From contig CAKSLQ010000008.1 of NCBI GenBank assembly GCA_934467415.1, positions 17,889-81,888 of the forward strand: a DNA stretch of 64,000 nucleotides, in the 5' to 3' direction. The notes beneath the pieces are model-generated. The model was not told the DNA's origin. It worked only from the letters and a program-made list of their open reading frames with translations, and did not search any database. The position numbers and the translations under genes are program-made. Positions 1 through 64,000 of this stretch are shown piece after piece; within the stretch, counting starts at the first letter, position 1, and each line of letters starts with the position of its first letter. Source of the DNA: an uncultured Eubacteriales bacterium (GTDB lineage Bacteria; Bacillota; Clostridia; Oscillospirales; CAG-272).

Positions 1-609
1 CTGGTCACGCGTATACTTTCCAGTGAAGCCATGGTCGAGAGCAACGCTCTGCGCAGCGGCAACCTGTCCGAGGAGGACTGGACCAAGCTGGCGCACGCGG
101 CGGCGGAGATTGCCGAATGCGACGTGCTGATCGACGACACCACGGGCCAGACCATCACCGCCATGAAGGCGAAGCTGCGCCGCGTGAAAAACCTCGGCCT
201 TGTCATCATCGACTACCTGCAGCTGATGCAGAGCGACCGCAGGATCGACAACCGCGTGCAGGAGGTCGCCGACATTTCGCGCAACCTCAAGATCATGGCA
301 AAAGAGCTGAACGTGCCGATCATCTGCTGCGCCCAGCTCTCGCGCGGACCCGAATCCCGCACCGACAAGAAGCCGATGCTGTCCGACCTGCGTGACTCGG
401 GCGCGATCGAGCAGGACGCCGATGTCGTCGTCTTCCTGTACCGCGACGAGTATTACAAGACGGCGGAGGCCGCGGGCGCGGCCGAGCAGAGCGCCAACAC
501 CGCCGAGATCATCATTGCCAAGAACCGCCACGGCGGCACCGGCACGGTCAGGGTCGGCTGGATCGGGCAGTACACCAAGTTCCGCACCATTGAGGAAGGA
601 TTGGAGTAA
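1..609 (+). CDS. dnaB: Replicative DNA helicase (DnaB family), C-terminal part; the 5' end lies outside the window
   Basis: Frame 1 is open from nt 1. RecA-like C-terminal motifs are present: LVIIDYLQLM, IICCAQLSR, SDLRDSGAIEQDADVV, AKNRHGGTG. Confidence 0.9.
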   Translation: MVTRILSSEAMVESNALRSGNLSEEDWTKLAHAAAEIAECDVLIDDTTGQTITAMKAKLRRVKNLGLVIIDYLQLMQSDRRIDNRVQEVADISRNLKIMAKELNVPIICCAQLSRGPESRTDKKPMLSDLRDSGAIEQDADVVVFLYRDEYYKTAEAAGAAEQSANTAEIIIAKNRHGGTGTVRVGWIGQYTKFRTIEEGLE

Positions 610-630
610 GGGCGACCGACTCCCGGTTCT

Positions 631-1998
631 ATGGATATTTATCGGAAATTTACGGCGGCGCTCGAATCGCTCGGCGTCCGCGGCGGCGTGATTGTCGCCT
701 TTTCGGGCGGGGCGGACTCGACCTGTCTGCTCTCCCTGTTTCTCGCGGCCGCCTCACGCGGCAGCTTTCCCTACCCGCTCGCCGCGGCGCACCTCAACCA
801 CGGTCTGCGCGGCGAGGAAGCGGCGCGCGACGCGGACTTCTGCAAAGACTTCTGCCGCGCGCACGGCATCCCCTTCTTTTACGAGGCGGCGGACATTGCC
901 GCGCTGGCAAAGGAGACGCACCGCGGCATTGAAGAAACGGCGCGCAGTGCGCGCTATGCCTTTTTTGACCGACTGCTCGCCGAGCATACGGCATACACCT
1001 GCGTGGCCACGGCGCATAACCGGAACGATCTGTGTGAGACGATGCTGTTTCATCTTGCGCGCGGCACGGGGCTTGACGGGCTCTGCTCGATCCCCGCGCG
1101 GCGCGGAAGCATCGTCCGCCCGCTGCTCGACGTCAGCCGCGCCGAAATTCTCGCACACCTTGCGGCCGCCGGGCAGACCTTTGTCACCGACAGCACCAAT
1201 GCGTCTGCGGCCTACAGCCGCAACCGCATCCGGCGCGAGGTGCTGCCCGCACTGACGGCCGTCGCGCCGCAGGCGGCGGAGAGCATGGCGCGCACCGCAA
1301 AGCTGCTGCGCGCAGACGCGGATTTTCTCGACGCCGAGGCGCGCCGCGTCTATCCCGCCGTCGTCGCAGACGGCGCGCTCGACACCGAAAAAGCACAAAA
1401 CATTCACAGAGCGCTGCTTTCACGCGTGCTGCGGATCCTGTATAATGAAAGCTGCGGGACTGTCCCCGGCTGTGCGCACATCGACGCGCTCTGCGATCGG
1501 ATCCATGCGGGCGGCAAGGATTTTCGGCTGTCTCTGCCCGGTGTCACCGCAGTCGCCTCACGCGGACTTCTGCGTTTTTCCGCATCCGTCGGCGCGGCAG
1601 AGCCCTTTTCCCTGCCGCTCCCGCCTGACACGCCGACAGCGCTGCCGTGGGGCGAAGAATTGCTGCTCACGCGCGGGGCGCCGCCGCCGGGCTTCCCCGA
1701 AAAGCCCGCCGCCGTCCTTGCCGCCGCGACATTTGACGGCAGGGACATCACCGTGCGCTCGCGGGCGGACGGCGACACCATCGTCTATTTCGGCAAAACG
1801 CACAAGGTCAAGCGCGTCATTGCCGACGCAAAGCTCACCCCCGCGGCAAAAGCGCGTTTGTTTTGCCTCGCGGCGGGCGATACTGTACTGTATATCCGCG
1901 CACTCGCCACCGCCGATGCGGCTTTCCGCCGGCACGGCGACGCGCTGCATCTGTATATCAAATCGGAAGAAAGCAAAGGAGACGCCGACGGCGTTTAG
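631..1998 (+). CDS. tilS: tRNA(Ile)-lysidine synthase
   Basis: N-terminal PP-loop SGGADS. 455 aa. Conserved tilS-hpt-ftsH order. Confidence 0.9.
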   Translation: MDIYRKFTAALESLGVRGGVIVAFSGGADSTCLLSLFLAAASRGSFPYPLAAAHLNHGLRGEEAARDADFCKDFCRAHGIPFFYEAADIAALAKETHRGIEETARSARYAFFDRLLAEHTAYTCVATAHNRNDLCETMLFHLARGTGLDGLCSIPARRGSIVRPLLDVSRAEILAHLAAAGQTFVTDSTNASAAYSRNRIRREVLPALTAVAPQAAESMARTAKLLRADADFLDAEARRVYPAVVADGALDTEKAQNIHRALLSRVLRILYNESCGTVPGCAHIDALCDRIHAGGKDFRLSLPGVTAVASRGLLRFSASVGAAEPFSLPLPPDTPTALPWGEELLLTRGAPPPGFPEKPAAVLAAATFDGRDITVRSRADGDTIVYFGKTHKVKRVIADAKLTPAAKARLFCLAAGDTVLYIRALATADAAFRRHGDALHLYIKSEESKGDADGV

Positions 1999-2002
1999 GA
2001 AC

Positions 2003-2551
2003 ATGAACAACGACATTCTGAAAATTCTCGTAAATCAAGAAGAAATCGACGCAGTCACCACCCGCCTTGCGAAAGAGATTGACCGCGACTACGCCGGAAG
2101 ATCCGAGCACCTCGTGCTGCTCGGCATTCTGAAGGGCTCGCTGCCCTTTATGGCGGAGCTGATGAAAAAGCTGACGGTCAACCCCGAGATCGAGGTCATG
2201 AAGGTGTCCTCCTACGGCGCGGGTACCAAAACGAGCGGCTCCATCCACATCATTCTGGACTGGATGCGCCCCAACATCGAGGAATGCGACATCGTGGTCA
2301 TCGAGGACATCATCGACAGCGGCCGGACCCTCTCCTACCTTTGCGACTATCTGAAGCTCAAGGGTGCGAAGAGCGTGCGCACCTGCACCCTGCTCGACAA
2401 GCCCTCCCGCCGCGAGGTGGACTTCACCCCCGACTACTGCGGCGTGACCGTCCCCGATGAGTTTGTCGTGGGCTTCGGCCTCGACTATGCGGAAAAATAC
2501 CGCGCACTCCCCTATATAGGTGTCCTGAAGCCCGAGATCTACGCAAAATAA
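2003..2551 (+). CDS. hpt: Hypoxanthine phosphoribosyltransferase
   Basis: ATG at 2003 is in frame within ORF 1445..2551 (MNNDILKILV...). PRPP-binding motif VVIEDIIDSGRT. Confidence 0.9.
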   Translation: MNNDILKILVNQEEIDAVTTRLAKEIDRDYAGRSEHLVLLGILKGSLPFMAELMKKLTVNPEIEVMKVSSYGAGTKTSGSIHIILDWMRPNIEECDIVVIEDIIDSGRTLSYLCDYLKLKGAKSVRTCTLLDKPSRREVDFTPDYCGVTVPDEFVVGFGLDYAEKYRALPYIGVLKPEIYAK

Positions 2552-2601
2552 TCATCGCGCAAAGCACGCAGGATTTCCACCCAGAAAGGTTTGGTACCCG
2601 A

Positions 2602-4632
2602 ATGAAAAACAACATGAAAGTCATCCTCATGTACGTCGTCTTTATCCTGGCGATTACATGGCTGGTGTCGAGCTTCTTCCCCACAAAGGAGACCGAGACG
2701 CTGACCTACAGCGACGTTGTGAGTTATTTTGAAAAAGGCGAGGTCAAGTCGTTCAGCGTTGACACCAACAACCGGCTGACGATGAAGCTGCGGCAGGCCG
2801 ACGGCTCCAAGGATAAGACCGTCACCTACACGCTGCGCGATCTCTCGCTTTTCATCCACGATACCGAGGAGACCGTCAAGGCACAGTACGCCGACGGCAC
2901 GATCGAAAAATACGATTATAAGCCCGTGGTGGTCAACTGGTGGGCCTCCTTCCTGCCCTACCTCATCATGATGGTCGTCTTCATCGCGTTCTGGATCTAT
3001 ATGGTCCGGCAGATGAACGGCCAGGGCGGCAAGCTGAACAGCTTCGGGCGCGCGCGCGTCAAAGTGGCCAGCGACCAGAAAAAGCGCGTCACCTTTGCCG
3101 ATGTGGCGGGCGCGGACGAGGAAAAAGAGGAGCTCGAGGAAGTCGTCGAATTTCTCAAGCACCCGGCGGAGTTTGAAAAACTGGGCGCCAAGATCCCGCA
3201 CGGCGTGCTCTTAATGGGCCCTCCCGGCACGGGCAAGACCCTGCTGGCCAAGGCGGTCGCCGGTGAGGCGAACGTCCCGTTCTACTCCATCTCCGGCTCC
3301 GACTTTGTGGAGATGTACGTCGGCGTCGGCGCATCGCGCGTGCGCGACCTGTTTGAGACGGCGCGCCGCCATCCCGCCAGCATCGTCTTCATCGACGAGA
3401 TCGACGCGGTCGGCAGACAGCGCGGCACGGGTCTCGGCGGCGGCCATGACGAGCGCGAACAGACGCTCAACCAGCTGCTGGTCGAGATGGACGGCTTCGG
3501 CGCGGGCGGCAGCAATGTCATTGTCATGGCGGCGACCAACCGCGCGGACATTCTCGACCCTGCCCTGCTCCGCCCCGGCCGCTTTGACCGGCAGATCACG
3601 GTCAACTACCCCGACATCCGCGGCCGCGAGGCTATTCTGCACGTCCATGCCAAGGGTAAGCCGTTTGAGAGCGATGTGGACTTCTCCACGATCGCCAAGA
3701 CCACGGTCGGCTTCACCGGCGCGGACCTCGCCAACCTTCTCAACGAGGCGGCGCTGCTTGCCGCCCGCCGCAAAAAGGCGCTCATCGGCATGAACGACAT
3801 CGAGGACGCGATGCTCAAGGTCATCGTCGGCCCGCAGAAGAAGGCCAAGGCCATTTCCGAAAAGGAAAAGAAGCTCACCGCCTACCACGAGGCGGGTCAC
3901 GCGATTGCAACCAAGTTCATCGCGCCCGACGAGCATGTCCACCAGATTTCCATCATCCCGAGCGGACGCGCGGGCGGCTTCACGCTCTCGCTGCCGAACG
4001 AGGATCGTTCCTATCAGTCAAAGGGCGACATGATCGCCGAGATCGTCGTGCTGCTCGGCGGCCGCTGTGCCGAGGCGCTCATCATGGGCGACATTTCGAC
4101 CGGCGCGTCCAACGACATTGAGCGCGCGACGAGCATTGCGCGCAGCATGGTCATGCACTACGGCATGAGCGAAAAACTCGGCACGGTTGCCTACGGGCAC
4201 GACCAGAGCAGCGTCTTCCTCGGCAGAGACTTCTCGAGCGCGCCTGCGTATTCCGAGAACACCGCTGCATTGATCGACAGCGAGACCCTGCGCATCGTCA
4301 ACGAGGCATACGCCAAGGTCGAGGAGATTCTGAAGGCGCATCTGGATAAACTGCACTTCGTCGCCGGGTTCCTCTTCAAGAACGAGGTCATGGAGGCGGA
4401 TCAGTTTGAAGCCGCGATGCAGGACGGCGAGCCCACCTATGAGGAGATCGAGGCGCTCCGCAGCGAGCGCTCGAAGCGCTCCGAGGCGGAGAACGCCGAG
4501 GCAAAGCGCCGCCGCGACGCGGAGGATGCCGAGCGTCGGCAGAAAGCGGCGCGCGGCGCCGCCGCCCGCCTCGACGAGACGGACGCAGAGGGCGGCGCGG
4601 ACAACGATGCCCCGCCGACTCCGAAAGACTGA
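2602..4632 (+). CDS. ftsH: ATP-dependent zinc metalloprotease FtsH
   Basis: Two N-terminal TM segments, Walker [12 protein letters not shown] second region of homology, zinc site HEAGHA. Acidic/basic C-terminal tail. Confidence 0.95.
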
Positions 4633-4640
4633 GCAAAGTA

Positions 4641-4676
4641 AAGAAGAAGCACGCCGCCCGGCGTGCTTCTTCTTTA
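4641..4676 (+). terminator. Intrinsic terminator after ftsH
   Basis: 15-bp perfect stem aagaagaagcacgcc / ggcgtgcttcttctt, loop gccc, T-rich 3' arm and tail. Confidence 0.8.
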
Positions 4677-4714
4677 TGAGAAACTCGATTATGAAACGGT
4701 TTTTGAGATTGCAT

Positions 4715-5060
4715 GCAGAGGCTCCCCTGTGCAAGGGGTGAGCTGTACGAGACGCAAAGCGTCTCGCGGAGTTTTTTTCGTCGGCTGAACACCGACGATT
4801 TCGCAAGCGAAACCGAAAAACATCCTCAACCGATAGGTGACTGAGGGGTTGTACCTTTGCTCTGCAACAATCCCTCCGGCGCTTCGCGCCACCTCCCTTT
4901 ACACAAGGGAGGCGAAGTTAGATTGTGTGCGGGTGCATTTTAGGCTTCCCTTGGGGGAAGGCTAAGGGACGCGGGTCGTCGAGGGCGCCGACCCCTACCG
5001 ATTTGGGAAGATTTTTCGCCCCTTTGTAGGGACCGGTGTCCCCGTCGGTCCGCATGACGC
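4715..5060. repeat. Mosaic GC-rich hairpin-repeat cluster (locus L1)
   Basis: String of short palindromic modules, e.g. gctcccctgtgcaaggggtgagc, cgagacgcaaagcgtctcg, ggcttcccttgggggaaggc, gggtcgtcgagggcgccgacccctaccg. The same modules recur at 9 other intergenic loci in the window. Confidence 0.85.
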
Positions 5061-5067
5061 ACAACAA

Positions 5068-5097
5068 AAACAGCGCCGACTGCGGTCGGCGCTGTTT
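5068..5097. terminator. Bidirectional intrinsic terminator between convergent ftsH and the oadB/oadG-like genes
   Basis: Hairpin aacagcgccgac-tgcg-gtcggcgctgtt with an A-run on the left and a T-run on the right. Confidence 0.7.
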
Positions 5098-5109
5098 TGT
5101 CGCTTTTCT

Positions 5110-5247
5110 TTATTTATCTTTCTTTGCCGTGATCTTGTTGAGCAGCACGATGGCGAGAATAATCACCAGCGTGACGGCGAAGATGCCGAGCATGCCCTGC
5201 CCCATATAGCGGAGCGATGCAACAAATGCGGGAAAATCAATATGCAT
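5110..5247 (-). CDS. Small OadG-like membrane protein (45 aa; Na+-decarboxylase gamma-type subunit). It is below the ORF-track size cutoff.
   Basis: Hand translation: MHIDFPAFVASLRYMGQGMLGIFAVTLVIILAIVLLNKITAKKDK. Single TM with an OadG-like GxGM..F...L core. Starts 14 nt after the beta-subunit stop and is followed by a terminator. Confidence 0.6.
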   Translation of the reverse strand: MHIDFPAFVASLRYMGQGMLGIFAVTLVIILAIVLLNKITAKKDK

Positions 5248-5260
5248 GTCTGTCCCCTCC

Positions 5261-6391
5261 TTAGTGAATCATGTTGAGGATGATGCCGCCCGCGATGACC
5301 GAAGCAATCTGTCCGGACACGTTGGAACCGACGGCGTGCATCAAAAGGAAGTTCTGCGGGTCTTCCTCCAGTCCCATCTTGTGAATGACGCGCGCCGACA
5401 TCGGGAATGCCGAGATGCCGGTGGCGCCGATCATCGGGTTGATCTTTTTCTTCGAGAAAAGGTTGAGGAACTTGGCAAACAGGACGCCGCCCACGGTGTC
5501 AAAAACAAAGGCGACAAGGCCGAGCGCGAGAATCAGCAGCGTCCGCGGATTCAGGAACGCGTCCGCCGTCATCTTGGAGGCGACCGTCAGGCCGAGCAGC
5601 AAGGTGATGAGGTTGGCCAGCACCTTCTGTGCCGTCTCGGACAGTGAATCCAGCACGCCGCACTCGCGGATCAGGTTGCCGAACATGAGGAATCCGACCA
5701 GCGCGACCGAGCGGGGCGCAACGATGCCTGTGATGATCGTGACAACAATCGGGAACAGGATCTTCGTGGTCTTCGTGACCTTGGAGCCGGTGTATTCCAT
5801 GCGGATCCGGCGCTCCTTCTTGGTGGTGATGAGGCGGATGACCGGCGGCTGTACGATCGGCACAAGCGCCATGTAGGAGTAGGCGGCGACGATGATCGCG
5901 CCGAGGTAGTTCGAGCGGAAGAAGTTTGCGACGAAAATTGAGGTCGGACCGTCCGCCGCGCCGATGATGGCGATGGACGCCGCGTCCTTCACATCAAAGC
6001 CGAGGAGGCAGGCAAGGCTGAGCGTGAAGAAGATGCCGAACTGCGCCGCCGCGCCGAACAGCATCAGCTTCGGATTGCAGAGCAGCGGCTCGAAGTCGAT
6101 CATCGCGCCGATGCCGATGAAGAGCAGCAGCGGAAACAGCTCGTTGGCGATGCCGGAATTGAACAGGAGGTCAATGACGCCCTCCTCCGTGCCGGTCGGG
6201 TAAAGCTGCGTGATCGCGCCGGAAAGCGGCAGATTCACAAGGATTGCGCCGAAGCCCATCGGAAGCAGGAGCGACGGCTCCATGTCTTTCCGGATGGCGA
6301 GGTAAATCAGCAATGCGCCGATGCACCACATGACGACCTGTTTCCAGTCCAGGTTCGTCACATTCTCAAATACAGATAAAAAGCTTTGCAT
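5261..6391 (-). CDS. Sodium ion-translocating decarboxylase, beta subunit (OadB/GcdB/MmdB family)
   Basis: 376-aa polytopic membrane protein. N-terminal region LLIYLAIRKDMEPSLLLPMGFGAILVNLP is typical of OadB-family beta chains. Confidence 0.85.
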   Translation of the reverse strand: MQSFLSVFENVTNLDWKQVVMWCIGALLIYLAIRKDMEPSLLLPMGFGAILVNLPLSGAITQLYPTGTEEGVIDLLFNSGIANELFPLLLFIGIGAMIDFEPLLCNPKLMLFGAAAQFGIFFTLSLACLLGFDVKDAASIAIIGAADGPTSIFVANFFRSNYLGAIIVAAYSYMALVPIVQPPVIRLITTKKERRIRMEYTGSKVTKTTKILFPIVVTIITGIVAPRSVALVGFLMFGNLIRECGVLDSLSETAQKVLANLITLLLGLTVASKMTADAFLNPRTLLILALGLVAFVFDTVGGVLFAKFLNLFSKKKINPMIGATGISAFPMSARVIHKMGLEEDPQNFLLMHAVGSNVSGQIASVIAGGIILNMIH

Positions 6392-6431
6392 AAATCTCTC
6401 CGAAGTCCGAAAATTTCAAAAATCGTTTTTC

Positions 6432-6460
6432 ATTATACTGGATTTTCCGCAAAAAATCAA
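6432..6460 (-). promoter_or_regulatory. Sigma-A-type promoter for the decarboxylase beta/gamma genes
   Basis: Minus strand reads TTGATT-17 nt-TATAAT. The -35 overlaps the ispE stop. Confidence 0.6.
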
Positions 6461-7362
6461 TTCCTTTTGACTTTTTTGTTTGTAAAATCTGCGTTTTTCG
6501 GGTGATACCCGTGCCGCACAAGAATGCGCGCGGCCGCATCGCGCGTCGGCACGTCCGGGAAAATGCCGAAGACGGTCGGTCCGCTGCCGCTCATCATCGC
6601 GGCGCGCGCGCCGCCGTCAAGCAGAAGCTGTTTTGCCTTCGCCGCCTGCGGGCGGCGCGGAAGCACAACGTCCTCAAAGATATTGTAAAGGTTGCCGCAG
6701 ACGCCGTCCGCGTCCCCGGCGGCGAGCGCCGCCGTCAGCCGGTCGAGGCGGGCGTCGCGCGCGCGCGCTGCGGCGAAGCCGCCGTAGGCGCGGTCCAGCT
6801 CGCCGTAGGCCCACGGGGTGGACACGCTGTCGCGGCTCGGCACGATGAGCAGCGGGAGCGAAAATCGGTTTTCGAGCGGACTTGTCACGTCGCCGACCCC
6901 GGTGCAGAGCGCCGTGCCGCCGGACATGCAGAACGGTACGTCGGCGCCGAGCCGTGCGGCAAGCGCATACAGGCGCTCTGGCGTGAGCGGATGACCGAGC
7001 ACACGGTTGACCGCCGTGAGCACGGCGGCCGCATCGGCACTGCCGCCCGCCATGCCGCCCGCCACCGGAATCCGCTTGTCGAGGAAAATACGCACGGCCG
7101 CGTCGATACCCGCCTCATCGAGCAGCGCGCGCGCCGCCCGGTAGGCGATGTTGCGCCCGTCGCACGGAATGTACGGTAGGTTGCAGCCGATGCGGATGTC
7201 GCCCGCGCCGCGCATGGCGGAGACCGTCACACGGTCGGACAGGCTGACGCTCTGCATCACGCTCTCGATTGTATGATAGCCGTCGTGCGTGCGGGCGAGC
7301 ACGTCCAGATACAGGTTGATCTTGCCCTCCGCGCGCACCGTCGTGCCGATTTTCTTCTTCAT
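6457..7362 (-). CDS. ispE: 4-diphosphocytidyl-2-C-methyl-D-erythritol kinase
   Basis: GHMP-kinase motif PVAGGMAGGSADAAAV. Start chosen at MKKKIGTT (GGAGG 5 nt upstream); the ORF track extends to 7431. Confidence 0.85.
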   Translation of the reverse strand: MKKKIGTTVRAEGKINLYLDVLARTHDGYHTIESVMQSVSLSDRVTVSAMRGAGDIRIGCNLPYIPCDGRNIAYRAARALLDEAGIDAAVRIFLDKRIPVAGGMAGGSADAAAVLTAVNRVLGHPLTPERLYALAARLGADVPFCMSGGTALCTGVGDVTSPLENRFSLPLLIVPSRDSVSTPWAYGELDRAYGGFAAARARDARLDRLTAALAAGDADGVCGNLYNIFEDVVLPRRPQAAKAKQLLLDGGARAAMMSGSGPTVFGIFPDVPTRDAAARILVRHGYHPKNADFTNKKVKRN

Positions 7363-7446
7363 AGCTGCCTCCGTCTGTCGGAAAAGGTTTTCGACTGCTT
7401 TAAGTATAACAGATTTGCGCATTTTTTTCAATATTCACATTTCGTC

Positions 7447-7475
7447 TTGCCAATTCAAGAAAATCGAGATATAAT
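7447..7475 (+). promoter_or_regulatory. Sigma-A-type promoter upstream of the AI-2E transporter pair
   Basis: TTGCCA-17 nt-TATAAT. Confidence 0.6.
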
Positions 7476-7512
7476 ATAGGGTGAGATATTGTTTGAAAGG
7501 GCGGATGTGCGG

Positions 7513-8715
7513 ATGCTCAAATTTGAATGGACAAAACAACATACCGTGGCGCTGATCTACACCTGCGTGACGATTCTGCTGGCCATTCCGCTGGTGCTGG
7601 TCATCCTGTTTCCGGGCATTCTCGGCGGTTTCTTCGGCGGCCTTGCCGACGCCCTCTCGCCGGTGCTCATCGGCTTTGCCGCGGCGTATCTGCTTTTCCC
7701 CGCCTGTGACTTTTTTGAGAAAAAGGTCTGCGGCTTCATCGAAAAGAAAAAGCCGCGCCCGCGCCTGCGGCGCATTGCGGCCGTCGTGCTGACCCTGCTT
7801 GCCGCGGCGGCGTTTCTCGTTTTCTTCATCTGGATGCTTGTCCCGCAGATCAAGGCCAGCTACCAGAACCTCGAGGCCACCTTTGACACCTATCTGAAAA
7901 AGGCATCCGTCTACCTCGGCGAGGTGACCGCAAAATACACCGAGCCCGGCGGCGAGCCCATGTTTGACTCGGCGGCGCTGCTCGACACGGTCGGCGGCTG
8001 GATCGACGGCCTGTTTGACCGGATCGGCAACTTCATGGCCAGCGCCGTGACCTACTCGTCGAAGCTCCTGAACACGATCTGGCGCATCATCTTCTCGCTG
8101 ATCTTCATGGTCGTCTTCCTCGTCGAGAAAAAGGCGATCGGCGCACGGCTGAACAGCATCGCCGCAACGCTGCTGCCCCGGCGCGGCAAGGCCTTCTGCG
8201 ACAAGTGGGTGCGCTACACCGACGAGTCCTTCGGCGGCTTTATCTCCGGCAAGATCCTCGACGCCGTCATCATCACGCTCATCAACTTCATCGTTTTCGG
8301 TCTTGCCCGCATTCCGTATTATCCGCTGGTTTCGCTGGTCTGCGGCGTGACCGACGTGATCCCCTATTTCGGGCCGTTCATCGGCGCCGTCCCCTGCGCC
8401 TTCATCATTCTGATCGCCGATCCCGTCCAGATGATCTGGTTCGTCGTGCTGACGCTGGTGATCCAGCAGTGCGACGGCAATATCATCGGGCCGAAGATCC
8501 TCGGCGACAAGGTCGGTGTGGACTCGCTGATGATCGTGGTCGCCATCACGGTCAGCGGCGGCCTGTGGGGGCTCGTCGGCATGTTCATCGGCGTGCCGCT
8601 CTTTGCGGTGATGCGGCAGGCCGTCAAGGAATTGGTGGAGAGCCGCCTGCAAAAGAAGCATCTGCCCGTTGATACGGCGGCCTATATGGACAAGCGGAGG
8701 GAGGCAGCGGAATGA
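7513..8715 (+). CDS. AI-2E family (PerM-like) transporter, paralog 1
   Basis: Polytopic membrane protein with a family-like C-terminal GLWGLVGMFIGVPLFAV segment. ATG at 7513 is preferred; the track start, TTG at 7489, is possible. Confidence 0.75.
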   Translation: MLKFEWTKQHTVALIYTCVTILLAIPLVLVILFPGILGGFFGGLADALSPVLIGFAAAYLLFPACDFFEKKVCGFIEKKKPRPRLRRIAAVVLTLLAAAAFLVFFIWMLVPQIKASYQNLEATFDTYLKKASVYLGEVTAKYTEPGGEPMFDSAALLDTVGGWIDGLFDRIGNFMASAVTYSSKLLNTIWRIIFSLIFMVVFLVEKKAIGARLNSIAATLLPRRGKAFCDKWVRYTDESFGGFISGKILDAVIITLINFIVFGLARIPYYPLVSLVCGVTDVIPYFGPFIGAVPCAFIILIADPVQMIWFVVLTLVIQQCDGNIIGPKILGDKVGVDSLMIVVAITVSGGLWGLVGMFIGVPLFAVMRQAVKELVESRLQKKHLPVDTAAYMDKRREAAE

Positions 8716-9863
8716 AATTTGAAAAGAACCCGAAATACAACACCTTTGCGCTCTTTGCCCTGATCGTCGTCGCCTTTGCGGCGCTGCTCATCAGCCTGTT
8801 CACCCACGCCGCCGCCGTCCGCGCCTTCTTTGCCAAGATGGCGCGCGTGCTCATGCCCCTGCTCTACGCCGCGATCCTCATGCTGGTGCTGATGCCCGCC
8901 GTGGAGTTCTTTGAGCGGAAGTTCCTGCCGTTTTGCATCGCGCGGCAGATGAAAAAGCCCGAAAAAAAGGCCTCGACGTTTGCGCTCATCGTCACCTTTC
9001 TGCTGCTGATCGTCGTTGTCCTGCTCTCCATCGTCATCATCATCCCGCAGTTTTCGGTGCTGTACGACACGGTGCTCGGCTCGCGGGACTATCTCTCGGC
9101 GCTCGACACGGTCGGGCAGGAGCTCAGCGAAAAAGGGATGGTCGGGCAGATCCTGTTCAAGCTGTTTGATCGTCTGAAAAGCTCGATCGTCGATTCCCTG
9201 ACCGAGTTTTCGGCGCTGCTGCCGAAGGTGGTGGACGCGCTCGGCAGCGTGGTCTCGCAGGTGTCTAACATTCTGCTCGGCGTCATCGTCTCGATCTATG
9301 CGCTGGCCGACCGCCGGCGCCTGAAGGCGCAGGCCAAGAAGATTACGGCGGCTTTCTTCCCGCAGTCCGTCACAAACGGCATTGAGCGCGTGACCCGTGA
9401 GCTGTATCACAACGCGGTCTGGTTCTTCTCGGCGCGCGCGCTGAATTCGGTCGTGCTCGGCGTTGTGTTCTACTTTGTCCTGCTTGTGATGGGCATCAAG
9501 TTTCACTCGGTGCTCTGTCTCATCATCGCCGTCTGCAATTTCATGCCGGTCTTCGGCGTGATGCTCGGCTTCTCGATTTCGACGCTCATCATTCTGCTGA
9601 CCGACACAAAGCTGGCGCTGTGGTTCTGCTTCGTCTATGTGATCCTGACTCTGTGCGGCTATATCTTCCTGCGGCCGCGCATCACCAACAGCGCCGTGCG
9701 CCTGTCGCTCGGCGTCACGCTCGTCTGCATCCTCGTGGGGCTCTTCGTCGGCGGTCTGCTCGGGGGACTGCTTGCCGTCCCGGTGTATGTCACGGTGCGC
9801 ACGCTGTTCTTCGACTACCGCAAGTACCGCCGCGGCAAGGTCCGCACCCGAAACGGCGCGTAA
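8712..9863 (+). CDS. AI-2E family (PerM-like) transporter, paralog 2
   Basis: Same topology and family features as the upstream gene. ATGA start/stop overlap with paralog 1. Confidence 0.75.
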   Translation: MKFEKNPKYNTFALFALIVVAFAALLISLFTHAAAVRAFFAKMARVLMPLLYAAILMLVLMPAVEFFERKFLPFCIARQMKKPEKKASTFALIVTFLLLIVVVLLSIVIIIPQFSVLYDTVLGSRDYLSALDTVGQELSEKGMVGQILFKLFDRLKSSIVDSLTEFSALLPKVVDALGSVVSQVSNILLGVIVSIYALADRRRLKAQAKKITAAFFPQSVTNGIERVTRELYHNAVWFFSARALNSVVLGVVFYFVLLVMGIKFHSVLCLIIAVCNFMPVFGVMLGFSISTLIILLTDTKLALWFCFVYVILTLCGYIFLRPRITNSAVRLSLGVTLVCILVGLFVGGLLGGLLAVPVYVTVRTLFFDYRKYRRGKVRTRNGA

Positions 9864-9880
9864 GTATCCAAAACAATGAC

Positions 9881-9924
9881 AAGAGGGCTGTAAAACCTAT
9901 CGGTTTTGCAGCCCTCTTTTTTTA
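9881..9924. terminator. Bidirectional terminator between the convergent AI-2E gene and the ATPase gene
   Basis: ~16-bp stem agagggctgtaaaacc / ggttttgcagccctct followed by a T-run. Confidence 0.7.
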
Positions 9925-11139
9925 TTTACTAAGCAGCCAGTCGATCAGATTAACCTTACGAATGCCGTCATAATCTGCCGTACGGAACACCTCATCCAGC
10001 GTGAGCAGCAGCTTGGGATGATTGTCCCGAATCGCCCGCAGCGGTGCAAGCTCCCGCCCGAGCGTCCCCTCATCCAGCGTGGATGCGCAAACCTGATAAT
10101 AGGCGGTTCCGCCCTCGCCGATGGTTACAAAATCAATCTCCGTATCTTCGGCCTGCTGCCCGACGCAAACTGTATCACCGCGCCGCAGGAGTTCCAGATA
10201 CACGATATTTTCGAGTACGTGTCCGATGTCCGATTCCTTGTTTTGCACGAGCATATTCCGGAATCCAATATCTGCCGTGTAATATTTATTCTGCTGTGCC
10301 AAAAACTGTTTTCCCTTGATGTCGTAGCGGTTGACTTCATAAAAGAGGAGGCTCTCGGTCAGACCTTCCAGATAGCGGCTGACGGTTTTGGGGTCGATCG
10401 TCATCCCCCCCGAACGCATGGTATTTGCAATTTTGGTCAGCGAAAAGCGATTGCCGATGTTGTGCATCAAAAACTTCGTCAGATTCTTCAGCGCAGTGAT
10501 ATCCGTGATTTTCTTCCGCTCGACAACATCGCGCAGCAGAACCGTGTCATAGATGCCGCGCAGGTATTCCTGCGCTTCTTTTTGTCCGTAATTATGGCTG
10601 ACGATAAAGGGAAATGCGCCAAGCTCCAGATAGAGATTGAATTTTCCCGCATCCGAAAGCGCCGCACGCTCGCCCTCAAGCCCGCTGCAAAACTCCGCAA
10701 AGGAAAGCGGCAGCATGGAAAGCTCCAGATACCTGCCGGTCAGCCTTGTGGAGAGCTCGCCGGACAGAAAGTAAGCGTTTGACCCGGTGATATACACATC
10801 GCAGTTGCTCTTGATAAACAGACTGTCAACCGCCTTCTCATAATCCTTGACATGCTGGATCTCATCGAGGAAAATATAATTCATTTTATCCGGCAGCAGC
10901 CTTGCCGTCACCGCCGTATAAAGCGCATGATAATCCAAAAGCTCTTCATAGCGGATGTCTTCAAAATTGATCATCGTGATCTGCGCCTCGGTTACCCCCT
11001 GTGACAGCAGATATGTGCGGTACATCTCAAACAAAGTGGACTTGCCGCAGCGACGCACACCGGTCACAACCTTGATCAGCTGTTCATCCCGATGGCGGAT
11101 CAGAAAATTCAGATAGGCCTCCCGTTTCACCTGTTTCAT
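9922..11139 (-). CDS. AAA+ ATPase with a DUF4143-type C-terminal domain (COG1373-like)
   Basis: Walker A GVRRCGKST, Walker B IFLDEIQ, 405 aa, family-typical layout. Visibly lower GC than its neighbours. Confidence 0.8.
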   Translation of the reverse strand: MKQVKREAYLNFLIRHRDEQLIKVVTGVRRCGKSTLFEMYRTYLLSQGVTEAQITMINFEDIRYEELLDYHALYTAVTARLLPDKMNYIFLDEIQHVKDYEKAVDSLFIKSNCDVYITGSNAYFLSGELSTRLTGRYLELSMLPLSFAEFCSGLEGERAALSDAGKFNLYLELGAFPFIVSHNYGQKEAQEYLRGIYDTVLLRDVVERKKITDITALKNLTKFLMHNIGNRFSLTKIANTMRSGGMTIDPKTVSRYLEGLTESLLFYEVNRYDIKGKQFLAQQNKYYTADIGFRNMLVQNKESDIGHVLENIVYLELLRRGDTVCVGQQAEDTEIDFVTIGEGGTAYYQVCASTLDEGTLGRELAPLRAIRDNHPKLLLTLDEVFRTADYDGIRKVNLIDWLLSK

Positions 11140-11202
11140 GTCTGCACCCCCCGATTCAGTATCTCCATTGTAATCCGTATTTTATGCAAAGTCAAGTATT
11201 TT

Positions 11203-11258
11203 AAGGAATGAAATCCTTGAAATACTGTTTTTTTATGATTTTAAGGATTGCATTCCTT
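11203..11258. promoter_or_regulatory. Inverted pair of 16-nt near-palindromes in the AT-rich region upstream of the phage-like cluster (candidate operator)
   Basis: aaggaatgaaatcctt (11203-11218) and aaggattgcattcctt (11243-11258). The second is the reverse complement of the first with one mismatch. Confidence 0.4.
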
Positions 11259-11368
11259 AAAATTAGAGCAAAATTTCGGAAACCTGCCGAAAAATCCCGA
11301 CTTTGATCCGTAGAATCAAAGATGCGGCGGGGTGCGAACCGCCGACAACGGGAAAGGAGGAAACCGAA

Positions 11369-11737
11369 ATGGCAAACGAAACGAAGAAACGCGCGGACGA
11401 GACCGGAGCCGCGGACGCCGAAGCGCCCGCAAAGCTCGCGGGCGACGGCATCGCCGACGAGCGCGAGGTGCTGGAGACGCTGACGCGCATCCTGCGCCGC
11501 GAGGCGACCGAGGACACGGTGGTCAAGCTGCGCACCGAGTCCCGCTCGACCGACATGTGCGGCGAGGCGGTGGTTGAGCGGAGCGAAAAGGTCGAGATCG
11601 TGAAGACGCGGCCGCGCCTCGCGGACGTAACCCGCGCGGCCGAGCTCGTCGGCAAGTATCACGGCATGTTCGGCGAGCGCCTGGAAGGCAGCATCGCCCT
11701 GCCGCTGATCATCTGCGGTGAGGACGAGCTGAAATGA
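11369..11737 (+). CDS. Phage terminase small subunit
   Basis: ATG at 11369 follows AAGGAGG. Position is immediately 5' of the large terminase with an ATGA overlap. C-terminal AAELVGKYHGMF is typical of small terminases. Confidence 0.65.
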   Translation: MANETKKRADETGAADAEAPAKLAGDGIADEREVLETLTRILRREATEDTVVKLRTESRSTDMCGEAVVERSEKVEIVKTRPRLADVTRAAELVGKYHGMFGERLEGSIALPLIICGEDELK

Positions 11738-13068
11738 ACCGCCTGTACCTGCCCGACATTGTCGGCGGCGGGTACGACGCATTCTGGCACTCCCGCGCCC
11801 GCTATCGCGTGGTGAAGGGTTCGCGCGCATCCAAAAAGAGCAAGACGACCGCACTGTGGTATATCTACAACCTGATGAAATTTCCGGCGGCAAATCTGCT
11901 CGTGGTGCGGCGCACCTACCGCAGTCTCGAACGCTCGGCCTTTGCCGAGCTGAAGTGGGCGATCCGCAGGCTCGGCGCGGAAAAGTATTTTGAAAGCAAG
12001 ACCGCGCCGCTGGAGATTGTCTGCAAGGCGACGGGGCAGCGTATCTTCTTTGCGGGCCTCGACGACCCGCTGAAGCTGACCTCCATCACGGCGGCGACGG
12101 GGGTGCTCTGCTGGATGTGGATCGAGGAGGCCTACGAGATCGAAAGCGAGGACGCCTTCGACACGCTGGACGAATCTATCCGCGGCAGCGTGCCGGACGG
12201 GCTGTTCAAGCAGATCACGCTGACCTTCAATCCCTGGAGCGCCGACCACTGGCTGAAGCGGCGGTTCTTCGATGTGCAAAGCCCCGACATCTTCGCCATG
12301 ACCGTAAACTACACGGTCAACGAATGGCTGGATGAGGCGGACAAGCGCGTTTTCGAGGACATGCGCCTGCGCGACCCCGAACGATACCGCGTTTGCGGTC
12401 TGGGAGAATGGGGGATCGGCGGCGGGCAGTTTTTCCCCGAATTCCGCAGTGACATCCACGTCATCCCGCCGACGCCGCTCGCGGACGGCGTGCGCATCTT
12501 CCGCGCGATCGACTACGGTCTCGACGCGCTGGCCTGCCTGTTCATCGCACTGGACTCGACCGGGCGCGCCGTGGTCTTCCGCGAGGTGTATGCGCACGAT
12601 CTGATCGTCTCCGCCGCGGCGGAGGCAATCCGCGAGGCGAGCGAGGGACTCGCGGTCTACCGCACCTTTGCGCCGCCCGACCTGTGGTCGCGCCAGAAGG
12701 ACAGCGGCAAGAGCATTGCCACCCTGTTTGAACGGCACGGCGTGCCGCTCACGCAGTCGGACAACAACCGTGTTGGCGGATGGCTTGCGCTGAAGGAATG
12801 GCTGCGCGTACAGCCCATGCCGGAGGGCGGCGAGGGCGCGCGGCTGCAAATCTTCTCCACCTGCACGGATCTGCTCCGCTGTTTGCCGTCGCTGCTAAGC
12901 GACCCGAAGCGCATCGGCGACTGCCGGACCGAGCCGCATGAGATCACCCACCTGCCCGACGCGCTGCGCTACTTTGCGGTCATGCAGGCCGACCCGCCGC
13001 GTGCGGCGGCAGCCGCACCGCGCCTGCGCGACTTTACGGGCGGCGGGCGGCGCAAAAACCGATTTTAA
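11734..13068 (+). CDS. Phage terminase large subunit (PBSX-type)
   Basis: 444 aa. N-terminal ATPase (VVKGSRASKKSKT Walker A-like, WIEEA Walker B-like). C-terminal nuclease-like half. Confidence 0.9.
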   Translation: MNRLYLPDIVGGGYDAFWHSRARYRVVKGSRASKKSKTTALWYIYNLMKFPAANLLVVRRTYRSLERSAFAELKWAIRRLGAEKYFESKTAPLEIVCKATGQRIFFAGLDDPLKLTSITAATGVLCWMWIEEAYEIESEDAFDTLDESIRGSVPDGLFKQITLTFNPWSADHWLKRRFFDVQSPDIFAMTVNYTVNEWLDEADKRVFEDMRLRDPERYRVCGLGEWGIGGGQFFPEFRSDIHVIPPTPLADGVRIFRAIDYGLDALACLFIALDSTGRAVVFREVYAHDLIVSAAAEAIREASEGLAVYRTFAPPDLWSRQKDSGKSIATLFERHGVPLTQSDNNRVGGWLALKEWLRVQPMPEGGEGARLQIFSTCTDLLRCLPSLLSDPKRIGDCRTEPHEITHLPDALRYFAVMQADPPRAAAAAPRLRDFTGGGRRKNRF

Positions 13069-13084
13069 GCGAAAGAGGTAAACC

Positions 13085-13288
13085 ATGAAGCAAATCACGA
13101 TTCACAAGGCGCGGCACATCTGTTCGATGCCCGCCTGCGGCTGCACCGACACCTACCGGATCTCGGGCAGCCCGAACACGCTCGGCGGTTTTTATCTCTG
13201 CGGCGACTGCATCGAAACGCTCGCGCGTCTTGCCGGTGTGACCCCGCAGAAAAAGCCCCGCCGCGCGGCAAAGGAGGCGGACGCATGA
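13085..13288 (+). CDS. Small Cys-rich phage protein (zinc-ribbon-like), function unknown
   Basis: RBS agagg upstream. 67 aa with CSMPACGC...CGDC. Confidence 0.45.
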   Translation: MKQITIHKARHICSMPACGCTDTYRISGSPNTLGGFYLCGDCIETLARLAGVTPQKKPRRAAKEADA

Positions 13289-13506
13289 GCATTCTGACCG
13301 CCGTCGCGCTGCTGGAGCTGCTGGCCATCCTGTTTCTTGCGCTGATGCTCTCCCTCTCCGAGGAGCGCGGCGCAAAGCTGCGCGCGGCATGGCTGCACCG
13401 GGACGCGCCCGGGGACGGTGCGCGCCGCCGCACCCGCCATCTCTCGCCGCACCGCGCGGCGATCCGGCGCATGAAGAGAAAGGAGGACGCCTGCGGGCGG
13501 CAGTAA
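13285..13506 (+). CDS. Small membrane-anchored phage protein, function unknown
   Basis: ATGA overlap with the preceding ORF. N-terminal hydrophobic helix, basic tail. Confidence 0.35.
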   Translation: MSILTAVALLELLAILFLALMLSLSEERGAKLRAAWLHRDAPGDGARRRTRHLSPHRAAIRRMKRKEDACGRQ

Positions 13507-13509
13507 AGC

Positions 13510-15393
13510 ATGACACTGTTCAAATTCAAGGAAAAGACCAGACCGCGCGGCGAGTACAAGGAGGATATCCTCGCCATGCTCGACGCGGAATGCCGCCGCC
13601 GCCACGACGAGCGCCGCCCGCTGGAGCTTCGCTGGATGCTCTCGGCCGACTTCTTCTCGGGGCATCAGTACTGCGACATCAACCCCTACAACACCGAGCT
13701 GGAGGACTATACCCCGCCCTTCGACTACATGGAGCGCGGCGTGTACAACCGCATCGCGCCCCTGGTCGAGACCCGCATCGCCAATTTCAAGTCGCTCGAC
13801 TTCTCGATGGAGGTTCACCCCGCGACCTGCGAGGCCTCGGACTACGAAAAGAGCCTGGTTGCCACGCGCCTGCTCTCGCAGACGCAGTACAAATGCGGCT
13901 TTGCCGACAAGCTCGACAACCTCATTCTGTGGAGCGAGCTGTGCGGCACGGCGTTTCTCCTCTCCTGGTGGGACCGGAATGCGGGCGACGCCGTCCGCGT
14001 CGGCGAGCGGCGCGTGCCGCTCGGCGATCTCGACTTCGGCGTGCTGACGCCGTATGAGGTCCTGCCCGAAAGCATCTACAAGGAGAACCTCGACGACCAG
14101 AGCTCGGTCATCCTCGAGCAGGTGGTGCGTGTGGAGGAAGTGGATCGCCGCTTCGGCGTGCGGGTGAAGCCCTGCCGCGCCGAAACGCTGGGCATCACGC
14201 CCGCGGCGGGCGTCGGCGGCTTCGGCTATGTCGGCACGACGCTCGGCATGACGACCCGCACCGCGGAAAACTCCACCCTGCTGCGCACCTATCTCGAAAA
14301 GGCGAACGCGCGCTACCCCTCCGGCCGCATGATTATCGCCACGCCCGACCGCATCCTCTACTACGGCACATTGCCGATCGACGGCTATCCGCTCGCCGTG
14401 CTGCGCTGCAAGCGCGTGCCCGGCATGTTCTTCGGCCGCTCGGTCATCGAGGATCTGATCCCGCTGCAGCGCGCCTACAACGGCGTGAAAAACAAGCTGC
14501 ACGACTACATCCGCTCGCTTTCGCTGAATCCCCTGCTCGTCCCCGAGGGGTCGATCGGCGACGTGGACGAGCTGGCCGCAAACGGCGTCGCCCCCGGCGA
14601 CATCGTCGAGTACGACCCGACGCGCGGCGAGCCGAAGCCTCTCTCCGCACCGCAGATGCCCTCCGGCATCTTCGAGGAGTGTGACAATCTGGCGCGCGAG
14701 ATGGAGTATGCGGCGGGGCTGTCCCACCTCGGCGCCACCGGCAACAACCAGTCCACCCTCACCAGCGCGACCGCAATCGAGCGCCTGCGCGAGATCGACG
14801 GCGTGCGCCTCGCGCTGACCGGCGACAACATCCGCGCGGCAATCCTCGCGGCGGCGAAGATCTGGCTGAAGCTCTACCGGGCGCACGGCAGCGTGACGCA
14901 CATCGAGAAGATGGTCGGCAGCTACGACACGGCGGCGACCTTCACCTGGCGCGCGGACGACATCAATTCCTACGACGTGGTATTCGAGAGCGAAAATGCG
15001 CTGCTGCACAGCGACGATACGCAGCTGTCCGCCATCCGCGCCGGCATTGAGCTCGGGCTTTTTGCGGGCGAAGACGGCAAAATTCCGCGCAGTGTGCGCA
15101 AAAAGCTGCTCTGCCGGATGCACATCGGCGATTTCGTCCGCACGCTCTACGAGGACGAGCTGCAAAATGCGGCGGCGCGGCGCGAAAACCTGCGCCTGAT
15201 GAAGGGCGAGACCCTGCCCGTCGGCATCTGCGACGACCACGAGCTGCATCTTGCGGCGCACCGCCGCGCGGCGCTGGACTACGCCTATGACAAGCTGCGC
15301 CGGAAAAATCCGGCCGCCGCGCAGGCGCTGGAAGCGCACATCGCCCTGCACACCGAAAAACTGAACCTTGCAAAGGAGAAACAAAATGCCTAA
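13510..15393 (+). CDS. Phage portal protein
   Basis: 627 aa, positioned directly after the terminase module. Portal-like sequence character and size. Confidence 0.75.
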   Translation: MTLFKFKEKTRPRGEYKEDILAMLDAECRRRHDERRPLELRWMLSADFFSGHQYCDINPYNTELEDYTPPFDYMERGVYNRIAPLVETRIANFKSLDFSMEVHPATCEASDYEKSLVATRLLSQTQYKCGFADKLDNLILWSELCGTAFLLSWWDRNAGDAVRVGERRVPLGDLDFGVLTPYEVLPESIYKENLDDQSSVILEQVVRVEEVDRRFGVRVKPCRAETLGITPAAGVGGFGYVGTTLGMTTRTAENSTLLRTYLEKANARYPSGRMIIATPDRILYYGTLPIDGYPLAVLRCKRVPGMFFGRSVIEDLIPLQRAYNGVKNKLHDYIRSLSLNPLLVPEGSIGDVDELAANGVAPGDIVEYDPTRGEPKPLSAPQMPSGIFEECDNLAREMEYAAGLSHLGATGNNQSTLTSATAIERLREIDGVRLALTGDNIRAAILAAAKIWLKLYRAHGSVTHIEKMVGSYDTAATFTWRADDINSYDVVFESENALLHSDDTQLSAIRAGIELGLFAGEDGKIPRSVRKKLLCRMHIGDFVRTLYEDELQNAAARRENLRLMKGETLPVGICDDHELHLAAHRRAALDYAYDKLRRKNPAAAQALEAHIALHTEKLNLAKEKQNA

Positions 15394-15955
15394 GTATCAG
15401 ATCCCCACCCTGGATTTTGAGGCGGTGTCGGCGATGGACGCCGATGCACGCACGGCGGCGCTGGACGCCTACCGCGCCGAGGTCGCCGCACTCGGCGACG
15501 CGCTGGACGCCGATGAACAGAACGGCGAGGCGCAGCAGAATGCGCTGGCCGCCGCCCGCTACGACGCGGCGAAGTATAAGCTGGCGAGCGACAAGACCTG
15601 CGCGGGCTTCGCCGACGCGATGGACGAGATCGAAGCCGTCATAGCCGAGACGCCGGCGCTCGCGTCCATGCCGGACGAGGACCGTCTGCGCACCGCCTAC
15701 TACATCGTGCGCGGCAAGCGTCCCGCCCCTGCGCCCGCACCCGCGCCGAGCGCCGAGGAGCTCTTCGCCGCGCTCGAAAAGAACCCGGCAGCCATGCGCC
15801 TCGCGGAGGCGCGGATGCTGGAGATGCTCGGCGCAGACAGCGCGCCCGCGCTCATGTCAAGTGCCGGGAGCGCCTCCGCCCCAGCCACCGTCCGCGAAAA
15901 GCCGAAGACCATTGACGAGGCGTCCGGCCTCGCCCGCGCCGCCTTCGGCATCTGA
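15386..15955 (+). CDS. Candidate scaffolding protein
   Basis: ATG at 15386 follows AAGGAG. Ala/Glu/Asp-rich, helical-looking, 189 aa, located between portal and capsid. Confidence 0.5.
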   Translation: MPKYQIPTLDFEAVSAMDADARTAALDAYRAEVAALGDALDADEQNGEAQQNALAAARYDAAKYKLASDKTCAGFADAMDEIEAVIAETPALASMPDEDRLRTAYYIVRGKRPAPAPAPAPSAEELFAALEKNPAAMRLAEARMLEMLGADSAPALMSSAGSASAPATVREKPKTIDEASGLARAAFGI

Positions 15956-15993
15956 CCCGAATTCATTTCAAAACACGAAAGGAAACAAACAAA

Positions 15994-17202
15994 ATGGCAC
16001 AGATTCTGACGAAACTCGAAGCGATCCTCAAGGACAAGTACCAGCCCGCCCTGACCAACCAGATCAACACCGAGCCCTCCCCCTTCCTCGAAAAGATCCG
16101 CAAGGTCAACCTCACGAACAACACCATCCGCTGCGCCGCGCCCATCGGCATCAACGGCGGCTTCGGCTTCGGCGCGGAGGGCGTCGGCACCCCGAAGGCG
16201 GGCGCACAGCGCTACGCGCAGTTTGAGATCGACGCGGTGGACATGTATGTCGATCTTCAGATCTCCAACAAGACCATTGCGCTTGCATCGAGCAACGCAT
16301 CCTCGATGATCAACGCCCTTGACGGCGAGATCAAGGGCTCGTATGCGGCGGCCAAGTGGAACATCAGCCGCGCCCTCTTCGGCGACGGCTCGGGCAAGCT
16401 GGCCACCGTCACGGCGGCGACGGCCTCCGGCTCGAACACGGTGCTCACGCTGGACAGCGTGAAGCGCGTGGTCGAGGGCCTGCGCATCGACCTCTACGAC
16501 GTCGGGACGGGCGGCGCGGTGACCGCCGCCGCCACCGGCGCGGGCAAGCGCATCCTCTCGGTGGACCGTGCAAACAAGACGATCACGGTGGAGGGCAGCG
16601 TCACGCTGACCGGCACGACCGGCTTCATCACGGTGCAGGGCAGCTACAACCGGGAGATCACGGGTCTCGGCGCGATCTTCACCGGGAACTCGATCTACGG
16701 CCTTGCCAAGAGCGAGAACCCGTGGCTCTGCCCGACCGTGGTGGATGCAAACCACGACCTCACCGACCTCGTGCTCTACCGCGGCATCAAGGAGGCCAAG
16801 GACTACAAGGGCGCGAACATCGACCTCGTGATGATGGGTGACGCCGCCTTCCTCGCCTACCAGGACTACATCCACACGAACAACGTCACGGTGGCGGAGA
16901 AGCACCACTTCGTCGGCGGCGCGGTCGGCTACAAGGTGCTGGTCGGCTCGAACGAGGTCGTCATCGTCAACGAGCGCTTCGTCCCCGAAAACGAGGTCTG
17001 GGGCGTGGACACCTCGACCTTCTACCTCGAGGCAACGCCGTGGAGCTTCATGGAGAAGGACGGCGGCATCTTCGTGCCGATGCCCGACACCTCCATCTTC
17101 CGCGCGCTGCTCGCCTCCTACGGCAACCTGATGTGTACGAATCCCGGCGGCGCACTGCGCATCACGAACGCAAACGCGGCGGCGCAGACCACCGGCGCAT
17201 AA
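15994..17202 (+). CDS. Phage major capsid protein
   Basis: 402 aa, located after the scaffold. Followed by a partial terminator, as is common after highly expressed capsid genes. Confidence 0.75.
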   Translation: MAQILTKLEAILKDKYQPALTNQINTEPSPFLEKIRKVNLTNNTIRCAAPIGINGGFGFGAEGVGTPKAGAQRYAQFEIDAVDMYVDLQISNKTIALASSNASSMINALDGEIKGSYAAAKWNISRALFGDGSGKLATVTAATASGSNTVLTLDSVKRVVEGLRIDLYDVGTGGAVTAAATGAGKRILSVDRANKTITVEGSVTLTGTTGFITVQGSYNREITGLGAIFTGNSIYGLAKSENPWLCPTVVDANHDLTDLVLYRGIKEAKDYKGANIDLVMMGDAAFLAYQDYIHTNNVTVAEKHHFVGGAVGYKVLVGSNEVVIVNERFVPENEVWGVDTSTFYLEATPWSFMEKDGGIFVPMPDTSIFRALLASYGNLMCTNPGGALRITNANAAAQTTGA

Positions 17203-17234
17203 ACCGAAACACAGAGCGGCAGTGACCTGACGCG

Positions 17235-17262
17235 AAGGGGATGGCGCTGCCATCCCCTTTTG
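17235..17262 (+). terminator. Hairpin/terminator downstream of the capsid gene
   Basis: aaggggatggc-gct-gccatcccctt followed by tt. Confidence 0.55.
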
Positions 17263-17293
17263 CGCGGCCGCTCATAAACTGAAAGGAGACCCT

Positions 17294-17632
17294 ATGTGTC
17301 TGCATAAACTTTACGCGGATCTCGTTGTCCTCACGGGGACGGAGTTTCCGCTGCCGCATTTCTTTGTCGCGGTGGATGCCGTCTGCCGCGGCTGGCTTGC
17401 CAAGTACCCGCAAAAGCTGCTCTGCGCGGGTGAATACACGCCGCCGACCGCGCTTGCCGACGTCCTGCCGCTTGCCGACTGCCTGTACCCCGCCCTGCTC
17501 GACAGCGTGGCGGGCCGGCTGACGGGCGACGCCGCAGCGGCGGCACGCGGCACGGAGGCGGCGGAAAACGCCTATCTTGCGCTCTGGCGCGCCGCCGCGC
17601 GCGGCAAACGGAAAAGGGGGGACAACTGGTGA
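17294..17632 (+). CDS. Phage structural protein, candidate head-completion/connector (112 aa)
   Basis: AAGGAG RBS. Call rests on position after the capsid gene; no recognisable motif. Confidence 0.4.
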   Translation: MCLHKLYADLVVLTGTEFPLPHFFVAVDAVCRGWLAKYPQKLLCAGEYTPPTALADVLPLADCLYPALLDSVAGRLTGDAAAAARGTEAAENAYLALWRAAARGKRKRGDNW

Positions 17633-18189
17633 GTGACAATACCGCTGCAAAGACCACGGTCGGCGCGCTGCTCGATGAAGTGAACGCCGCCTTTGCCGAC
17701 AGCTTCACACTGCCGGACGGCTTTCTCACAGATACCTATAACCACCTTGCCGCCGCGCTCGCCCTGCGGGAGCCGACGGCCGACGGCGAAATGACCGTCA
17801 CGGCCAAGGACGGCAAGCTCACGACCGGGCTTGTCCCCGCGCAGTACCGCCGCGTCTTTTTCGGCGATGCGGAATGCCTGCGCGGCTCGACCACACTCTG
17901 CGCGCTGCTGCCCGACTTCCCGATCTGCGCGCCGGGCGACGACGGCAGTGCCGCCGTCACGCTTGACGGCGACTACACGATTCACTACCGAAAACTGCCC
18001 GACGTCGTCACGGCAGAGAGCGCCGCGGTGGCCCCGGTCAGCCTGCGCGACCTGCCCTATCTGCATGCGGCGCTCTCCGCCGCCGTCTGCCGCCACATCG
18101 GCGACGCGGACGCGGCGGCCGCCTGCGAGGCCGACGCTGCGCGCGCCCTTGCCGCACGCGCGGCGGCGGGCGGGAGGATACCGGGATGA
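17629..18189 (+). CDS. Phage structural protein, candidate adaptor (186 aa)
   Basis: GTG start overlaps the preceding stop (GTGA). Size and position resemble a podovirus adaptor; this is inference only. Confidence 0.4.
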   Translation: MSDNTAAKTTVGALLDEVNAAFADSFTLPDGFLTDTYNHLAAALALREPTADGEMTVTAKDGKLTTGLVPAQYRRVFFGDAECLRGSTTLCALLPDFPICAPGDDGSAAVTLDGDYTIHYRKLPDVVTAESAAVAPVSLRDLPYLHAALSAAVCRHIGDADAAAACEADAARALAARAAAGGRIPG

Positions 18190-20081
18190 AGCGCACCGAT
18201 ATCACCGCATTTTCCGGCCTTTCCCCGCACCGCTTTGCAAACGGGATGCTCGCGGAGGCCGACCATGTGCGTCTGCGGGGCGACAGCGCGATCGAATCGC
18301 TCGACGCCGCCGTCGATCTGTACGACGCGGGTGCGGGCGCGCTGCTCCCGCCCGGCGTCTACACCACGAGCGACTGCTACGACCCCGACTATGAGACCTA
18401 TGTCACAAAAAGCTGGGTCTTCGCGCACATCGCACCGGAGAGCACGCTCGGCACGGCGGATTTCAAGGGCGACCTCCGCTTTCTCGTCGCGCCCGCCGAA
18501 GAATACGGCAAGAACGCGGACGGCTACCGGCACATCGTCGCCGCCTTCTGCCACGGCGACGAGCTCTGCATCCTGTACGACACCTCGATGAACCTCATCG
18601 AGGAGCGCACCGACCTGACGGTGGACGGCTACAACAACGGGACGGCCGCCCAGTTTGTCTCGCTCGACACCGAATCGGCGGGGACGGGCGTGTGGGTGCG
18701 GACGCTGACCCAGCTGCTGCTCGACCGCTATCTGCCCTCCGGCACGGTGAAGACCGAGCTGATCCGCAGCTCGCTGCAAACCCAGACCACGCTGACGGGC
18801 AAATACGAGACGCACCGCACGCTCGTTTCGCTCAAGGGCAGCGGCGTTTACCACTATGTCACGGAAGACTACGCGCCCTCGCTCGGCGGCAGCTACCGGA
18901 TCTACTTCGACAGACTCTACACCGATCACTACGCCACGCTGGCCGACGACTATCCGCTCCATACCTACGGCTACCCGGAGCGGCTGCGCAAGGTGAGCTT
19001 CTGCCTGTGGGCGGACAACACGACCGCCGTAGACATCTCCCGCCGCTTTCTGCTGCTGCCCGAGATGCTGGAGCTGCGGAGCGGCGACCCCGCCTATACG
19101 GTGGATGTGCCGGAGAGCATCTCCCCCGTGCTGAACGCAGGCGTACAGCTGTTCGGCCGCCTGTACGGCATCAACGAAAGCGAGATCCACGCCTCGAAAA
19201 ACGGCACGATCCTCACCTTTACCACGCCGACCGCGGCAGTCACCGACGACCCGAATGCGGCGTGGTGCGACACGATCAAGGGCGCGGACGAAGCCTTCAC
19301 GGCGATCACCGCCTTTGACGGCAAGGTCATCGCCTTCACGGCGCGCTCGATGCTGACCGTACACGGGCAGGCGCTTCCCTTTGAGCTCTCCTACGTCGGC
19401 GCATACGGCTGCCTTCGTGCGGAGGCGCTCGCCGCGCACGAAAAATACCTGTATTTCGTATCCGGGGACGGTGTGATGCGCTACGACGGCACACGGGTGA
19501 CGTCGCTTGACGCGCCGCTCGCGCCCGGCGGCTATGCGGGCGCGGAGCTGATGTGCACGGGCGACCTGCTGCTGCTCTACGTTCCCGGCGCGGGCGGCGT
19601 CTGGCTCTACGACATCGCAGGCGGCGGCTGGAGCTTCCGCCGCGCGGCGGGCGACCTGATCTTTCCCGGCGATAACCGGGAGAGCGCGCATTTTTGCGAC
19701 GTGCTGCTGCAAAACACCGGAAACGGCTTCCGCCCCCTGCATCTGTCCGGCGCGGACGGCAGCTTTTCGCTGTCGGTCGCCGTCGCCTTTGCGGGCAGGC
19801 GGCGGCTGCACGGTGTCGCCGTGACCGCCGCCCTGTCGGCGGGCGCCGTGCTGTCGGTCTGCGGTGCGGACGGCCGCGTGCTGCACAGCTTTACCGCGAC
19901 GGATGGCCGCGTGCGCACCTATTTTGCCGCGCTGCGCGGCGTCCGGCTCGACAGCGGGACGGTCCGCCTGTCGGGCAGCGGACACGTCCGCATCTTCGGC
20001 CTCTCGCTGATGTCGGAGGAAATACCCGCGCTGCGGCGGCGCATCGTCCCGCAGACAAAAAAAGGAGGAACACAGACATGA
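18186..20081 (+). CDS. Large phage structural protein, candidate short-tail/nozzle or baseplate-like protein (631 aa)
   Basis: ATGA overlap and GGGAGG RBS. Repetitive beta-strand-looking segments; no identifiable catalytic motif. Confidence 0.45.
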   Translation: MKRTDITAFSGLSPHRFANGMLAEADHVRLRGDSAIESLDAAVDLYDAGAGALLPPGVYTTSDCYDPDYETYVTKSWVFAHIAPESTLGTADFKGDLRFLVAPAEEYGKNADGYRHIVAAFCHGDELCILYDTSMNLIEERTDLTVDGYNNGTAAQFVSLDTESAGTGVWVRTLTQLLLDRYLPSGTVKTELIRSSLQTQTTLTGKYETHRTLVSLKGSGVYHYVTEDYAPSLGGSYRIYFDRLYTDHYATLADDYPLHTYGYPERLRKVSFCLWADNTTAVDISRRFLLLPEMLELRSGDPAYTVDVPESISPVLNAGVQLFGRLYGINESEIHASKNGTILTFTTPTAAVTDDPNAAWCDTIKGADEAFTAITAFDGKVIAFTARSMLTVHGQALPFELSYVGAYGCLRAEALAAHEKYLYFVSGDGVMRYDGTRVTSLDAPLAPGGYAGAELMCTGDLLLLYVPGAGGVWLYDIAGGGWSFRRAAGDLIFPGDNRESAHFCDVLLQNTGNGFRPLHLSGADGSFSLSVAVAFAGRRRLHGVAVTAALSAGAVLSVCGADGRVLHSFTATDGRVRTYFAALRGVRLDSGTVRLSGSGHVRIFGLSLMSEEIPALRRRIVPQTKKGGTQT

Positions 20082-20818
20082 CGATCACAGCCGAAGTCAA
20101 GGGCTGCACCATTGCCCTGCGCCAGCCGCCGCTTGCAAGCGGCACGGTCGGCGCGGCGACGGTGGCCTTTCACTTTGACGCAGACTGGGACGGCACCGTG
20201 CGCACGGCGGTCTTCCGCACGCACGGCAAAAACGTGCTGGTGCTGCTTGAAAATGACCGATGCGCCCTGCCGCCCGAGGCGGCGGCGGGCGGCGACGTGC
20301 TGCTCGGCGCGTTCGGCGTATGCGGCGAAAAGACGCTGACCACGCCGTTCTGCCGCCTCGCCGTTGCCAAAGGCGTGCCGACGGCCGGCGATACCGCAGA
20401 CGGCGTGACGCCGTCGCTCGGCGCGCAGCTGCTGGCCGCCTACGGGCGGCTGACCGCCGCCACGGCGGAGGCCGCCGCAGGCAATGCCGCCGCCGTGCGC
20501 GTCACCGAGGACGGGGGCGGCCTGCACTTTGCCTTCACCCTGCCGAAGGGTGAAAAAGGCGACACAGGTGCAAAGGGCGACAAGGGAGACCCCGGTGAAA
20601 AAGGCGCAGCAGGCGAAAAAGGCGACAAGGGAGACCCCGGCGCACCCGGCAAGGATGGCACGGACGGCAAGGACGGCACACCCGGTACACCCGGCGCAGA
20701 CGGCGCGCCCGGTGCGGACGGTCATACACCCGTGCGCGGCACGGACTACTGGACGGCGGCCGACATCGCCGAGATCAAGAGCTATGTCGATACTGCCATC
20801 CTCGGGGGTGCATGGTGA
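20078..20818 (+). CDS. Collagen-repeat tail fibre protein
   Basis: AGGAGG RBS, ATGA overlap. 19 uninterrupted G-X-Y triplets (GEKGDTGAKGDKGDPGEKG...GADGAPGADG) encoded at 20549-20722. Confidence 0.75.
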   Translation: MTITAEVKGCTIALRQPPLASGTVGAATVAFHFDADWDGTVRTAVFRTHGKNVLVLLENDRCALPPEAAAGGDVLLGAFGVCGEKTLTTPFCRLAVAKGVPTAGDTADGVTPSLGAQLLAAYGRLTAATAEAAAGNAAAVRVTEDGGGLHFAFTLPKGEKGDTGAKGDKGDPGEKGAAGEKGDKGDPGAPGKDGTDGKDGTPGTPGADGAPGADGHTPVRGTDYWTAADIAEIKSYVDTAILGGAW

Positions 20819-21471
20819 TGAGCATCAACGCAAAAATGACCGCCATCGCCGACGCGATCCGCGCGGTGACCGGCGGCACAGCCCCGCTCTCTCTCGACGC
20901 CATGGCGGCGGCGATCCCCGCCGTCCGCGCCGCGGGCGAAGCGGCTGCGGCCGCCGCCTGCGCGGGGAAGCACTTCGTCGGCGTTGTCCGCGGCGGCGGC
21001 GCGAAGTCGCTGTCGGTGCAGATGCCGTTTGACCCGGACGCGCTCGCCGTGATGGCGGCGGACATGCGCACCGTCGGCGGGCAGGTCGTTTTCTTCAACT
21101 TTCTGCCGCGTTCGGTCAGCCATTATATCGGCCTGTATTGCTACACGGGCGCGGGCAGCACGTCGATATCCTCTTTCGGCAGTCTGACGCGCGCGAAGCT
21201 GGATCAGGCCGTCTATGCGGATGGGGTGTTCACGCTCTCGCTCGCGGACTCCGTCGCCGCCGCATTCGACGCGGACACCGACTATATCGTCCTCGCCTCG
21301 AAGACCGAGACGCGAACCGACAAGGAAATTCTGACCGATTTTGTCGCAGGGCTGGCCGACACGGGCGGCAGCGTCACGGTCTCGCAGGCGGCGGTGAACG
21401 CCGCCGTCACCGATGCGGAATGGGCAACGCTGATCGCGACGAAGCCGAACCGCACATTTGTATTGAAATAG
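20812..21471 (+). CDS. Fibre-associated/distal tail protein (219 aa)
   Basis: Overlaps the fibre gene by 7 nt. N-terminal INAKMTAIADAIR...LSLDAMAAAI resembles segments seen in phage fibre proteins. Confidence 0.45.
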   Translation: MVMSINAKMTAIADAIRAVTGGTAPLSLDAMAAAIPAVRAAGEAAAAAACAGKHFVGVVRGGGAKSLSVQMPFDPDALAVMAADMRTVGGQVVFFNFLPRSVSHYIGLYCYTGAGSTSISSFGSLTRAKLDQAVYADGVFTLSLADSVAAAFDADTDYIVLASKTETRTDKEILTDFVAGLADTGGSVTVSQAAVNAAVTDAEWATLIATKPNRTFVLK

Positions 21472-21482
21472 GAGGAACAGAC

Positions 21483-21656
21483 ATGACAACAAGACAGGTT
21501 CTGTGCGCCGACGACGGCATGCTGCTGACGGACGGCGAGACGTTCTGCCGCGCGGTCTACCTCGCGGTCGGCGCGGATGCGGGCGCGTGGACGGAGATCC
21601 CCGCGGCCGAAGCCCCGGACGAGGACGTGCCGCTGCCCGGAGGTGAGGACGCATGA
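21483..21656 (+). CDS. Small phage protein (57 aa), unknown
   Basis: Strong AGGAGG RBS 7 nt upstream of the ATG. In frame within track ORF 21138..21656. Confidence 0.4.
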   Translation: MTTRQVLCADDGMLLTDGETFCRAVYLAVGADAGAWTEIPAAEAPDEDVPLPGGEDA

Positions 21657-21898
21657 CGTGGGAGACCATTGCGGCGCTCCTCACCCTGCTCGGCGGCTTT
21701 GTTTCGGTCGGCACGCTCGTCTGGAAGCTCGCGGCCGCCGTCAACAAGCTGGAGTGCGCGGTGAGTTCGCTGCACGAGTGGGTGGAAAAGCAGTCCGACA
21801 AAAACCGCAATTTTTATGAAAAGCTGGAGAACCACGAAAAGCGGCTCTACCGGCTGGAAAGCAGAGGTGAACACCATGATCGTCCCCTTTACAACTGA
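21653..21898 (+). CDS. Membrane-anchored coiled-coil protein of the lysis cassette
   Basis: ATGA overlap. N-terminal TM (IAALLTLLGGFVSVGTLVW) followed by a heptad-like helix. Confidence 0.5.
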   Translation: MTWETIAALLTLLGGFVSVGTLVWKLAAAVNKLECAVSSLHEWVEKQSDKNRNFYEKLENHEKRLYRLESRGEHHDRPLYN

Positions 21899-22451
21899 CC
21901 GTGTGCGGCTGACGAGCGGCTACGGCAGCCGCACCGTCAACGGCAAAATGGATTTTCACGCGGGCTACGACCTTGTGGGCATCGGCTCGCACAACGTGAC
22001 CGCCGCCGTCTCCGGCAAGGTGGCGGTGTCGCGCATCATCACGGACAAGTCGAACCGCACCTGGGAGTGGGGCAACTACGTCTGCATCCGCGGCGACGAT
22101 GGGCGGTATTATTACTACTGCCACCTCGCCTCCCGTGCGGTCGCCAAGGGCGAGGCCGTCCGCGCGGGGGATGTGCTCGGCGTGATGGGCAGCACCGGCT
22201 ACGCCTTCGGCGCGCACCTGCACTTCGAGGTGCGGGAGGCGGACGGCAGGACGACGGTAAACCCGGAGGCGGTGCTCGGCATCCCGAACCATGAGGGCGT
22301 TTACACCGCCGAAACATCCACGCTGGACGCCGACCTTGCAAAACTGGTAGCGGCGAAGATCATCACCTCGCCGGACTACTGGAAGAAGACTGCGCCGACC
22401 GTGCGCTATCTGCCGGAGCTGCTGCACAACATGGCGGAGGCGGTGCGATGA
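21876..22451 (+). CDS. M23-family metallopeptidase (candidate endolysin)
   Basis: ATG at 21876 follows agaggtg. HxxxD (HAGYD) and HxH (HLHFEV) zinc motifs. ~70-aa C-terminal extension. Confidence 0.8.
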   Translation: MIVPFTTDRVRLTSGYGSRTVNGKMDFHAGYDLVGIGSHNVTAAVSGKVAVSRIITDKSNRTWEWGNYVCIRGDDGRYYYYCHLASRAVAKGEAVRAGDVLGVMGSTGYAFGAHLHFEVREADGRTTVNPEAVLGIPNHEGVYTAETSTLDADLAKLVAAKIITSPDYWKKTAPTVRYLPELLHNMAEAVR

Positions 22452-22747
22452 AGATTGTCTTTGAGCGGACGGGCAGAGGCAAAAAGCGGCGCACGCTTGC
22501 CGAATTCTCCAAGCGGGTGGTGGCGGCGCTGATTGCCGTATGGTTTGCTGGTGCGCTGCTCGGCGCGGCGGTCGTCGCGGTGCAGACCCTGCGCGGCGAC
22601 ATGACCGTCAACCTCTCCGACCTGCTCTTGTACATCGGCGCGCCGATGACCGGCGGCATCGTCACCTATCTCCTCAAGAGCGCATACGAGAATAAGGAGA
22701 AAATCAAAAGCGGCGCGGCGGGCGGTGAACCGTTCGACGCGCCGTGA
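22448..22747 (+). CDS. Two-TM holin-like protein
   Basis: ATGA overlap with the peptidase gene. Two hydrophobic helices, charged C-terminus. Confidence 0.5.
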   Translation: MKIVFERTGRGKKRRTLAEFSKRVVAALIAVWFAGALLGAAVVAVQTLRGDMTVNLSDLLLYIGAPMTGGIVTYLLKSAYENKEKIKSGAAGGEPFDAP

Positions 22748-22761
22748 GGGGAGGTGAATCC

Positions 22762-22974
22762 ATGGAAAGCGCACTGAAGAAGGTCTCCAGCCGCAAGTTT
22801 CTCGTCGCGGTGAGCGGCGTGGTCAGCGGCATCGTGCTGATTGCGGGCGGCAATACCACCGAAGGCGTGACGGCGATCGTCACCTCGGTTGTCGCCTATC
22901 TCGCGGCCGAGGGGCTGGTAGACATGGCGGCGGTGAAGAAGCAGAGCGAAATCACGGGCAAATCCGAGGACTGA
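22762..22974 (+). CDS. Holin-like two-TM protein
   Basis: ATG at 22762 follows GGGGAGGTG. 70 aa, two TM helices, charged tail. Confidence 0.55.
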   Translation: MESALKKVSSRKFLVAVSGVVSGIVLIAGGNTTEGVTAIVTSVVAYLAAEGLVDMAAVKKQSEITGKSED

Positions 22975-22989
22975 TTTTGCATTTTCCTG

Positions 22990-23017
22990 TTTCAAACGCG
23001 CAAACATATGCTATAAT
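22990..23017 (+). promoter_or_regulatory. Extended -10 promoter directed toward the aminopeptidase gene
   Basis: TTTCAA-16 nt-TGcTATAAT. The -10 abuts and overlaps hairpin copy 1. Confidence 0.55.
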
Positions 23018-23047
23018 AGTCTCGCGGCAGTCGCCGCGAGACTATTA
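23016..23047. repeat. 32-nt hairpin, copy 1
   Basis: atagtctcgcggcagtcgccgcgagactatta. Identical to 23209-23240; 12-13-bp stem. Confidence 0.85.
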
Positions 23048-23208
23048 AAATCAGTCGAAAAACGCTGTTTTTCGACTGGTGCAAGGGCGTTTGCTCGCGC
23101 CGTCCTCACCGGACGCGCCCTTTAAGGAGTAAAAAAGCCGGCGGAGCCGCCTTTTTTACAAACTTAATTTGCATTTGGCCATGCACAACGCTTGTTCGCC
23201 AAGCCCAG

Positions 23209-23246
23209 ATAGTCTCGCGGCAGTCGCCGCGAGACTATTATTTTTA
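23209..23246 (+). terminator. 32-nt hairpin copy 2 plus U-tract: candidate attenuator/terminator 12 nt upstream of the aminopeptidase start
   Basis: Same 32-mer followed by ttttta. RBS ggagga and the ATG follow. Confidence 0.55.
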
Positions 23247-23257
23247 CGGAGGACCAC

Positions 23258-24484
23258 ATGAAGGTCACGACTTTGAAGAAATATGCAGAGCTGATCGCGC
23301 GCCGCGGCGTCAACCTCAAAAAGGGCGACGAGGTCGTCGTCACCGCCGAGCTGGATCAGCCGAAATTCGTGGAATATGTTGTCGAGGCCTGCTACAAGGC
23401 AGGCGCCAAGAAGGTCACGGTGGATTTTGTGCACCAGCCGCTGCAAAAGCTGCACGTCAAGTACCGCAGTCTGAAAACGCTCGGCAAGGTTGAAGACTGG
23501 GAGGTCGCCCGCCTCGAGCACTACATCGGGACGCTGCCCGCCCGCATCTACCTCATCAGCGAAGACCCGGACGGCCTGCGCGGCATGGACCGTGAGAAGA
23601 ACGCCAAGGGCGCACAGGCGCGCAGCAAGATCATCAAGCCCCTGCGCGACAAGATGGACAACCGCTACAAGTGGTGCATCGCGGCCGTCCCCGGCAAGGC
23701 CTGGGCGCAGAAGATGTTCCCCGGCATCCGCGCGTCCGCCGCAATCGAGAAGCTGTGGGAAGCCATTCTCTACACCTCCCGCGCCGACGGCAACGATCCG
23801 ATCGCCGCGTGGGACGCGCACAACGCTGACATCGCCGCGCGCTGCGCATACCTCAATTCGCTCGGCATCGACACGCTGCATTACACCGCGTCGAACGGCA
23901 CGGACTTCACGGTCGGGCTCATTGACCGCTCCGAATTCTGCGGCGGCGCGGAGGCCATCATCGGCGGCGAGATCTTCAACGCCAACATTCCCTCCGAGGA
24001 GGTCTACACCAGCCCGATGCGCGGCCGCGCCGAAGGCATCGTCTACTCGACCAAGCCCCTCTCCTACAACGGCCAGCTGATCGAGAACTTCTCCATCCGC
24101 TTCCGCGAGGGCAAGGTGACCGAGGTGCACGCCGAGAAGAACGAGGAGATGCTGAAGACCATCATCTCGATGGACGAGGGCGCCTCTTATCTCGGCGAAG
24201 TCGCGCTCGTGCCCTATTCGTCCCCCATCAATCAGCTGGGCTATCTGTTCTACAACACGCTGTTTGACGAAAACGCGGTCTGCCATCTGGCGCTCGGCGA
24301 GGGGTATACCAACACGCTGCGCGGCTTTGCGGACATGACGCGCGAGGAATGCACCGCCGCCGGCATCAACGACTCGATGATCCACGAGGACTTTATGATC
24401 GGCGCGCCCGATCTCTCGATCGTCGCCACGCTTCGCGACGGGACGAAGAAGGACATCTTCAAGAACGGCACCTGGGCATTTTGA
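23258..24484 (+). CDS. M29-family aminopeptidase (AmpS/PepS-like)
   Basis: 408 aa. N-terminal KKYAELIARRGVNLKKGDEVVV and overall family character. Confidence 0.85.
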   Translation: MKVTTLKKYAELIARRGVNLKKGDEVVVTAELDQPKFVEYVVEACYKAGAKKVTVDFVHQPLQKLHVKYRSLKTLGKVEDWEVARLEHYIGTLPARIYLISEDPDGLRGMDREKNAKGAQARSKIIKPLRDKMDNRYKWCIAAVPGKAWAQKMFPGIRASAAIEKLWEAILYTSRADGNDPIAAWDAHNADIAARCAYLNSLGIDTLHYTASNGTDFTVGLIDRSEFCGGAEAIIGGEIFNANIPSEEVYTSPMRGRAEGIVYSTKPLSYNGQLIENFSIRFREGKVTEVHAEKNEEMLKTIISMDEGASYLGEVALVPYSSPINQLGYLFYNTLFDENAVCHLALGEGYTNTLRGFADMTREECTAAGINDSMIHEDFMIGAPDLSIVATLRDGTKKDIFKNGTWAF

Positions 24485-24566
24485 CCGATGTATACGGCGC
24501 AGAACGAATGGCGAAAAGGGATTTGAAATCAGTTTTGCTGCCTGCATAGTTTCAGATATAAGTGGA

Positions 24567-24590
24567 AAAGCACCCGTGACGGGTGCTTTT
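24567..24590. terminator. Intrinsic terminator after the aminopeptidase gene
   Basis: aaaagcacccgtgacgggtgctttt. Confidence 0.75.
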
Positions 24591-24721
24591 CTCCATATAC
24601 AGATCGTTTTTCGCCATTCTATCCGCGAAAAAGACGCTCGACATATAACGATATGCCTTGAGCGTCTTTTTCGTGGATTCTGCATCCGTCTACATCGGTC
24701 AAGGCGGCTGCGGCGCTGCGG

Positions 24722-24793
24722 CGGGAGCAAGACGGCGCCCTACGGTATGTACGCTTTTTGCGCCCATCGGTAGGGGTCGGCGCCTCGACGACC
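24722..24793. repeat. Hairpin-repeat modules (locus L2)
   Basis: gcgggagcaagacggcgccctacggt ... cggtaggggtcggcgcctcgacgaccc. The same module pair occurs at 30361-30447. Confidence 0.7.
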
Positions 24794-24802
24794 CATTCAT
24801 CA

Positions 24803-24835
24803 CAAACCAAAAAGCACCCGTGGTGGGTGCTTTTT
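24803..24835. repeat. 33-bp direct repeat A (bidirectional terminator hairpin) flanking the XRE/SLOG cassette
   Basis: caaaccaaaaagcacccgtggtgggtgcttttt. Identical to 25660-25692. Confidence 0.85.
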
Positions 24836-25101
24836 TATTTCAGCTTAATTTCGTTCTCATCGCCGCAAAGCCAATCCATCGTCACGCCAAGCGCCTTTGC
24901 CAGCATACGCAGTTCTGCATCGCAAACGTGGCGTTGATTTTTCTCGATCCGCGACAGGATCAGCGGCGTCATCTCCATGCCCATAAACTGCATTTTGCGC
25001 GCAAGCTCGTCCTGCGTCATCGGCGGCTTTTGCAGCGCACGACCAAGGCGCACACGTTCGCCGCAAATGTTCCCCTGAATCAAAAACAGATTCTTTGCCA
25101 T
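24835..25101 (-). CDS. XRE-family helix-turn-helix transcriptional regulator (88 aa)
   Basis: Start MAKNLF follows GGAGGTG. HTH segment MTQDELARKMQFMGMEMTPLILSRIEKNQ. Confidence 0.8.
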   Translation of the reverse strand: MAKNLFLIQGNICGERVRLGRALQKPPMTQDELARKMQFMGMEMTPLILSRIEKNQRHVCDAELRMLAKALGVTMDWLCGDENEIKLK

Positions 25102-25145
25102 GCTGCACCTCCGAATCATCCAAACAAGATATTTACCATCTACTA

Positions 25146-25173
25146 TTGATTTTATTTGATTTTGTGCTACAAT
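25146..25173 (+). promoter_or_regulatory. Extended -10 promoter for the SLOG gene, in the divergent region shared with the XRE gene
   Basis: TTGATT-16 nt-TGcTACAAT. Confidence 0.5.
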
Positions 25174-25226
25174 GCAGAATAGAGTAGATATAAAATATCC
25201 AGTTTGTATATTTTCGGAGAAAAAAT

Positions 25227-25652
25227 ATGACTTGCACCTTTTTCGGGCATCGCAACTGCCCTTGCGAAATGCAAAAGCCTTTACATGAAATGCTGGTGCA
25301 TTTGATTGAACAGGAAAACGCCGATCTCTTTTATGTCGGCAACCATGGGGATTTTGATGCACTGGTCCGGCATGAGCTGATCCGCCTGCGCGCCCGGTAT
25401 CCGCAAATCCGCATCTTTGTTATCCTTGCCTACATGCCCGGGCACAAAGCCGAATATCGGGATGAAGAAATACCGACGTTATTGCCCGAGGGAATCGAGC
25501 GCGTTCCGAGGCGCTATTCAATCTGTTTTCGCAATCAATGGATGCTGGAGCGTGCCGACTGTGTGATAACCTATGTGCGATACGACTCGAACGGCGCCGG
25601 GAAATGTGCGCAGTTGGCAGAAAAGCGAGGGAAAAAGGTGCTGCGGCTTTGA
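25227..25652 (+). CDS. SLOG-superfamily protein, DUF1273/YpsA-like (141 aa)
   Basis: N-terminal CTFFGHRNCP (the C-F-x-GHR signature of Clostridial/phage DUF1273 proteins). Rossmann-like alternation. GGAGA RBS. Confidence 0.7.
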   Translation: MTCTFFGHRNCPCEMQKPLHEMLVHLIEQENADLFYVGNHGDFDALVRHELIRLRARYPQIRIFVILAYMPGHKAEYRDEEIPTLLPEGIERVPRRYSICFRNQWMLERADCVITYVRYDSNGAGKCAQLAEKRGKKVLRL

Positions 25653-25659
25653 CTTTTTC

Positions 25660-25692
25660 CAAACCAAAAAGCACCCGTGGTGGGTGCTTTTT
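25660..25692. repeat. 33-bp direct repeat B (bidirectional terminator hairpin)
   Basis: Identical to 24803-24835. Lies between the convergent SLOG gene and the hydrolase gene. Confidence 0.85.
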
Positions 25693-25693
25693 G

Positions 25694-26419
25694 TTATGCT
25701 TTTTCGGGGATGGCGGCGAGGATATACGCGGCGTACTTCTCCTTGGCGGCGAGGGTCAGGCTGCAATGCCCGCGCCCCTCGACGACGTCGTAGGTGACGC
25801 GCCGCCCCGCCGCGCGGAGCGCGGGGACGAGTTTGTCCGAATGCAGCGCCTTCGGCACGACGCGGTCCTCGGTGCAATGGAAGATGTGATAGTCCGCATC
25901 CGGCATCCTGTCCGCGAGATGCAGCGGCGACAGCGACTCTAACGCCGCATCGAAGCTGCCGGGATAGCCGTAAACCGCGCTGTAGAACGAGCGGGGCAGA
26001 TCCTCGCGCGCGTTCCAATGCCCGACCATATCGCAGACCGGGCAGTTTGCCACGCAGGCGACCGGCGTGCGCTTTGCATACACCATGTAGGTGAGCGCGC
26101 CCTGCCCGCCCATGCTGCCGCCCGAGGCGACGATGGGCGTGCTGTCGGGCAGCCCGTAGTGTGCAAACAGCACGTCCAGCACCTCGTCGGTATAATCCAC
26201 CGCCTGCCGGTTCATGCGGTTCCACGGATTGTTATACGGATAGACATAGAGAATCCCGCGGTCGCCGTAGAACTCACCCTCGACCGGGTCCTCCGTGTAG
26301 CGCGTCTGATTGCCGAAGCCGAAGAACGCGACGACCACGCCGCGGATCGGCTGCTTGCAGATTTTATCGTTGACGTAGGCATACCACCGGAGGGTCTCGT
26401 AGGTCATAATGCGTTCCAT
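25694..26419 (-). CDS. Alpha/beta-hydrolase (S9/esterase-like), paralog A
   Basis: Nucleophile elbow GGSMGG, C-terminal GHC (His of the triad). The start is uncertain: ATG at 26419 or 26407, while the track uses TTG at 26425. Confidence 0.7.
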   Translation of the reverse strand: MERIMTYETLRWYAYVNDKICKQPIRGVVVAFFGFGNQTRYTEDPVEGEFYGDRGILYVYPYNNPWNRMNRQAVDYTDEVLDVLFAHYGLPDSTPIVASGGSMGGQGALTYMVYAKRTPVACVANCPVCDMVGHWNAREDLPRSFYSAVYGYPGSFDAALESLSPLHLADRMPDADYHIFHCTEDRVVPKALHSDKLVPALRAAGRRVTYDVVEGRGHCSLTLAAKEKYAAYILAAIPEKA

Positions 26420-26421
26420 GG

Positions 26422-29034
26422 TCAACCCAGCTTTGCCAGCGCTTCTTCCAGCCCGCGGCGAACCTCGCGGTACTTTTCGAGCTTCTGCCGCTCGCCCTCG
26501 ATGACGGCGGCGGGCGCTTTGGAGGTGAAGCCCTCGCCCGCGAGCTTGGCCTCGACGCGCTTAATTTCATTTGCGTTCTTTTCCAGCTCGGCCGTGAGGC
26601 GCTTGCGCTCGGCCTCAAAGTCGATCATATCGGCAAGCGGGATATAGGCCGTCGCGCTGTCGGTGATGATCTGCACGGCGGTGGTGTCGGCATAGCTGTC
26701 CGCAAGCGCCACCTCAGACGCACCCGCGAGCTTCTGGAAGAAGGGCGCGGCGGCGGCAAAGGTCTCGGTGCTCTTGGTGACGATATAGAGCTTGGCGCGG
26801 CGGGAGGGGGCGACGCCCATCTCGGTGCGGCGCGCGCGGATCGCCTTGATGAGGGCGATGATCTTCTCCATCTCGGCGGCCTCGGCGTCGAAATGCAGCG
26901 CCGGGTTCTCGCGCGGGAAGGTCGAGATCATGATGCTCTCGGCATCGCGCGGCAGCTTCTGATAGATTTCCTCCGTGATGAACGGCATGAAGGGATGCAG
27001 GAGTTTGAGCGTCTCGGAGAGAACATAGGCGATGACATTCTGCGCCGTCTTGTCGCCTGCGGCGAGGCGGGGCTTGCAGAGCTCGATATACCAGTCGCAG
27101 AACATATCCCAGACGAAGTCGTAGATGTTTGCAAGCGAGACGCCGACCTCGTAGTGATCGAGGTTCTGGAAGACGTTGGCCGCGAGGTCGTTGAGCTTAT
27201 CGAGGATCCACTTGTCCTCGAGCGCGAGGTCGGCGGCATCCGGCAGCTTCACCTCGTCGATGTCGAGGTTCATGAGGACGAAGCGCGCCGCGTTCCACAG
27301 TTTGTTGGCAAAGTTGCGCGCCGCCTCGATCTTTTCGTCCGAGAAGCGCATGTCGTTGCCGGGCGCGTTGCCGGTGGCCAGCGCAAAGCGGAGCGCGTCC
27401 GCGCCGTATTTGTCGATGACCTCGAGCGGGTCGATGCCGTTGCCGAGCGACTTGGACATCTTTCTGCCCTTGGCATCGCGGACGAGGCCGTGGATGAAGA
27501 CCGTGGAGAACGGCTCCTTGCCCATGTGTTCAAGCCCCGAGAAGATCATGCGCGCGACCCAGAAGAAGATGATGTCATAGCCGGTGACCAGCACCGAGGT
27601 GGGATAGTACTTTGCAAGCTCGGGCGTCTTATCCGGCCAGCCGAGCGTGGAGAACGGCCAGAGCGCCGAGGAGAACCAGGTGTCCAGCACGTCGCTCTCC
27701 TGCGTCATGCGGCCGCCGCACTTCGGGCAGGTGTCCACATCGGTCTTGGAGACGACCATCTCGCCGCACGCCGAGCAGTAGTACGCGGGGATGCGGTGTC
27801 CCCACCAGAGCTGGCGCGAAATGCACCAGTCGTGGACATTTTCCATCCAGTTGGTGTAGATTTTGGTGAAGCGCTCCGGCTCAAAGCGGACGCGGCCGTC
27901 GCGGACGACCTCGAGCGCCGGCTCGGCAAGCGGCTGCATCCTGACAAACCACTGATTGGAGATGATCGGCTCGACCGTCGTGCCGCAGCGGTAGCAGGTG
28001 CCGACATTGTGCGTGTGCGGCTCCACCTTGATGAGGTAGCCCCCGGCCTCGAGGTCGGCGACGAGCGCCTTCCGCGCTTCGTAGCGGTCCATGCCCTCGT
28101 ATTTGCCGCCGTACTTGTTGATGGTGGCGTCGTCGTTCATGACCTTGATCTGTTCCAGCCCGTGGCGCTGCCCGACGAGGAAGTCGTTCGGGTCGTGGGC
28201 GGGCGTGATCTTCACGCAGCCCGTGCCGAAGCCGATCTCGACATAGTCGTCGGCGATGACCGGGATCTCGCGGCCGACGATCGGCAAAATCAGCGTCTTG
28301 CCGACAAGGTCGGTGTAGCGCTCGTCATTCGGGTTGACGGCGACGGCGGTATCGCCGAACATCGTTTCGGGGCGCGTGGTGGCAATCTCGACATACTTGT
28401 CGCTGCCCTTGATCGGGTACTTGATGTGCCAGAAATGGCCTGCCTGCTCGCTGTACTCGACCTCCGCGTCGGAGAGGGCGGTCGTGCAGTGCGGACACCA
28501 GTTGATGATGCGGTTGCCGCGGTAGATCAGCCCTTTTTCATAGAGGTTGACAAAGACCTCCTTGACCGCGCGGGAGCAGCCCTCGTCCATCGTAAAGCGC
28601 TCGCGCGTCCAGTCGCAGGACGTGCCGAGCTTCTTCAGCTGATTGATGATGCGGCTGCCGTACTGATGCTTCCAGTCCCAGACGCGCTCGAGAAACTTCT
28701 CGCGGCCGAGGTCGTAGCGGGTGAGGTTCTCGTTCTTGCGCAGCTGCTCCTCCACCTTGATCTGCGTGGCGATGCCCGCATGGTCGGTGCCCGGCACCCA
28801 CAGCGTGCTGAAGCCCTGCATCCGCTTGTAGCGGACGAGGATGTCCTGGAGCGTCTCGTCGAGCGCATGGCCCATGTGGAGCTGGCCCGTGACGTTCGGA
28901 GGCGGGATGACGACCGAGAACGGCGGCTTGCCGTCGTTCACATCGGGGGTAAAATAGCCCTTGTCGCACCAATTCTGATAGATTCTGTCTTCAAATTCGC
29001 GCGGGGCATAGGTCTTTGCGAGTTCGCTTTTCAT
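26422..29034 (-). CDS. valS: Valine--tRNA ligase
   Basis: 870 aa. HIGH-type motif (LHMGHA), KMSKS, C-terminal coiled coil. Confidence 0.95.
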
Positions 29035-29061
29035 ATCTTTCTCCTTAACGGTTATTTTACA

Positions 29062-29290
29062 AAATAAAAAGCGCCCTGAACGAAGTCAGGGCGCAAAAAG
29101 CGCGGTACCACCTGGATTTATCACTCATGCCCGATAACGGGGGCGCACGTCGGACTCTACTTGTCTCCGTTCTGTCCGAGGCTCGGGGGCGACCTTCTCC
29201 GGCGGCGCACATACGCGTCTTTCACCGACCGACGCGCTCTCTGCATGGCGCACGCACGGGTACTCCTCCCCGTCGTTGCCGCTTTTAGAA
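29062..29290 (-). promoter_or_regulatory. T-box riboswitch leader of valS
   Basis: Minus strand shows AGAGAG...GGTGAAA (stem I AG bulge and distal loop), the T-box sequence aaatccaGGTGGTACCGCG (29101-29119), and terminator gcgccctgacttcgttcagggcgc + ttttt (29071-29094). GUC lies in the specifier region (gaagGUCg), but the register is not fixed. Confidence 0.85.
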
Positions 29291-29291
29291 A

Positions 29292-29320
29292 AGTGTAGCA
29301 CAAAGTGATAGGCTTGTCAA
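29292..29320 (-). promoter_or_regulatory. Promoter of the valS T-box leader
   Basis: Minus strand reads TTGACA-17 nt-TACACT. Confidence 0.6.
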
Positions 29321-29362
29321 GGATTTTCTTGCATACAGTTTCACGCGTTCCCGCGCGTTTTT

Positions 29363-30088
29363 TCAGTCCTCAAACATCCTGTCCATCAGCCAGGCGTGCT
29401 CCACCGCGCGCGCCTCCGCGCCGATGTTGCAGTGCCCGGCGTGCGGGTATTCGGCGACATCGACGGTGTAGCCCGCCTCGCGCAGGAGCGGGATCAGCTT
29501 CATCGAATGCTGCGAGGGCGCAAGCACGCCGTCCTGCATCCCGACGGCAAAGCGGTAGGGAATGCGCTTCAGGCGGCCGACCATGTTGACCGGCGAATTG
29601 TCGTGCAAAAACGCCGTAAAGTCATCGCAGTACCCCATCGTCGCCTCGAACAGCGTGTGCAGAATGGAATTTTTGTTGCAGAGCACCTCATATTCGAGGT
29701 TGCAGCAGGGACAGTTGAGGTCGCCCGCAACGATGTTGTGCTTCGACTGCATGGCGTAATGGAAGACCGAATAGCCGCCCATGCTGCCGCCGTACAGGCC
29801 GACCGGCGCGTCTGTCGGAATGTGCCATTTCTCCATCGCGATCTCCACCAGCATGTCGCAGAAAGCGACGGTGTCGCGGTTCATCCAGCTCCACGGGTTG
29901 TAGCAGGGCGTGATATAGAGGATGTTCCGCGCCGCAGCGGCGGGCGCGTCGATCATATCCGGGCCGGGGTTGACGATGTGCCCGAGCCCGTTGAAATAGA
30001 GGATGATCCCGCGGATGTCACCGTGAATCAGCTCGATATTCGTGCAGCAGAAGCGGTCGTAATGTGCGGATAAAAATTGCTTGTCCAT
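29363..30088 (-). CDS. Alpha/beta-hydrolase (S9/esterase-like), paralog B
   Basis: GGSMGG and GHC. Shares blocks with paralog A: IRG, ILY..P.YNPW..MNR, NCP.C. Confidence 0.7.
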   Translation of the reverse strand: MDKQFLSAHYDRFCCTNIELIHGDIRGIILYFNGLGHIVNPGPDMIDAPAAAARNILYITPCYNPWSWMNRDTVAFCDMLVEIAMEKWHIPTDAPVGLYGGSMGGYSVFHYAMQSKHNIVAGDLNCPCCNLEYEVLCNKNSILHTLFEATMGYCDDFTAFLHDNSPVNMVGRLKRIPYRFAVGMQDGVLAPSQHSMKLIPLLREAGYTVDVAEYPHAGHCNIGAEARAVEHAWLMDRMFED

Positions 30089-30112
30089 GATGTTGTCCTC
30101 TGTGATGTAATT

Positions 30113-30447
30113 TAGGCTTCCCCCTTGGAGGAAGAGCGGTATGTTTTACAAATATGCATGGTATTGTATCTCTTTAGCCCCCTCGGTGAGGGGGCTGTCA
30201 CCGATAGGTGACTGGGGGAGTTTTGCTCTCTGCAAGACTCCTTCCGGCACGCGTTGCCGTGATGTTTTTCGAAGGAAAACTCATGAGGAACGCATCGCGT
30301 TCCGTGCCACACTCCCTCACCGAGGGAGGTAAAAAGATTTGCCCGCGTACATTTGCGGTGGGAGCGAGACGGCGCCCTACGGTGAAAATGATGTGCCATG
30401 CACAAAATTTTATACAAATCGGTAGGGGTCGGCGCCTCGACGACCCG
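30113..30447. repeat. Mosaic hairpin-repeat cluster (locus L3)
   Basis: Contains ggcttcccccttggaggaag, a TIR-bounded unit at 30174-30330 (tttagccccctcggtgaggg ... ccctcaccgagggaggt), and the module gggagcgagacggcgccctacggt...cggtaggggtcggcgcctcgacgaccc. Confidence 0.85.
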
Positions 30448-30459
30448 TTACCGAAAAAC

Positions 30460-30858
30460 CTATTCCTCAAACGCTTTTGTCAGCAGCGCATTGAGGCGGG
30501 CTTCGTTGCCCGCAAGCCAAAGCGCGGCGCAGAGCGTCTCAAAGCCGCTTGCCGTGCGGTATTCCGCCCCCGACGCCGAGCGCGGCACCGACAGGTGCGG
30601 CGAATTGCGCCCGCGGCGGAAATACGCCGTTTCTTCCTCGGTCAGCATCCCCTCGATGCGGCGGAACGCCGCGCACTGGTTCTTCGCCGTCACATAGCGG
30701 CGGGACGCCTCGTTCAGCGCACCCGTCCCTTTGATGCCCGACAGCAGCAGCCGACGGCGCACCCAAAGCTCAAACACGCAGTCGCCGAGATAGGCCAGCG
30801 ACGCGCCGTCCGCCGTGCGGAGCAATTCTTCCCCGCTCACTTGACAAACCCCTGCCAA
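30460..30858 (-). CDS. mrnC: Mini-ribonuclease 3
   Basis: RNase III-like signature LAYLGDCVFELWVR. A GTG at 30840 overlapping the uppP stop (GTGA) is an alternative start. Confidence 0.8.
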   Translation of the reverse strand: MAGVCQVSGEELLRTADGASLAYLGDCVFELWVRRRLLLSGIKGTGALNEASRRYVTAKNQCAAFRRIEGMLTEEETAYFRRGRNSPHLSVPRSASGAEYRTASGFETLCAALWLAGNEARLNALLTKAFEE

Positions 30859-31721
30859 AGCAGCACGATCACGCCGAGCACGATGCGGTAGATGCCGAAC
30901 GCGGTGAAGCTGTGCTTCTTGACGAAGTCCATGAGGAAGCGGATGGCCGCCAGCGAAACGACGAACGCCACGATGCAGCCGACCGCGAGGATCATCGCCT
31001 CATAGCCGCCGAACACCTCCGCGCCGGACGCGACCAGACCCGCAAACTTCACGCCCTTGAGCAGCGACGCGCCGAGCATGACCGGCACGGCGAGGAAGAA
31101 CGAGAACTCCGCCGCCGCGGGGCGCGAGACCGAGAGGATCGACGCGCCGAGGATGGTCGAGCCGGAGCGCGACGTGCCCGGCACGAGCGAAAGCATCTGA
31201 AACGCGCCGATGCCGAGCGCCGTGCCGTAACCGATGTCCTCCGCCGTGTTCATCCCGAAGGTCTTGCCGCGGTGCAGCCGCTCCACGACGATGAACAGCA
31301 CGCCGTAGACAATCAGCGCAAACGAAACGCAGACCGGGTTGTAAAAATGTGCGTCAAACCAGTCATTCAAGAGTACGCCGACCGCCCCGGCGGGCACGGC
31401 CGCGATCAGCACATGCAGCCAGAGCACCATGGTGCGCCGCTTGATGCCGACCTTGCCGACACCGCAGAGCAGGTCGCCGCCCCCGATGTTTTTCCGCAGG
31501 GCAAAGGGCCACAGCCGCGAAAAATACAGCACCACGACCGCGAGGATCGAGCCGAGCTGGATCACCACCTCAAACATCTCCCAGAACGCGTCGCTCACGT
31601 TGAGGTGTACGAGGTCGTTCAGAAGAATCATATGCCCCGTGCTGGAGATCGGCAGCCACTCGGTGATGCCCTGCACGATGCCGATCAGAATCGCCTTCAG
31701 AAATTCGATAACCGTTTCCAT
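30837..31721 (-). CDS. uppP: Undecaprenyl-diphosphate phosphatase
   Basis: GITEWLPISSTGH motif. 8-TM protein of 294 aa. Confidence 0.9.
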   Translation of the reverse strand: METVIEFLKAILIGIVQGITEWLPISSTGHMILLNDLVHLNVSDAFWEMFEVVIQLGSILAVVVLYFSRLWPFALRKNIGGGDLLCGVGKVGIKRRTMVLWLHVLIAAVPAGAVGVLLNDWFDAHFYNPVCVSFALIVYGVLFIVVERLHRGKTFGMNTAEDIGYGTALGIGAFQMLSLVPGTSRSGSTILGASILSVSRPAAAEFSFFLAVPVMLGASLLKGVKFAGLVASGAEVFGGYEAMILAVGCIVAFVVSLAAIRFLMDFVKKHSFTAFGIYRIVLGVIVLLWQGFVK

Positions 31722-31722
31722 A

Positions 31723-32958
31723 TCAGTTGCTCCCTCTTAAAATGTCGCCCGCTCTGACCGCAAAGGGTACGCGCAGGCTGAAAATCATGCCGGGATGCGG
31801 CGCGCTTTCGATCGGTGCGCCCGCCTCGTCGCAAAGCGCGCAGGCGGTGAAGGCCCGGCCGACCGTGCCGGGCGAGATCAGCTCGACCGTCTCCCCCTCC
31901 GTGACCTTGTTGCGCTGCACAAAGGTCGCGCGGCCGCTCTCCGCGTCGTAGCCGAGCGCGGTGGCGATGTAGGCCTTCTCGCGGATGTAGCCCATGTTCT
32001 TGCAGACGTTGGCCGCCTCGCGCGGGGTGTCAAACCAGTAGCCCGTGCCGTAGTCGCGGTGGCTGACGCTCTCCAGTTCGCGAAGGAGCCGCGGATCAAA
32101 GCGGTAGTCCACGCCATCACGCAGGTACGCGTCAATCGCCATGCGGTAGGCGTTTGTGACGACGGCGGTATAGTAGGCGCTTTTCATGCGCCCTTCGATC
32201 TTGAAGCTGGTGATCCCTGCGTCCACAAGCGCCGGCACATGCTCGATCATGCACATGTCGCGCGAGGACATCACAAAGGTGCCATCCTTATCTTCGTAGA
32301 GCGGCATCGGCGCGTCCGGGCGCTTCTCCTCGACGACCTCGAGCGTGCGGTAGTTCCAGCGGCAGGGCTGGGCGCAGGCGCCGCGGTTGGAATCCCGGCC
32401 CGTGAAGAAATTGGAGAGCAGACAGCGCCCGCTGTAGGAGACGCACATCGCACCGTGGATGAAGCACTCGATCTCGGTGTCCGGCACATCGTGCACGATT
32501 TCGGCGACCTCGGAAAGCGTCAGCTCGCGCGCAAGCACCACGCGGGAAGCGCCGAGTGCGCGCCAGGCGCGCACGTCCGCCGTGCTGACCGAGGAGGCCT
32601 GCGTCGAGATGTGCAGCTCCGCCTCGGGCAGCAGCGCCTTCGCCGTCTCCAGCACGCCGAGGTCACTGACGATCAGCGCGTCGATCCCGCTGCCGCGCAG
32701 CGAGGCGAGGTAATCCCGCAGCGCGGGGTATTCCGCCGTGCGCGGCATGGTGTTGACCGTGAGATAGGCGCGCGCGCCGTGCGCGTGCGTGTATGCCACC
32801 GCCTCGAAGATCTCCGCCACGGTGAAGTTGCCCGCCGCCGCGCGCATACCAAACATATCTCCGGCAAAATACACCGCGTCCGCCCCGTAGAGCAGCGCGG
32901 CCTTCAGTTTTTCAAAATTGCCCGCAGGTGCGAGCAGCTCGGGCTTTTTTTGCAACAT
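31723..32958 (-). CDS. U32-family peptidase-like protein
   Basis: KPELLAPAGN N-terminus and the U32 signature E.FIHGAMCVSYSGRCLLS. Start at MLQKKPE; the track extends to 32976. Confidence 0.85.
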   Translation of the reverse strand: MLQKKPELLAPAGNFEKLKAALLYGADAVYFAGDMFGMRAAAGNFTVAEIFEAVAYTHAHGARAYLTVNTMPRTAEYPALRDYLASLRGSGIDALIVSDLGVLETAKALLPEAELHISTQASSVSTADVRAWRALGASRVVLARELTLSEVAEIVHDVPDTEIECFIHGAMCVSYSGRCLLSNFFTGRDSNRGACAQPCRWNYRTLEVVEEKRPDAPMPLYEDKDGTFVMSSRDMCMIEHVPALVDAGITSFKIEGRMKSAYYTAVVTNAYRMAIDAYLRDGVDYRFDPRLLRELESVSHRDYGTGYWFDTPREAANVCKNMGYIREKAYIATALGYDAESGRATFVQRNKVTEGETVELISPGTVGRAFTACALCDEAGAPIESAPHPGMIFSLRVPFAVRAGDILRGSN

Positions 32959-33040
32959 GCATACCCCCGAAAACAAATTCTCATCTTATCATACTATACC
33001 GCCGCCGCAAAGTCAAGAAAAGTCGGAAGCGGATAAGGAA

Positions 33041-33440
33041 AGGCTCAAGGCCGGGGAGAGGGACGGCGCGGGTCGTCGAGGGCGCCGACCCCTACCGGTT
33101 GGCGAAAAATTTATGCACCGCACACCATCTTACCGCACGGGCGCCGTCTGTCTCCCGCCGCAAATGTACGCATCTATCTATGCCTCCCTTGTGCAAAGGG
33201 AGTGTGGTACGGAACGCGCTGCGTTCCTAATGAGTTTCCCTTGCGGGAAACATCACGCGCACCGGAGGGATTGTTACATAGCCACGGAACAACCCCTCAG
33301 TCAACTTCGTCAGGATGTTTTTCGGTTTCGCTCGCGAAATCGTCGGTGTTCAGCCGACGAAGAAAAACTCCGCGAGACGCTTTGCGTCTCGTACAGCTCA
33401 CCCCCTTGCACAGGGGAGCCTCTGCAACACCCCTGTGCAA
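33041..33440. repeat. Mosaic hairpin-repeat cluster (locus L4)
   Basis: 33068-33262 is an inverted copy of 30243-30447. 33262-33425 is an inverted copy of 4715-4879. Confidence 0.85.
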
Positions 33441-33540
33441 AAAAGTGCCGCAAAATTCCCTGTTTACTTTTGCGCGCGTATATGGTATATTAAATATGTA
33501 TGGGTATTAAATAAAATGAAAATTCCCATTGAAAATGCTA

Positions 33541-33569
33541 TTGCCCGCAGGGGCGGCATGGCTTACAAT
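33541..33569 (+). promoter_or_regulatory. Promoter of the galactokinase-family gene
   Basis: TTGCCC-17 nt-TACAAT. Confidence 0.5.
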
Positions 33570-33605
33570 AGAATCAAATATCATGTACATAAAGGAGTTG
33601 CTTTC

Positions 33606-34889
33606 ATGAAAACAACCGAACTGGTCCGCAAGATCGAGGGCGGCGAGCTTGACGCCGTCTTTGAAAAGCTCTACGGCGCAAAGGACGCCGGGATGCAGAA
33701 GGCGCGCTATGTCCGCACCATTCACAACTTTGAGGCCGACTACGGCACCGACCGCGACGTCTCGCTCTTCTCCGTCCCCGGCAGAAGCGAGATCTCCGGC
33801 AACCACACCGACCACAACCACGGCTGCGTGCTCGCCGCCGCGATCAATCTCGACATCATCGCCGTTGCGGCGAAGAACGCAGACGGCCTTGTCCGTCTGC
33901 GCAGTGAGGGCTACTCCGAGGACCGCATGACGGTCGCCGAATGCAAGACGCCGAACGCCGACTTCTACTTCAAGTCCCGCGCGCTGATCGCGGGCATGGT
34001 GCAGGGCTTTGTCAACTACGGCCACAGGACCGGCGGCTTTGACGCCTTCACCACCAACAACGTCCACAAGGGCTCGGGGCTTTCTTCCTCCGCGGCGTTT
34101 GAGGTCATGGTTGGCAACATCATCAACCACTTCTACAACGACGGCGGCGTGGACAACGCCGAGGTCGCGCGCATCGCGCAGTTCTCCGAGAACGTGTACT
34201 TCGGTAAGCCCTGCGGCCTGATGGATCAGACCGCCTGCGCGGTCGGCGGCTTTGTCGCCATCGACTTTGCCGACCCGAAGGCGCCGGTCATCGAGCCGCT
34301 TGCCTTCGACATGGCAAAGGCGGGCTACAGCCTCTGCATCACCAACACGGGCGGCAACCACGCCGACCTCAACGAGGACTACGCCTCGGTTCCCGCCGAG
34401 ATGAAGGCGGTCGCCGCGCACTTCGGCAAGACGGTGCTGCGCGACGTGACCAAGGAAGAGATCATCCGCGAGATCCCCGCGCTGCGCAAGACGGTGGGCG
34501 ACCGCGCCATCCTGCGCGCCATCCACTTCGAAAACGAAAACGTCCGCGTCGCCATGCAGAAGAAAGCGCTGCTGGCGGGTGACATCGACACCTTCTTTGG
34601 CGGCGTGCTGGCCTCCGGCGACTCGAGCTACAAGTACCTGCAAAACGTCTTCACCACGAAAAACGTGCGCGAGCAGGGTCTCTCGCTGGCGCTCTGCCTG
34701 ACCGAGGACACGCTCGCCGGAAAGGGCGGCGCATACCGCGTACACGGCGGCGGATTTGCCGGTACGATCCAGGCATTCGTGCCGCACGCCGAGGTCGAGC
34801 ACTACCGCAGCGTGATGAACGCCGCATTCGGCGACGGCGCCTGCGTGGTCATGTCGATCCGTCCCGAGGGCGCAATCAAGGTCTATTAA
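33606..34889 (+). CDS. galK: Galactokinase-family GHMP sugar kinase
   Basis: ATG at 33606 follows AAGGAG. Galactokinase signature-like GRSEISGNHTDHNHGCVLAAAI. GHMP motif GSGLSSSAA. Confidence 0.75.
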   Translation: MKTTELVRKIEGGELDAVFEKLYGAKDAGMQKARYVRTIHNFEADYGTDRDVSLFSVPGRSEISGNHTDHNHGCVLAAAINLDIIAVAAKNADGLVRLRSEGYSEDRMTVAECKTPNADFYFKSRALIAGMVQGFVNYGHRTGGFDAFTTNNVHKGSGLSSSAAFEVMVGNIINHFYNDGGVDNAEVARIAQFSENVYFGKPCGLMDQTACAVGGFVAIDFADPKAPVIEPLAFDMAKAGYSLCITNTGGNHADLNEDYASVPAEMKAVAAHFGKTVLRDVTKEEIIREIPALRKTVGDRAILRAIHFENENVRVAMQKKALLAGDIDTFFGGVLASGDSSYKYLQNVFTTKNVREQGLSLALCLTEDTLAGKGGAYRVHGGGFAGTIQAFVPHAEVEHYRSVMNAAFGDGACVVMSIRPEGAIKVY

Positions 34890-34904
34890 GCTCCGATAAG
34901 AATA

Positions 34905-35021
34905 TGCCTTCCCCGGTGGGGGAAGGGGGACCGCGTCAGCGGTGGATGAGGCGTATGCTGCGCTTTACAGCCCTTCATCCGGCACGGCGACCGCCGCGCC
35001 ACCTTCTCCGCCGGGGAAGGC
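34905..35021. repeat. Hairpin-repeat element (locus L5, same architecture as 49512-49650)
   Basis: gccttccccggtgggggaagg ... gatgagg ... cccttcatcc ... ccaccttctccgccggggaaggc. Confidence 0.75.
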
Positions 35022-35060
35022 TATCTGTTTTGTTCGGATTGATTCGTGAGGTTATCACAT

Positions 35061-35828
35061 ATGGAAGATTTGCAGCTTTGCACGCTGTATTCCGGCTCCA
35101 AGGGCAACTGCACCTATATCCGCGCGGGCGGGGACGCCATTCTCATCGACGCGGGGCGCAGTCTGCGCGCGCTGACGCAGGCGCTCCGTGCCGTGGGCGG
35201 CGATATGGCGCAGGTGCGCGCCGTCTTTGTCACGCATGAGCACGCCGACCATACCAGCGCGCTGGAAATGCTGGCGAAAAAATACGAGATCCCGATTCAC
35301 ATCACCGAGGGCTCGGCGGTGCGGCTGCTGTCCGCCGCCCGCTTTCTGCCGCGCCGCGCCGTGCTGCATACGCCGCTCTTTTCCGTGCAGGTCGGCGGCA
35401 TGACGGTGTCCTCGTTTGTCACCCCGCACGACAGCGACATGAGCGTCGGCTATACGGTGACGCTTGCCGACGGACGCAAGCTGGCGTATGCCACCGACAT
35501 CGGGCATGTCACGCCCGAGATCGAGGAGAGCCTTGCGGGCGCATATGCCGTGGTGCTGGAATCCAACCACGACGAGGACATGCTGATGCAGGGGCCTTAC
35601 CCCGCGTGGCTGAAATCCCGCATCGCGTCCGACCGCGGCCATCTGTCCAACGCCGCCTGCGACGCCTTTTTGCCGCAGCTGTCGGCACACGGCACCGCAC
35701 ATGTGCTGCTGGCGCATCTCTCCGCCGAGAACAACACGCCGGCGCGCGCGCTGGCGGCGGCATGTGCCGCCTGCCCCGGCCTGCACATCGCGGTCGCGCG
35801 CGAGAGCGAACCCACGAGGCTGCTGTAA
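35061..35828 (+). CDS. MBL-fold metallo-hydrolase (YycJ-like)
   Basis: HxHxDH motif THEHADH. Start at MEDLQLCTLYSGSKGN. Confidence 0.8.
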   Translation: MEDLQLCTLYSGSKGNCTYIRAGGDAILIDAGRSLRALTQALRAVGGDMAQVRAVFVTHEHADHTSALEMLAKKYEIPIHITEGSAVRLLSAARFLPRRAVLHTPLFSVQVGGMTVSSFVTPHDSDMSVGYTVTLADGRKLAYATDIGHVTPEIEESLAGAYAVVLESNHDEDMLMQGPYPAWLKSRIASDRGHLSNAACDAFLPQLSAHGTAHVLLAHLSAENNTPARALAAACAACPGLHIAVARESEPTRLL

Positions 35829-36304
35829 TGCTGAAGATCACGATCATTTCGGTCGGCGGCATGAAGGAGAGCTATTTCGCCGAGGCGATCGCTGAGTACG
35901 AGAAGCGCGCCGCCGCCTATGCCGAGCTGAAAAACATCAATCTGAAGGAGGCGCCGCTTGCCGCGACGCGCGCGGGCGACATCGCCGCCGCGCTGGACGC
36001 CGAGGGCGAGCAGATCCTGAAGCATCTGCCGCCGCGCGCCTGCAAAATTGCGCTCTGCGTCGAGGGGAAGCAGCTGTCCAGCGAGGAGCTCGGCGCGCTC
36101 ATCGGCGAGGTCAAGCGCACGGCGGGCGAGCTGTGCTTTGTCATCGGCTCATCGCACGGGCTCGCGGAAAAGGTCAAGGCGGCCTGCGACCGTCGGCTCT
36201 CCTTCTCGCGGCTGACCTTCCCGCACCGGCTGATGCGGGTGATCCTCGCCGAGGCGCTCTACCGCGCGCTCTCCATCGACGCCGGCGGGAAGTATCATAA
36301 GTAG
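35828..36304 (+). CDS. rlmH: 23S rRNA (pseudouridine1915-N3)-methyltransferase
   Basis: TAATG overlap with the preceding stop. SPOUT-family sequence MLKITIISVGGMKESYF... 158 aa. Confidence 0.85.
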   Translation: MLKITIISVGGMKESYFAEAIAEYEKRAAAYAELKNINLKEAPLAATRAGDIAAALDAEGEQILKHLPPRACKIALCVEGKQLSSEELGALIGEVKRTAGELCFVIGSSHGLAEKVKAACDRRLSFSRLTFPHRLMRVILAEALYRALSIDAGGKYHK

Positions 36305-36318
36305 AAAAGAGCAATAAA

Positions 36319-36430
36319 GCCTCCCCCCGGCAAAGGGAGGTGGCGGCGTAGCCGCCGGAGGGATTGTTACAGAGCGAAGAACAACCCCTCAGCCGCCATT
36401 CGGCGGCAGCTCCCCTTGCACAGGGGAGCC
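36319..36430. repeat. Five-hairpin repeat element, reverse orientation (locus L6)
   Basis: Its reverse complement aligns module-for-module with 53828-53941, with compensatory stem changes. Confidence 0.8.
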
Positions 36431-36443
36431 AAAAGCACTTTTC

Positions 36444-36471
36444 GTTTTTCATTTTTCATTTTTCATTTTTC
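36444..36471. repeat. Heptamer tandem repeat (g/a)tttttc x4
   Basis: gtttttc atttttc atttttc atttttc, immediately upstream of mnmG. Confidence 0.8.
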
Positions 36472-36495
36472 ACTTTATTTCCGGGGGGTGTTCCC

Positions 36496-38424
36496 ATGCA
36501 ATATACAGCGGACGTCGGGGTCATCGGCGCGGGACACGCGGGCATTGAGGCCGCGCTGGCCTGCGCGCGCCTCGGCCTTGACACCGTGCTGTTCACGATC
36601 AATCTGGACGCGGTGGGCAACATGCCCTGCAATCCGTCCATCGGCGGCACGGGCAAGGGACACCTTGTCTTCGAGATCGACGCGCTGGGCGGCGAGATGG
36701 GCTGCGCGGCGGATGAAGTGACCCTGCAAAGCCGCACGCTCAACCTCGGCAAGGGTGCGGCCGTCCACTCCAAGCGCATCCAGGCCGACCGCGCCGCCTA
36801 CCGCGCGCGCATGAAGCACACGCTGGAGACGACCGCGCATCTGCGCCTCATACAGGCGGAGATCACGGCGGTCGGCGTTGTCGAGGCGGACGGCAAAAAG
36901 CGCGTTTCCACGCTGACGACGGCGCTCGGCGAGGTCTACACGGTGCGCGCCGCCGTGCTGGCGACCGGCACCTATCTCGACAGCGCGATCTTCGTCGGCG
37001 ACGCGACCTGCAAGAGCGGTCCGGACGGGCTGATGGCCGCATCCGCGCTCTCGGAGAGCCTGCGCGCGCTCGGGCTGCCGCTGCGCCGCTTCAAAACCGG
37101 CACGCCCGCCCGCGTCAACCGCCGCAGCATCGACTTCTCAAACCTCGAGGTGCAGCCTGGTGAAAGCCCGATCACCCCGTTTTCGGTGCGCACCGACCCG
37201 CATGCCTTTGACGGCCTCGTGCAGACGCCCTGCCACATCGTCTATACCAACGCCGAGACGCACCGCATCATCCGCGACAACATCCGCCGCAGCGCGATGT
37301 ATTCCGGCAAAATTCACGGCACGGGCCCGCGCTACTGCCCCTCCATCGAGGACAAGCTCGTGCGCTTTGCCGACAAGGAGCGGCATCAGCTCTTCATCGA
37401 GCCGCTCGGCAGAGACACCGAGGAGATGTACATCCAGGGCTTCTCCACCTCCCTCCCCACCGATGTGCAGCAGGCGATGCTGCACTCGCTCGAGGGCTTT
37501 GCAGACGCCGAGATCATGCGCTACGCCTACGCCATCGAATACGACTGCATTGACCCGACCGCGCTGTACCCCACACTGGAGACCAAGGAAGTGACCGGGC
37601 TGTACGGCGCCGGGCAGTTCAACGGCACGTCGGGCTACGAGGAGGCGGCGGCGCAGGGACTGGTCGCGGGCATCAACGCCGCGATGCAGCTGCTCGGCCG
37701 CGAGCCGCTCGTGCTGCCGCGCGCATCCTCCTATATCGGCACGCTGATCGACGATTTGGTTACAAAAGGGACAAACGAGCCCTACCGCATCATGACCTCG
37801 CGCAGCGAATACCGCCTGCTGCTGCGGCAGGACAACGCCGACGCGCGCCTGACCCCCTACGGTCACCGCGTCGGGCTGGTGGATGATGCACGCTTCGCCG
37901 CCTTTCTCAAAAAGCAGGCGGCGATCGACGCGGAGGTCGAGCGCATCATGAAGACCAACATACCGCCGAGCGGCGCGGTGAACGACCTGCTCGTGCAAAA
38001 CGGCTCGACGCCGATCACCACCGGCACAAAGCTCGGCGACCTTGTGCGCCGCCCCGAGCTTTCCTACGATCTGCTCGCCCCCGTCGATCCCACGCGGCCG
38101 TCGCTGCCGCGGGCGGTGCGCTTCTCCGCCGAGGTGCGCGTCAAATACGACGGCTACATCCGCCGTGAGCTGGCCGAGGTGAAAAAAATGCAGAAGCTCG
38201 AAGAAAAGCTGCTGCCGCCCGACATCGACTATGCCGCGATCGGCGGCCTGCGCCTCGAGGCGCGGCAGAAGCTGAACAAGATCCGCCCCCGCTCGCTCGG
38301 GCAGGCAATGCGCATCTCGGGCGTCAGCCCCGCCGACATTTCGGTGCTGATGATCCGCCTTGCCGACGCGGGAGTCCCCGAAAAGGAGAAGAAAAGCGAT
38401 GAACAAGACAACGCCGACGCTTGA
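36496..38424 (+). CDS. mnmG: tRNA uridine 5-carboxymethylaminomethyl modification enzyme MnmG
   Basis: Start at MQYTADVGVIGAGHAGIEAA (FAD-binding GxGxxG). 642 aa. Confidence 0.95.
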   Translation: MQYTADVGVIGAGHAGIEAALACARLGLDTVLFTINLDAVGNMPCNPSIGGTGKGHLVFEIDALGGEMGCAADEVTLQSRTLNLGKGAAVHSKRIQADRAAYRARMKHTLETTAHLRLIQAEITAVGVVEADGKKRVSTLTTALGEVYTVRAAVLATGTYLDSAIFVGDATCKSGPDGLMAASALSESLRALGLPLRRFKTGTPARVNRRSIDFSNLEVQPGESPITPFSVRTDPHAFDGLVQTPCHIVYTNAETHRIIRDNIRRSAMYSGKIHGTGPRYCPSIEDKLVRFADKERHQLFIEPLGRDTEEMYIQGFSTSLPTDVQQAMLHSLEGFADAEIMRYAYAIEYDCIDPTALYPTLETKEVTGLYGAGQFNGTSGYEEAAAQGLVAGINAAMQLLGREPLVLPRASSYIGTLIDDLVTKGTNEPYRIMTSRSEYRLLLRQDNADARLTPYGHRVGLVDDARFAAFLKKQAAIDAEVERIMKTNIPPSGAVNDLLVQNGSTPITTGTKLGDLVRRPELSYDLLAPVDPTRPSLPRAVRFSAEVRVKYDGYIRRELAEVKKMQKLEEKLLPPDIDYAAIGGLRLEARQKLNKIRPRSLGQAMRISGVSPADISVLMIRLADAGVPEKEKKSDEQDNADA

Positions 38425-39163
38425 CCGCGACGCCTTTGCCGCGGATTATATCCGCATTGTGAGCAGCGCGCGGAAAATGGAAAAGTATGCGACCCGGGAG
38501 ATGGCAGACCGCTTTTTCCTGCTCACCGAGCGGCTGCTGGCGGCAAACGCGGTGATGAATCTCACCGCCATCACGGACCCGCGGGAGATCATTCTGAAGC
38601 ATTATTTCGACAGCCTGCGGCTGGCACAGCATCTGCATAAGGTCGGCGCTTCGCTTGCCGATGTGGGCTGCGGCGCGGGCTTCCCCACCCTGCCGCTCGC
38701 CATTGCGCGCCCCGACCTTGCGATCACGGCAATCGACTCCACCGACAAGCGCATCGTCTTCGTCCGCGAGACGGCGGCGGCGCTCGGGCTGACGAATGTC
38801 ACCGCCGTGACGGCGCGCGCCGAGGACGCGGGCGCGGGCGAGCTGCGCGGGACATTCGACTATGTGACGGCGCGCGCGGTGGCGCGGCTGAACATGCTGT
38901 GTGAGTTCTGCATCCCGCTGCTGCGCGTGGGCGGCGAATTTCTGCCGATGAAGGGGAAAAGCGGCGCGGAAGAGCTGGAAGAGGCGGAAAATGCCATCGC
39001 GGTGCTTCGCGCCAAAACCGTGGAATACGTGGAATATGCCATCAGAGACCCCGCCTTCGACGAAGACCGACAGGAACGCTTCATCGCGCGCATCCGCAAA
39101 ACGGACGAAACCGAAAAAATTTATCCGCGCAGTTTTGCACAGATCAAGAAAAAGCCGCTTTGA
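38399..39163 (+). CDS. rsmG: 16S rRNA (guanine527-N7)-methyltransferase
   Basis: SAM motif DVGCGAGFP. Follows mnmG and overlaps its 3' end by 26 nt. Confidence 0.9.
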   Translation: MNKTTPTLDRDAFAADYIRIVSSARKMEKYATREMADRFFLLTERLLAANAVMNLTAITDPREIILKHYFDSLRLAQHLHKVGASLADVGCGAGFPTLPLAIARPDLAITAIDSTDKRIVFVRETAAALGLTNVTAVTARAEDAGAGELRGTFDYVTARAVARLNMLCEFCIPLLRVGGEFLPMKGKSGAEELEEAENAIAVLRAKTVEYVEYAIRDPAFDEDRQERFIARIRKTDETEKIYPRSFAQIKKKPL

Positions 39164-39332
39164 TAAGCGGCTTTTTTCGTATTTCTTTTGCACATTGCCG
39201 CCGCGCCGCCGCCGCGCGGTCAAAATTCGGCAGCGCGCGCGGGAAAGCGCGCCGCAGGCTTTGCGGATATTTCCGCCGGCGGCGCGCTACCATGGGAGCA
39301 GACACAAAACGGACAAACGAAAGGAAACCGAA

Positions 39333-40217
39333 ATGAATCTGCTTGAAAACATGCTCCCGAAGCTGAAGCTGCAAAATCCGCCCGCAGACCCGTCCGAGCG
39401 CGTACATAGGATCCCGGTCTGCCGCATCCTGCCGAACCCCGCACAGCCGCGCAAATACTTCGACTCGGACGAGACGCTCCGCCTCGCCGACAGCATCCGC
39501 CGCCACGGCATCCTACAGCCGCTCTGCGTGCGCAAGCCGATCTCGGCGGGCGACCTTTCCGACTACGGCGGCGTCTATGAGCTGATCGCGGGGGAGCGGC
39601 GGCTGCGCGCCGCCAAGCTGCTCGGCATGGCGGAGGTCCCCTGCATCGTCGTGGAGGCGGACAGCCTGCGCTCCGCCGAGCTTGCCATCATTGAAAATTT
39701 ACAGCGCGAGGACCTCAACATGTTCGACGAGGCGGCGGCGATCTCGGCGCTGATCGACCTCTACGGGCTGACGCAGGAGGAGGTGGCGGCCAAGCTGTCG
39801 GCCAGCCAGTCCTACGTCGCCAACAAGCTGCGCCTCCTTCGCTTCGACGACTTCGAGCGGCAGGTCATCATCGAGCGGCGGCTGACCGAGCGGCACGCCC
39901 GCGCCCTCTTACGGCTCGGCGACGTGCGCGCCCGCCGCGCCGCGCTGGAGGCGGTGCTTGCGCGCGGGATGAACGTGGCGGAAACCGAGGCGTATGTCGC
40001 GCGCCTGCTCGAGGGCGAGAAGCGCGAAAAGCCGCCGAAAAAGCGCACGGCGCTGGTGCGCGACATCCGCATTTTCTACAACACGGTGGATCGCGCCGTG
40101 GACATCATGAAGCGCGCGGGCATCGCGGCCGAGACGCAGAAAAAGGATCTCGGCGACAGCTTCGAGGTGACGATCCGCATCCCGAAGGAGCCGGACGCCG
40201 CCCCCGTCGGCGTGTGA
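39333..40217 (+). CDS. ParB/Spo0J/Noc-family protein (Noc-like position after rsmG)
   Basis: ParB box ELIAGERRLRAAKLLG and an HTH region. ATG at 39333. Confidence 0.8.
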   Translation: MNLLENMLPKLKLQNPPADPSERVHRIPVCRILPNPAQPRKYFDSDETLRLADSIRRHGILQPLCVRKPISAGDLSDYGGVYELIAGERRLRAAKLLGMAEVPCIVVEADSLRSAELAIIENLQREDLNMFDEAAAISALIDLYGLTQEEVAAKLSASQSYVANKLRLLRFDDFERQVIIERRLTERHARALLRLGDVRARRAALEAVLARGMNVAETEAYVARLLEGEKREKPPKKRTALVRDIRIFYNTVDRAVDIMKRAGIAAETQKKDLGDSFEVTIRIPKEPDAAPVGV

Positions 40218-40240
40218 ATCCCGCGCGGTTTGCCGCGATG

Positions 40241-40267
40241 AAAAAAGCACCCGTTCGGGTGCTTTTT
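40241..40267. terminator. Bidirectional terminator between convergent genes
   Basis: aaaaaagcacccgttcgggtgcttttt. Confidence 0.8.
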
Positions 40268-40277
40268 CGTATGCATC

Positions 40278-42248
40278 TCATTCGCCGCGCGGCGCAAAGA
40301 AATCCGTGCCGGGGGCAATCGGCGTGCCGAGATCCGGCATCCCGTCCGCGCCGAACGTGATGCGGCCGACGTACAGGTCGCGCCGCTTCGTCGCCGTGTT
40401 GCGAACATGGTAGGCAAGCCAGGTCTCGCTGCCGTCCGGCGAGGTGAACACCGAGCAATGCCCGGGCGAAACCACGCTCGCCGTACCGGTGAAGACCGCA
40501 TGGTCGAGCTTCGTCCAGGACGCCTTGGACAGGACGTCGCTGCCGGTCAGCTCCAGCATCCCGAGGCAGTAGCTGTCCGAGGTGACGTTGTTGGCGCTGT
40601 AGAGCAGGAACAGTCTGCCGTCATGCTCAAACGTGTGCGGCCCCTCGTTGATCTTGCCGCTCTTCGTCTCAAACGGATAGGTCGCACCGGAGATCGCGGA
40701 GACGCGCTTCGTGTCGATCGTCCACGGATTTTCCAGCCGGGCGATCGTGATCACGTTGCCGTTCAGAATGCGGGCAAAGGCGACATAGTTCTCGCCGTTC
40801 CGGCTGAACACATGCGCGTCGATCGCGAAAATCGTGTCATTGAGAAAGCCCTTAAAGACATACTCGCCGAACGGATCGTCGCTCACCGCCTCCAGGCAGA
40901 ACAGGCGGATCGACTTGGAGGGCGACGGCCCCTTGTCCGCGGTGCTGGTCGCGCCGCTCGCGTAGATGTACCATTTGCCGTCCACCTTGACGATCTCGGG
41001 CGCGTACAGCTTGTGCTTGATCTCCCGGTCGTCCCCGGCCACATAGACGTCCTTGCCGACGGCGGTGCCGAGGTCGCCGAGCTTCTTTGCGCGGTAGAGC
41101 GTGACGCGGTCGTTCTTCGGCGAGGAATACACCGCGTAGTAGTACCCGGTCTCCGCGTCATAGGTGATGCAGGGGTCGCCCGCCGAGGTCTTGTCGTAGA
41201 TGGGATTTTCCAGAAGATCGCCCATTTGTGTGTCCTCCTCCGTCAGCCGCACGGACGGTCTGCCCGTGACATAATGATCGGCGAAATAGGTGCCGAGGCG
41301 GCGGAGCAGCGTGCCGGAGGCGGCATCCAGCGCAACGCAGCCGTCCTTGACCGCCATCGCCGCGCCGCTCTCGGTGCGTGCCGCGCGCGAAAGCGGCCGT
41401 GCCGTCCTGCCGATGAGGATCTCGCAGTCGGTCGCCGCCTCGGCGTCGGTCACCACGGGCAGCGTCGTGCCGTAGGCGGTCTGCACCGCCGTCAGAATCG
41501 AGGCGGCCGCCAGCTTTTCGGTGCCGCCGGCGTCCGCCGGGATCACGATCTTGGCCTCGGTCACCGGGTACGCACCGATGTACAGTCCGCTTACGGGCGC
41601 CAAGGCCAGCACTTCCGCCATTTTCGCCGCATCGACCGCGCCGCTCTGCACCAGGCGGTCGCAGAGCTTGTCCCCGCGCTTCACCGCCGCCGTCAGCGCA
41701 CGGTAGCAGATGTCAAACGCGCCGCCGCGGTTGAAGTCCGTGCTTTTTGCATCGCACAGCCCCACCGTCTTCGCCAGCGTGTAGGGATTGTTCCACGCAA
41801 AATCGCCCGCGCCGTCGTCGTAGCCGAGCACGCGCAGCAGGATCGTGAGGAACGCCGCCTCCGACACCTCGGTGTCGGGGTCAAACTTCGTCTCGCTCAC
41901 GCCCTTGGTGATGCCGTTTGCATAGACGTAGCCGATATAGGGGTTTGCCCATGCGGGTACATCGGTGAACGGATGCTTCTGCACGTTCGCCGTCGCGTCC
42001 TTCTCCGCGCCGGTGAAGCGCACCACGAGGACGAACGCCTGCGCGCGCGTCAGCTTGTCGGCGAGCGCGAAGTTCACGCTGCCGTCCGCGTTATTCCCAT
42101 AGCCGCCGACGAGCCCGAGCGCATGGAGCGCCTCGGCCGCCGCCGCCCCGGCGGGCGCGTCCGCCGCCGTGATCGGCAGTGCGCAGAGCAGAAGCAGGCC
42201 TGCAAGCAGCAGCGCCGTCACGCGGCGCAGATGAAATCTGTGTAACAT
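40278..42248 (-). CDS. Secreted SLH-domain protein with a C-terminal GH43-like beta-propeller glycoside hydrolase domain
   Basis: Start MLHRFHL follows GGAGG. Signal peptide. Three SLH-like repeats (FTDVP.WA..YI). The C-terminal half has a GH43-like character. Confidence 0.7.
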   Translation of the reverse strand: MLHRFHLRRVTALLLAGLLLLCALPITAADAPAGAAAAEALHALGLVGGYGNNADGSVNFALADKLTRAQAFVLVVRFTGAEKDATANVQKHPFTDVPAWANPYIGYVYANGITKGVSETKFDPDTEVSEAAFLTILLRVLGYDDGAGDFAWNNPYTLAKTVGLCDAKSTDFNRGGAFDICYRALTAAVKRGDKLCDRLVQSGAVDAAKMAEVLALAPVSGLYIGAYPVTEAKIVIPADAGGTEKLAAASILTAVQTAYGTTLPVVTDAEAATDCEILIGRTARPLSRAARTESGAAMAVKDGCVALDAASGTLLRRLGTYFADHYVTGRPSVRLTEEDTQMGDLLENPIYDKTSAGDPCITYDAETGYYYAVYSSPKNDRVTLYRAKKLGDLGTAVGKDVYVAGDDREIKHKLYAPEIVKVDGKWYIYASGATSTADKGPSPSKSIRLFCLEAVSDDPFGEYVFKGFLNDTIFAIDAHVFSRNGENYVAFARILNGNVITIARLENPWTIDTKRVSAISGATYPFETKSGKINEGPHTFEHDGRLFLLYSANNVTSDSYCLGMLELTGSDVLSKASWTKLDHAVFTGTASVVSPGHCSVFTSPDGSETWLAYHVRNTATKRRDLYVGRITFGADGMPDLGTPIAPGTDFFAPRGE

Positions 42249-42383
42249 GGAAAACCTCCGCAAAGATAGATTGCCGCTTCTATTATATCGGATTCCGCCC
42301 CGGCTCGTAAATATAAAAACCGCAATTTCTTGTACAAAAAATGCGGGGCAGCCGCGCGCCGCCTGATCGGCGAAAGCGGAACC

Positions 42384-42425
42384 ATATGCAGAAAACCGCT
42401 CGCAAGCGAGCGGTTTTCTGCATAT
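42384..42425. other. 42-nt near-perfect palindrome (19-bp stem) between the M23 and SLH genes
   Basis: atatgcagaaaaccgctcg-caag-cgagcggttttctgcatat. No flanking U-run, so it is not a canonical terminator. Confidence 0.6.
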
Positions 42426-42437
42426 CTGCAAATACTA

Positions 42438-44069
42438 TTATTTGAATACAATCGGGTTCTCCCACAGATCATAGGGGCAGACCGGCACACCGAAGACCGT
42501 AAGCCCCACATGGAGCGAATTGCCCTTGGTAAAGCCGGTAGAGCCGCTCTCGGCAATGACATCGCCTGCCGCGACCACGTCGCCGGTCTTGACCGTCACC
42601 TTCTTCAGGTTGCCGTACCAGCTGAGCAGACCGTAACCGTGATCCACCACGGCGAAGACGCCGGGATAATCCGACGCGCCGACGTAGATGACCTTGCCCG
42701 CATTGACCGCGAGCACCTTCGAGCCGTCCTTCGCGTAGAAGTCCACGCCGTCATGCCGGTAGACCTCGTCGGTCTTCGAGACGCTGCGGTAGAGGCCGTA
42801 GCCGGTCATGACCGTGCCGTTGTAGCCCTCCTCGGCGATGCCGGGGTTCCACACGCCGTCAAAATACTTCTTCGAGAAGTCGCCCGCCGTGATCTCGGCC
42901 ACCAGCTTGTCATAGGCGGCCAGCGTCGTCGCGTTGCGGGTCGCCTCCGCCGTCGCCTTGGAAATATCGTATGCCTGCCGCTTATAGCCCTTCGGCTTTT
43001 CGGTGACCGTCAGCTTGACGGGGAAAGAGATGCCGTCATAGGTGAAAGTGAGCATATACTCGCCCGCCACCGTCTCATAGGTGGTCGGCAGAACGGCGTA
43101 CGCATTCTTGCCGTCGGTGTAGAACCTCGGCGTGATGGTCTTGCCGCCGTGCGTGAGCGCCGGCTCCGCCGTGAAGCCGATCTTCGATGCGTCCGCAATG
43201 TTGTATGCCGAGATCGGCACGATATTGCCCTGCTGTACGCTGTCCGCGCCGAGGAAGAACTCGGTCTGCGCCTCGATATTGAGGACGAATTTATAGGTGG
43301 CGCTGCCGCTGGACATATGCGCCTCGTTGCCCTTCCATTCGACGGCCGCCTCGACGGCGATCGCGCTGTACTTCTTCACATCGACCGCGCCGCCGATCGA
43401 CGCATAGTCGCCGCTGTAGAGCACATCACCGTCCGCCGTGAGCTTCACCGTGAAGGATGCGGGCGTGCGGTCGCCGAAGTCCAGCGAAAGCCCGCTCCGA
43501 CTGGTGTAGGAGACCGTGTCCGCCGCTGTGTCGGCCAGCGTGGAGGACAGAATGTTCTTCGCCTCGGCGGTCTGATACGCCCAGCTGTAGCTCGTGGGCA
43601 GAATCACGTTGTCGCCGTTTTTCATCTCGGGCAGGTATGCCTCGGCATAGAGGCTCTGCGCATAGGGCGTCTGCAAAAACTCTGCCGCGGCCGCCTCGGG
43701 GACGAGGTAGGACTTGCCCGCCGCGTCGAGGAAGTAGACCGCGTCGGTATTCTGCGAGAAGAAATAGCGGTACTCGGTGGAGCGCTTGCCCTCGGTGAAC
43801 GTGACCTTGAAGTAGGCCGAGCCGGAGAGCGCCGCGGGCGGCTCGGCAAGCGGCGTCGAGGACGTGTTGATGCGGTTTAAGAGCTTGGCGATGTCGCTGT
43901 CCGCCGCCGCATTGTAGGACTTGCCCGCGATGTCGCTGATCGTGACACCGGTGGCCGTGTCGGGCGTGACCGGCTTTTTGTTCGTATGGATATAGCTGTA
44001 CACGCCGATATAGCTCGGAATAAACAGCGCAAGGATCAGGATGACTGCAAGAAAACGGTTCTTTTTCAT
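42438..44069 (-). CDS. Membrane-anchored M23-family peptidoglycan metalloendopeptidase
   Basis: N-terminal TM. C-terminal M23 motifs (HDGVDF, SLHVGL). ATG at 44069 is better spaced from GAGGT than the track start at 44075. Confidence 0.8.
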   Translation of the reverse strand: MKKNRFLAVILILALFIPSYIGVYSYIHTNKKPVTPDTATGVTISDIAGKSYNAAADSDIAKLLNRINTSSTPLAEPPAALSGSAYFKVTFTEGKRSTEYRYFFSQNTDAVYFLDAAGKSYLVPEAAAAEFLQTPYAQSLYAEAYLPEMKNGDNVILPTSYSWAYQTAEAKNILSSTLADTAADTVSYTSRSGLSLDFGDRTPASFTVKLTADGDVLYSGDYASIGGAVDVKKYSAIAVEAAVEWKGNEAHMSSGSATYKFVLNIEAQTEFFLGADSVQQGNIVPISAYNIADASKIGFTAEPALTHGGKTITPRFYTDGKNAYAVLPTTYETVAGEYMLTFTYDGISFPVKLTVTEKPKGYKRQAYDISKATAEATRNATTLAAYDKLVAEITAGDFSKKYFDGVWNPGIAEEGYNGTVMTGYGLYRSVSKTDEVYRHDGVDFYAKDGSKVLAVNAGKVIYVGASDYPGVFAVVDHGYGLLSWYGNLKKVTVKTGDVVAAGDVIAESGSTGFTKGNSLHVGLTVFGVPVCPYDLWENPIVFK

Positions 44070-44184
44070 GCGCATACCTCGCTTCCGTCAGATGCTTTTT
44101 CACTTTATTGTATCAAATCCGCGCGGGGACGTCAAGGGACTTTGCGCAAAAGCCGTCGATTTTCGCCGCGATGTGCGTTTTCCC

Positions 44185-44213
44185 TTGACAGAACGGCGGA
44201 AATTATATATAAT
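44185..44213 (+). promoter_or_regulatory. Consensus sigma-A promoter for the yicC-remA-gmk-rpoZ block
   Basis: TTGACA-17 nt-TATAAT. Confidence 0.7.
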
Positions 44214-44287
44214 AGATTGAATAAATATTACGATGGAATCGTATTCGCATTTGCGGCGGTTCAGCATCGCCACAGGAGGTTTCGCTT

Positions 44288-45175
44288 TTGATCAGAAGCA
44301 TGACTGCCTTCGGCCGCGCCCGCGTCACGACCGAGGAAAAGGATATCACCGTCGAGCTGAAAAGCGTGAACAACCGCTACCTCGACTGCTCGGTCCGTCT
44401 GCCGCGGCGCTACGCTTTTCTCGAGGACCGCATCAAGACCTACATCCAGCAAAACGGCGTTTCGCGCGGCAAGCTGGACGTGTTTGTCGGCGTGGACACG
44501 CTGTCCGACGCCGAGACGCAGATTGCGCTGGACGAGGCCTATGCAGAGAGCTATATCAAGGCGCTCTACGCCCTGCGCGACCGTTTCTCGCTCCCCGACG
44601 ACATCAGCGTGATGGGCGTCGCGGCCGACCGCGCGGTCTTCACGGTGCGCCGCGCCGAGGATGACGCCGAGCGCGACTTTGCGCTGATCCGCCCCGTGCT
44701 GGACGCGGCGCTGGCCGAATTCATCGCCGCCCGCAAAACCGAGGGCGGGAAGATTGAGCGCGACCTCATCGCAAAGATGGACGGCATCCGCGCCGTGGCC
44801 GCCGAGATCGCCGCCCTCTCCGAAGAAGAGATCGCGGCCTATCATGCAAAATTCACCGAGAGACTGAAACAGCTGCTCGGTGACAATAATATCGTGATCG
44901 ACGAGAACCGTGTGCTGACCGAGTGCGCCGTCTACGCCGACCGCGTGGCGATCGACGAGGAGCTGACGCGGCTGAACTGCCACTTCGGCGCCTTCCGCGA
45001 CATTTTAGCCTCGGGCGAGCCCTGCGGGCGCAAGCTGGACTTCCTGCTCCAGGAGATCAACCGCGAGACCAACACCATCGGCTCGAAGGCACAGTGCCTG
45101 GAGATCGCCAAGCGCGTGGTCCACATCAAGGCGGAGCTGGAAAAGATCCGCGAGCAGATTCAGAACATCGAATAA
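44288..45175 (+). CDS. yicC: YicC-family stress-induced protein
   Basis: TTG start 7-8 nt after AGGAGG gives MIRSMTAFGRA, the canonical YicC N-terminus. Confidence 0.85.
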   Translation: MIRSMTAFGRARVTTEEKDITVELKSVNNRYLDCSVRLPRRYAFLEDRIKTYIQQNGVSRGKLDVFVGVDTLSDAETQIALDEAYAESYIKALYALRDRFSLPDDISVMGVAADRAVFTVRRAEDDAERDFALIRPVLDAALAEFIAARKTEGGKIERDLIAKMDGIRAVAAEIAALSEEEIAAYHAKFTERLKQLLGDNNIVIDENRVLTECAVYADRVAIDEELTRLNCHFGAFRDILASGEPCGRKLDFLLQEINRETNTIGSKAQCLEIAKRVVHIKAELEKIREQIQNIE

Positions 45176-45203
45176 CCGAACATAGATTAAAGAGGAAACG
45201 GAA

Positions 45204-45476
45204 ATGAAATTCATCAATGTAGGCTTCGGCAACATGGTGGCGGCGGACCGCGTGGTCGCGCTGGTCAGCCCCGAATCCGCACCGGTCAAGCGTCTCATCG
45301 GCGAGGCGCGCGAGGGCGGCCGCGTCATCGACGTGACCTGCGGCAGACGCACGCGCGCCGTGATCGTCACCGACAGCGACCATGTCATCCTCAGCGCAAC
45401 CCAGCCCGAGACCATCTCAAACCGCCTGGCCGACGACGCGGAGGACGTGGAGGACGAAGAGGAGGACGCGGAATGA
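45204..45476 (+). CDS. remA: RemA/DUF370 regulator
   Basis: [32 protein letters not shown]... Acidic tail. Confidence 0.85.
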
Positions 45477-46084
45477 ACGGCAGCCTGCTCTTCATCATCT
45501 CCGGCCCCGCCGGCAGCGGCAAAGGCTCGGTGGTCGCCGAGGTGCTTCGCCGCGACGACCGCTTCATGTGCGCGGTGAGCGCAACGACCCGCCCCTGCCT
45601 TGCGGGCGAGACCGACGGCGTGAACTACTATTACATCAGCCGGGAAGCATTTGAGGAAAAGATCCGCACACACGGTGTGCTGGAGTACACCGAATACTGC
45701 GGCAACTATTACGGCACGCTGGCAAGCGAGGTCGAGCGGGCAAAATCGCTCGGCAAGCACCTCATCCTCGAGATTGAGGTGGACGGCGCGACGCAGATCA
45801 AGCGCCAGCACCCCGAGGCGGTGCTGGTGATGGTCACGCCGCCGAGCGTCACCGAGCAGAGCCGCCGTCTGCACAGCCGCGGCAGAGACACCGAGGAGTC
45901 GATCGCGCGGCGGCTGAAGCGCGCCGAGGCGGAACTTGACTATCTGCCGAAGTACGACTACCTCATCGTCAACGAGAGCGGCAAGCTCGACCGGGCGACC
46001 GACGATTTTCTCACCATTGCCCATGCCGAGGCGCTGCGCACTTCGCACCGCGCGGACTTCGCAAAAAAATATTTCGCAAAATAA
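45473..46084 (+). CDS. gmk: Guanylate kinase
   Basis: P-loop [14 protein letters not shown] overlap with remA. Confidence 0.9.
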
Positions 46085-46117
46085 CCGATACGAACATCCC
46101 AAAGGAGACACAATACC

Positions 46118-46486
46118 ATGATTAACAAGCCTTCCGTAGAAGAACTGACCCGTGACGGCCTCAACCGCTATGAGCTCGTCATCGCGACCGCAAAGTGCGC
46201 GCACCTCATCACCGACGAATACGTCGAGCAGCGCGCCTATGCCGAGAAGCTCATCGAGCGCAAGGAGACCGACAAGCCGATCAGCGCGCTGATCGACAAG
46301 GATATCCGTGACGAAAAGGCGGTCAAAAACGCCGTTGCACGTCTGCATGCCGGCCTCTACAAGGTCGTGCATCCGGGCGAAGACGGTTACCTCGACGAGA
46401 CCGCGCTCGAGGCCGAGCGCGAGACCGAGCGCGAGGAGGCGGACGCGGACGTGACCGCCAATGCGCTGAACCCCGACAACGACTGA
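46118..46486 (+). CDS. rpoZ: DNA-directed RNA polymerase subunit omega (with an acidic C-terminal extension)
   Basis: NRYELVIATAKCA core. Position after gmk. Confidence 0.8.
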   Translation: MINKPSVEELTRDGLNRYELVIATAKCAHLITDEYVEQRAYAEKLIERKETDKPISALIDKDIRDEKAVKNAVARLHAGLYKVVHPGEDGYLDETALEAERETEREEADADVTANALNPDND

Positions 46487-46527
46487 TTCTGTTTCTGACT
46501 TTCTGAGGACCGATGGGAGGTGGGTGC

Positions 46528-48759
46528 GTGACACAGTATGCAAGCGTCTGTCTGCTCGATGTGCCGTCCGCGCTCGACCGCCCGTTTGACTACCGCATTC
46601 CGGAGCACCTTGCGGGGCTGATCGGGCGCGGCTCGCTCGTGCACGTCCCCTTTTCGGGGGCAAACCGGCGGCACATGGCGCTGGTCGAATGCGTGAAGGA
46701 TGAGACCGACAGCCCGCGCACCAAGGATATTCTCGACGTCAACCGGCTGGTCTCGCTCACCGAGGAGCAGCTGGCGGTCTGCGCTTTTCTGAAGGAATAT
46801 ACGCTCTGCACCACGGGCGACGCGGTGCGCACGCTGACGCCGCCGCTCTCTGCGCTGAAAAGCGCCTCGGAAAAGCAGCTGATCTGCGTCCGCCGCACGG
46901 CCGCGCCCGCAGGAGTGCTGCGCGGCGCAAAGCAGCACGCGCTCTACGCGGCCATCGGTGCGGATTTTGCTCCGGCGGCCGACGCCTTTGCAAAAAGCGG
47001 CGCGGGCAGCGCCCAGCTCCGCGCGCTGCGCGCGGCGGGGCTGGTCGAGGTCCGCGCCGAGACGGTCTACCGCAATCCGTATGCCGACCTCAGAATCGAC
47101 GCGGAGCGGGAGAACAAATTAAGCCCGCACCAGACGGCCGCCTATGACCGCCTGTGCGAACTCTACGCCGCAGGCGGCGCGCACTGCGCCCTGCTCTACG
47201 GCGTGACCGGCTCGGGCAAGACCCGCGTGATGAAGGCGATGATCGACCGCGTGCGCGCGGACGGGCGGCAGGTGATTGTGCTTGTGCCCGAGATCTCGCT
47301 GACGCCGCAGACCGTGTCGCTTTTCTGCTCGTTCTACGGCGAGCGGGTGGCGGTGCTGCATTCCTCGCTCTCGGCGGGGCAGCGCCACGACGCCTACCGC
47401 CGCATTGCCGCGGGCGAGGTCGATCTCGTCATCGGCACGCGCAGCGCGGTGTTTGCCCCGCTGCCGAACCTCGGCATGATCGTCATCGACGAGGAGCAGG
47501 AGCATACCTACAAGTCGGACATGAGTCCGAAGTACCATGCGCGTGATGTTGCGGCGTTCCGCATCGGGCGCGCAAAGGGGCTTTTGCTGCTGGCCTCCGC
47601 GACCCCCTCGGTCGAGAGCTATTACAAGGCGAGAAGCGGCCAGTACGCGCTCGTCGAGCTGACCGAGCGCTACGGCAGCGCGCGGCTGCCGGAGGTCTGC
47701 ATCGACGACATGCGCAAAAACGCGCTCGGCGGCAATCTGTCGCCCTTCGGCGCGCTGCTCACCGAGAAAATGGACGAGACGCTGTCGCGCGGCGAGCAGG
47801 CCATCCTGTTTCTCAACCGCCGCGGCTACAATGCGTTTCTCACCTGCCGCGACTGCGGCGAGGCGGTGCTCTGCCCCCGCTGCTCGGTGTCGCTCACGCG
47901 GCACAAGGAGGGCGGGCGGGACTATCTGCTCTGCCACTACTGCGGCTACCGCAGCGCCATCCCGCGCGAATGCCCGTCCTGCCGGTCCACGCACCTCGCC
48001 TTCATGGGCTACGGCACACAGAAGGCGGAGGAGGCGTTTTACGAGAAGTTCGGCGGCGCGCATCACGCAAGCCTGCTCCGCATGGACGCGGACACCACCA
48101 CGAAGAAGAACGCCTACGACGAGATGCTCGGCGCCTTCCGCGCGCACAAGGCCGACGTGCTGCTCGGCACGCAGATGGTCGCCAAGGGGCACGACTTCCC
48201 CGACGTGACGCTGGTCGGCGTGCTGAACGCGGACGCCGCGCTCTACCTCGACGATTTCCGCGCCGGGGAGCGCACGTTCTCGATGCTCACGCAGGTCATC
48301 GGCCGCGCCGGGCGCGCCGAAAAGCGCGGCGTCGCCGTCATCCAGACGATGAACCCGAACCACGAGGTCATCCGCATGGCCGCCGCACAGGACTACCGCG
48401 CGTTTTACGCGCGGGACATCGCGCTGCGCGAGGCATTCACGTTCCCGCCGTTCTGCGACATCGCCGTGATCTCGGCGGCCAGCGCCTCCGAGGCGGCCTG
48501 CACCAAGTGCGCGGCGGAGATTTTCACCTTCATGAAGGAGCGGATGTCGGGCGAATACCGCGACGTGCCGGTGATCTCGTTCGGCCCGTTTGAAGCGCCG
48601 CTCTACAAGGTGGAGGACTGCTACCGTATGCGCGTCGTGCTGAAATGCCGCCGCTCCAAGCGGCTGCTGGCCATGCTCGGCGAGCTGCTCCGCCATTTCA
48701 CAACGAAGGAGTACAAGGCGGTTTCGGTCGGCGTGGACATCAACCCGACCAATCTGTAA
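46528..48759 (+). CDS. priA: Primosomal protein N' (replication restart helicase)
   Basis: Walker A GVTGSGKT, DEEQ box, Cys-rich zinc region CRDCGEAVLCPRCS...CHYCG...CPSC. A GTG at 46528 lies 7 nt after GGGAGG; the track start at 46513 is possible. Confidence 0.9.
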   Translation: MTQYASVCLLDVPSALDRPFDYRIPEHLAGLIGRGSLVHVPFSGANRRHMALVECVKDETDSPRTKDILDVNRLVSLTEEQLAVCAFLKEYTLCTTGDAVRTLTPPLSALKSASEKQLICVRRTAAPAGVLRGAKQHALYAAIGADFAPAADAFAKSGAGSAQLRALRAAGLVEVRAETVYRNPYADLRIDAERENKLSPHQTAAYDRLCELYAAGGAHCALLYGVTGSGKTRVMKAMIDRVRADGRQVIVLVPEISLTPQTVSLFCSFYGERVAVLHSSLSAGQRHDAYRRIAAGEVDLVIGTRSAVFAPLPNLGMIVIDEEQEHTYKSDMSPKYHARDVAAFRIGRAKGLLLLASATPSVESYYKARSGQYALVELTERYGSARLPEVCIDDMRKNALGGNLSPFGALLTEKMDETLSRGEQAILFLNRRGYNAFLTCRDCGEAVLCPRCSVSLTRHKEGGRDYLLCHYCGYRSAIPRECPSCRSTHLAFMGYGTQKAEEAFYEKFGGAHHASLLRMDADTTTKKNAYDEMLGAFRAHKADVLLGTQMVAKGHDFPDVTLVGVLNADAALYLDDFRAGERTFSMLTQVIGRAGRAEKRGVAVIQTMNPNHEVIRMAAAQDYRAFYARDIALREAFTFPPFCDIAVISAASASEAACTKCAAEIFTFMKERMSGEYRDVPVISFGPFEAPLYKVEDCYRMRVVLKCRRSKRLLAMLGELLRHFTTKEYKAVSVGVDINPTNL

Positions 48760-48777
48760 ACAAGAGAACATCTTTTT

Positions 48778-48936
48778 TAGCCCCCTCGGTGAGGGACGGC
48801 GCACGAGACGCGATGCGTCTCGCGGAGTTTTCCCATCGGGAAAACATCCTTCACCGGACGGCGGCTGGGGGAGTTTTTCGCCAATGTGGAAAACTCCTTC
48901 CGGCGCATTCGCGCCACCTCCCTCACTGAGGGAGGT
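48778..48936. repeat. TIR-bounded hairpin-repeat unit (locus L7)
   Basis: tttagccccctcggtgaggg ... ccctcactgagggaggt. Same ends as 30174-30330. Confidence 0.8.
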
Positions 48937-49004
48937 AAAACGCAGAAACACGCTTGCAGCGGGTCTTCTCCGGCTGCAATGCTTTCCGAAAGGCAAGGAT
49001 AACT

Positions 49005-49463
49005 ATGGCTAAACTCAAAATCGTCAAAGAGGGAGACCCGCTGCTGCGCAAAACCAGCCGCCCGGTCACCGAGATCACGCCGCGCATCCTCACGCTGCTC
49101 GACGACATGGCCGAGACCATGCGCGCGGCGGACGGCGTCGGCCTTGCCGCCGTGCAGGTCGGCGTGCTGCGCCGCGTGGTCGTCATCGAGACCGAGGCGG
49201 GCAAGCTGATCGAACTCATCAACCCCCGCATCATCGAGAGCGAGGGCGAGCAGGAGGAGGCGGAGGGCTGCCTCTCCCTCCCCGGCAAGTACGGCATCAC
49301 GCACCGCCCGAAAAAGGTGGTCGTCGTCGCCGAAAACCGCCACGGCGAGCCCGTGGAATACATGGGCGAAGACCTGCTCGCGCGCGCCTTCTGCCACGAG
49401 ATCGACCATCTCGACGGCAAGCTGTTCACCGACTGCGTCGTCCGCATGCTGGACGAGGAGTGA
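49005..49463 (+). CDS. def: Peptide deformylase
   Basis: EGCLS and HEIDH motifs. ATG at 49005. Confidence 0.9.
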   Translation: MAKLKIVKEGDPLLRKTSRPVTEITPRILTLLDDMAETMRAADGVGLAAVQVGVLRRVVVIETEAGKLIELINPRIIESEGEQEEAEGCLSLPGKYGITHRPKKVVVVAENRHGEPVEYMGEDLLARAFCHEIDHLDGKLFTDCVVRMLDEE

Positions 49464-49467
49464 ATGT

Positions 49468-49650
49468 AAGCCTTCCCCCTTGGGGGATGTACGAAGCACA
49501 ATGCATCCTTTGGCTTCCCTTGGGGGAAGCTGTCGCCGTAGGCGACTGATGAGGGATTGATGAGGGCAAAGCATTGCACTATGCTGTGTCGGCTGTCTGC
49601 AAGCCCTCATCCGTCACGCTTCGCGTGCCACCTTCCCCACCGGGGAAGGC
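49468..49650. repeat. Hairpin-repeat cluster (locus L8)
   Basis: gccttcccccttggggg; ggcttcccttgggggaagc-tgtcgccgtaggcgac-tgatgaggg ... gccctcatcc ... ccaccttccccaccggggaaggc. Confidence 0.8.
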
Positions 49651-49754
49651 TGAGATGCGGCACACCCCTACTGGGCAGGGTGCGTCATTTCACCCCGCCC
49701 TACAATATCCCGCTTTTCCTACAGGAAACGACCCTCACGGGAGGTATACTATAG

Positions 49755-50687
49755 ATGAAGATTTTATTCATGGGAACGCCGGATTTCGCGCTGTTCTCGC
49801 TGCGCGCCCTCGTGGACGCGGGGGAGAACGTCGCCGCCGTCGTCACCCAGACCGACAAACCGAAAGGCCGCGGCATGACGCTCACGCCGCCGCCCGTCAA
49901 GGTCTACGCGACCGGACACGGCATCCCCGTCTTCCAGCCGAAGACGCTGAAGGACGGCGCATTTGAGACCGAGCTGCGCGAAATCGACCCCGACATCATC
50001 ATCGTCGTCGCCTACGGCAAGATTCTGCCGAAATACATCCTCGACTACCCGAAATTCGGCTGTATCAACATCCACGGCTCGCTCCTGCCGAAATACCGCG
50101 GCGCCGCGCCGATGCAGCGCGCCGTCATGGCGGGCGAGACCGTCACCGGCGTGACCTCGATGTACATGGCGGAGGGGATGGACACCGGCGACATGCTGCT
50201 CACCGAGACGGTCGCCGTCGCGCCCGACGACAACTTCGAGGACGTGCATGACAAGCTCGGCGAAGCGGGCGCGCGCGTGCTGCTCCGCACGCTGGACGCG
50301 GCAAAGCGCGGCGAGCTGCACCCGATTCCGCAAAACGACGCCGACGCCACCTACGCCGCCAAGATCGAAAAGGCGGAATGCCTTGTGGACTGGACATGGG
50401 ACGCCGCGCGCCTGCACGACAAGATCCGCGGGCTGTCGCCCTTCCCGCTTGCCTATACGACCCTGCCGGGCGGCAAGCTTCTCAAGATTGTGCGCGCACA
50501 CCCCGAAGAGGCGGAGGCTTCCGCCCCGGCGGGTACGGTCATCGCCGCCGACAAGGGCGGCATCCGGGTTGCCTGCGGCCGCGGCGTGCTCGTGCTTGAG
50601 ACCGCGACGCCCGAGGGCAAAAAGGCACAGAGCGCCGCCGACCTTGTAAACGGCAGGCAGATCGCCGCCGGCGACAAGCTCGGCTGA
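49755..50687 (+). CDS. fmt: Methionyl-tRNA formyltransferase
   Basis: HGSLLPKYRGAAP motif. Follows def. Confidence 0.9.
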   Translation: MKILFMGTPDFALFSLRALVDAGENVAAVVTQTDKPKGRGMTLTPPPVKVYATGHGIPVFQPKTLKDGAFETELREIDPDIIIVVAYGKILPKYILDYPKFGCINIHGSLLPKYRGAAPMQRAVMAGETVTGVTSMYMAEGMDTGDMLLTETVAVAPDDNFEDVHDKLGEAGARVLLRTLDAAKRGELHPIPQNDADATYAAKIEKAECLVDWTWDAARLHDKIRGLSPFPLAYTTLPGGKLLKIVRAHPEEAEASAPAGTVIAADKGGIRVACGRGVLVLETATPEGKKAQSAADLVNGRQIAAGDKLG

Positions 50688-50721
50688 TCCATGTGCGCAC
50701 ACCGCACGGAAAGGAGATTTT

Positions 50722-51417
50722 ATGCCTTACCTCTATATTGACTCCTGGTATATCATTCTGGTCGTGCCCGCGATGCTGCTCGCACTCTGGGCGCAGATCA
50801 ACGTCAATTCCACGTTCTCGCGCTATTCCAAGGTGACAGCGCCGAGCGGCATGACCGGCGCGGAGAGCGCCCGCCGCGTGCTTGAAGCCAACGGCGTTGT
50901 CGGGGTGCGCATCGAGCGCATCTCCGGCAATCTGACCGACCATTTCGACCCGAAGACCAACACCATCCGCCTCTCGGAGAACGTCTATGACGCGACCACC
51001 GTCTCGGCGGTCGGCGTTGCCGCCCACGAGGCGGGACACGCCGTGCAGTACGCCGTCGGCTATTCGCCGATGAAGCTGCGCGCCGCCATCATCCCCGCCA
51101 CCAACATCGGCTCACAGCTGGCAATGCCGCTGGTGCTGCTCGGGCTGATTCTCTCCTCCGCCATGCTCGTGGACATCGGCATCCTCGCCTTCTCCATGTC
51201 CACCCTGTTCCAGCTCGTCACCCTGCCGGTCGAGTTCAACGCCTCGCGCCGCGCGGTCGCCGCGCTGGAGGCGGGCTGCGCCTCCGGCACCGAGGTCAAG
51301 GGCGCCAAAGCCGTGCTGCGCGCGGCCGCGCTGACCTACGTTGCGGCCCTCGCCGTCAGCCTGGCCAGCCTGCTTCGTCTCATCCTGTTGTTCGGCGGCA
51401 GAAACCGCCGCGACTGA
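50722..51417 (+). CDS. Membrane zinc metallopeptidase (YugP-like)
   Basis: HEAGHA zinc motif flanked by TM segments. Confidence 0.8.
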   Translation: MPYLYIDSWYIILVVPAMLLALWAQINVNSTFSRYSKVTAPSGMTGAESARRVLEANGVVGVRIERISGNLTDHFDPKTNTIRLSENVYDATTVSAVGVAAHEAGHAVQYAVGYSPMKLRAAIIPATNIGSQLAMPLVLLGLILSSAMLVDIGILAFSMSTLFQLVTLPVEFNASRRAVAALEAGCASGTEVKGAKAVLRAAALTYVAALAVSLASLLRLILLFGGRNRRD

Positions 51418-51424
51418 CACGGCC

Positions 51425-52726
51425 ATGCATGTACGCAAGACTGCGCTCTCGCTGCTGCGTGACGCAGAAGCGGGCGACAAATACATCGCGCTGGCGCTGG
51501 ACGGCTATCTCTCGGCTCACCCCTGCGACGCGCGCGACCGCGCCCTGCTCTCCACGCTGGTCTACGGCGTGACCGAGCGGCGCGTGACCCTTGACTACTA
51601 TATCGACGCGCTTGCCGCCGATCCCCAAAAGGTCGGCGCGCGGATGCGGCAGATCCTGCGGCTCGGGCTGTACCAGCTGATGTACCTCGACCGCATCCCG
51701 CCGCACGCCGCCGTCGCGGAGACGGTCGCCCTCGGCAAAAGCGCCGGGGAGCGCGCCTTTCTCAACGGCATCCTGCGCGGCTACCTCCGCCGCGGGGCGG
51801 AAATCCCCCTGCCGGCCGACCCTGTCGAGCGGCGGGCGGTGGAGACCGGCTTCCCCGCGCCCATTGTCCGCCTCCTTGACGAAAACCTCGGCGCGGACGC
51901 CGACCGCGCGCTCACGGCGCTCACGGCGCACCCGCCGATCACCCTTGCGGTCAATACCCTGCGCCGCTCGCGCGAAGACGCGCTGGCCGCGCTCCGCGCG
52001 GCGGGCATCGCCGCCGAAGCCTGTGCGGACGCGCCGCGCGGCATCACCCTTTTGCAGAACCTGCCCTACAGCGCACTCGGTGAAGCGCTCGGCGACGGAA
52101 GCTTCTTTGTGCAGGACGAGGCCTCGCAGATCGCGGTGACGGCGCTCGACCCCCGCCCCGGCGAGGTCGGCGCGGACGTCTGCGCCTGCCCCGGCTCCAA
52201 GAGCCTGCACGCCGCCCTGCTCATGCAAAACACGGGCAAAATCCACGATTTTGACCTGCACGCAAGCAAGCTGCCGCTGATCACGGCGGCGGCCGCGCGG
52301 CTCGGCATCGACATCCTCGGCACCGAAGCGCGCGACGCGCGCACGCCGCGCGAGGACCTGTGCGGCAAATGCGATTTCGTCATCTGCGACGTCCCCTGCA
52401 CGGGGCTCGGCGTCATGGCGAAGAAGCCGGAGATCCGCTTCCACGATCCCGAGCTTTACAGGACGCTCGCGCCGCTCGGCGGCGAGATCCTCCGCGCCTC
52501 GGCGCGCTATCTTCGCTGCGGCGGCAGACTGCTCTTTTCCACCTGCACGCTGACGCGGGCGGAGAACGAAGACAATTTCCGCGCATTCCTTGCCGAAAAC
52601 CCCGCGTTTACCCCGCTCGACTTCACCGTCGGGTCGGTCACAAGCCGCGGCGGCGCTGTCACCCTGCTGCCGGACGGCCGCCGGGATGGCTTCTTCATCG
52701 GCCTGATGCAGAGAACAGGAGACTGA
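51425..52726 (+). CDS. rsmB: 16S rRNA (cytosine967-C5)-methyltransferase
   Basis: NusB-like N-terminal domain. SAM/catalytic motifs DVCACPGSKS and DVPCTGLG. ATG at 51425. Confidence 0.85.
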   Translation: MHVRKTALSLLRDAEAGDKYIALALDGYLSAHPCDARDRALLSTLVYGVTERRVTLDYYIDALAADPQKVGARMRQILRLGLYQLMYLDRIPPHAAVAETVALGKSAGERAFLNGILRGYLRRGAEIPLPADPVERRAVETGFPAPIVRLLDENLGADADRALTALTAHPPITLAVNTLRRSREDALAALRAAGIAAEACADAPRGITLLQNLPYSALGEALGDGSFFVQDEASQIAVTALDPRPGEVGADVCACPGSKSLHAALLMQNTGKIHDFDLHASKLPLITAAAARLGIDILGTEARDARTPREDLCGKCDFVICDVPCTGLGVMAKKPEIRFHDPELYRTLAPLGGEILRASARYLRCGGRLLFSTCTLTRAENEDNFRAFLAENPAFTPLDFTVGSVTSRGGAVTLLPDGRRDGFFIGLMQRTGD

Positions 52727-52727
52727 C

Positions 52728-53804
52728 ATGGCAGACGCCAATATCAAAACCGACCTCGGCTCCATGACCCGAGCCGAGCTGGAGGACTACATCCGCTCCA
52801 TCGGCGAGAGCCGCTTCCGCGCGGCGCAGATTGCCGAATGGCTGCGGCGCGGCGTGGATTTTGACGGCATGTCCAACCTGCCCGCCGCCCTGCGCGCGCG
52901 TCTTATCGAGACCTGCACGAGCGGCATTCCGAAAATCGAACGCAAGCTGGTCTCCGGGGTGGACGGCACGGTGAAGTACCTCTTCCGCCTCGACGACGGC
53001 GAATGCGTCGAAACCGTCATCATGTTCTACAAGCACGGCACCACCGCCTGCATTTCCTCGCAGGTCGGCTGCCGCATGGGCTGCCGCTTCTGCGCCTCCA
53101 CCATCGGCGGCAAGGTGCGCGACCTTGCGCCGTCCGAGATGCTCGGCCAGCTCACCGCCGCATCCCGCGACCTCGGCGAGCGCATCGACGGCGTCGTGAT
53201 GATGGGCATCGGCGAGCCGCTCGACAACTACGAAAATACCGTGAAATTCCTGCACCTCGTCACCTCGGCAGACGGGCTGAACATCGGCGGGCGGCACATC
53301 TCGGTGTCCACCTCCGGTATCGTCCCGAAGATCGGCGAGCTGGAAAAGGAAGACCTCGCGATCACGCTCTCGATTTCGCTCCACGCGGCAAACGACACGC
53401 GCCGCTCGGCGCTGATGCCGGTCAACCGCAAATGGGGCATCGACGAGCTGCTCACCGCCGTCAAGCACTATTTTGACGCGACCGGGCGGCGCGTGTCGAT
53501 CGAATACACCCTCATCGCCGGGGAAAACGATACCCCCGCCGATGCAAAAGAGCTTGCCGCCCTGCTCCGCCGCTACTTTGCGCGCGGCGACGCCCTGCAC
53601 GTCAACCTCATCCCGGTCAACCCGGTGCGGGAGAGCGGCTTTGCCAAAGGCAGCCGCGAGAGCATCGAACGCTTCCGCGAGAGCCTTGAGCAAAGCGGCA
53701 TCACCGCCACGGTGCGCCGCACGCTCGGCCCGGACATCAACGCCTCCTGCGGCCAGCTCCGCCGCGCCGTCGGGCGTAAGGCTTCCCCCTTGGGGGAAGG
53801 CTAA
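52728..53804 (+). CDS. rlmN: 23S rRNA/tRNA adenine-C2 methyltransferase RlmN (radical SAM)
   Basis: CxxxCxxC motif (CRMGCRFC). C-terminal CGQLR, then about 13 extra codons that read into a repeat module. Confidence 0.9.
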   Translation: MADANIKTDLGSMTRAELEDYIRSIGESRFRAAQIAEWLRRGVDFDGMSNLPAALRARLIETCTSGIPKIERKLVSGVDGTVKYLFRLDDGECVETVIMFYKHGTTACISSQVGCRMGCRFCASTIGGKVRDLAPSEMLGQLTAASRDLGERIDGVVMMGIGEPLDNYENTVKFLHLVTSADGLNIGGRHISVSTSGIVPKIGELEKEDLAITLSISLHAANDTRRSALMPVNRKWGIDELLTAVKHYFDATGRRVSIEYTLIAGENDTPADAKELAALLRRYFARGDALHVNLIPVNPVRESGFAKGSRESIERFRESLEQSGITATVRRTLGPDINASCGQLRRAVGRKASPLGEG

Positions 53805-53941
53805 GTTGCGGCGGGAGCGAGCCCTTCAGCTCCCCTGTGCAAGGGGAGCTGTCACCGCAAGGTGACTGAGGGGTTGTTCCTTACTCTGTAACAATCCCTC
53901 CGGCATGCTTCGCATGCCACCTCCCTTTGCCGGGGGGAGGC
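53780..53941. repeat. Hairpin module plus five-hairpin element, forward orientation (locus L9)
   Basis: ggcttcccccttgggggaagg at 53780-53801. Five hairpins: H1 53828-50, H2 53851-66, H3 53867-900, H4 53901-18, H5 53919-41. Confidence 0.85.
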
Positions 53942-53994
53942 TTGGTTAGATTTCACCCCCACGCATGACTTCTTTGAAAGGAACGGTCAGGTCC

Positions 53995-54756
53995 ATGAAA
54001 TTTTTTGCCCTCTCCGATGTCGGCAGCGTCCGTGAACTGAACGAGGACGCCTACCTCGCCAAAAGCTATGGCGACGGCGCGCTCTTTGCCGTCTTCGACG
54101 GCATGGGCGGTGCAAACGCCGGCGAATGTGCCTCTGCCACGGCGGCACACGAGGTGGAGAGTTATTTCGACGCCTTCTTTTCCGAGCGGCACGGCACCGA
54201 GCCCGCCGTGATTCAGGCGGCGCTCGCCTCGGCGGCAGACCGCGCCAATTTCAAGATTTACGCGCTGGCCGAGGCCGACCACGCGCTCGAAGGCATGGGT
54301 ACGACCATGGTCGCCGCGCTGATTGTCAACGGCCGCATCTATGTCGCCAACGTCGGCGACAGCCGCGCCTACCTCATCGACCGTGACGGCGCGATGCAGA
54401 TCACGCGCGACCACTCCTTTGTCCAGTACCTTGTGGACATCGGCAAGCTCACGCCCGAGGAGGCGCGCAAGAGCTCCAAGAAAAACATCATCACACGTGC
54501 CGTCGGCGTGGACCGCGAGGTCTCGGTGGACGTCTCGGTCATCGAGAAGAAGCAGTACGCGGGCAAGACGCTGCTGCTCTGCTCGGACGGGCTTTCCAAC
54601 TACATCGACGCCCCCGCGCTTGCACCCCTGCGGCGCGAGCACCCGGACGGCGAAGACTTTGTGAAAACGCTCATCGACGAAGCAAACCGCGCAGGCGGCA
54701 GCGACAACATCACCGCCGTCGCCGTTGAACTGGACAAACCGGAAGAGGAGGTCTAA
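53995..54756 (+). CDS. stp: PP2C-family Ser/Thr protein phosphatase
   Basis: LNEDAY and FAVFDGMGG motifs. Precedes prkC. Confidence 0.9.
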   Translation: MKFFALSDVGSVRELNEDAYLAKSYGDGALFAVFDGMGGANAGECASATAAHEVESYFDAFFSERHGTEPAVIQAALASAADRANFKIYALAEADHALEGMGTTMVAALIVNGRIYVANVGDSRAYLIDRDGAMQITRDHSFVQYLVDIGKLTPEEARKSSKKNIITRAVGVDREVSVDVSVIEKKQYAGKTLLLCSDGLSNYIDAPALAPLRREHPDGEDFVKTLIDEANRAGGSDNITAVAVELDKPEEEV

Positions 54757-54781
54757 GGCTGCTCCGGCAGACCGTGCATCT

Positions 54782-56527
54782 ATGGACGCATATCAGAATT
54801 ATATCGGCCTTGTGCTGGACAACCGCTACCGTCTGAAACGCCTGGTGGGCATCGGCGGTATGGCGATGGTTTTTGAGGCGGACGACCTCCTCAAAAAGAC
54901 CACGGTCGCCGTCAAGATCCTCAAGGAGGAGTTTGCGGCGGACGAGGTCTCGGTGCAGCGCTTCATCAACGAATCCAAAGCCGTTCTCATGCTCTCGCAC
55001 CCCAACATCGTGAAAATTTTCGATGTTTCGGTCAAGGGCGAATACAAATATATCGTCATGGAGTACATCGACGGCATCACGCTCAAGGCGTATATGCAGC
55101 GCAAGGGCGCGCTCTCCGTCAAGGAGACCATCGCCTACTCCATCCAGATCCTGCGCGCGCTGGAGCACGCGCATCTCGGCGGCGTCGTCCACCGCGACAT
55201 CAAGCCGCAGAACATCATGCTGCTCCGCAGCGGGCAGATCAAGGTCACCGACTTCGGCATCGCAAAGCTGCCCGACGCAAAGACCCTGACCGCCACCGAC
55301 AAGGCGATCGGCACGGTCTACTACATCAGTCCCGAGCAGGCGGCGGGGGAAAAGGGCATCGACCGCCGCGCCGACCTCTATTCGGTCGGTGTGATGATGT
55401 ATGAGATGATCACCGGCAAGTTGCCGTTTGACGGCGAGAACCCGGTCAGCATCGCCTTAAAGCAGATCAGCGAGGAACCGAAGCCCCCGCACGAGCTGAA
55501 CCCGAACATCCCGGAGGGGCTGGAGCAGATCATCCTCTTTGCGATGGAAAAGGATAAGGACAAGCGTTTTCAGACAGCGACGCAGATGATCGACCTCTTA
55601 AAGCGGGTGCGCGAGAATCCGGGCGTCGTGTTCAAGCAGAAAAATACGCCGAAAAAGCACAGCGGCACACAGTCGAAAAAGAGTACGATGCTCCCCATCA
55701 TCATGGGCGTAGCGTCGGCGTTTCTCCTTGTCGCGCTCATCAGCGCGTTTACCGTGGTGCATGACATTTTCTTCGGCGACACCGCCAACAACACCGTCAC
55801 CATCGAGGTGGATCAGTTTGTCGGCCGCGCCTACGACGACGCGCTGCAAAAGGAGCTTGAAAAGTCAAACTACCGCGTCAAGGTGGACTACGCCTACTCG
55901 GCCGACACCGAGAGCGGGACCGTTATCGCCCAGACGCCGAAGGCGGGCGAATCCCGCAAGGGCATCAAGGGGCAGAAGTTTGCCGACCTCACGCTGACGG
56001 TCAGCCGCGGCGAGGAGGAGCTGTATATGGACGACTACACCTACTTCGACAAGCGGCAGGCACAGATTGATCTGCGCGGCAAGGGCTTCACGGTGACGGT
56101 CAGCGAAGACTACAGCGACGTTGTGCCGGACGGCTGCGTCATCTCGACCTCGCCCGCCGCAGGTGAAAAGGTCTCGGCGGGGGCGACGGTCATCCTGCTC
56201 GTCAGCAAGGGGGAGAAGATCGAGACCACCGTCGTGCCGAACTTTGTCGGTACGACCTCGGTGGACGCCTATGAGCTGCTCGTCAGGAGCGATCTGCGTC
56301 TCGGCACGATCAGCTACCGCTACGACGACTACGCCGACTACGGCATCATCGTGGAGCAGAGCCTCAGCATGGGGACGCCCGTGCCGAAGGGCATGGCCAA
56401 GATCAACTTCGTCATCTCCAAGGGGCCGGAGCCGGCCGTGACCGAGCCGGCCGAAACGACGACCGAGCCTGTCTCAACGTCGGCGGCCACCGACTTTGAC
56501 GACTGGCTGTCGAACCGCTTCAACTGA
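54782..56527 (+). CDS. prkC: Ser/Thr protein kinase with a TM segment and extracellular PASTA repeats
   Basis: GIGGMAMVF, HRDIKPQN, DFG. One TM, then three PASTA-like repeats. Confidence 0.9.
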   Translation: MDAYQNYIGLVLDNRYRLKRLVGIGGMAMVFEADDLLKKTTVAVKILKEEFAADEVSVQRFINESKAVLMLSHPNIVKIFDVSVKGEYKYIVMEYIDGITLKAYMQRKGALSVKETIAYSIQILRALEHAHLGGVVHRDIKPQNIMLLRSGQIKVTDFGIAKLPDAKTLTATDKAIGTVYYISPEQAAGEKGIDRRADLYSVGVMMYEMITGKLPFDGENPVSIALKQISEEPKPPHELNPNIPEGLEQIILFAMEKDKDKRFQTATQMIDLLKRVRENPGVVFKQKNTPKKHSGTQSKKSTMLPIIMGVASAFLLVALISAFTVVHDIFFGDTANNTVTIEVDQFVGRAYDDALQKELEKSNYRVKVDYAYSADTESGTVIAQTPKAGESRKGIKGQKFADLTLTVSRGEEELYMDDYTYFDKRQAQIDLRGKGFTVTVSEDYSDVVPDGCVISTSPAAGEKVSAGATVILLVSKGEKIETTVVPNFVGTTSVDAYELLVRSDLRLGTISYRYDDYADYGIIVEQSLSMGTPVPKGMAKINFVISKGPEPAVTEPAETTTEPVSTSAATDFDDWLSNRFN

Positions 56528-56528
56528 T

Positions 56529-57482
56529 ATGGAAAAGGCAAACGGAAAGATCGTCAAGGGCGTCGGCGGCAAGTACACCGTCCTCTGCGCGGACGGCGCG
56601 CACATCACCGCGCGGGCGCGCGGCGCGTTCCGCCATGCGCAGATTTCGCCCGAGGTGGGCGATGACGTATGCTGCCGCGTCGAGGAAAACGGCGACGCCT
56701 ACATCGAAGCCATCGGGGCGCGGAAGAACCTGCTGATCCGCCCGCCGATGGCCAATCTCGACATCCTGTTCATCACCGCGGCCGCGGCAAAGCCCGCACC
56801 CGTGCTTTCCACGCTGGACAAGCTCAGTGCCATCTGCGTACACGACGGCATCCTGCCGGTCTTCGTCATCACCAAGTGTGATCTTGACCCCGCGGGCGGC
56901 GCGCACATCGCCGCGCTGTACCGGAAAAGCGGGTTCCCCGCCTTCACGCTGCGGGGGCTCGGCGCGGGCGCGGACGAAGACGGCGATATGCTGCGCTTCG
57001 ACCGGGACGAGGCCCGTGCGCTGCGCGACTTTCTTGCGGAAAACCTCCCGGGGAAGACCGCCGCCTTTGCGGGCGCCTCCGGCATCGGTAAGTCCACGCT
57101 GCTCAATCTGCTGTTCCCCGCCCTCGCGCTTGCGACCGGCAGCATCAGCGAAAAGATCGAGCGCGGCAGGCACACCACCCGCCATGTCGAGCTATTTGAG
57201 GCCGACGGCGGCCTCGTCGCCGACACGCCGGGCTTCGGTATGCTGGACTTCATGCGCTTCGACTTCATGCAGGTCGGCGACCTCGCCGACGCATTCCCGG
57301 ATTTTACGCCCTGGCTCGGGCACTGCCGCTATACGAAATGTACGCACCTCTGCGAGGACGGCTGTGCCGTGTGCGAGGCCGTCGCGCGCGGCGAAATCGA
57401 GCGCTCCCGCCACGACAGCTATGTGGAGCTGTACCGCATTCTGAAAGACAAAAAAGACCGGAAAAAGGGCGGACGCTTTTGA
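56529..57482 (+). CDS. rsgA: Ribosome small-subunit-dependent GTPase A
   Basis: Circularly permuted GTPase (TKCDL, GASGIGKSTLLN). Zinc knuckle CRYTKCTHLCEDGCAV. Confidence 0.9.
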   Translation: MEKANGKIVKGVGGKYTVLCADGAHITARARGAFRHAQISPEVGDDVCCRVEENGDAYIEAIGARKNLLIRPPMANLDILFITAAAAKPAPVLSTLDKLSAICVHDGILPVFVITKCDLDPAGGAHIAALYRKSGFPAFTLRGLGAGADEDGDMLRFDRDEARALRDFLAENLPGKTAAFAGASGIGKSTLLNLLFPALALATGSISEKIERGRHTTRHVELFEADGGLVADTPGFGMLDFMRFDFMQVGDLADAFPDFTPWLGHCRYTKCTHLCEDGCAVCEAVARGEIERSRHDSYVELYRILKDKKDRKKGGRF

Positions 57483-57490
57483 CAAACCCC

Positions 57491-57519
57491 TTTACAAGCC
57501 AACGTATAACGCGTATAAT
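57491..57519 (+). promoter_or_regulatory. Promoter of cysE-cysS
   Basis: TTTACA-17 nt-TATAAT, embedded among four CGTATA(A/C) repeats. Confidence 0.55.
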
Positions 57520-57571
57520 CAATAGTACGGCGCGTATAACGTCAACGTATACCGTCTCCCGGAGGACACCC

Positions 57572-58363
57572 ATGAAGGATAAATTTGAGATGAACATAGA
57601 CATCGCGCTGCCCGACCTCGGCCGGGCAAAGCGCGCGGTGAAACGCGCGGTGAAGTCGGTGAAATACGACGTCGCCGCCTTCCGCGACCGCGACCCTGCC
57701 GCGCAGAGCGACCTCGAGGTGCTCTTACTCTACTCGGGGCTGCACGCCGTGCTGCTGCACCGCGCCGCGCACGCCCTCTACACGCACGGGCATCGCATGA
57801 GCGCGCGCGCCGTCAGCCAGGGCGCGAAGTTTCTCACCGGCATCGAGATCCACCCCGGCGCCAAGATCGGCAAGGGTCTGGTGATCGACCACGGCAGCGG
57901 CGTCGTCATCGGCGAGACCGCCGAGATCGGCGACGACTGCACGCTCTACCAGGGCGTGACGCTCGGCGGCACCGGCAAGCACACCGGCAAGCGCCATCCC
58001 ACGCTCGGCAACGGCGTGATGGTCGGCTCGGGCGCCAAGGTGCTCGGCCCGTTCAGGGTCGGCGACCGTGCGAAGATCGCCTCCAACGCCGTGGTGCTGG
58101 AGGAGGTCCCGAGCGACGCGACCGCCGTCGGCGTCCCCGCGCGCGTCGTGCGCATCGCGGGCAAAAAGGTCTCCGACAATCTGGATCACGTTCACGTCCC
58201 GGACCCGGTGGCACAGGAATTCTGCCGTGTCGAGCATCGCCTCCACGCGCTGGAAAAGAAGCTCCGCCAATTCGAGGAAGCCGAGGCGGCGAAAGCAGCC
58301 GCAGACAAAGAAACCGAAGAACAAACCGCCGCGCCGGGCAAGGACCCGTCCGCCGACGCCTGA
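57572..58363 (+). CDS. cysE: Serine O-acetyltransferase
   Basis: Left-handed beta-helix hexapeptide repeats (GIEIHPGAKIGKGLVIDHGSGVVIGETAEIG). ATG at 57572 follows GGAGG. Confidence 0.9.
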   Translation: MKDKFEMNIDIALPDLGRAKRAVKRAVKSVKYDVAAFRDRDPAAQSDLEVLLLYSGLHAVLLHRAAHALYTHGHRMSARAVSQGAKFLTGIEIHPGAKIGKGLVIDHGSGVVIGETAEIGDDCTLYQGVTLGGTGKHTGKRHPTLGNGVMVGSGAKVLGPFRVGDRAKIASNAVVLEEVPSDATAVGVPARVVRIAGKKVSDNLDHVHVPDPVAQEFCRVEHRLHALEKKLRQFEEAEAAKAAADKETEEQTAAPGKDPSADA

Positions 58364-58375
58364 AAGGACAGCACC

Positions 58376-59782
58376 ATGCAATTCTACAACACGCTCACCC
58401 GCAAAAAAGAAGAATTTGTCCCGATCGAGCCGGGCAAGGTCAGGATGTACGCCTGCGGCCCGACCGTCTATAACTATTTTCACGTCGGCAATGCGCGCTG
58501 CTTTGTCGTCTTCGACATGCTCCGCCGCTACCTCGAATACCGCGGCTACGACGTGACCTTCGTGCAGAACTTCACCGACATCGACGACAAGGTCATCCGC
58601 CGCGCCAACGAGGAGGGCGTGACCTACGACGTCATCGCCAAGCGCTACATCGACGAGTATTTCACCGATGCAAAGGGCCTCGGCGTCCGCCCCGCGGACG
58701 TTCACCCGCTGGCCACCGACAACATCGACACCATCCTCGGCATCGTCGGGACGCTGGTGGACAAGGGCTATGCCTACGCGGTGGACGGCGACGTCTACTT
58801 CCGCACGACGAAGTTCAAGGAATACGGCAAGCTCTCGCACATGCCGATAGAAGATTTGGAGGCGGGCGCGCGCATCGACGTGTCCTCGCAGAAGGAGGAC
58901 CCGCTGGACTTCGCGCTCTGGAAGGGGGCAAAGCCGGGCGAGCCGTCCTGGGACAGCCCGTGGGGCAAGGGTCGCCCCGGCTGGCACATCGAGTGCTCGG
59001 CGATGAACCTGCGCTACCTCGGCAAGACGATTGACATCCACTGCGGCGGGCAGGACCTCACCTTCCCCCACCACGAAAACGAAATTGCGCAGTCCGAGTG
59101 CTGCAACGGCGTGCCGTTTGCGCACTACTGGCTGCACAACGGCTATATCAACATCGACAACAAGAAGATGTCGAAGTCACTCGGCAACTTCTTCACGGTG
59201 CGCGAGATCGCCGCAGAATACGGCTATCTGCCCATCCGCCACTTCATCCTGAGCGCGCATTACCGCAGCCCGATCAACTTCTCCAAGGAGATCATCGAGC
59301 AGTCGGCGGCGGCGCTGGAGCGCATCTTCAACTGCGCGGCGGACGTGGACTTCTACCTCAAGAACGTGCAGCCCGAGGCACATGCCGACGGCGAGGAAGA
59401 CGCGCTTGCCCGCGTGGAGGCGTCCAAGGCGGCCTTCATCGAGGCGATGGACGACGACCTCAACACCGGCAGCGCGATCGCATCGGTCTATGACATCGTG
59501 CGCGAGCTGAACCTCCTGGTCAAGGGCGGCGCATCCGAGAAGACCGTGCGCGCGGCGAAGGCGATTTTCGACGAGCTGACCGGCCTGCTCGGCTTTGTCC
59601 GGGAAGCGAACGATGACAGCGCGTTCATCGCCGAGATCGAGGCAAAGATCGCGGAGCGCACCGCGGCCAAGAAGGCGAAGGACTATGCCAAGGCGGACGC
59701 CATCCGCGCCGAGCTGCTCTCCCGCGGCGTCATCCTGGAGGATACCGCGCAAGGCACGAAATATAAGCTCGAACAGAAGTAA
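58376..59782 (+). CDS. cysS: Cysteine--tRNA ligase
   Basis: HIGH-type HVGN and KMSKS motifs. 468 aa. Confidence 0.95.
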   Translation: MQFYNTLTRKKEEFVPIEPGKVRMYACGPTVYNYFHVGNARCFVVFDMLRRYLEYRGYDVTFVQNFTDIDDKVIRRANEEGVTYDVIAKRYIDEYFTDAKGLGVRPADVHPLATDNIDTILGIVGTLVDKGYAYAVDGDVYFRTTKFKEYGKLSHMPIEDLEAGARIDVSSQKEDPLDFALWKGAKPGEPSWDSPWGKGRPGWHIECSAMNLRYLGKTIDIHCGGQDLTFPHHENEIAQSECCNGVPFAHYWLHNGYINIDNKKMSKSLGNFFTVREIAAEYGYLPIRHFILSAHYRSPINFSKEIIEQSAAALERIFNCAADVDFYLKNVQPEAHADGEEDALARVEASKAAFIEAMDDDLNTGSAIASVYDIVRELNLLVKGGASEKTVRAAKAIFDELTGLLGFVREANDDSAFIAEIEAKIAERTAAKKAKDYAKADAIRAELLSRGVILEDTAQGTKYKLEQK

Positions 59783-59789
59783 AAAGATA

Positions 59790-59817
59790 AAAGGCTTTCC
59801 GCGCGGAAAGCCTTTTT
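59790..59817 (+). terminator. Intrinsic terminator after cysS
   Basis: aaaggctttccgc/gcggaaagccttt palindrome plus a T-run. Confidence 0.8.
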
Positions 59818-59828
59818 CCTGTGACGGC

Positions 59829-60055
59829 AAAAAAGAGCCGACGAAGCCGTCGGCTCAGGCGGTATCTCTCCCTCCGTCACGGCAAGCCGTGACACCTCCC
59901 CCGTCAGGAGGAGGCTTTGTTAGATACACATGTATGGCCTGTAGGGACAGGCGTCCTCGACTGTCCGTATGATTCTTTCTGCATTTTGATGATGCCGATT
60001 TGAATCTGAGGGTTTGTCATCACTCTGAGCCGACGAAGCCGTCGGCTCTTTTTTT
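59829..60055. repeat. Repeat segment (locus L10) bounded by two copies of the hairpin gagccgacgaagccgtcggctc with inverted A6/T7 flanks
   Basis: Copies at 59835-59856 (A-run 5') and 60027-60048 (T-run 3'). The interior carries family modules (gtcacggcaagccgtgac, acctcccccgtcaggaggagg, tgtagggacaggcgtcctcgactgtcc). Confidence 0.75.
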
Positions 60056-60110
60056 GCGCCGTTTTTCTTTCTGCCTGTGCGCGGTCGTGGGTCTCCGCTT
60101 TGCCTGCGGC

Positions 60111-60461
60111 TTACCCGATCCGGCCGATCGCGTCGGTCAGCTGCCGATATGCTTGCGCCACCTCGCCGTACAGCGCGTCGGCGCCCTCCGTGAAGGCTCT
60201 GCCGCGCAGCTTTTCCGTCAGCGCGGCCGCCGGGGCGTACAGGCGGTCAAAGCCGAGATTGGCGCATACGCCCTTCAGGGTGTGCGCCGCGCGGAAGGCG
60301 ACCTCCGCGTCCCGCTTTGCAAAGCCTTCCTCCAGCGCCGAGAAGCTCGGGTCTTGCGGAAATTTCAAGACGAAGCGCCGGATCATGTCCTCTGCGCCGA
60401 GCCGCTCCAGCACTGCGGCATAGTCGCTGCCGATTTCCCGATAAAACTGTTCCGTAGTCAT
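60111..60461 (-). CDS. Histidine phosphotransfer (Hpt) domain protein
   Basis: 116 aa. Phospho-His motif HTLKGVCANLG. Confidence 0.85.
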   Translation of the reverse strand: MTTEQFYREIGSDYAAVLERLGAEDMIRRFVLKFPQDPSFSALEEGFAKRDAEVAFRAAHTLKGVCANLGFDRLYAPAAALTEKLRGRAFTEGADALYGEVAQAYRQLTDAIGRIG

Positions 60462-60512
60462 CCTCTGTTTTCTCCGTTCCCGCCTGCGCGGTGATTTGAT
60501 GTGTTGCCGATG

Positions 60513-62435
60513 CTATTTGATCTTGCCGTCCCGGTCCTTCGTCAGAAATTTCCGGATGTCGAGCAGGCATTCCAGAAGCAGCGGATTGAACTGCCCGCAC
60601 GCACCGTCAACGATCATGCGCACGGCTTCCTCCGCGGAATATGCCTCCTTGTAATCGCGCCGGGCCGTCAGCGCATCGTAGGCGTCTGCCAGGGATACGA
60701 CCTGCGCCGCGATCGGAATCGCGTCGCCGACGAGCCCCTCCGGATAGCCCTTGCCGTCATACCTTTCGTGGTGGTACAGGCAGATGTCATGCGCATACCG
60801 CACAAGCGGCTCGTTTCTGTACTCCCGCACGTTCATGACCATGTCGGCGCCGATCACGGTGTGCGCCTTGACCTTTTCAAACTCCGCGGGCGTGAGCTTC
60901 CCCGGCTTGTCGAGGATGGCGCTGTCGATACCGGCCTTGCCGATGTCGTGCAGGGAGGACGCCGTGGTGATGAGATACACGTCCTTCTCGCTCAACGCAT
61001 ATTTCGTGGTCTTTTCCCGCAGGCGAAGCAGCAGCAGCTCGGTGATCTTGTTGATGTTGGTCACATGCTCGCCGCCCATGCCGGAGCGGAACTCGGCCAC
61101 CTGACTCAGGATCTCGACCAGGATGCGGCTGGACTTCTCCTTTTCGAGGATCTCGCTCGACACCGTGGAGATCAGGCGCCGCTGCTTCTCATACAGATTG
61201 ATGGTGTTCAGCACGCGCCGATACACGACCTTGGCGTCAAACGGGCGGTTGATGAAGTCGGAGACGCCCATTTCGTACGCCCGGCGGATCGTCTGCCCGG
61301 AGTCGTCGCTCGTGATGGTGATGACCGGGATATTCTCGATGAGGCGATGCTCCTGCATATAGGCCAGCACGTCGAAGCCGTCCATCTCCGGCATCATGAT
61401 GTCGAGCAGCACCACCGAGATCTGCTCGCCGTATTTTTGCAGCGCGTTGATACAGGCGCGGCCGTCCGCCGCCTCGAGAATCGTGAACTCGTTGCTCAGG
61501 ATCGAGGCAAGAATCTCCCGGTTGATCTCGGCGTCGTCCACGATGAGGACGGTCTTCTTGCTCCCCGTGTCCGGGATCTCGCGGTCCTTGTCCGTGACGA
61601 TGATGTTCTTGTGCAGCTTCGCCTTGTACAGCAGCCGGTCGGCGCGGTGGACTGCGTCCATGACCGGCTCACCCGCGCACATGGTCGCGCCGATGCTCGT
61701 GGTCAGGCGGATCGCCTCATACCCCGGCAGCACGATGCTGTTGATGTTTTGCAGAATGTGCCGGAGCGCGGCCTCAAAGCCGCTTTCGCTGACGCCCGGC
61801 ATAATCAGCAGAAATTCGTCCCCGCCGTAGCGGACGAGCTTGTCCGAGACGCGGATGTCCTTCCGGACGCTTTCCGCAAAGGCGACCAGCACGGCGTCGC
61901 CCGCCGCATGGCCGTACACATCGTTGTAGACCTTGAAGTCGTCGAGGTCGATCATGGCGACGCCCGAAGACAGCGTGGAATTTCGGAGCTTTTCTTCATA
62001 GAACCGGCGGTTGTAGATGCCGGTCATCACATCGGTATAGGTCTTTTCATAATACCCGTGGATGTGCGACAGGAGCTTTTCCTCACCCGAGAGGTCAAGC
62101 AAATCCTCCGCCCTGAACTCGCGCAGCAGCTCCATCACGCAGGGCTTGCCGTCCACCTCGAGGTAGCGGGCGATCACCTGATACACACCTTCCCTGAAGA
62201 ATTCGAGCTTGGCCTCGTCCTGCCGCGACAGAAACGCCCGCGCCGAAGCGCAGTACTCGCACGGCTCGTCCCTCTCCCAGAAGGTATAGCACGGGCAGGT
62301 CTCCCCGTCCGGCTCCCTGCGGCAGAGCCCGGCGATCTGATCCTCCTGCAAAAGGCGAACCACGCCGAATACCCGGCGGAAGCAGTTCATCTCCGCCTCG
62401 GCCTGCGCCGCGGTCAGGCTATGCTTTTGTTCCAT
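60513..62435 (-). CDS. Multidomain c-di-GMP protein: Cys-rich N-terminal domain - GGDEF - REC - HD-GYP
   Basis: CPC...CEYC N-terminal domain. RVSD I-site located 5 aa before RYGGDEF. REC domain (VLIVDD...LLDIMMPEMDG). HD-GYP motifs (HDIGK, HHERYDGKGYP). Confidence 0.85.
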   Translation of the reverse strand: MEQKHSLTAAQAEAEMNCFRRVFGVVRLLQEDQIAGLCRREPDGETCPCYTFWERDEPCEYCASARAFLSRQDEAKLEFFREGVYQVIARYLEVDGKPCVMELLREFRAEDLLDLSGEEKLLSHIHGYYEKTYTDVMTGIYNRRFYEEKLRNSTLSSGVAMIDLDDFKVYNDVYGHAAGDAVLVAFAESVRKDIRVSDKLVRYGGDEFLLIMPGVSESGFEAALRHILQNINSIVLPGYEAIRLTTSIGATMCAGEPVMDAVHRADRLLYKAKLHKNIIVTDKDREIPDTGSKKTVLIVDDAEINREILASILSNEFTILEAADGRACINALQKYGEQISVVLLDIMMPEMDGFDVLAYMQEHRLIENIPVITITSDDSGQTIRRAYEMGVSDFINRPFDAKVVYRRVLNTINLYEKQRRLISTVSSEILEKEKSSRILVEILSQVAEFRSGMGGEHVTNINKITELLLLRLREKTTKYALSEKDVYLITTASSLHDIGKAGIDSAILDKPGKLTPAEFEKVKAHTVIGADMVMNVREYRNEPLVRYAHDICLYHHERYDGKGYPEGLVGDAIPIAAQVVSLADAYDALTARRDYKEAYSAEEAVRMIVDGACGQFNPLLLECLLDIRKFLTKDRDGKIK

Positions 62436-62504
62436 GCGGGCGCCTCCCTTTCCGAAATGGATTGTATATGTCCGTCATTTTTTCCTGTGTATCGTTTTGC
62501 ATCT

Positions 62505-64000
62505 TCACGGCTTTGTCACCCGCCCGGCAATGGCGTCCGCCAGCTGCTCCGCCGTGAAGGGCTTCGGCAGATAGGCGTTCATCCCGGCCTCGCGGCACTT
62601 GGCGATCGTGTCGGCAAGTGCCCCGGCGGTCATCGCCACGATCTGCACCTGCCCCGCGTCCGGGCGGTCCAGGGCGCGGATCTGCCGCGCGGCGGCGTAT
62701 CCGTCGAGGTCCGGCATCATGATGTCCGTCAGGATGACGTCGAAGCCGAAGGGCTCGCTCTGCCCGAAGATCTCGACCTCCTCGCGGCCGTTGGCGGCGG
62801 TCCGCACGGTGCAGCCCGCCTTTTTCAGCAGAAATTCCGTGATCTCCAGATTGAGCGCGTTGTCATCGACCAGCAGGACGCTGACGCCCTGCAGGTTCTC
62901 CCGGCGTGTCTCCGGCCTGCCCGAGGTCGCCTCGGTCGCGGTGTCGCGGCGCAGCGGGAGCGTGACCGTAAAGGTCGTGCCGACGCCGAGCTCGCTCTCC
63001 ACCGCGATGCTGCCGCCGAGCAGCTCGGTCAGCCGCTTGACGATGGGGAGGCCGAGCCCCGTGCCGGAGACCGCCGCCTCCTGCGAGGCCTCCCGGGTAA
63101 ACGGCTCAAACATCACCTGCCGGAATTCCTCGCTGATGCCGCAGCCGGTGTCCGCCACGGTAAATCGGACGACGACGCCGTTTTCATCTTCGGATTCCGT
63201 CTCCGCCACCGCGCGGATCGAGCCGTTCGGCCGATTGTATTTCACGGCATTGGACAGCAGGTTCATCAGGATCTGGCACAGATGCGTCGCGCTGCCGATC
63301 AGCGCGAAATCCGCCTGCGGCACACGGTTCTCCGCGACAAAGGTAAGCCCCTTATCCGCCGCCTGCGGCGCGATGACGTCGCGGCAGCGGTCAAGCAGCT
63401 CGTCCAGGCGGAAGGCGCTCTCCGTGATGTGCATGTTCCCGCTCTCCAGCTTGCTCATGTCCAGCACGTCGTCCACCAGGGACAGCAGATACCAGGCGAC
63501 CGTCCGCACCTTTGCGCGGATGCGCTTCTGCTTTTCCGCATCGCCCGGAAAATGCTCGGCGACCTCCACGAGGCCGATGATGCTGTTGATCGGCGTGCGG
63601 ATGTCGTGGCTTATGCGGGCGAGAAAGTCGGATTTTGCGGCGTTGGCGCTCTGCGCCTGTGCATAAGCCCGCTGCAGCTCGGCCGTCTGCTCCCCGAGGA
63701 GGAGATTCGCCTTCCGCAGCGCCTCCTGCTGCACCAGCTCCTGTCGGCGCTGCTCCAGCAGAATCCGGTTGACCTGCAGCTCCTTCTGATACAGCGCGTC
63801 CATGTCGCAGACCGAGAGCAGCCACAGCCGCTCGCCGCTGTCCGTCACGTCCTGCTTCATGATCCGCACCCACAGCGCGCCGTCTTTGCCGCGCAGATGC
63901 GTCTCCGCCGAGCCGGAAAGCGCGGCAAACCGCTCGGGCGAAAGCTCGTTCGGATAAAGCAGCGCGGCAAGCCCGCCGCCGGTCGCCGCCTCAAATTCCG
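62505..64000 (-). CDS. Hybrid sensor histidine kinase (PAS-like region, HisKA, HATPase, C-terminal REC); the 5' end lies outside the window
   Basis: H-box SHDIRTPIN, N-box LSNAVKYN, G-boxes DTGCGI and GTGLGL, REC domain LLVDDN...LTDIMMPDLDG. The frame stays open upstream of the track start (GTG at 63869) to nt 64000. Confidence 0.85.
   Translation of the reverse strand, partial: EFEAATGGGLAALLYPNELSPERFAALSGSAETHLRGKDGALWVRIMKQDVTDSGERLWLLSVCDMDALYQKELQVNRILLEQRRQELVQQEALRKANLLLGEQTAELQRAYAQAQSANAAKSDFLARISHDIRTPINSIIGLVEVAEHFPGDAEKQKRIRAKVRTVAWYLLSLVDDVLDMSKLESGNMHITESAFRLDELLDRCRDVIAPQAADKGLTFVAENRVPQADFALIGSATHLCQILMNLLSNAVKYNRPNGSIRAVAETESEDENGVVVRFTVADTGCGISEEFRQVMFEPFTREASQEAAVSGTGLGLPIVKRLTELLGGSIAVESELGVGTTFTVTLPLRRDTATEATSGRPETRRENLQGVSVLLVDDNALNLEITEFLLKKAGCTVRTAANGREEVEIFGQSEPFGFDVILTDIMMPDLDGYAAARQIRALDRPDAGQVQIVAMTAGALADTIAKCREAGMNAYLPKPFTAEQLADAIAGRVTKP

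Follow-up and report, generated by a model that had tools for sequence, protein, structure and literature searches.

The 17 co-directional open reading frames on the + strand at 11369-22974 of the 64-kb window (the whole stretch of DNA analyzed here) form an 11.7-kb cluster that is probably the remnant of a domesticated temperate short-tailed phage, kept by its host lineage as an operon for making complete podovirus-like particles and lysing the producing cell, most likely GTA-like (or PBSX-like). The gene set covers head, short tail and lysis in full, and comprises TerS, TerL, portal, scaffold-like protein, capsid, adaptor, tail nozzle, collagen fiber and a lysis cassette. A preliminary description of the window had listed 17 co-directional phage reading frames, all of which are confirmed here, and had interpreted them as a domesticated short-tailed particle module rather than an inducible prophage. 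This interpretation is upheld by intact clusters in 25 species, co-divergence with the flanks, purifying selection and the lack of a nearby integrase. Some of its details are amended: 11 of the 16 gene junctions overlap rather than nine, and its left edge at 11203 lies too far left, with the gene block starting at 11369 and preceded by a promoter-like motif. The features of the cluster are as follows.

11278-11319, + strand: conserved promoter-like motif (GGAAACCTGCCGAAAAATCCCGACTTTGATCCGTAGAATCAA) upstream of TerS
11324-11346, + strand: GC-rich leader hairpin between the motif and the ribosome-binding site
11353-11360, + strand: ribosome-binding site AAAGGAGG
11369-11737, + strand: TerS, small terminase, oligomerization core only (Terminase_2, phrog_51)
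11734-13068, + strand: TerL, large terminase (Terminase_3 at 3e-53)
13085-13288, + strand: 67-aa Cys-rich small protein
13285-13506, + strand: 73-aa ORF with one hydrophobic segment
13510-15393, + strand: portal, P22/SU10 type (P22_portal, SU10_portal)
15386-15955, + strand: scaffold-like protein (by position and Ala/Glu-rich composition)
15994-17202, + strand: major capsid protein, podovirus type (NF033394 capsid_maj_Podo, phrog_14242)
17294-17632, + strand: 112-aa structural protein
17629-18189, + strand: head-to-tail adaptor, SU10 type, 186 aa (family match to PF24175)
18186-20081, + strand: tail nozzle with beta-propeller, 631 aa (AlphaFold2 model and Foldseek)
20078-20818, + strand: collagen-repeat tail fiber (PF01391 at 6.5e-11, many PHROG tail-fiber families)
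20812-21471, + strand: 219-aa fiber-associated protein
21483-21656, + strand: 57-aa acidic small protein (kept in L003, L011-L013 and L026)
21653-21898, + strand: 81-aa protein of the lysis cassette, with an N-terminal membrane segment and then a coiled coil
21876-22451, + strand: M23 peptidoglycan endopeptidase (PF01551, Peptidase_M23, at 4e-20)
22448-22747, + strand: 99-aa holin-like membrane protein (hydrophobic segment at residues 20-48, phrog_37691 at 1e-6)
22744-22974, + strand: 76-aa holin-like protein (two predicted membrane segments)

The head genes begin with TerS, for which the Terminase_2 match spans profile positions 53-136 of 141 and the profile aligns with residues 77-146 of phage SF6 G1P (3zqp, E = 2.9e-4). 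Conservation among relatives is restricted to the C-terminal ~95 aa, the N-terminus being variable and of low complexity, and TerS is, as judged from these alignments, devoid of a DNA-binding domain. TerL matches the PBSX-family model TIGR01547 (118 bits versus a cutoff of 105). The 67-aa Cys-rich protein, which most relatives also carry between TerL and portal, has no family match in profile searches including Pfam and PHROGs. The adjacent 73-aa ORF is poorly conserved, as tblastn matches it only in part, in L001 and L002, and it is possibly not a real gene. The portal is matched by PF16510 (6.5e-15), PF23899 (2.9e-9) and phrog_156 (1.7e-21). Between portal and capsid, all relatives keep the scaffold-like protein, which has no Pfam or PHROGs family match. 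The capsid scores 124.7 bits against NF033394 (cutoff 80) and matches phrog_14242 at 7e-43; of the 8,000 candidates scored for it, 989 clusters at 90% identity reach E <= 1e-5, and at 50% identity 1376 clusters reach E <= 1e-3. The 112-aa protein has no family match, is kept in the same position in 22 loci and is possibly a head-completion or connector protein.

For the tail, PF24175 (SU10_adaptor) is matched by 10 of the 16 adaptor family members (best E = 5.4e-9), and a precomputed match is on record for the ortholog in L071. The window's copy alone gives no SU10_adaptor match; its identity is 32-66% to the aligned sequences of clade A and 17-22% to more distant ones. The AlphaFold2 model of the nozzle has a pLDDT of 62 and a pTM of 0.44. 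In a Foldseek search of this model against the PDB, each of the best 25 matches is a chain from a podovirus tail or portal-tail complex, among them Pan3, SU10 (7z47_G), Pa223, PhiM1, T7 (7ey7_s) and P22 gp10 (8eap_D), with E-values of 1e-9 to 4e-6 yet low TM-scores of about 0.2-0.3. The preliminary description had proposed a podovirus-like build and had suggested profile searches and structure prediction for 17294-21471; these returned the SU10 adaptor family and the podovirus-nozzle-like model, which support that build together with the P22/SU10 portal and the capsid_maj_Podo capsid. The collagen fiber is not matched by tblastn in L001, the sister species, is 252 aa or 246 aa long in same-species contigs, and is replaced in other loci by fibers of 483, 675 or 1468 aa. 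By these comparisons the fiber module is swapped among relatives, even sister species, so receptor binding probably still matters. The 219-aa protein, which has no family match, is encoded directly 3' of the fiber gene in some of the relatives (L003, L011-L013, L016 and L026).

In the lysis cassette, the 81-aa protein, kept in both clades, matches phrog_1009 at 2.6e-7 and phrog_937 (hemolysin) at 1.4e-3, has one hydrophobic segment and appears weakly XhlA/hemolysin-like. The M23 enzyme, which has an alternative start at 21816, is likely the endolysin, as its match to phrog_3578 (endolysin, 2e-26) suggests; related clusters carry a GH25 muramidase or LysM protein in its slot. The 76-aa protein is conserved in clade A, and other annotations use an ATG at 22762.

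Upstream of TerS, a consensus of the form AAACTTGCCGAAnnnTCCCgAcTTT-N7-9-(g/c)ATAAT recurs in clade A loci that range in GC from 46 to 64%. In the window this motif contains the inverted repeat TTGAT-N7-ATCAA (11303-11319) and does not fit a canonical sigma-70 promoter. From the motif to the start codon of TerS, L001 has almost the same sequence, compared with a coding dS of 0.3-0.6 between the two, and the leader inverted repeat is kept in the high-GC relatives L001, L002 and L013. The motif may act as a promoter, and its conservation suggests shared, host-integrated control.

An intact cluster with the same gene order occurs in 25 GTDB species genomes, so that at least 25 species carry it; in these genomes, orthologs detected by tblastn are matched over most of their length, and further metagenome contigs have the same arrangement. 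All carriers are uncultured MAGs of gut Clostridia. The ~40 flanking genes and precomputed annotations are all cellular (among them EF-P, the S10/L3 ribosomal operon, SmpB, a Mur ligase, YabP/YabQ/DivIC, Tex and transporters), with no integrase, repressor or replication gene, and in one clade the S10 ribosomal operon lies immediately downstream of the cluster. In five species pairs with common flanks, the dS values of cluster and flanks broadly agree (0.28-0.70 versus 0.31-0.55 for the window and L001); in a sixth pair dS is saturated. Within the window's own species, cluster identity is 98.4-98.6%, as is that of the flanks. Cluster identity also tracks ribosomal-protein identity (Spearman 0.66, 10 non-independent pairs). 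Values of dN/dS, a measurement proposed in the preliminary description, are in most pairs 0.05-0.16 for the head genes TerL, portal and capsid (0.12, 0.16 and 0.10 versus L001, with which the capsid shares 95% identity), reach 0.28 in L020/L024, and are 0.25-0.45 for adaptor, nozzle and fiber in less diverged pairs. These comparisons indicate that the cluster is inherited vertically, like an ordinary chromosomal operon, under purifying selection. The proposed comparison of loci found the same locus within subclades and within the window's species and different flanks among the deeper subclades of clade A, which fits long-term rearrangement but also occasional relocation or transfer.

The flank genes reported earlier, two AI-2E transporters, an AAA_14/DUF4143 ATPase and an M29 peptidase, are present. 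The ATPase, however, is a strain-variable 1.4-kb insertion (9864-11273) missing in the same-species contig L035 and in sister species L001, and therefore does not mark a fixed boundary. The GC content of the cluster varies with that of the host over the range 46 to 64%, and in 20 of 21 loci it is higher than in the flanks (mean difference 4.9 points). In the window, overall GC is 0.659 versus 0.619 for host genes; the excess is in GC2 (0.477 versus 0.431, p = 0.003) and not in GC3 (0.858 versus 0.849).

The absence of integrase, repressor and replication genes noted earlier holds for Pfam and PHROGs searches of the cluster genes and of the flank genes at 7489-11139 and 23258-24484. No att-like repeat was found, in agreement with the earlier reading (the longest exact word common to both ends is 11 nt, within chance), and no tRNA occurs in the whole 64-kb window, the part of the carrier genome in which accessory loci or a distal integrase were sought. 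Within 10 kb on either side, as far as contigs reach, there is no integrase in examined relatives with at least 58% capsid identity, and no integrase, primase or Rep gene in the 25 genome loci and the further metagenome contexts examined. Only in distant phage relatives, at 44-48% capsid identity, does a tyrosine integrase adjoin TerS, in one case with a helicase, and tblastn with this integrase and helicase finds no match in the window or in any closer relative's locus. Close relatives with an integrase or replication module, which would have spoken for a complete phage, were not found in these searches. Distant phage relatives also carry an 873-aa candidate ejection/internal-virion protein; no such proteins are recognizable by Pfam and PHROGs in the window's clade, and DNA delivery may therefore be impaired.

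This last absence is one reason to consider PBSX-type particles, which would kill or lyse competitors, or release DNA or public goods, with no productive DNA delivery. TerL belongs to the PBSX family, the 81-aa protein offers its weak hemolysin likeness, and fibers diversify rapidly as in tailocin/bacteriocin arms races. This account is nonetheless unlikely: TerL, portal and TerS are under purifying selection as strong as that on the capsid, whereas DNA packaging would be dispensable for a killing device, and the tail is a podovirus nozzle rather than a contractile puncturing device. Less probable still is an active mobile element that packages itself, either a satellite-like, capsid-forming island or a prophage with remote or unrecognized integrase and replication genes. 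Its locus varies between deeper subclades, integrases occur in the distant relatives, and a comparable 12.7-kb cluster has been likened to capsid-forming satellites (10.64898/2026.07.08.737213). Unlike such satellites, however, the present cluster has its own tail and lysis genes, and the lack of mobility genes within up to 10 kb on either side, of an att-like repeat and of a tRNA, the flank-like dS and the stable locus within subclades and within the window's species all speak against mobility.

The recently decayed, functionless prophage remnant that the preliminary description kept as its alternative is very improbable. Most phage modules are missing, the nozzle gene is split in one metagenome copy (L029) and the 73-aa ORF is poorly conserved, but the orthologs detected in 25 species align over the greater part of their length, with dS above 1 in some pairs and dN/dS of 0.05-0.45. 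Such divergence is too great for a neutral remnant to stay intact, so the decay reading is already contradicted and effectively excluded; the overlap of most gene junctions, the conserved promoter motif and the full amelioration of GC across the 46-64% range also oppose it.

If the domesticated operon has a GTA function (random host DNA, transfer), as we infer, then expression, particle formation, the type of DNA packaged and its delivery may be envisaged as follows. The host-controlled, non-sigma-70 promoter would fire in a fraction of cells, and procapsids would be assembled from portal, scaffold-like protein and capsid. TerS without a DNA-binding domain and the PBSX-type TerL would fill these without sequence specificity, mostly with host DNA. 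The SU10-type adaptor, nozzle and rapidly exchanged collagen-like fiber would complete the short tail, the holin-like proteins and M23 endopeptidase would release the particles, and the fiber would mediate binding to related cells. A T=7 capsid, if retained, could hold the whole 11.7-kb cluster, so the particles may be able to package the cluster's own genes.

Among known systems, RcGTA-like clusters have the same pattern of a GC excess that arises via GC2 rather than GC3 (PMC7360931). The novelty that the preliminary description saw in a short-tailed GTA of a Clostridia-type genome does not stand, as FpGTA of Faecalibacterium prausnitzii, from the gut Ruminococcaceae, was described as the first podovirus-like GTA (preprint November 2024, published 2024/2026; PMC12946183). 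The same work reported that Oscillospiraceae and other taxa show GTA-like packaging without an identified gene cluster, and comparable clusters of 12.7-14 kb, from Butyricicoccaceae and Coprocola, were flagged in a 2026 preprint (10.64898/2026.07.08.737213). The TerS of FpGTA is likewise reported as an oligomerization core alone (PMC12946183). In contrast to FpGTA, the cluster described here has a capsid of another family and occupies a single locus; it therefore looks like a separate lineage, and is probably a GTA-like particle maker of a lineage not yet described.

The cluster consists of 17 tightly packed open reading frames on the + strand at window positions 11369-22974, which bears out the co-directional gene block of the preliminary description; the overlap between neighboring genes was also recovered, but a recount places it at 11 of the 16 junctions rather than the nine reported. 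Head, tail, fibre and lysis genes are contiguous and all lie within this interval, and the lysis region encodes three small membrane proteins in addition to an M23 peptidase.

Principal genes of the cluster (window coordinates, strand, identity)
11369-11737, + strand: TerS, the small terminase gene (Terminase_2, phrog_51)
11734-13068, + strand: TerL, the large terminase gene (Terminase_3 at 3e-53, PBSX-family TIGR01547)
13510-15393, + strand: portal (P22_portal, SU10_portal)
15994-17202, + strand: capsid (phrog_14242; NF033394 capsid_maj_Podo at 124.7 bits, cutoff 80)
17629-18189, + strand: adaptor, 186 aa
18186-20081, + strand: nozzle, 631 aa
20078-20818, + strand: fibre with collagen repeats
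21876-22451, + strand: M23 peptidase (profile match)

Pfam, PHROG and NCBIfam scans of the cluster genes and their flanks in the 64-kb window returned no integrase, repressor or replication families and no sheath, tube, tape measure or baseplate families. The integrase and helicase of distant relatives had no tblastn match in the window, the 64 kb contain no tRNA, and the two ends of the cluster share no att-like repeat beyond chance. The gene inventory of the preliminary description, which had noted the same absences, is thus confirmed: within the window, the cluster is a set of phage-derived structural genes without replication, integration or excision genes of its own, lacking the integrase, lysogeny switch, replication module and att sites of an inducible temperate prophage.

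The flanking genes were also as described: to the left lie two AI-2E transporters and an AAA_14/DUF4143 ATPase, to the right an M29 aminopeptidase. The ATPase is rejected as a part of the element or as a fixed boundary because it is a strain-variable insertion. This lower-GC, 1.4-kb segment (9864-11273; gene 9922-11139, - strand) lies directly 5' of the cluster promoter and is present in the window and in L037, and absent from the same-species contig L035 and the sister species L001. A 26-nt inverted repeat is located at 11198-11263. At the corresponding site in the distant locus L025 (4271-5497), just upstream of TerL, there is a different DUF4143-like ATPase, recognized by eye. The position may repeatedly attract insertions, or the ATPase may have a functional link to the cluster. 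On the right, a 32-bp direct repeat at 23016 and 23209 is ruled out as an att site because it does not bracket the cluster: its copies are both on the right-hand side, where they flank a strain-specific 193-bp insertion or duplication (23016-23240) located between the end of the cluster and the M29 gene. The two copies (23016-23047 and 23209-23240) are perfect, and each forms a palindromic, terminator-like hairpin; the repeat is single-copy in L001 and in the same-species contigs L035 and L036.

Several further features of the window and its surroundings were recorded. Between TerL and portal, a 67-aa protein (13085-13288) without a family match contains six cysteines, including a CGDC pair, is possibly zinc-binding and is kept at this position in most relatives, down to 35% identity in clade B. 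A lower-GC stretch (24500-25700; GC 0.54-0.56) between the M29 gene and a Peptidase_S9-like gene aligns only partly with L036 and holds one ORF without a match (24658-25149) and one with a weak YpsA/SLOG match (25227-25652), of which a 46%-identical copy lies just upstream of the cluster in locus L008. MnmG/GidA and a ParB-family gene at 36364-40217 identify the window as an origin-proximal region. In another species, whose MnmG is 79% and whose capsid is 84% identical, the longest contig recorded for each of the two proteins is 72,687 bp; both are therefore probably on one contig, which would suggest regional synteny.

Profile searches of the products of 17294-21471 and structure prediction for the 631-aa protein recovered an adaptor and a nozzle; on this basis, the previously unassigned structural proteins are a short tail with an SU10-type adaptor and a predicted podovirus-type nozzle. 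In per-member Pfam scans, 10 of the 16 members of the adaptor family match SU10_adaptor (best E = 5.4e-9), and the orthologue at locus L071 carries a precomputed annotation to the same family; the adaptor family profile had no match among PDB sequences. The AlphaFold2 model of the nozzle, built from an alignment of 17 sequences, is of moderate confidence (pLDDT 62, pTM 0.44). Each of its 25 best matches in the PDB is a chain from a podovirus tail or portal-tail complex (E 1e-9 to 4e-6); among them are Pan3, SU10, Pa223, PhiM1, T7 and P22 gp10 (8eap_D), with low TM-scores of about 0.2-0.3 that make the assignment a call of fold class and not a detailed model. Together with the P22/SU10-type portal and the podovirus-type capsid, these matches uphold the podovirus-like build proposed initially.

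A capsid scan using one genome per GTDB species yielded 25 loci, all from metagenome-assembled genomes of gut or rumen Clostridia. These fall into clade A (L001-L016; capsid identity to the window 78-95%) and clade B (L017-L025; about 62%). The whole cluster is collinear in 25 of 25 loci, with the detected orthologues matched over most of their length, and its GC content tracks that of the hosts, which ranges from 46 to 64%. About 40 flanking genes were scanned against Pfam, and every gene with a match is cellular; examples are EF-P, an SLH protein, a P-type ATPase with ArsR, CarD, a Na:Ala symporter, ABC transporters, melibiase, SpoIID, a Mur ligase, SmpB and ApbE. The window's own flanks are also found in the sister species and in same-species contigs. 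In five clade B species (L019, L020, L022, L023 and L024), the cluster lies directly upstream of the S10 operon (rpsJ-rplC), and metagenome contigs place it between MazG-HU-YabP-YabQ-DivIC-fumarase and MacAB or between Tex-CNNM and a 5'-nucleotidase.

Individual loci carry additional genes. The clade B spacer to the S10 operon (at about 17.5-21 kb in each locus) contains a holin-like 100-aa gene and a gene for a 287-328-aa protein, which has a 65-aa motif in common (pairwise E = 6e-8) with an 873-aa late protein of an integrase-bearing relative, along with a second short motif seen by eye; this protein may derive from a virion protein by reduction. In the metagenome contigs L027-L029, which represent one clade A lineage, a Barstar-family gene (ribonuclease inhibitor) lies about 200 nt upstream of TerS (L027 5068-5373), and a conserved 100-aa ORF unrelated to it takes the same position in L010, L014 and L015. 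The nozzle gene of L029 (7287-9133; one metagenome sample) is called as two ORFs of 439 and 161 aa, while other contigs with an identical capsid have an intact nozzle of 615 aa; the split gene could be a population-level loss-of-function variant, in effect a non-producer. Upstream of the cluster in L003, an AT-rich region (1-5132; 35-44% GC versus 50% for the cluster) encodes 387- and 645-aa proteins without a Pfam match and a 239-aa ORF similar by eye to the N-terminus of a primase/polymerase, and may be an unrelated mobile or defence island adjoining the cluster.

The divergence of the cluster follows that of its hosts. In five species pairs that share flanks, cluster dS is broadly like that of neighboring host genes (window versus L001: 0.28-0.70 for the cluster, 0.31-0.55 for the flanks), and a sixth pair is saturated. 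Selection is purifying: TerL, portal and capsid have dN/dS values of 0.05-0.16 in most pairs, reaching 0.28 in L020/L024, and in the less diverged pairs those of adaptor, nozzle and fibre are 0.25-0.45. DNA identity between same-species copies of the cluster is 98.4-98.6%, no different from that of the flanks, and among clade B loci the identity of the cluster is correlated with that of ribosomal proteins (rho 0.66; 10 non-independent pairs). This is the pattern of vertical inheritance, co-evolution with the cellular genome and purifying selection, and together the dS parity, the dN/dS values and the within-species identity exclude the recently decayed prophage remnant that had been offered as the alternative. 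The fibre differs in behavior: the window version has no detectable counterpart in L001, and the fibre varies in length within the species and is replaced at other loci by proteins of 483, 675 or 1468 aa. Such swapping is expected where receptor binding continues to be important.

Among isolated phages, the closest are lytic podophages of Actinobacteria (the Arthrobacter phage Jasmine/Adat group and Microbacterium phage Shocker). These have a homologous portal (26% identity) and capsid (22-27%) in the same portal-scaffold-capsid order, but identity is very low, and they are autonomous phages of 45-47 kb with their own DNA polymerase, helicase and other replication genes. The nozzle had no tblastn match among 50,697 phage records. 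An IMG/VR scan guided by a profile from a 14-sequence capsid alignment yielded 31 loci, several of them on 44-55 kb contigs at 44-50% capsid identity. The integrase-bearing relatives among them (44-48% capsid identity) share the order TerS-TerL-portal-scaffold-capsid-adaptor-nozzle-fibre-lysis. On IMGVR_UViG_3300045988_167972 (55 kb), a tyrosine integrase lies immediately upstream of TerS (Pfam 6e-23), an early-gene block includes a phage-type helicase with homologues in 2530 phage records, and the late genes encode 520-aa and 873-aa proteins that are both missing from the window cluster. An integrase homologue is likewise present on a second contig, L054. Intact temperate relatives therefore exist, only at large distance (44-48% capsid identity), and they probably represent the free-living ancestral type. 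Close relatives were checked for complete phages, and integrase and helicase genes were found only at this distance.

The small terminase, the base composition and the upstream region were also analyzed. The Terminase_2 match of TerS begins at profile position 53; conservation among relatives is confined to the last ~95 residues, preceded by a variable N-terminus of low complexity. The TerS family profile aligns to residues 77-146 of SF6 G1P, the oligomerization core, and this alignment contains no counterpart of the helix-turn-helix DNA-binding domain. A TerS of this kind would be an indirect hint of essentially random packaging of host DNA. The cluster has an overall GC of 0.659 versus 0.619 for other window genes and a GC3 of 0.858 versus 0.849. 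Within the window, the surplus is found in GC2 (p = 0.003) rather than GC3, and in 20 of 21 loci the cluster is richer in GC than its flanks, on average by 4.9 points (gene caller trained on cluster genes). Exactly this pattern has been reported for RcGTA-like clusters (Kogay et al., PMC7360931).

No canonical sigma-70 promoter was found upstream of TerS in the window. A promoter-like motif with the consensus AAACTTGCCGAAnnnTCCCgAcTTT-N7-9-ATAAT, also written AAACTTGCCGAAnnnTCCCGACTTT-N7-9-ATAAT, is conserved at this position in clade A loci despite large differences in GC content. In L003, L006, L008, L011, L016 and L027, mostly lower-GC loci, it is flanked by the palindrome ACAGAAAT(A/T)TCTGT, located within ~150 nt upstream of TerS; L003, L008 and L027 have it twice, first upstream of the motif and again downstream of the -10-like element. 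The palindrome resembles an operator site for a dimeric regulator. The window instead has a TTGAT-N7-ATCAA repeat and a GC hairpin.

The comparative evidence (25 collinear species loci, dS like that of the flanks and purifying selection) agrees with the domesticated particle producer first proposed. Domestication is well supported by these sequence comparisons, and the cluster is likely to be a maintained particle-producing system; that it performs genuine gene transfer is about an even call, leaning slightly against. The main rival, a killer or lysis particle like PBSX of Bacillus subtilis, is unlikely. The cluster resembles PBSX in its PBSX-family TerL, a weakly XhlA-like lysis protein and a Firmicute host. 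PBSX is about 28 kb in size and has a contractile tail and its own repressor; the contractile tail that defines PBSX and phage tail-like bacteriocins is missing from the cluster, whose tail is of the SU10 type with adaptor and nozzle. PBSX itself packages about 13 kb of host DNA (PMC12946183 supplement). Less probable still is a mobile element. A cluster site that is not constant across all deeper subclades speaks for it; the divergence pattern common to cluster and flanks argues against an element moving on its own. An inert remnant, with which the lack of integration and replication genes would also agree, is the least probable of the three in view of the selection on head and tail genes.

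The maintained particle-producing system is read here as extending over a broad clade of uncultured gut and rumen Clostridia, with capsid homologues in at least hundreds of 90%-identity protein clusters. Gene transfer agents (GTAs) were long known almost only from Alphaproteobacteria, and work from 2024-2026 showed that they mobilize bacterial DNA in large quantities in the human gut. To our knowledge, only the gene cluster of FpGTA, the GTA of Faecalibacterium prausnitzii, has been tied to such activity. Recent studies using VLP sequencing detected uniform, GTA-like host-DNA packaging signals in Oscillospiraceae and related families and found no gene cluster. It is tentatively proposed that the cluster is a second, independently domesticated podovirus-derived GTA encoded at a single locus, that it is the missing genetic basis of these signals and that its promoter answers to a dedicated host regulator. 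If so, the conserved, non-canonical promoter would indicate a regulator akin to GafA in RcGTA. A second widespread, sequence-distinct cluster would also provide a marker predicting which gut Clostridia make particles and concrete targets (capsid, TerS, promoter motif and fibre); as an independent case of phage domestication, it would test the convergence of TerS DNA-binding-domain loss and amino-acid-driven GC rise. Such particles would carry DNA from one abundant, uncultured gut commensal to another.

FpGTA has been named the first podovirus-like GTA (Borodovich et al., Nat Commun 2026, PMC12946183; bioRxiv 2024.11.15.623857), which makes the earlier statement that known GTAs are siphovirus-like out of date. 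A podovirus-like GTA is no longer a new idea; the cluster family described here is widespread and undescribed. GTA-like packaging was also seen in Onthomonas (Oscillospiraceae), Gemmiger, CAG-115 and Christensenellaceae, and a search of Onthomonas and Gemmiger MAGs for the responsible gene cluster found none (PMC12946183). The cluster family could explain such unassigned gut signals. Clusters of 12.7 kb in Butyricicoccaceae and 14 kb in Coprocola are flagged in a 2026 preprint (10.64898/2026.07.08.737213).

FpGTA comprises a 10.5-kb operon I (TerS without a DNA-binding domain, TerL, portal, capsid and nozzle) and a 5.5-kb operon II (fibres, RBP, holin and endolysin), and its 40-nm capsids contain ~9 kb of host DNA (PMC12946183). 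Like the cluster, it is found in gut Clostridia, has a podovirus-like build with a nozzle, a TerS without a DNA-binding domain and the order TerS-TerL-portal-scaffold-capsid, is ~10-12 kb in size and lacks integrase and replication genes; its nozzle was annotated against PDB 8eap, a chain of which (8eap_D) is among the matches of the window nozzle. The N4-gp56 capsid and the two-operon layout of FpGTA are not shared. Its capsid (RCH50849.1) is annotated as N4-gp56 family, whereas that of the cluster belongs to NF033394: an NCBIfam search of the window capsid at E <= 0.01 returned only this model and one chance hit, and no N4-gp56 model, and close homologues are named "phage major capsid protein" at NCBI. 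The accession between those of the FpGTA portal and capsid belongs to a "Prp"-annotated protein with function listed as unknown, and at the corresponding position the cluster has a scaffold-like protein without a family match. The FpGTA operons lie ~125 kb apart, in contrast to the single 11.7-kb locus, and FpGTA is known from EM, proteomics and ~9-kb packaged DNA, the cluster here from its genes. The cluster thus resembles FpGTA in design and is probably an independent lineage, a distinction that rests on family annotations.

Satellites of the cf-PICI type have their own integrase and replication/primase genes, a capsid without tail genes and a dependence on helper phages; the cluster has no integrase or Rep gene and encodes adaptor, nozzle, fibre and lysis proteins. 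RcGTA of the Alphaproteobacteria differs in its siphovirus-like build with tail tube and tape measure, its multi-locus arrangement with lysis genes elsewhere, its unrelated protein families and its different host phylum. The two are alike in having vertically inherited phage-derived head-tail genes that evolve slowly under purifying selection, a GC content elevated through GC1/GC2 and not GC3 (PMC7360931) and no integrase or replication genes.
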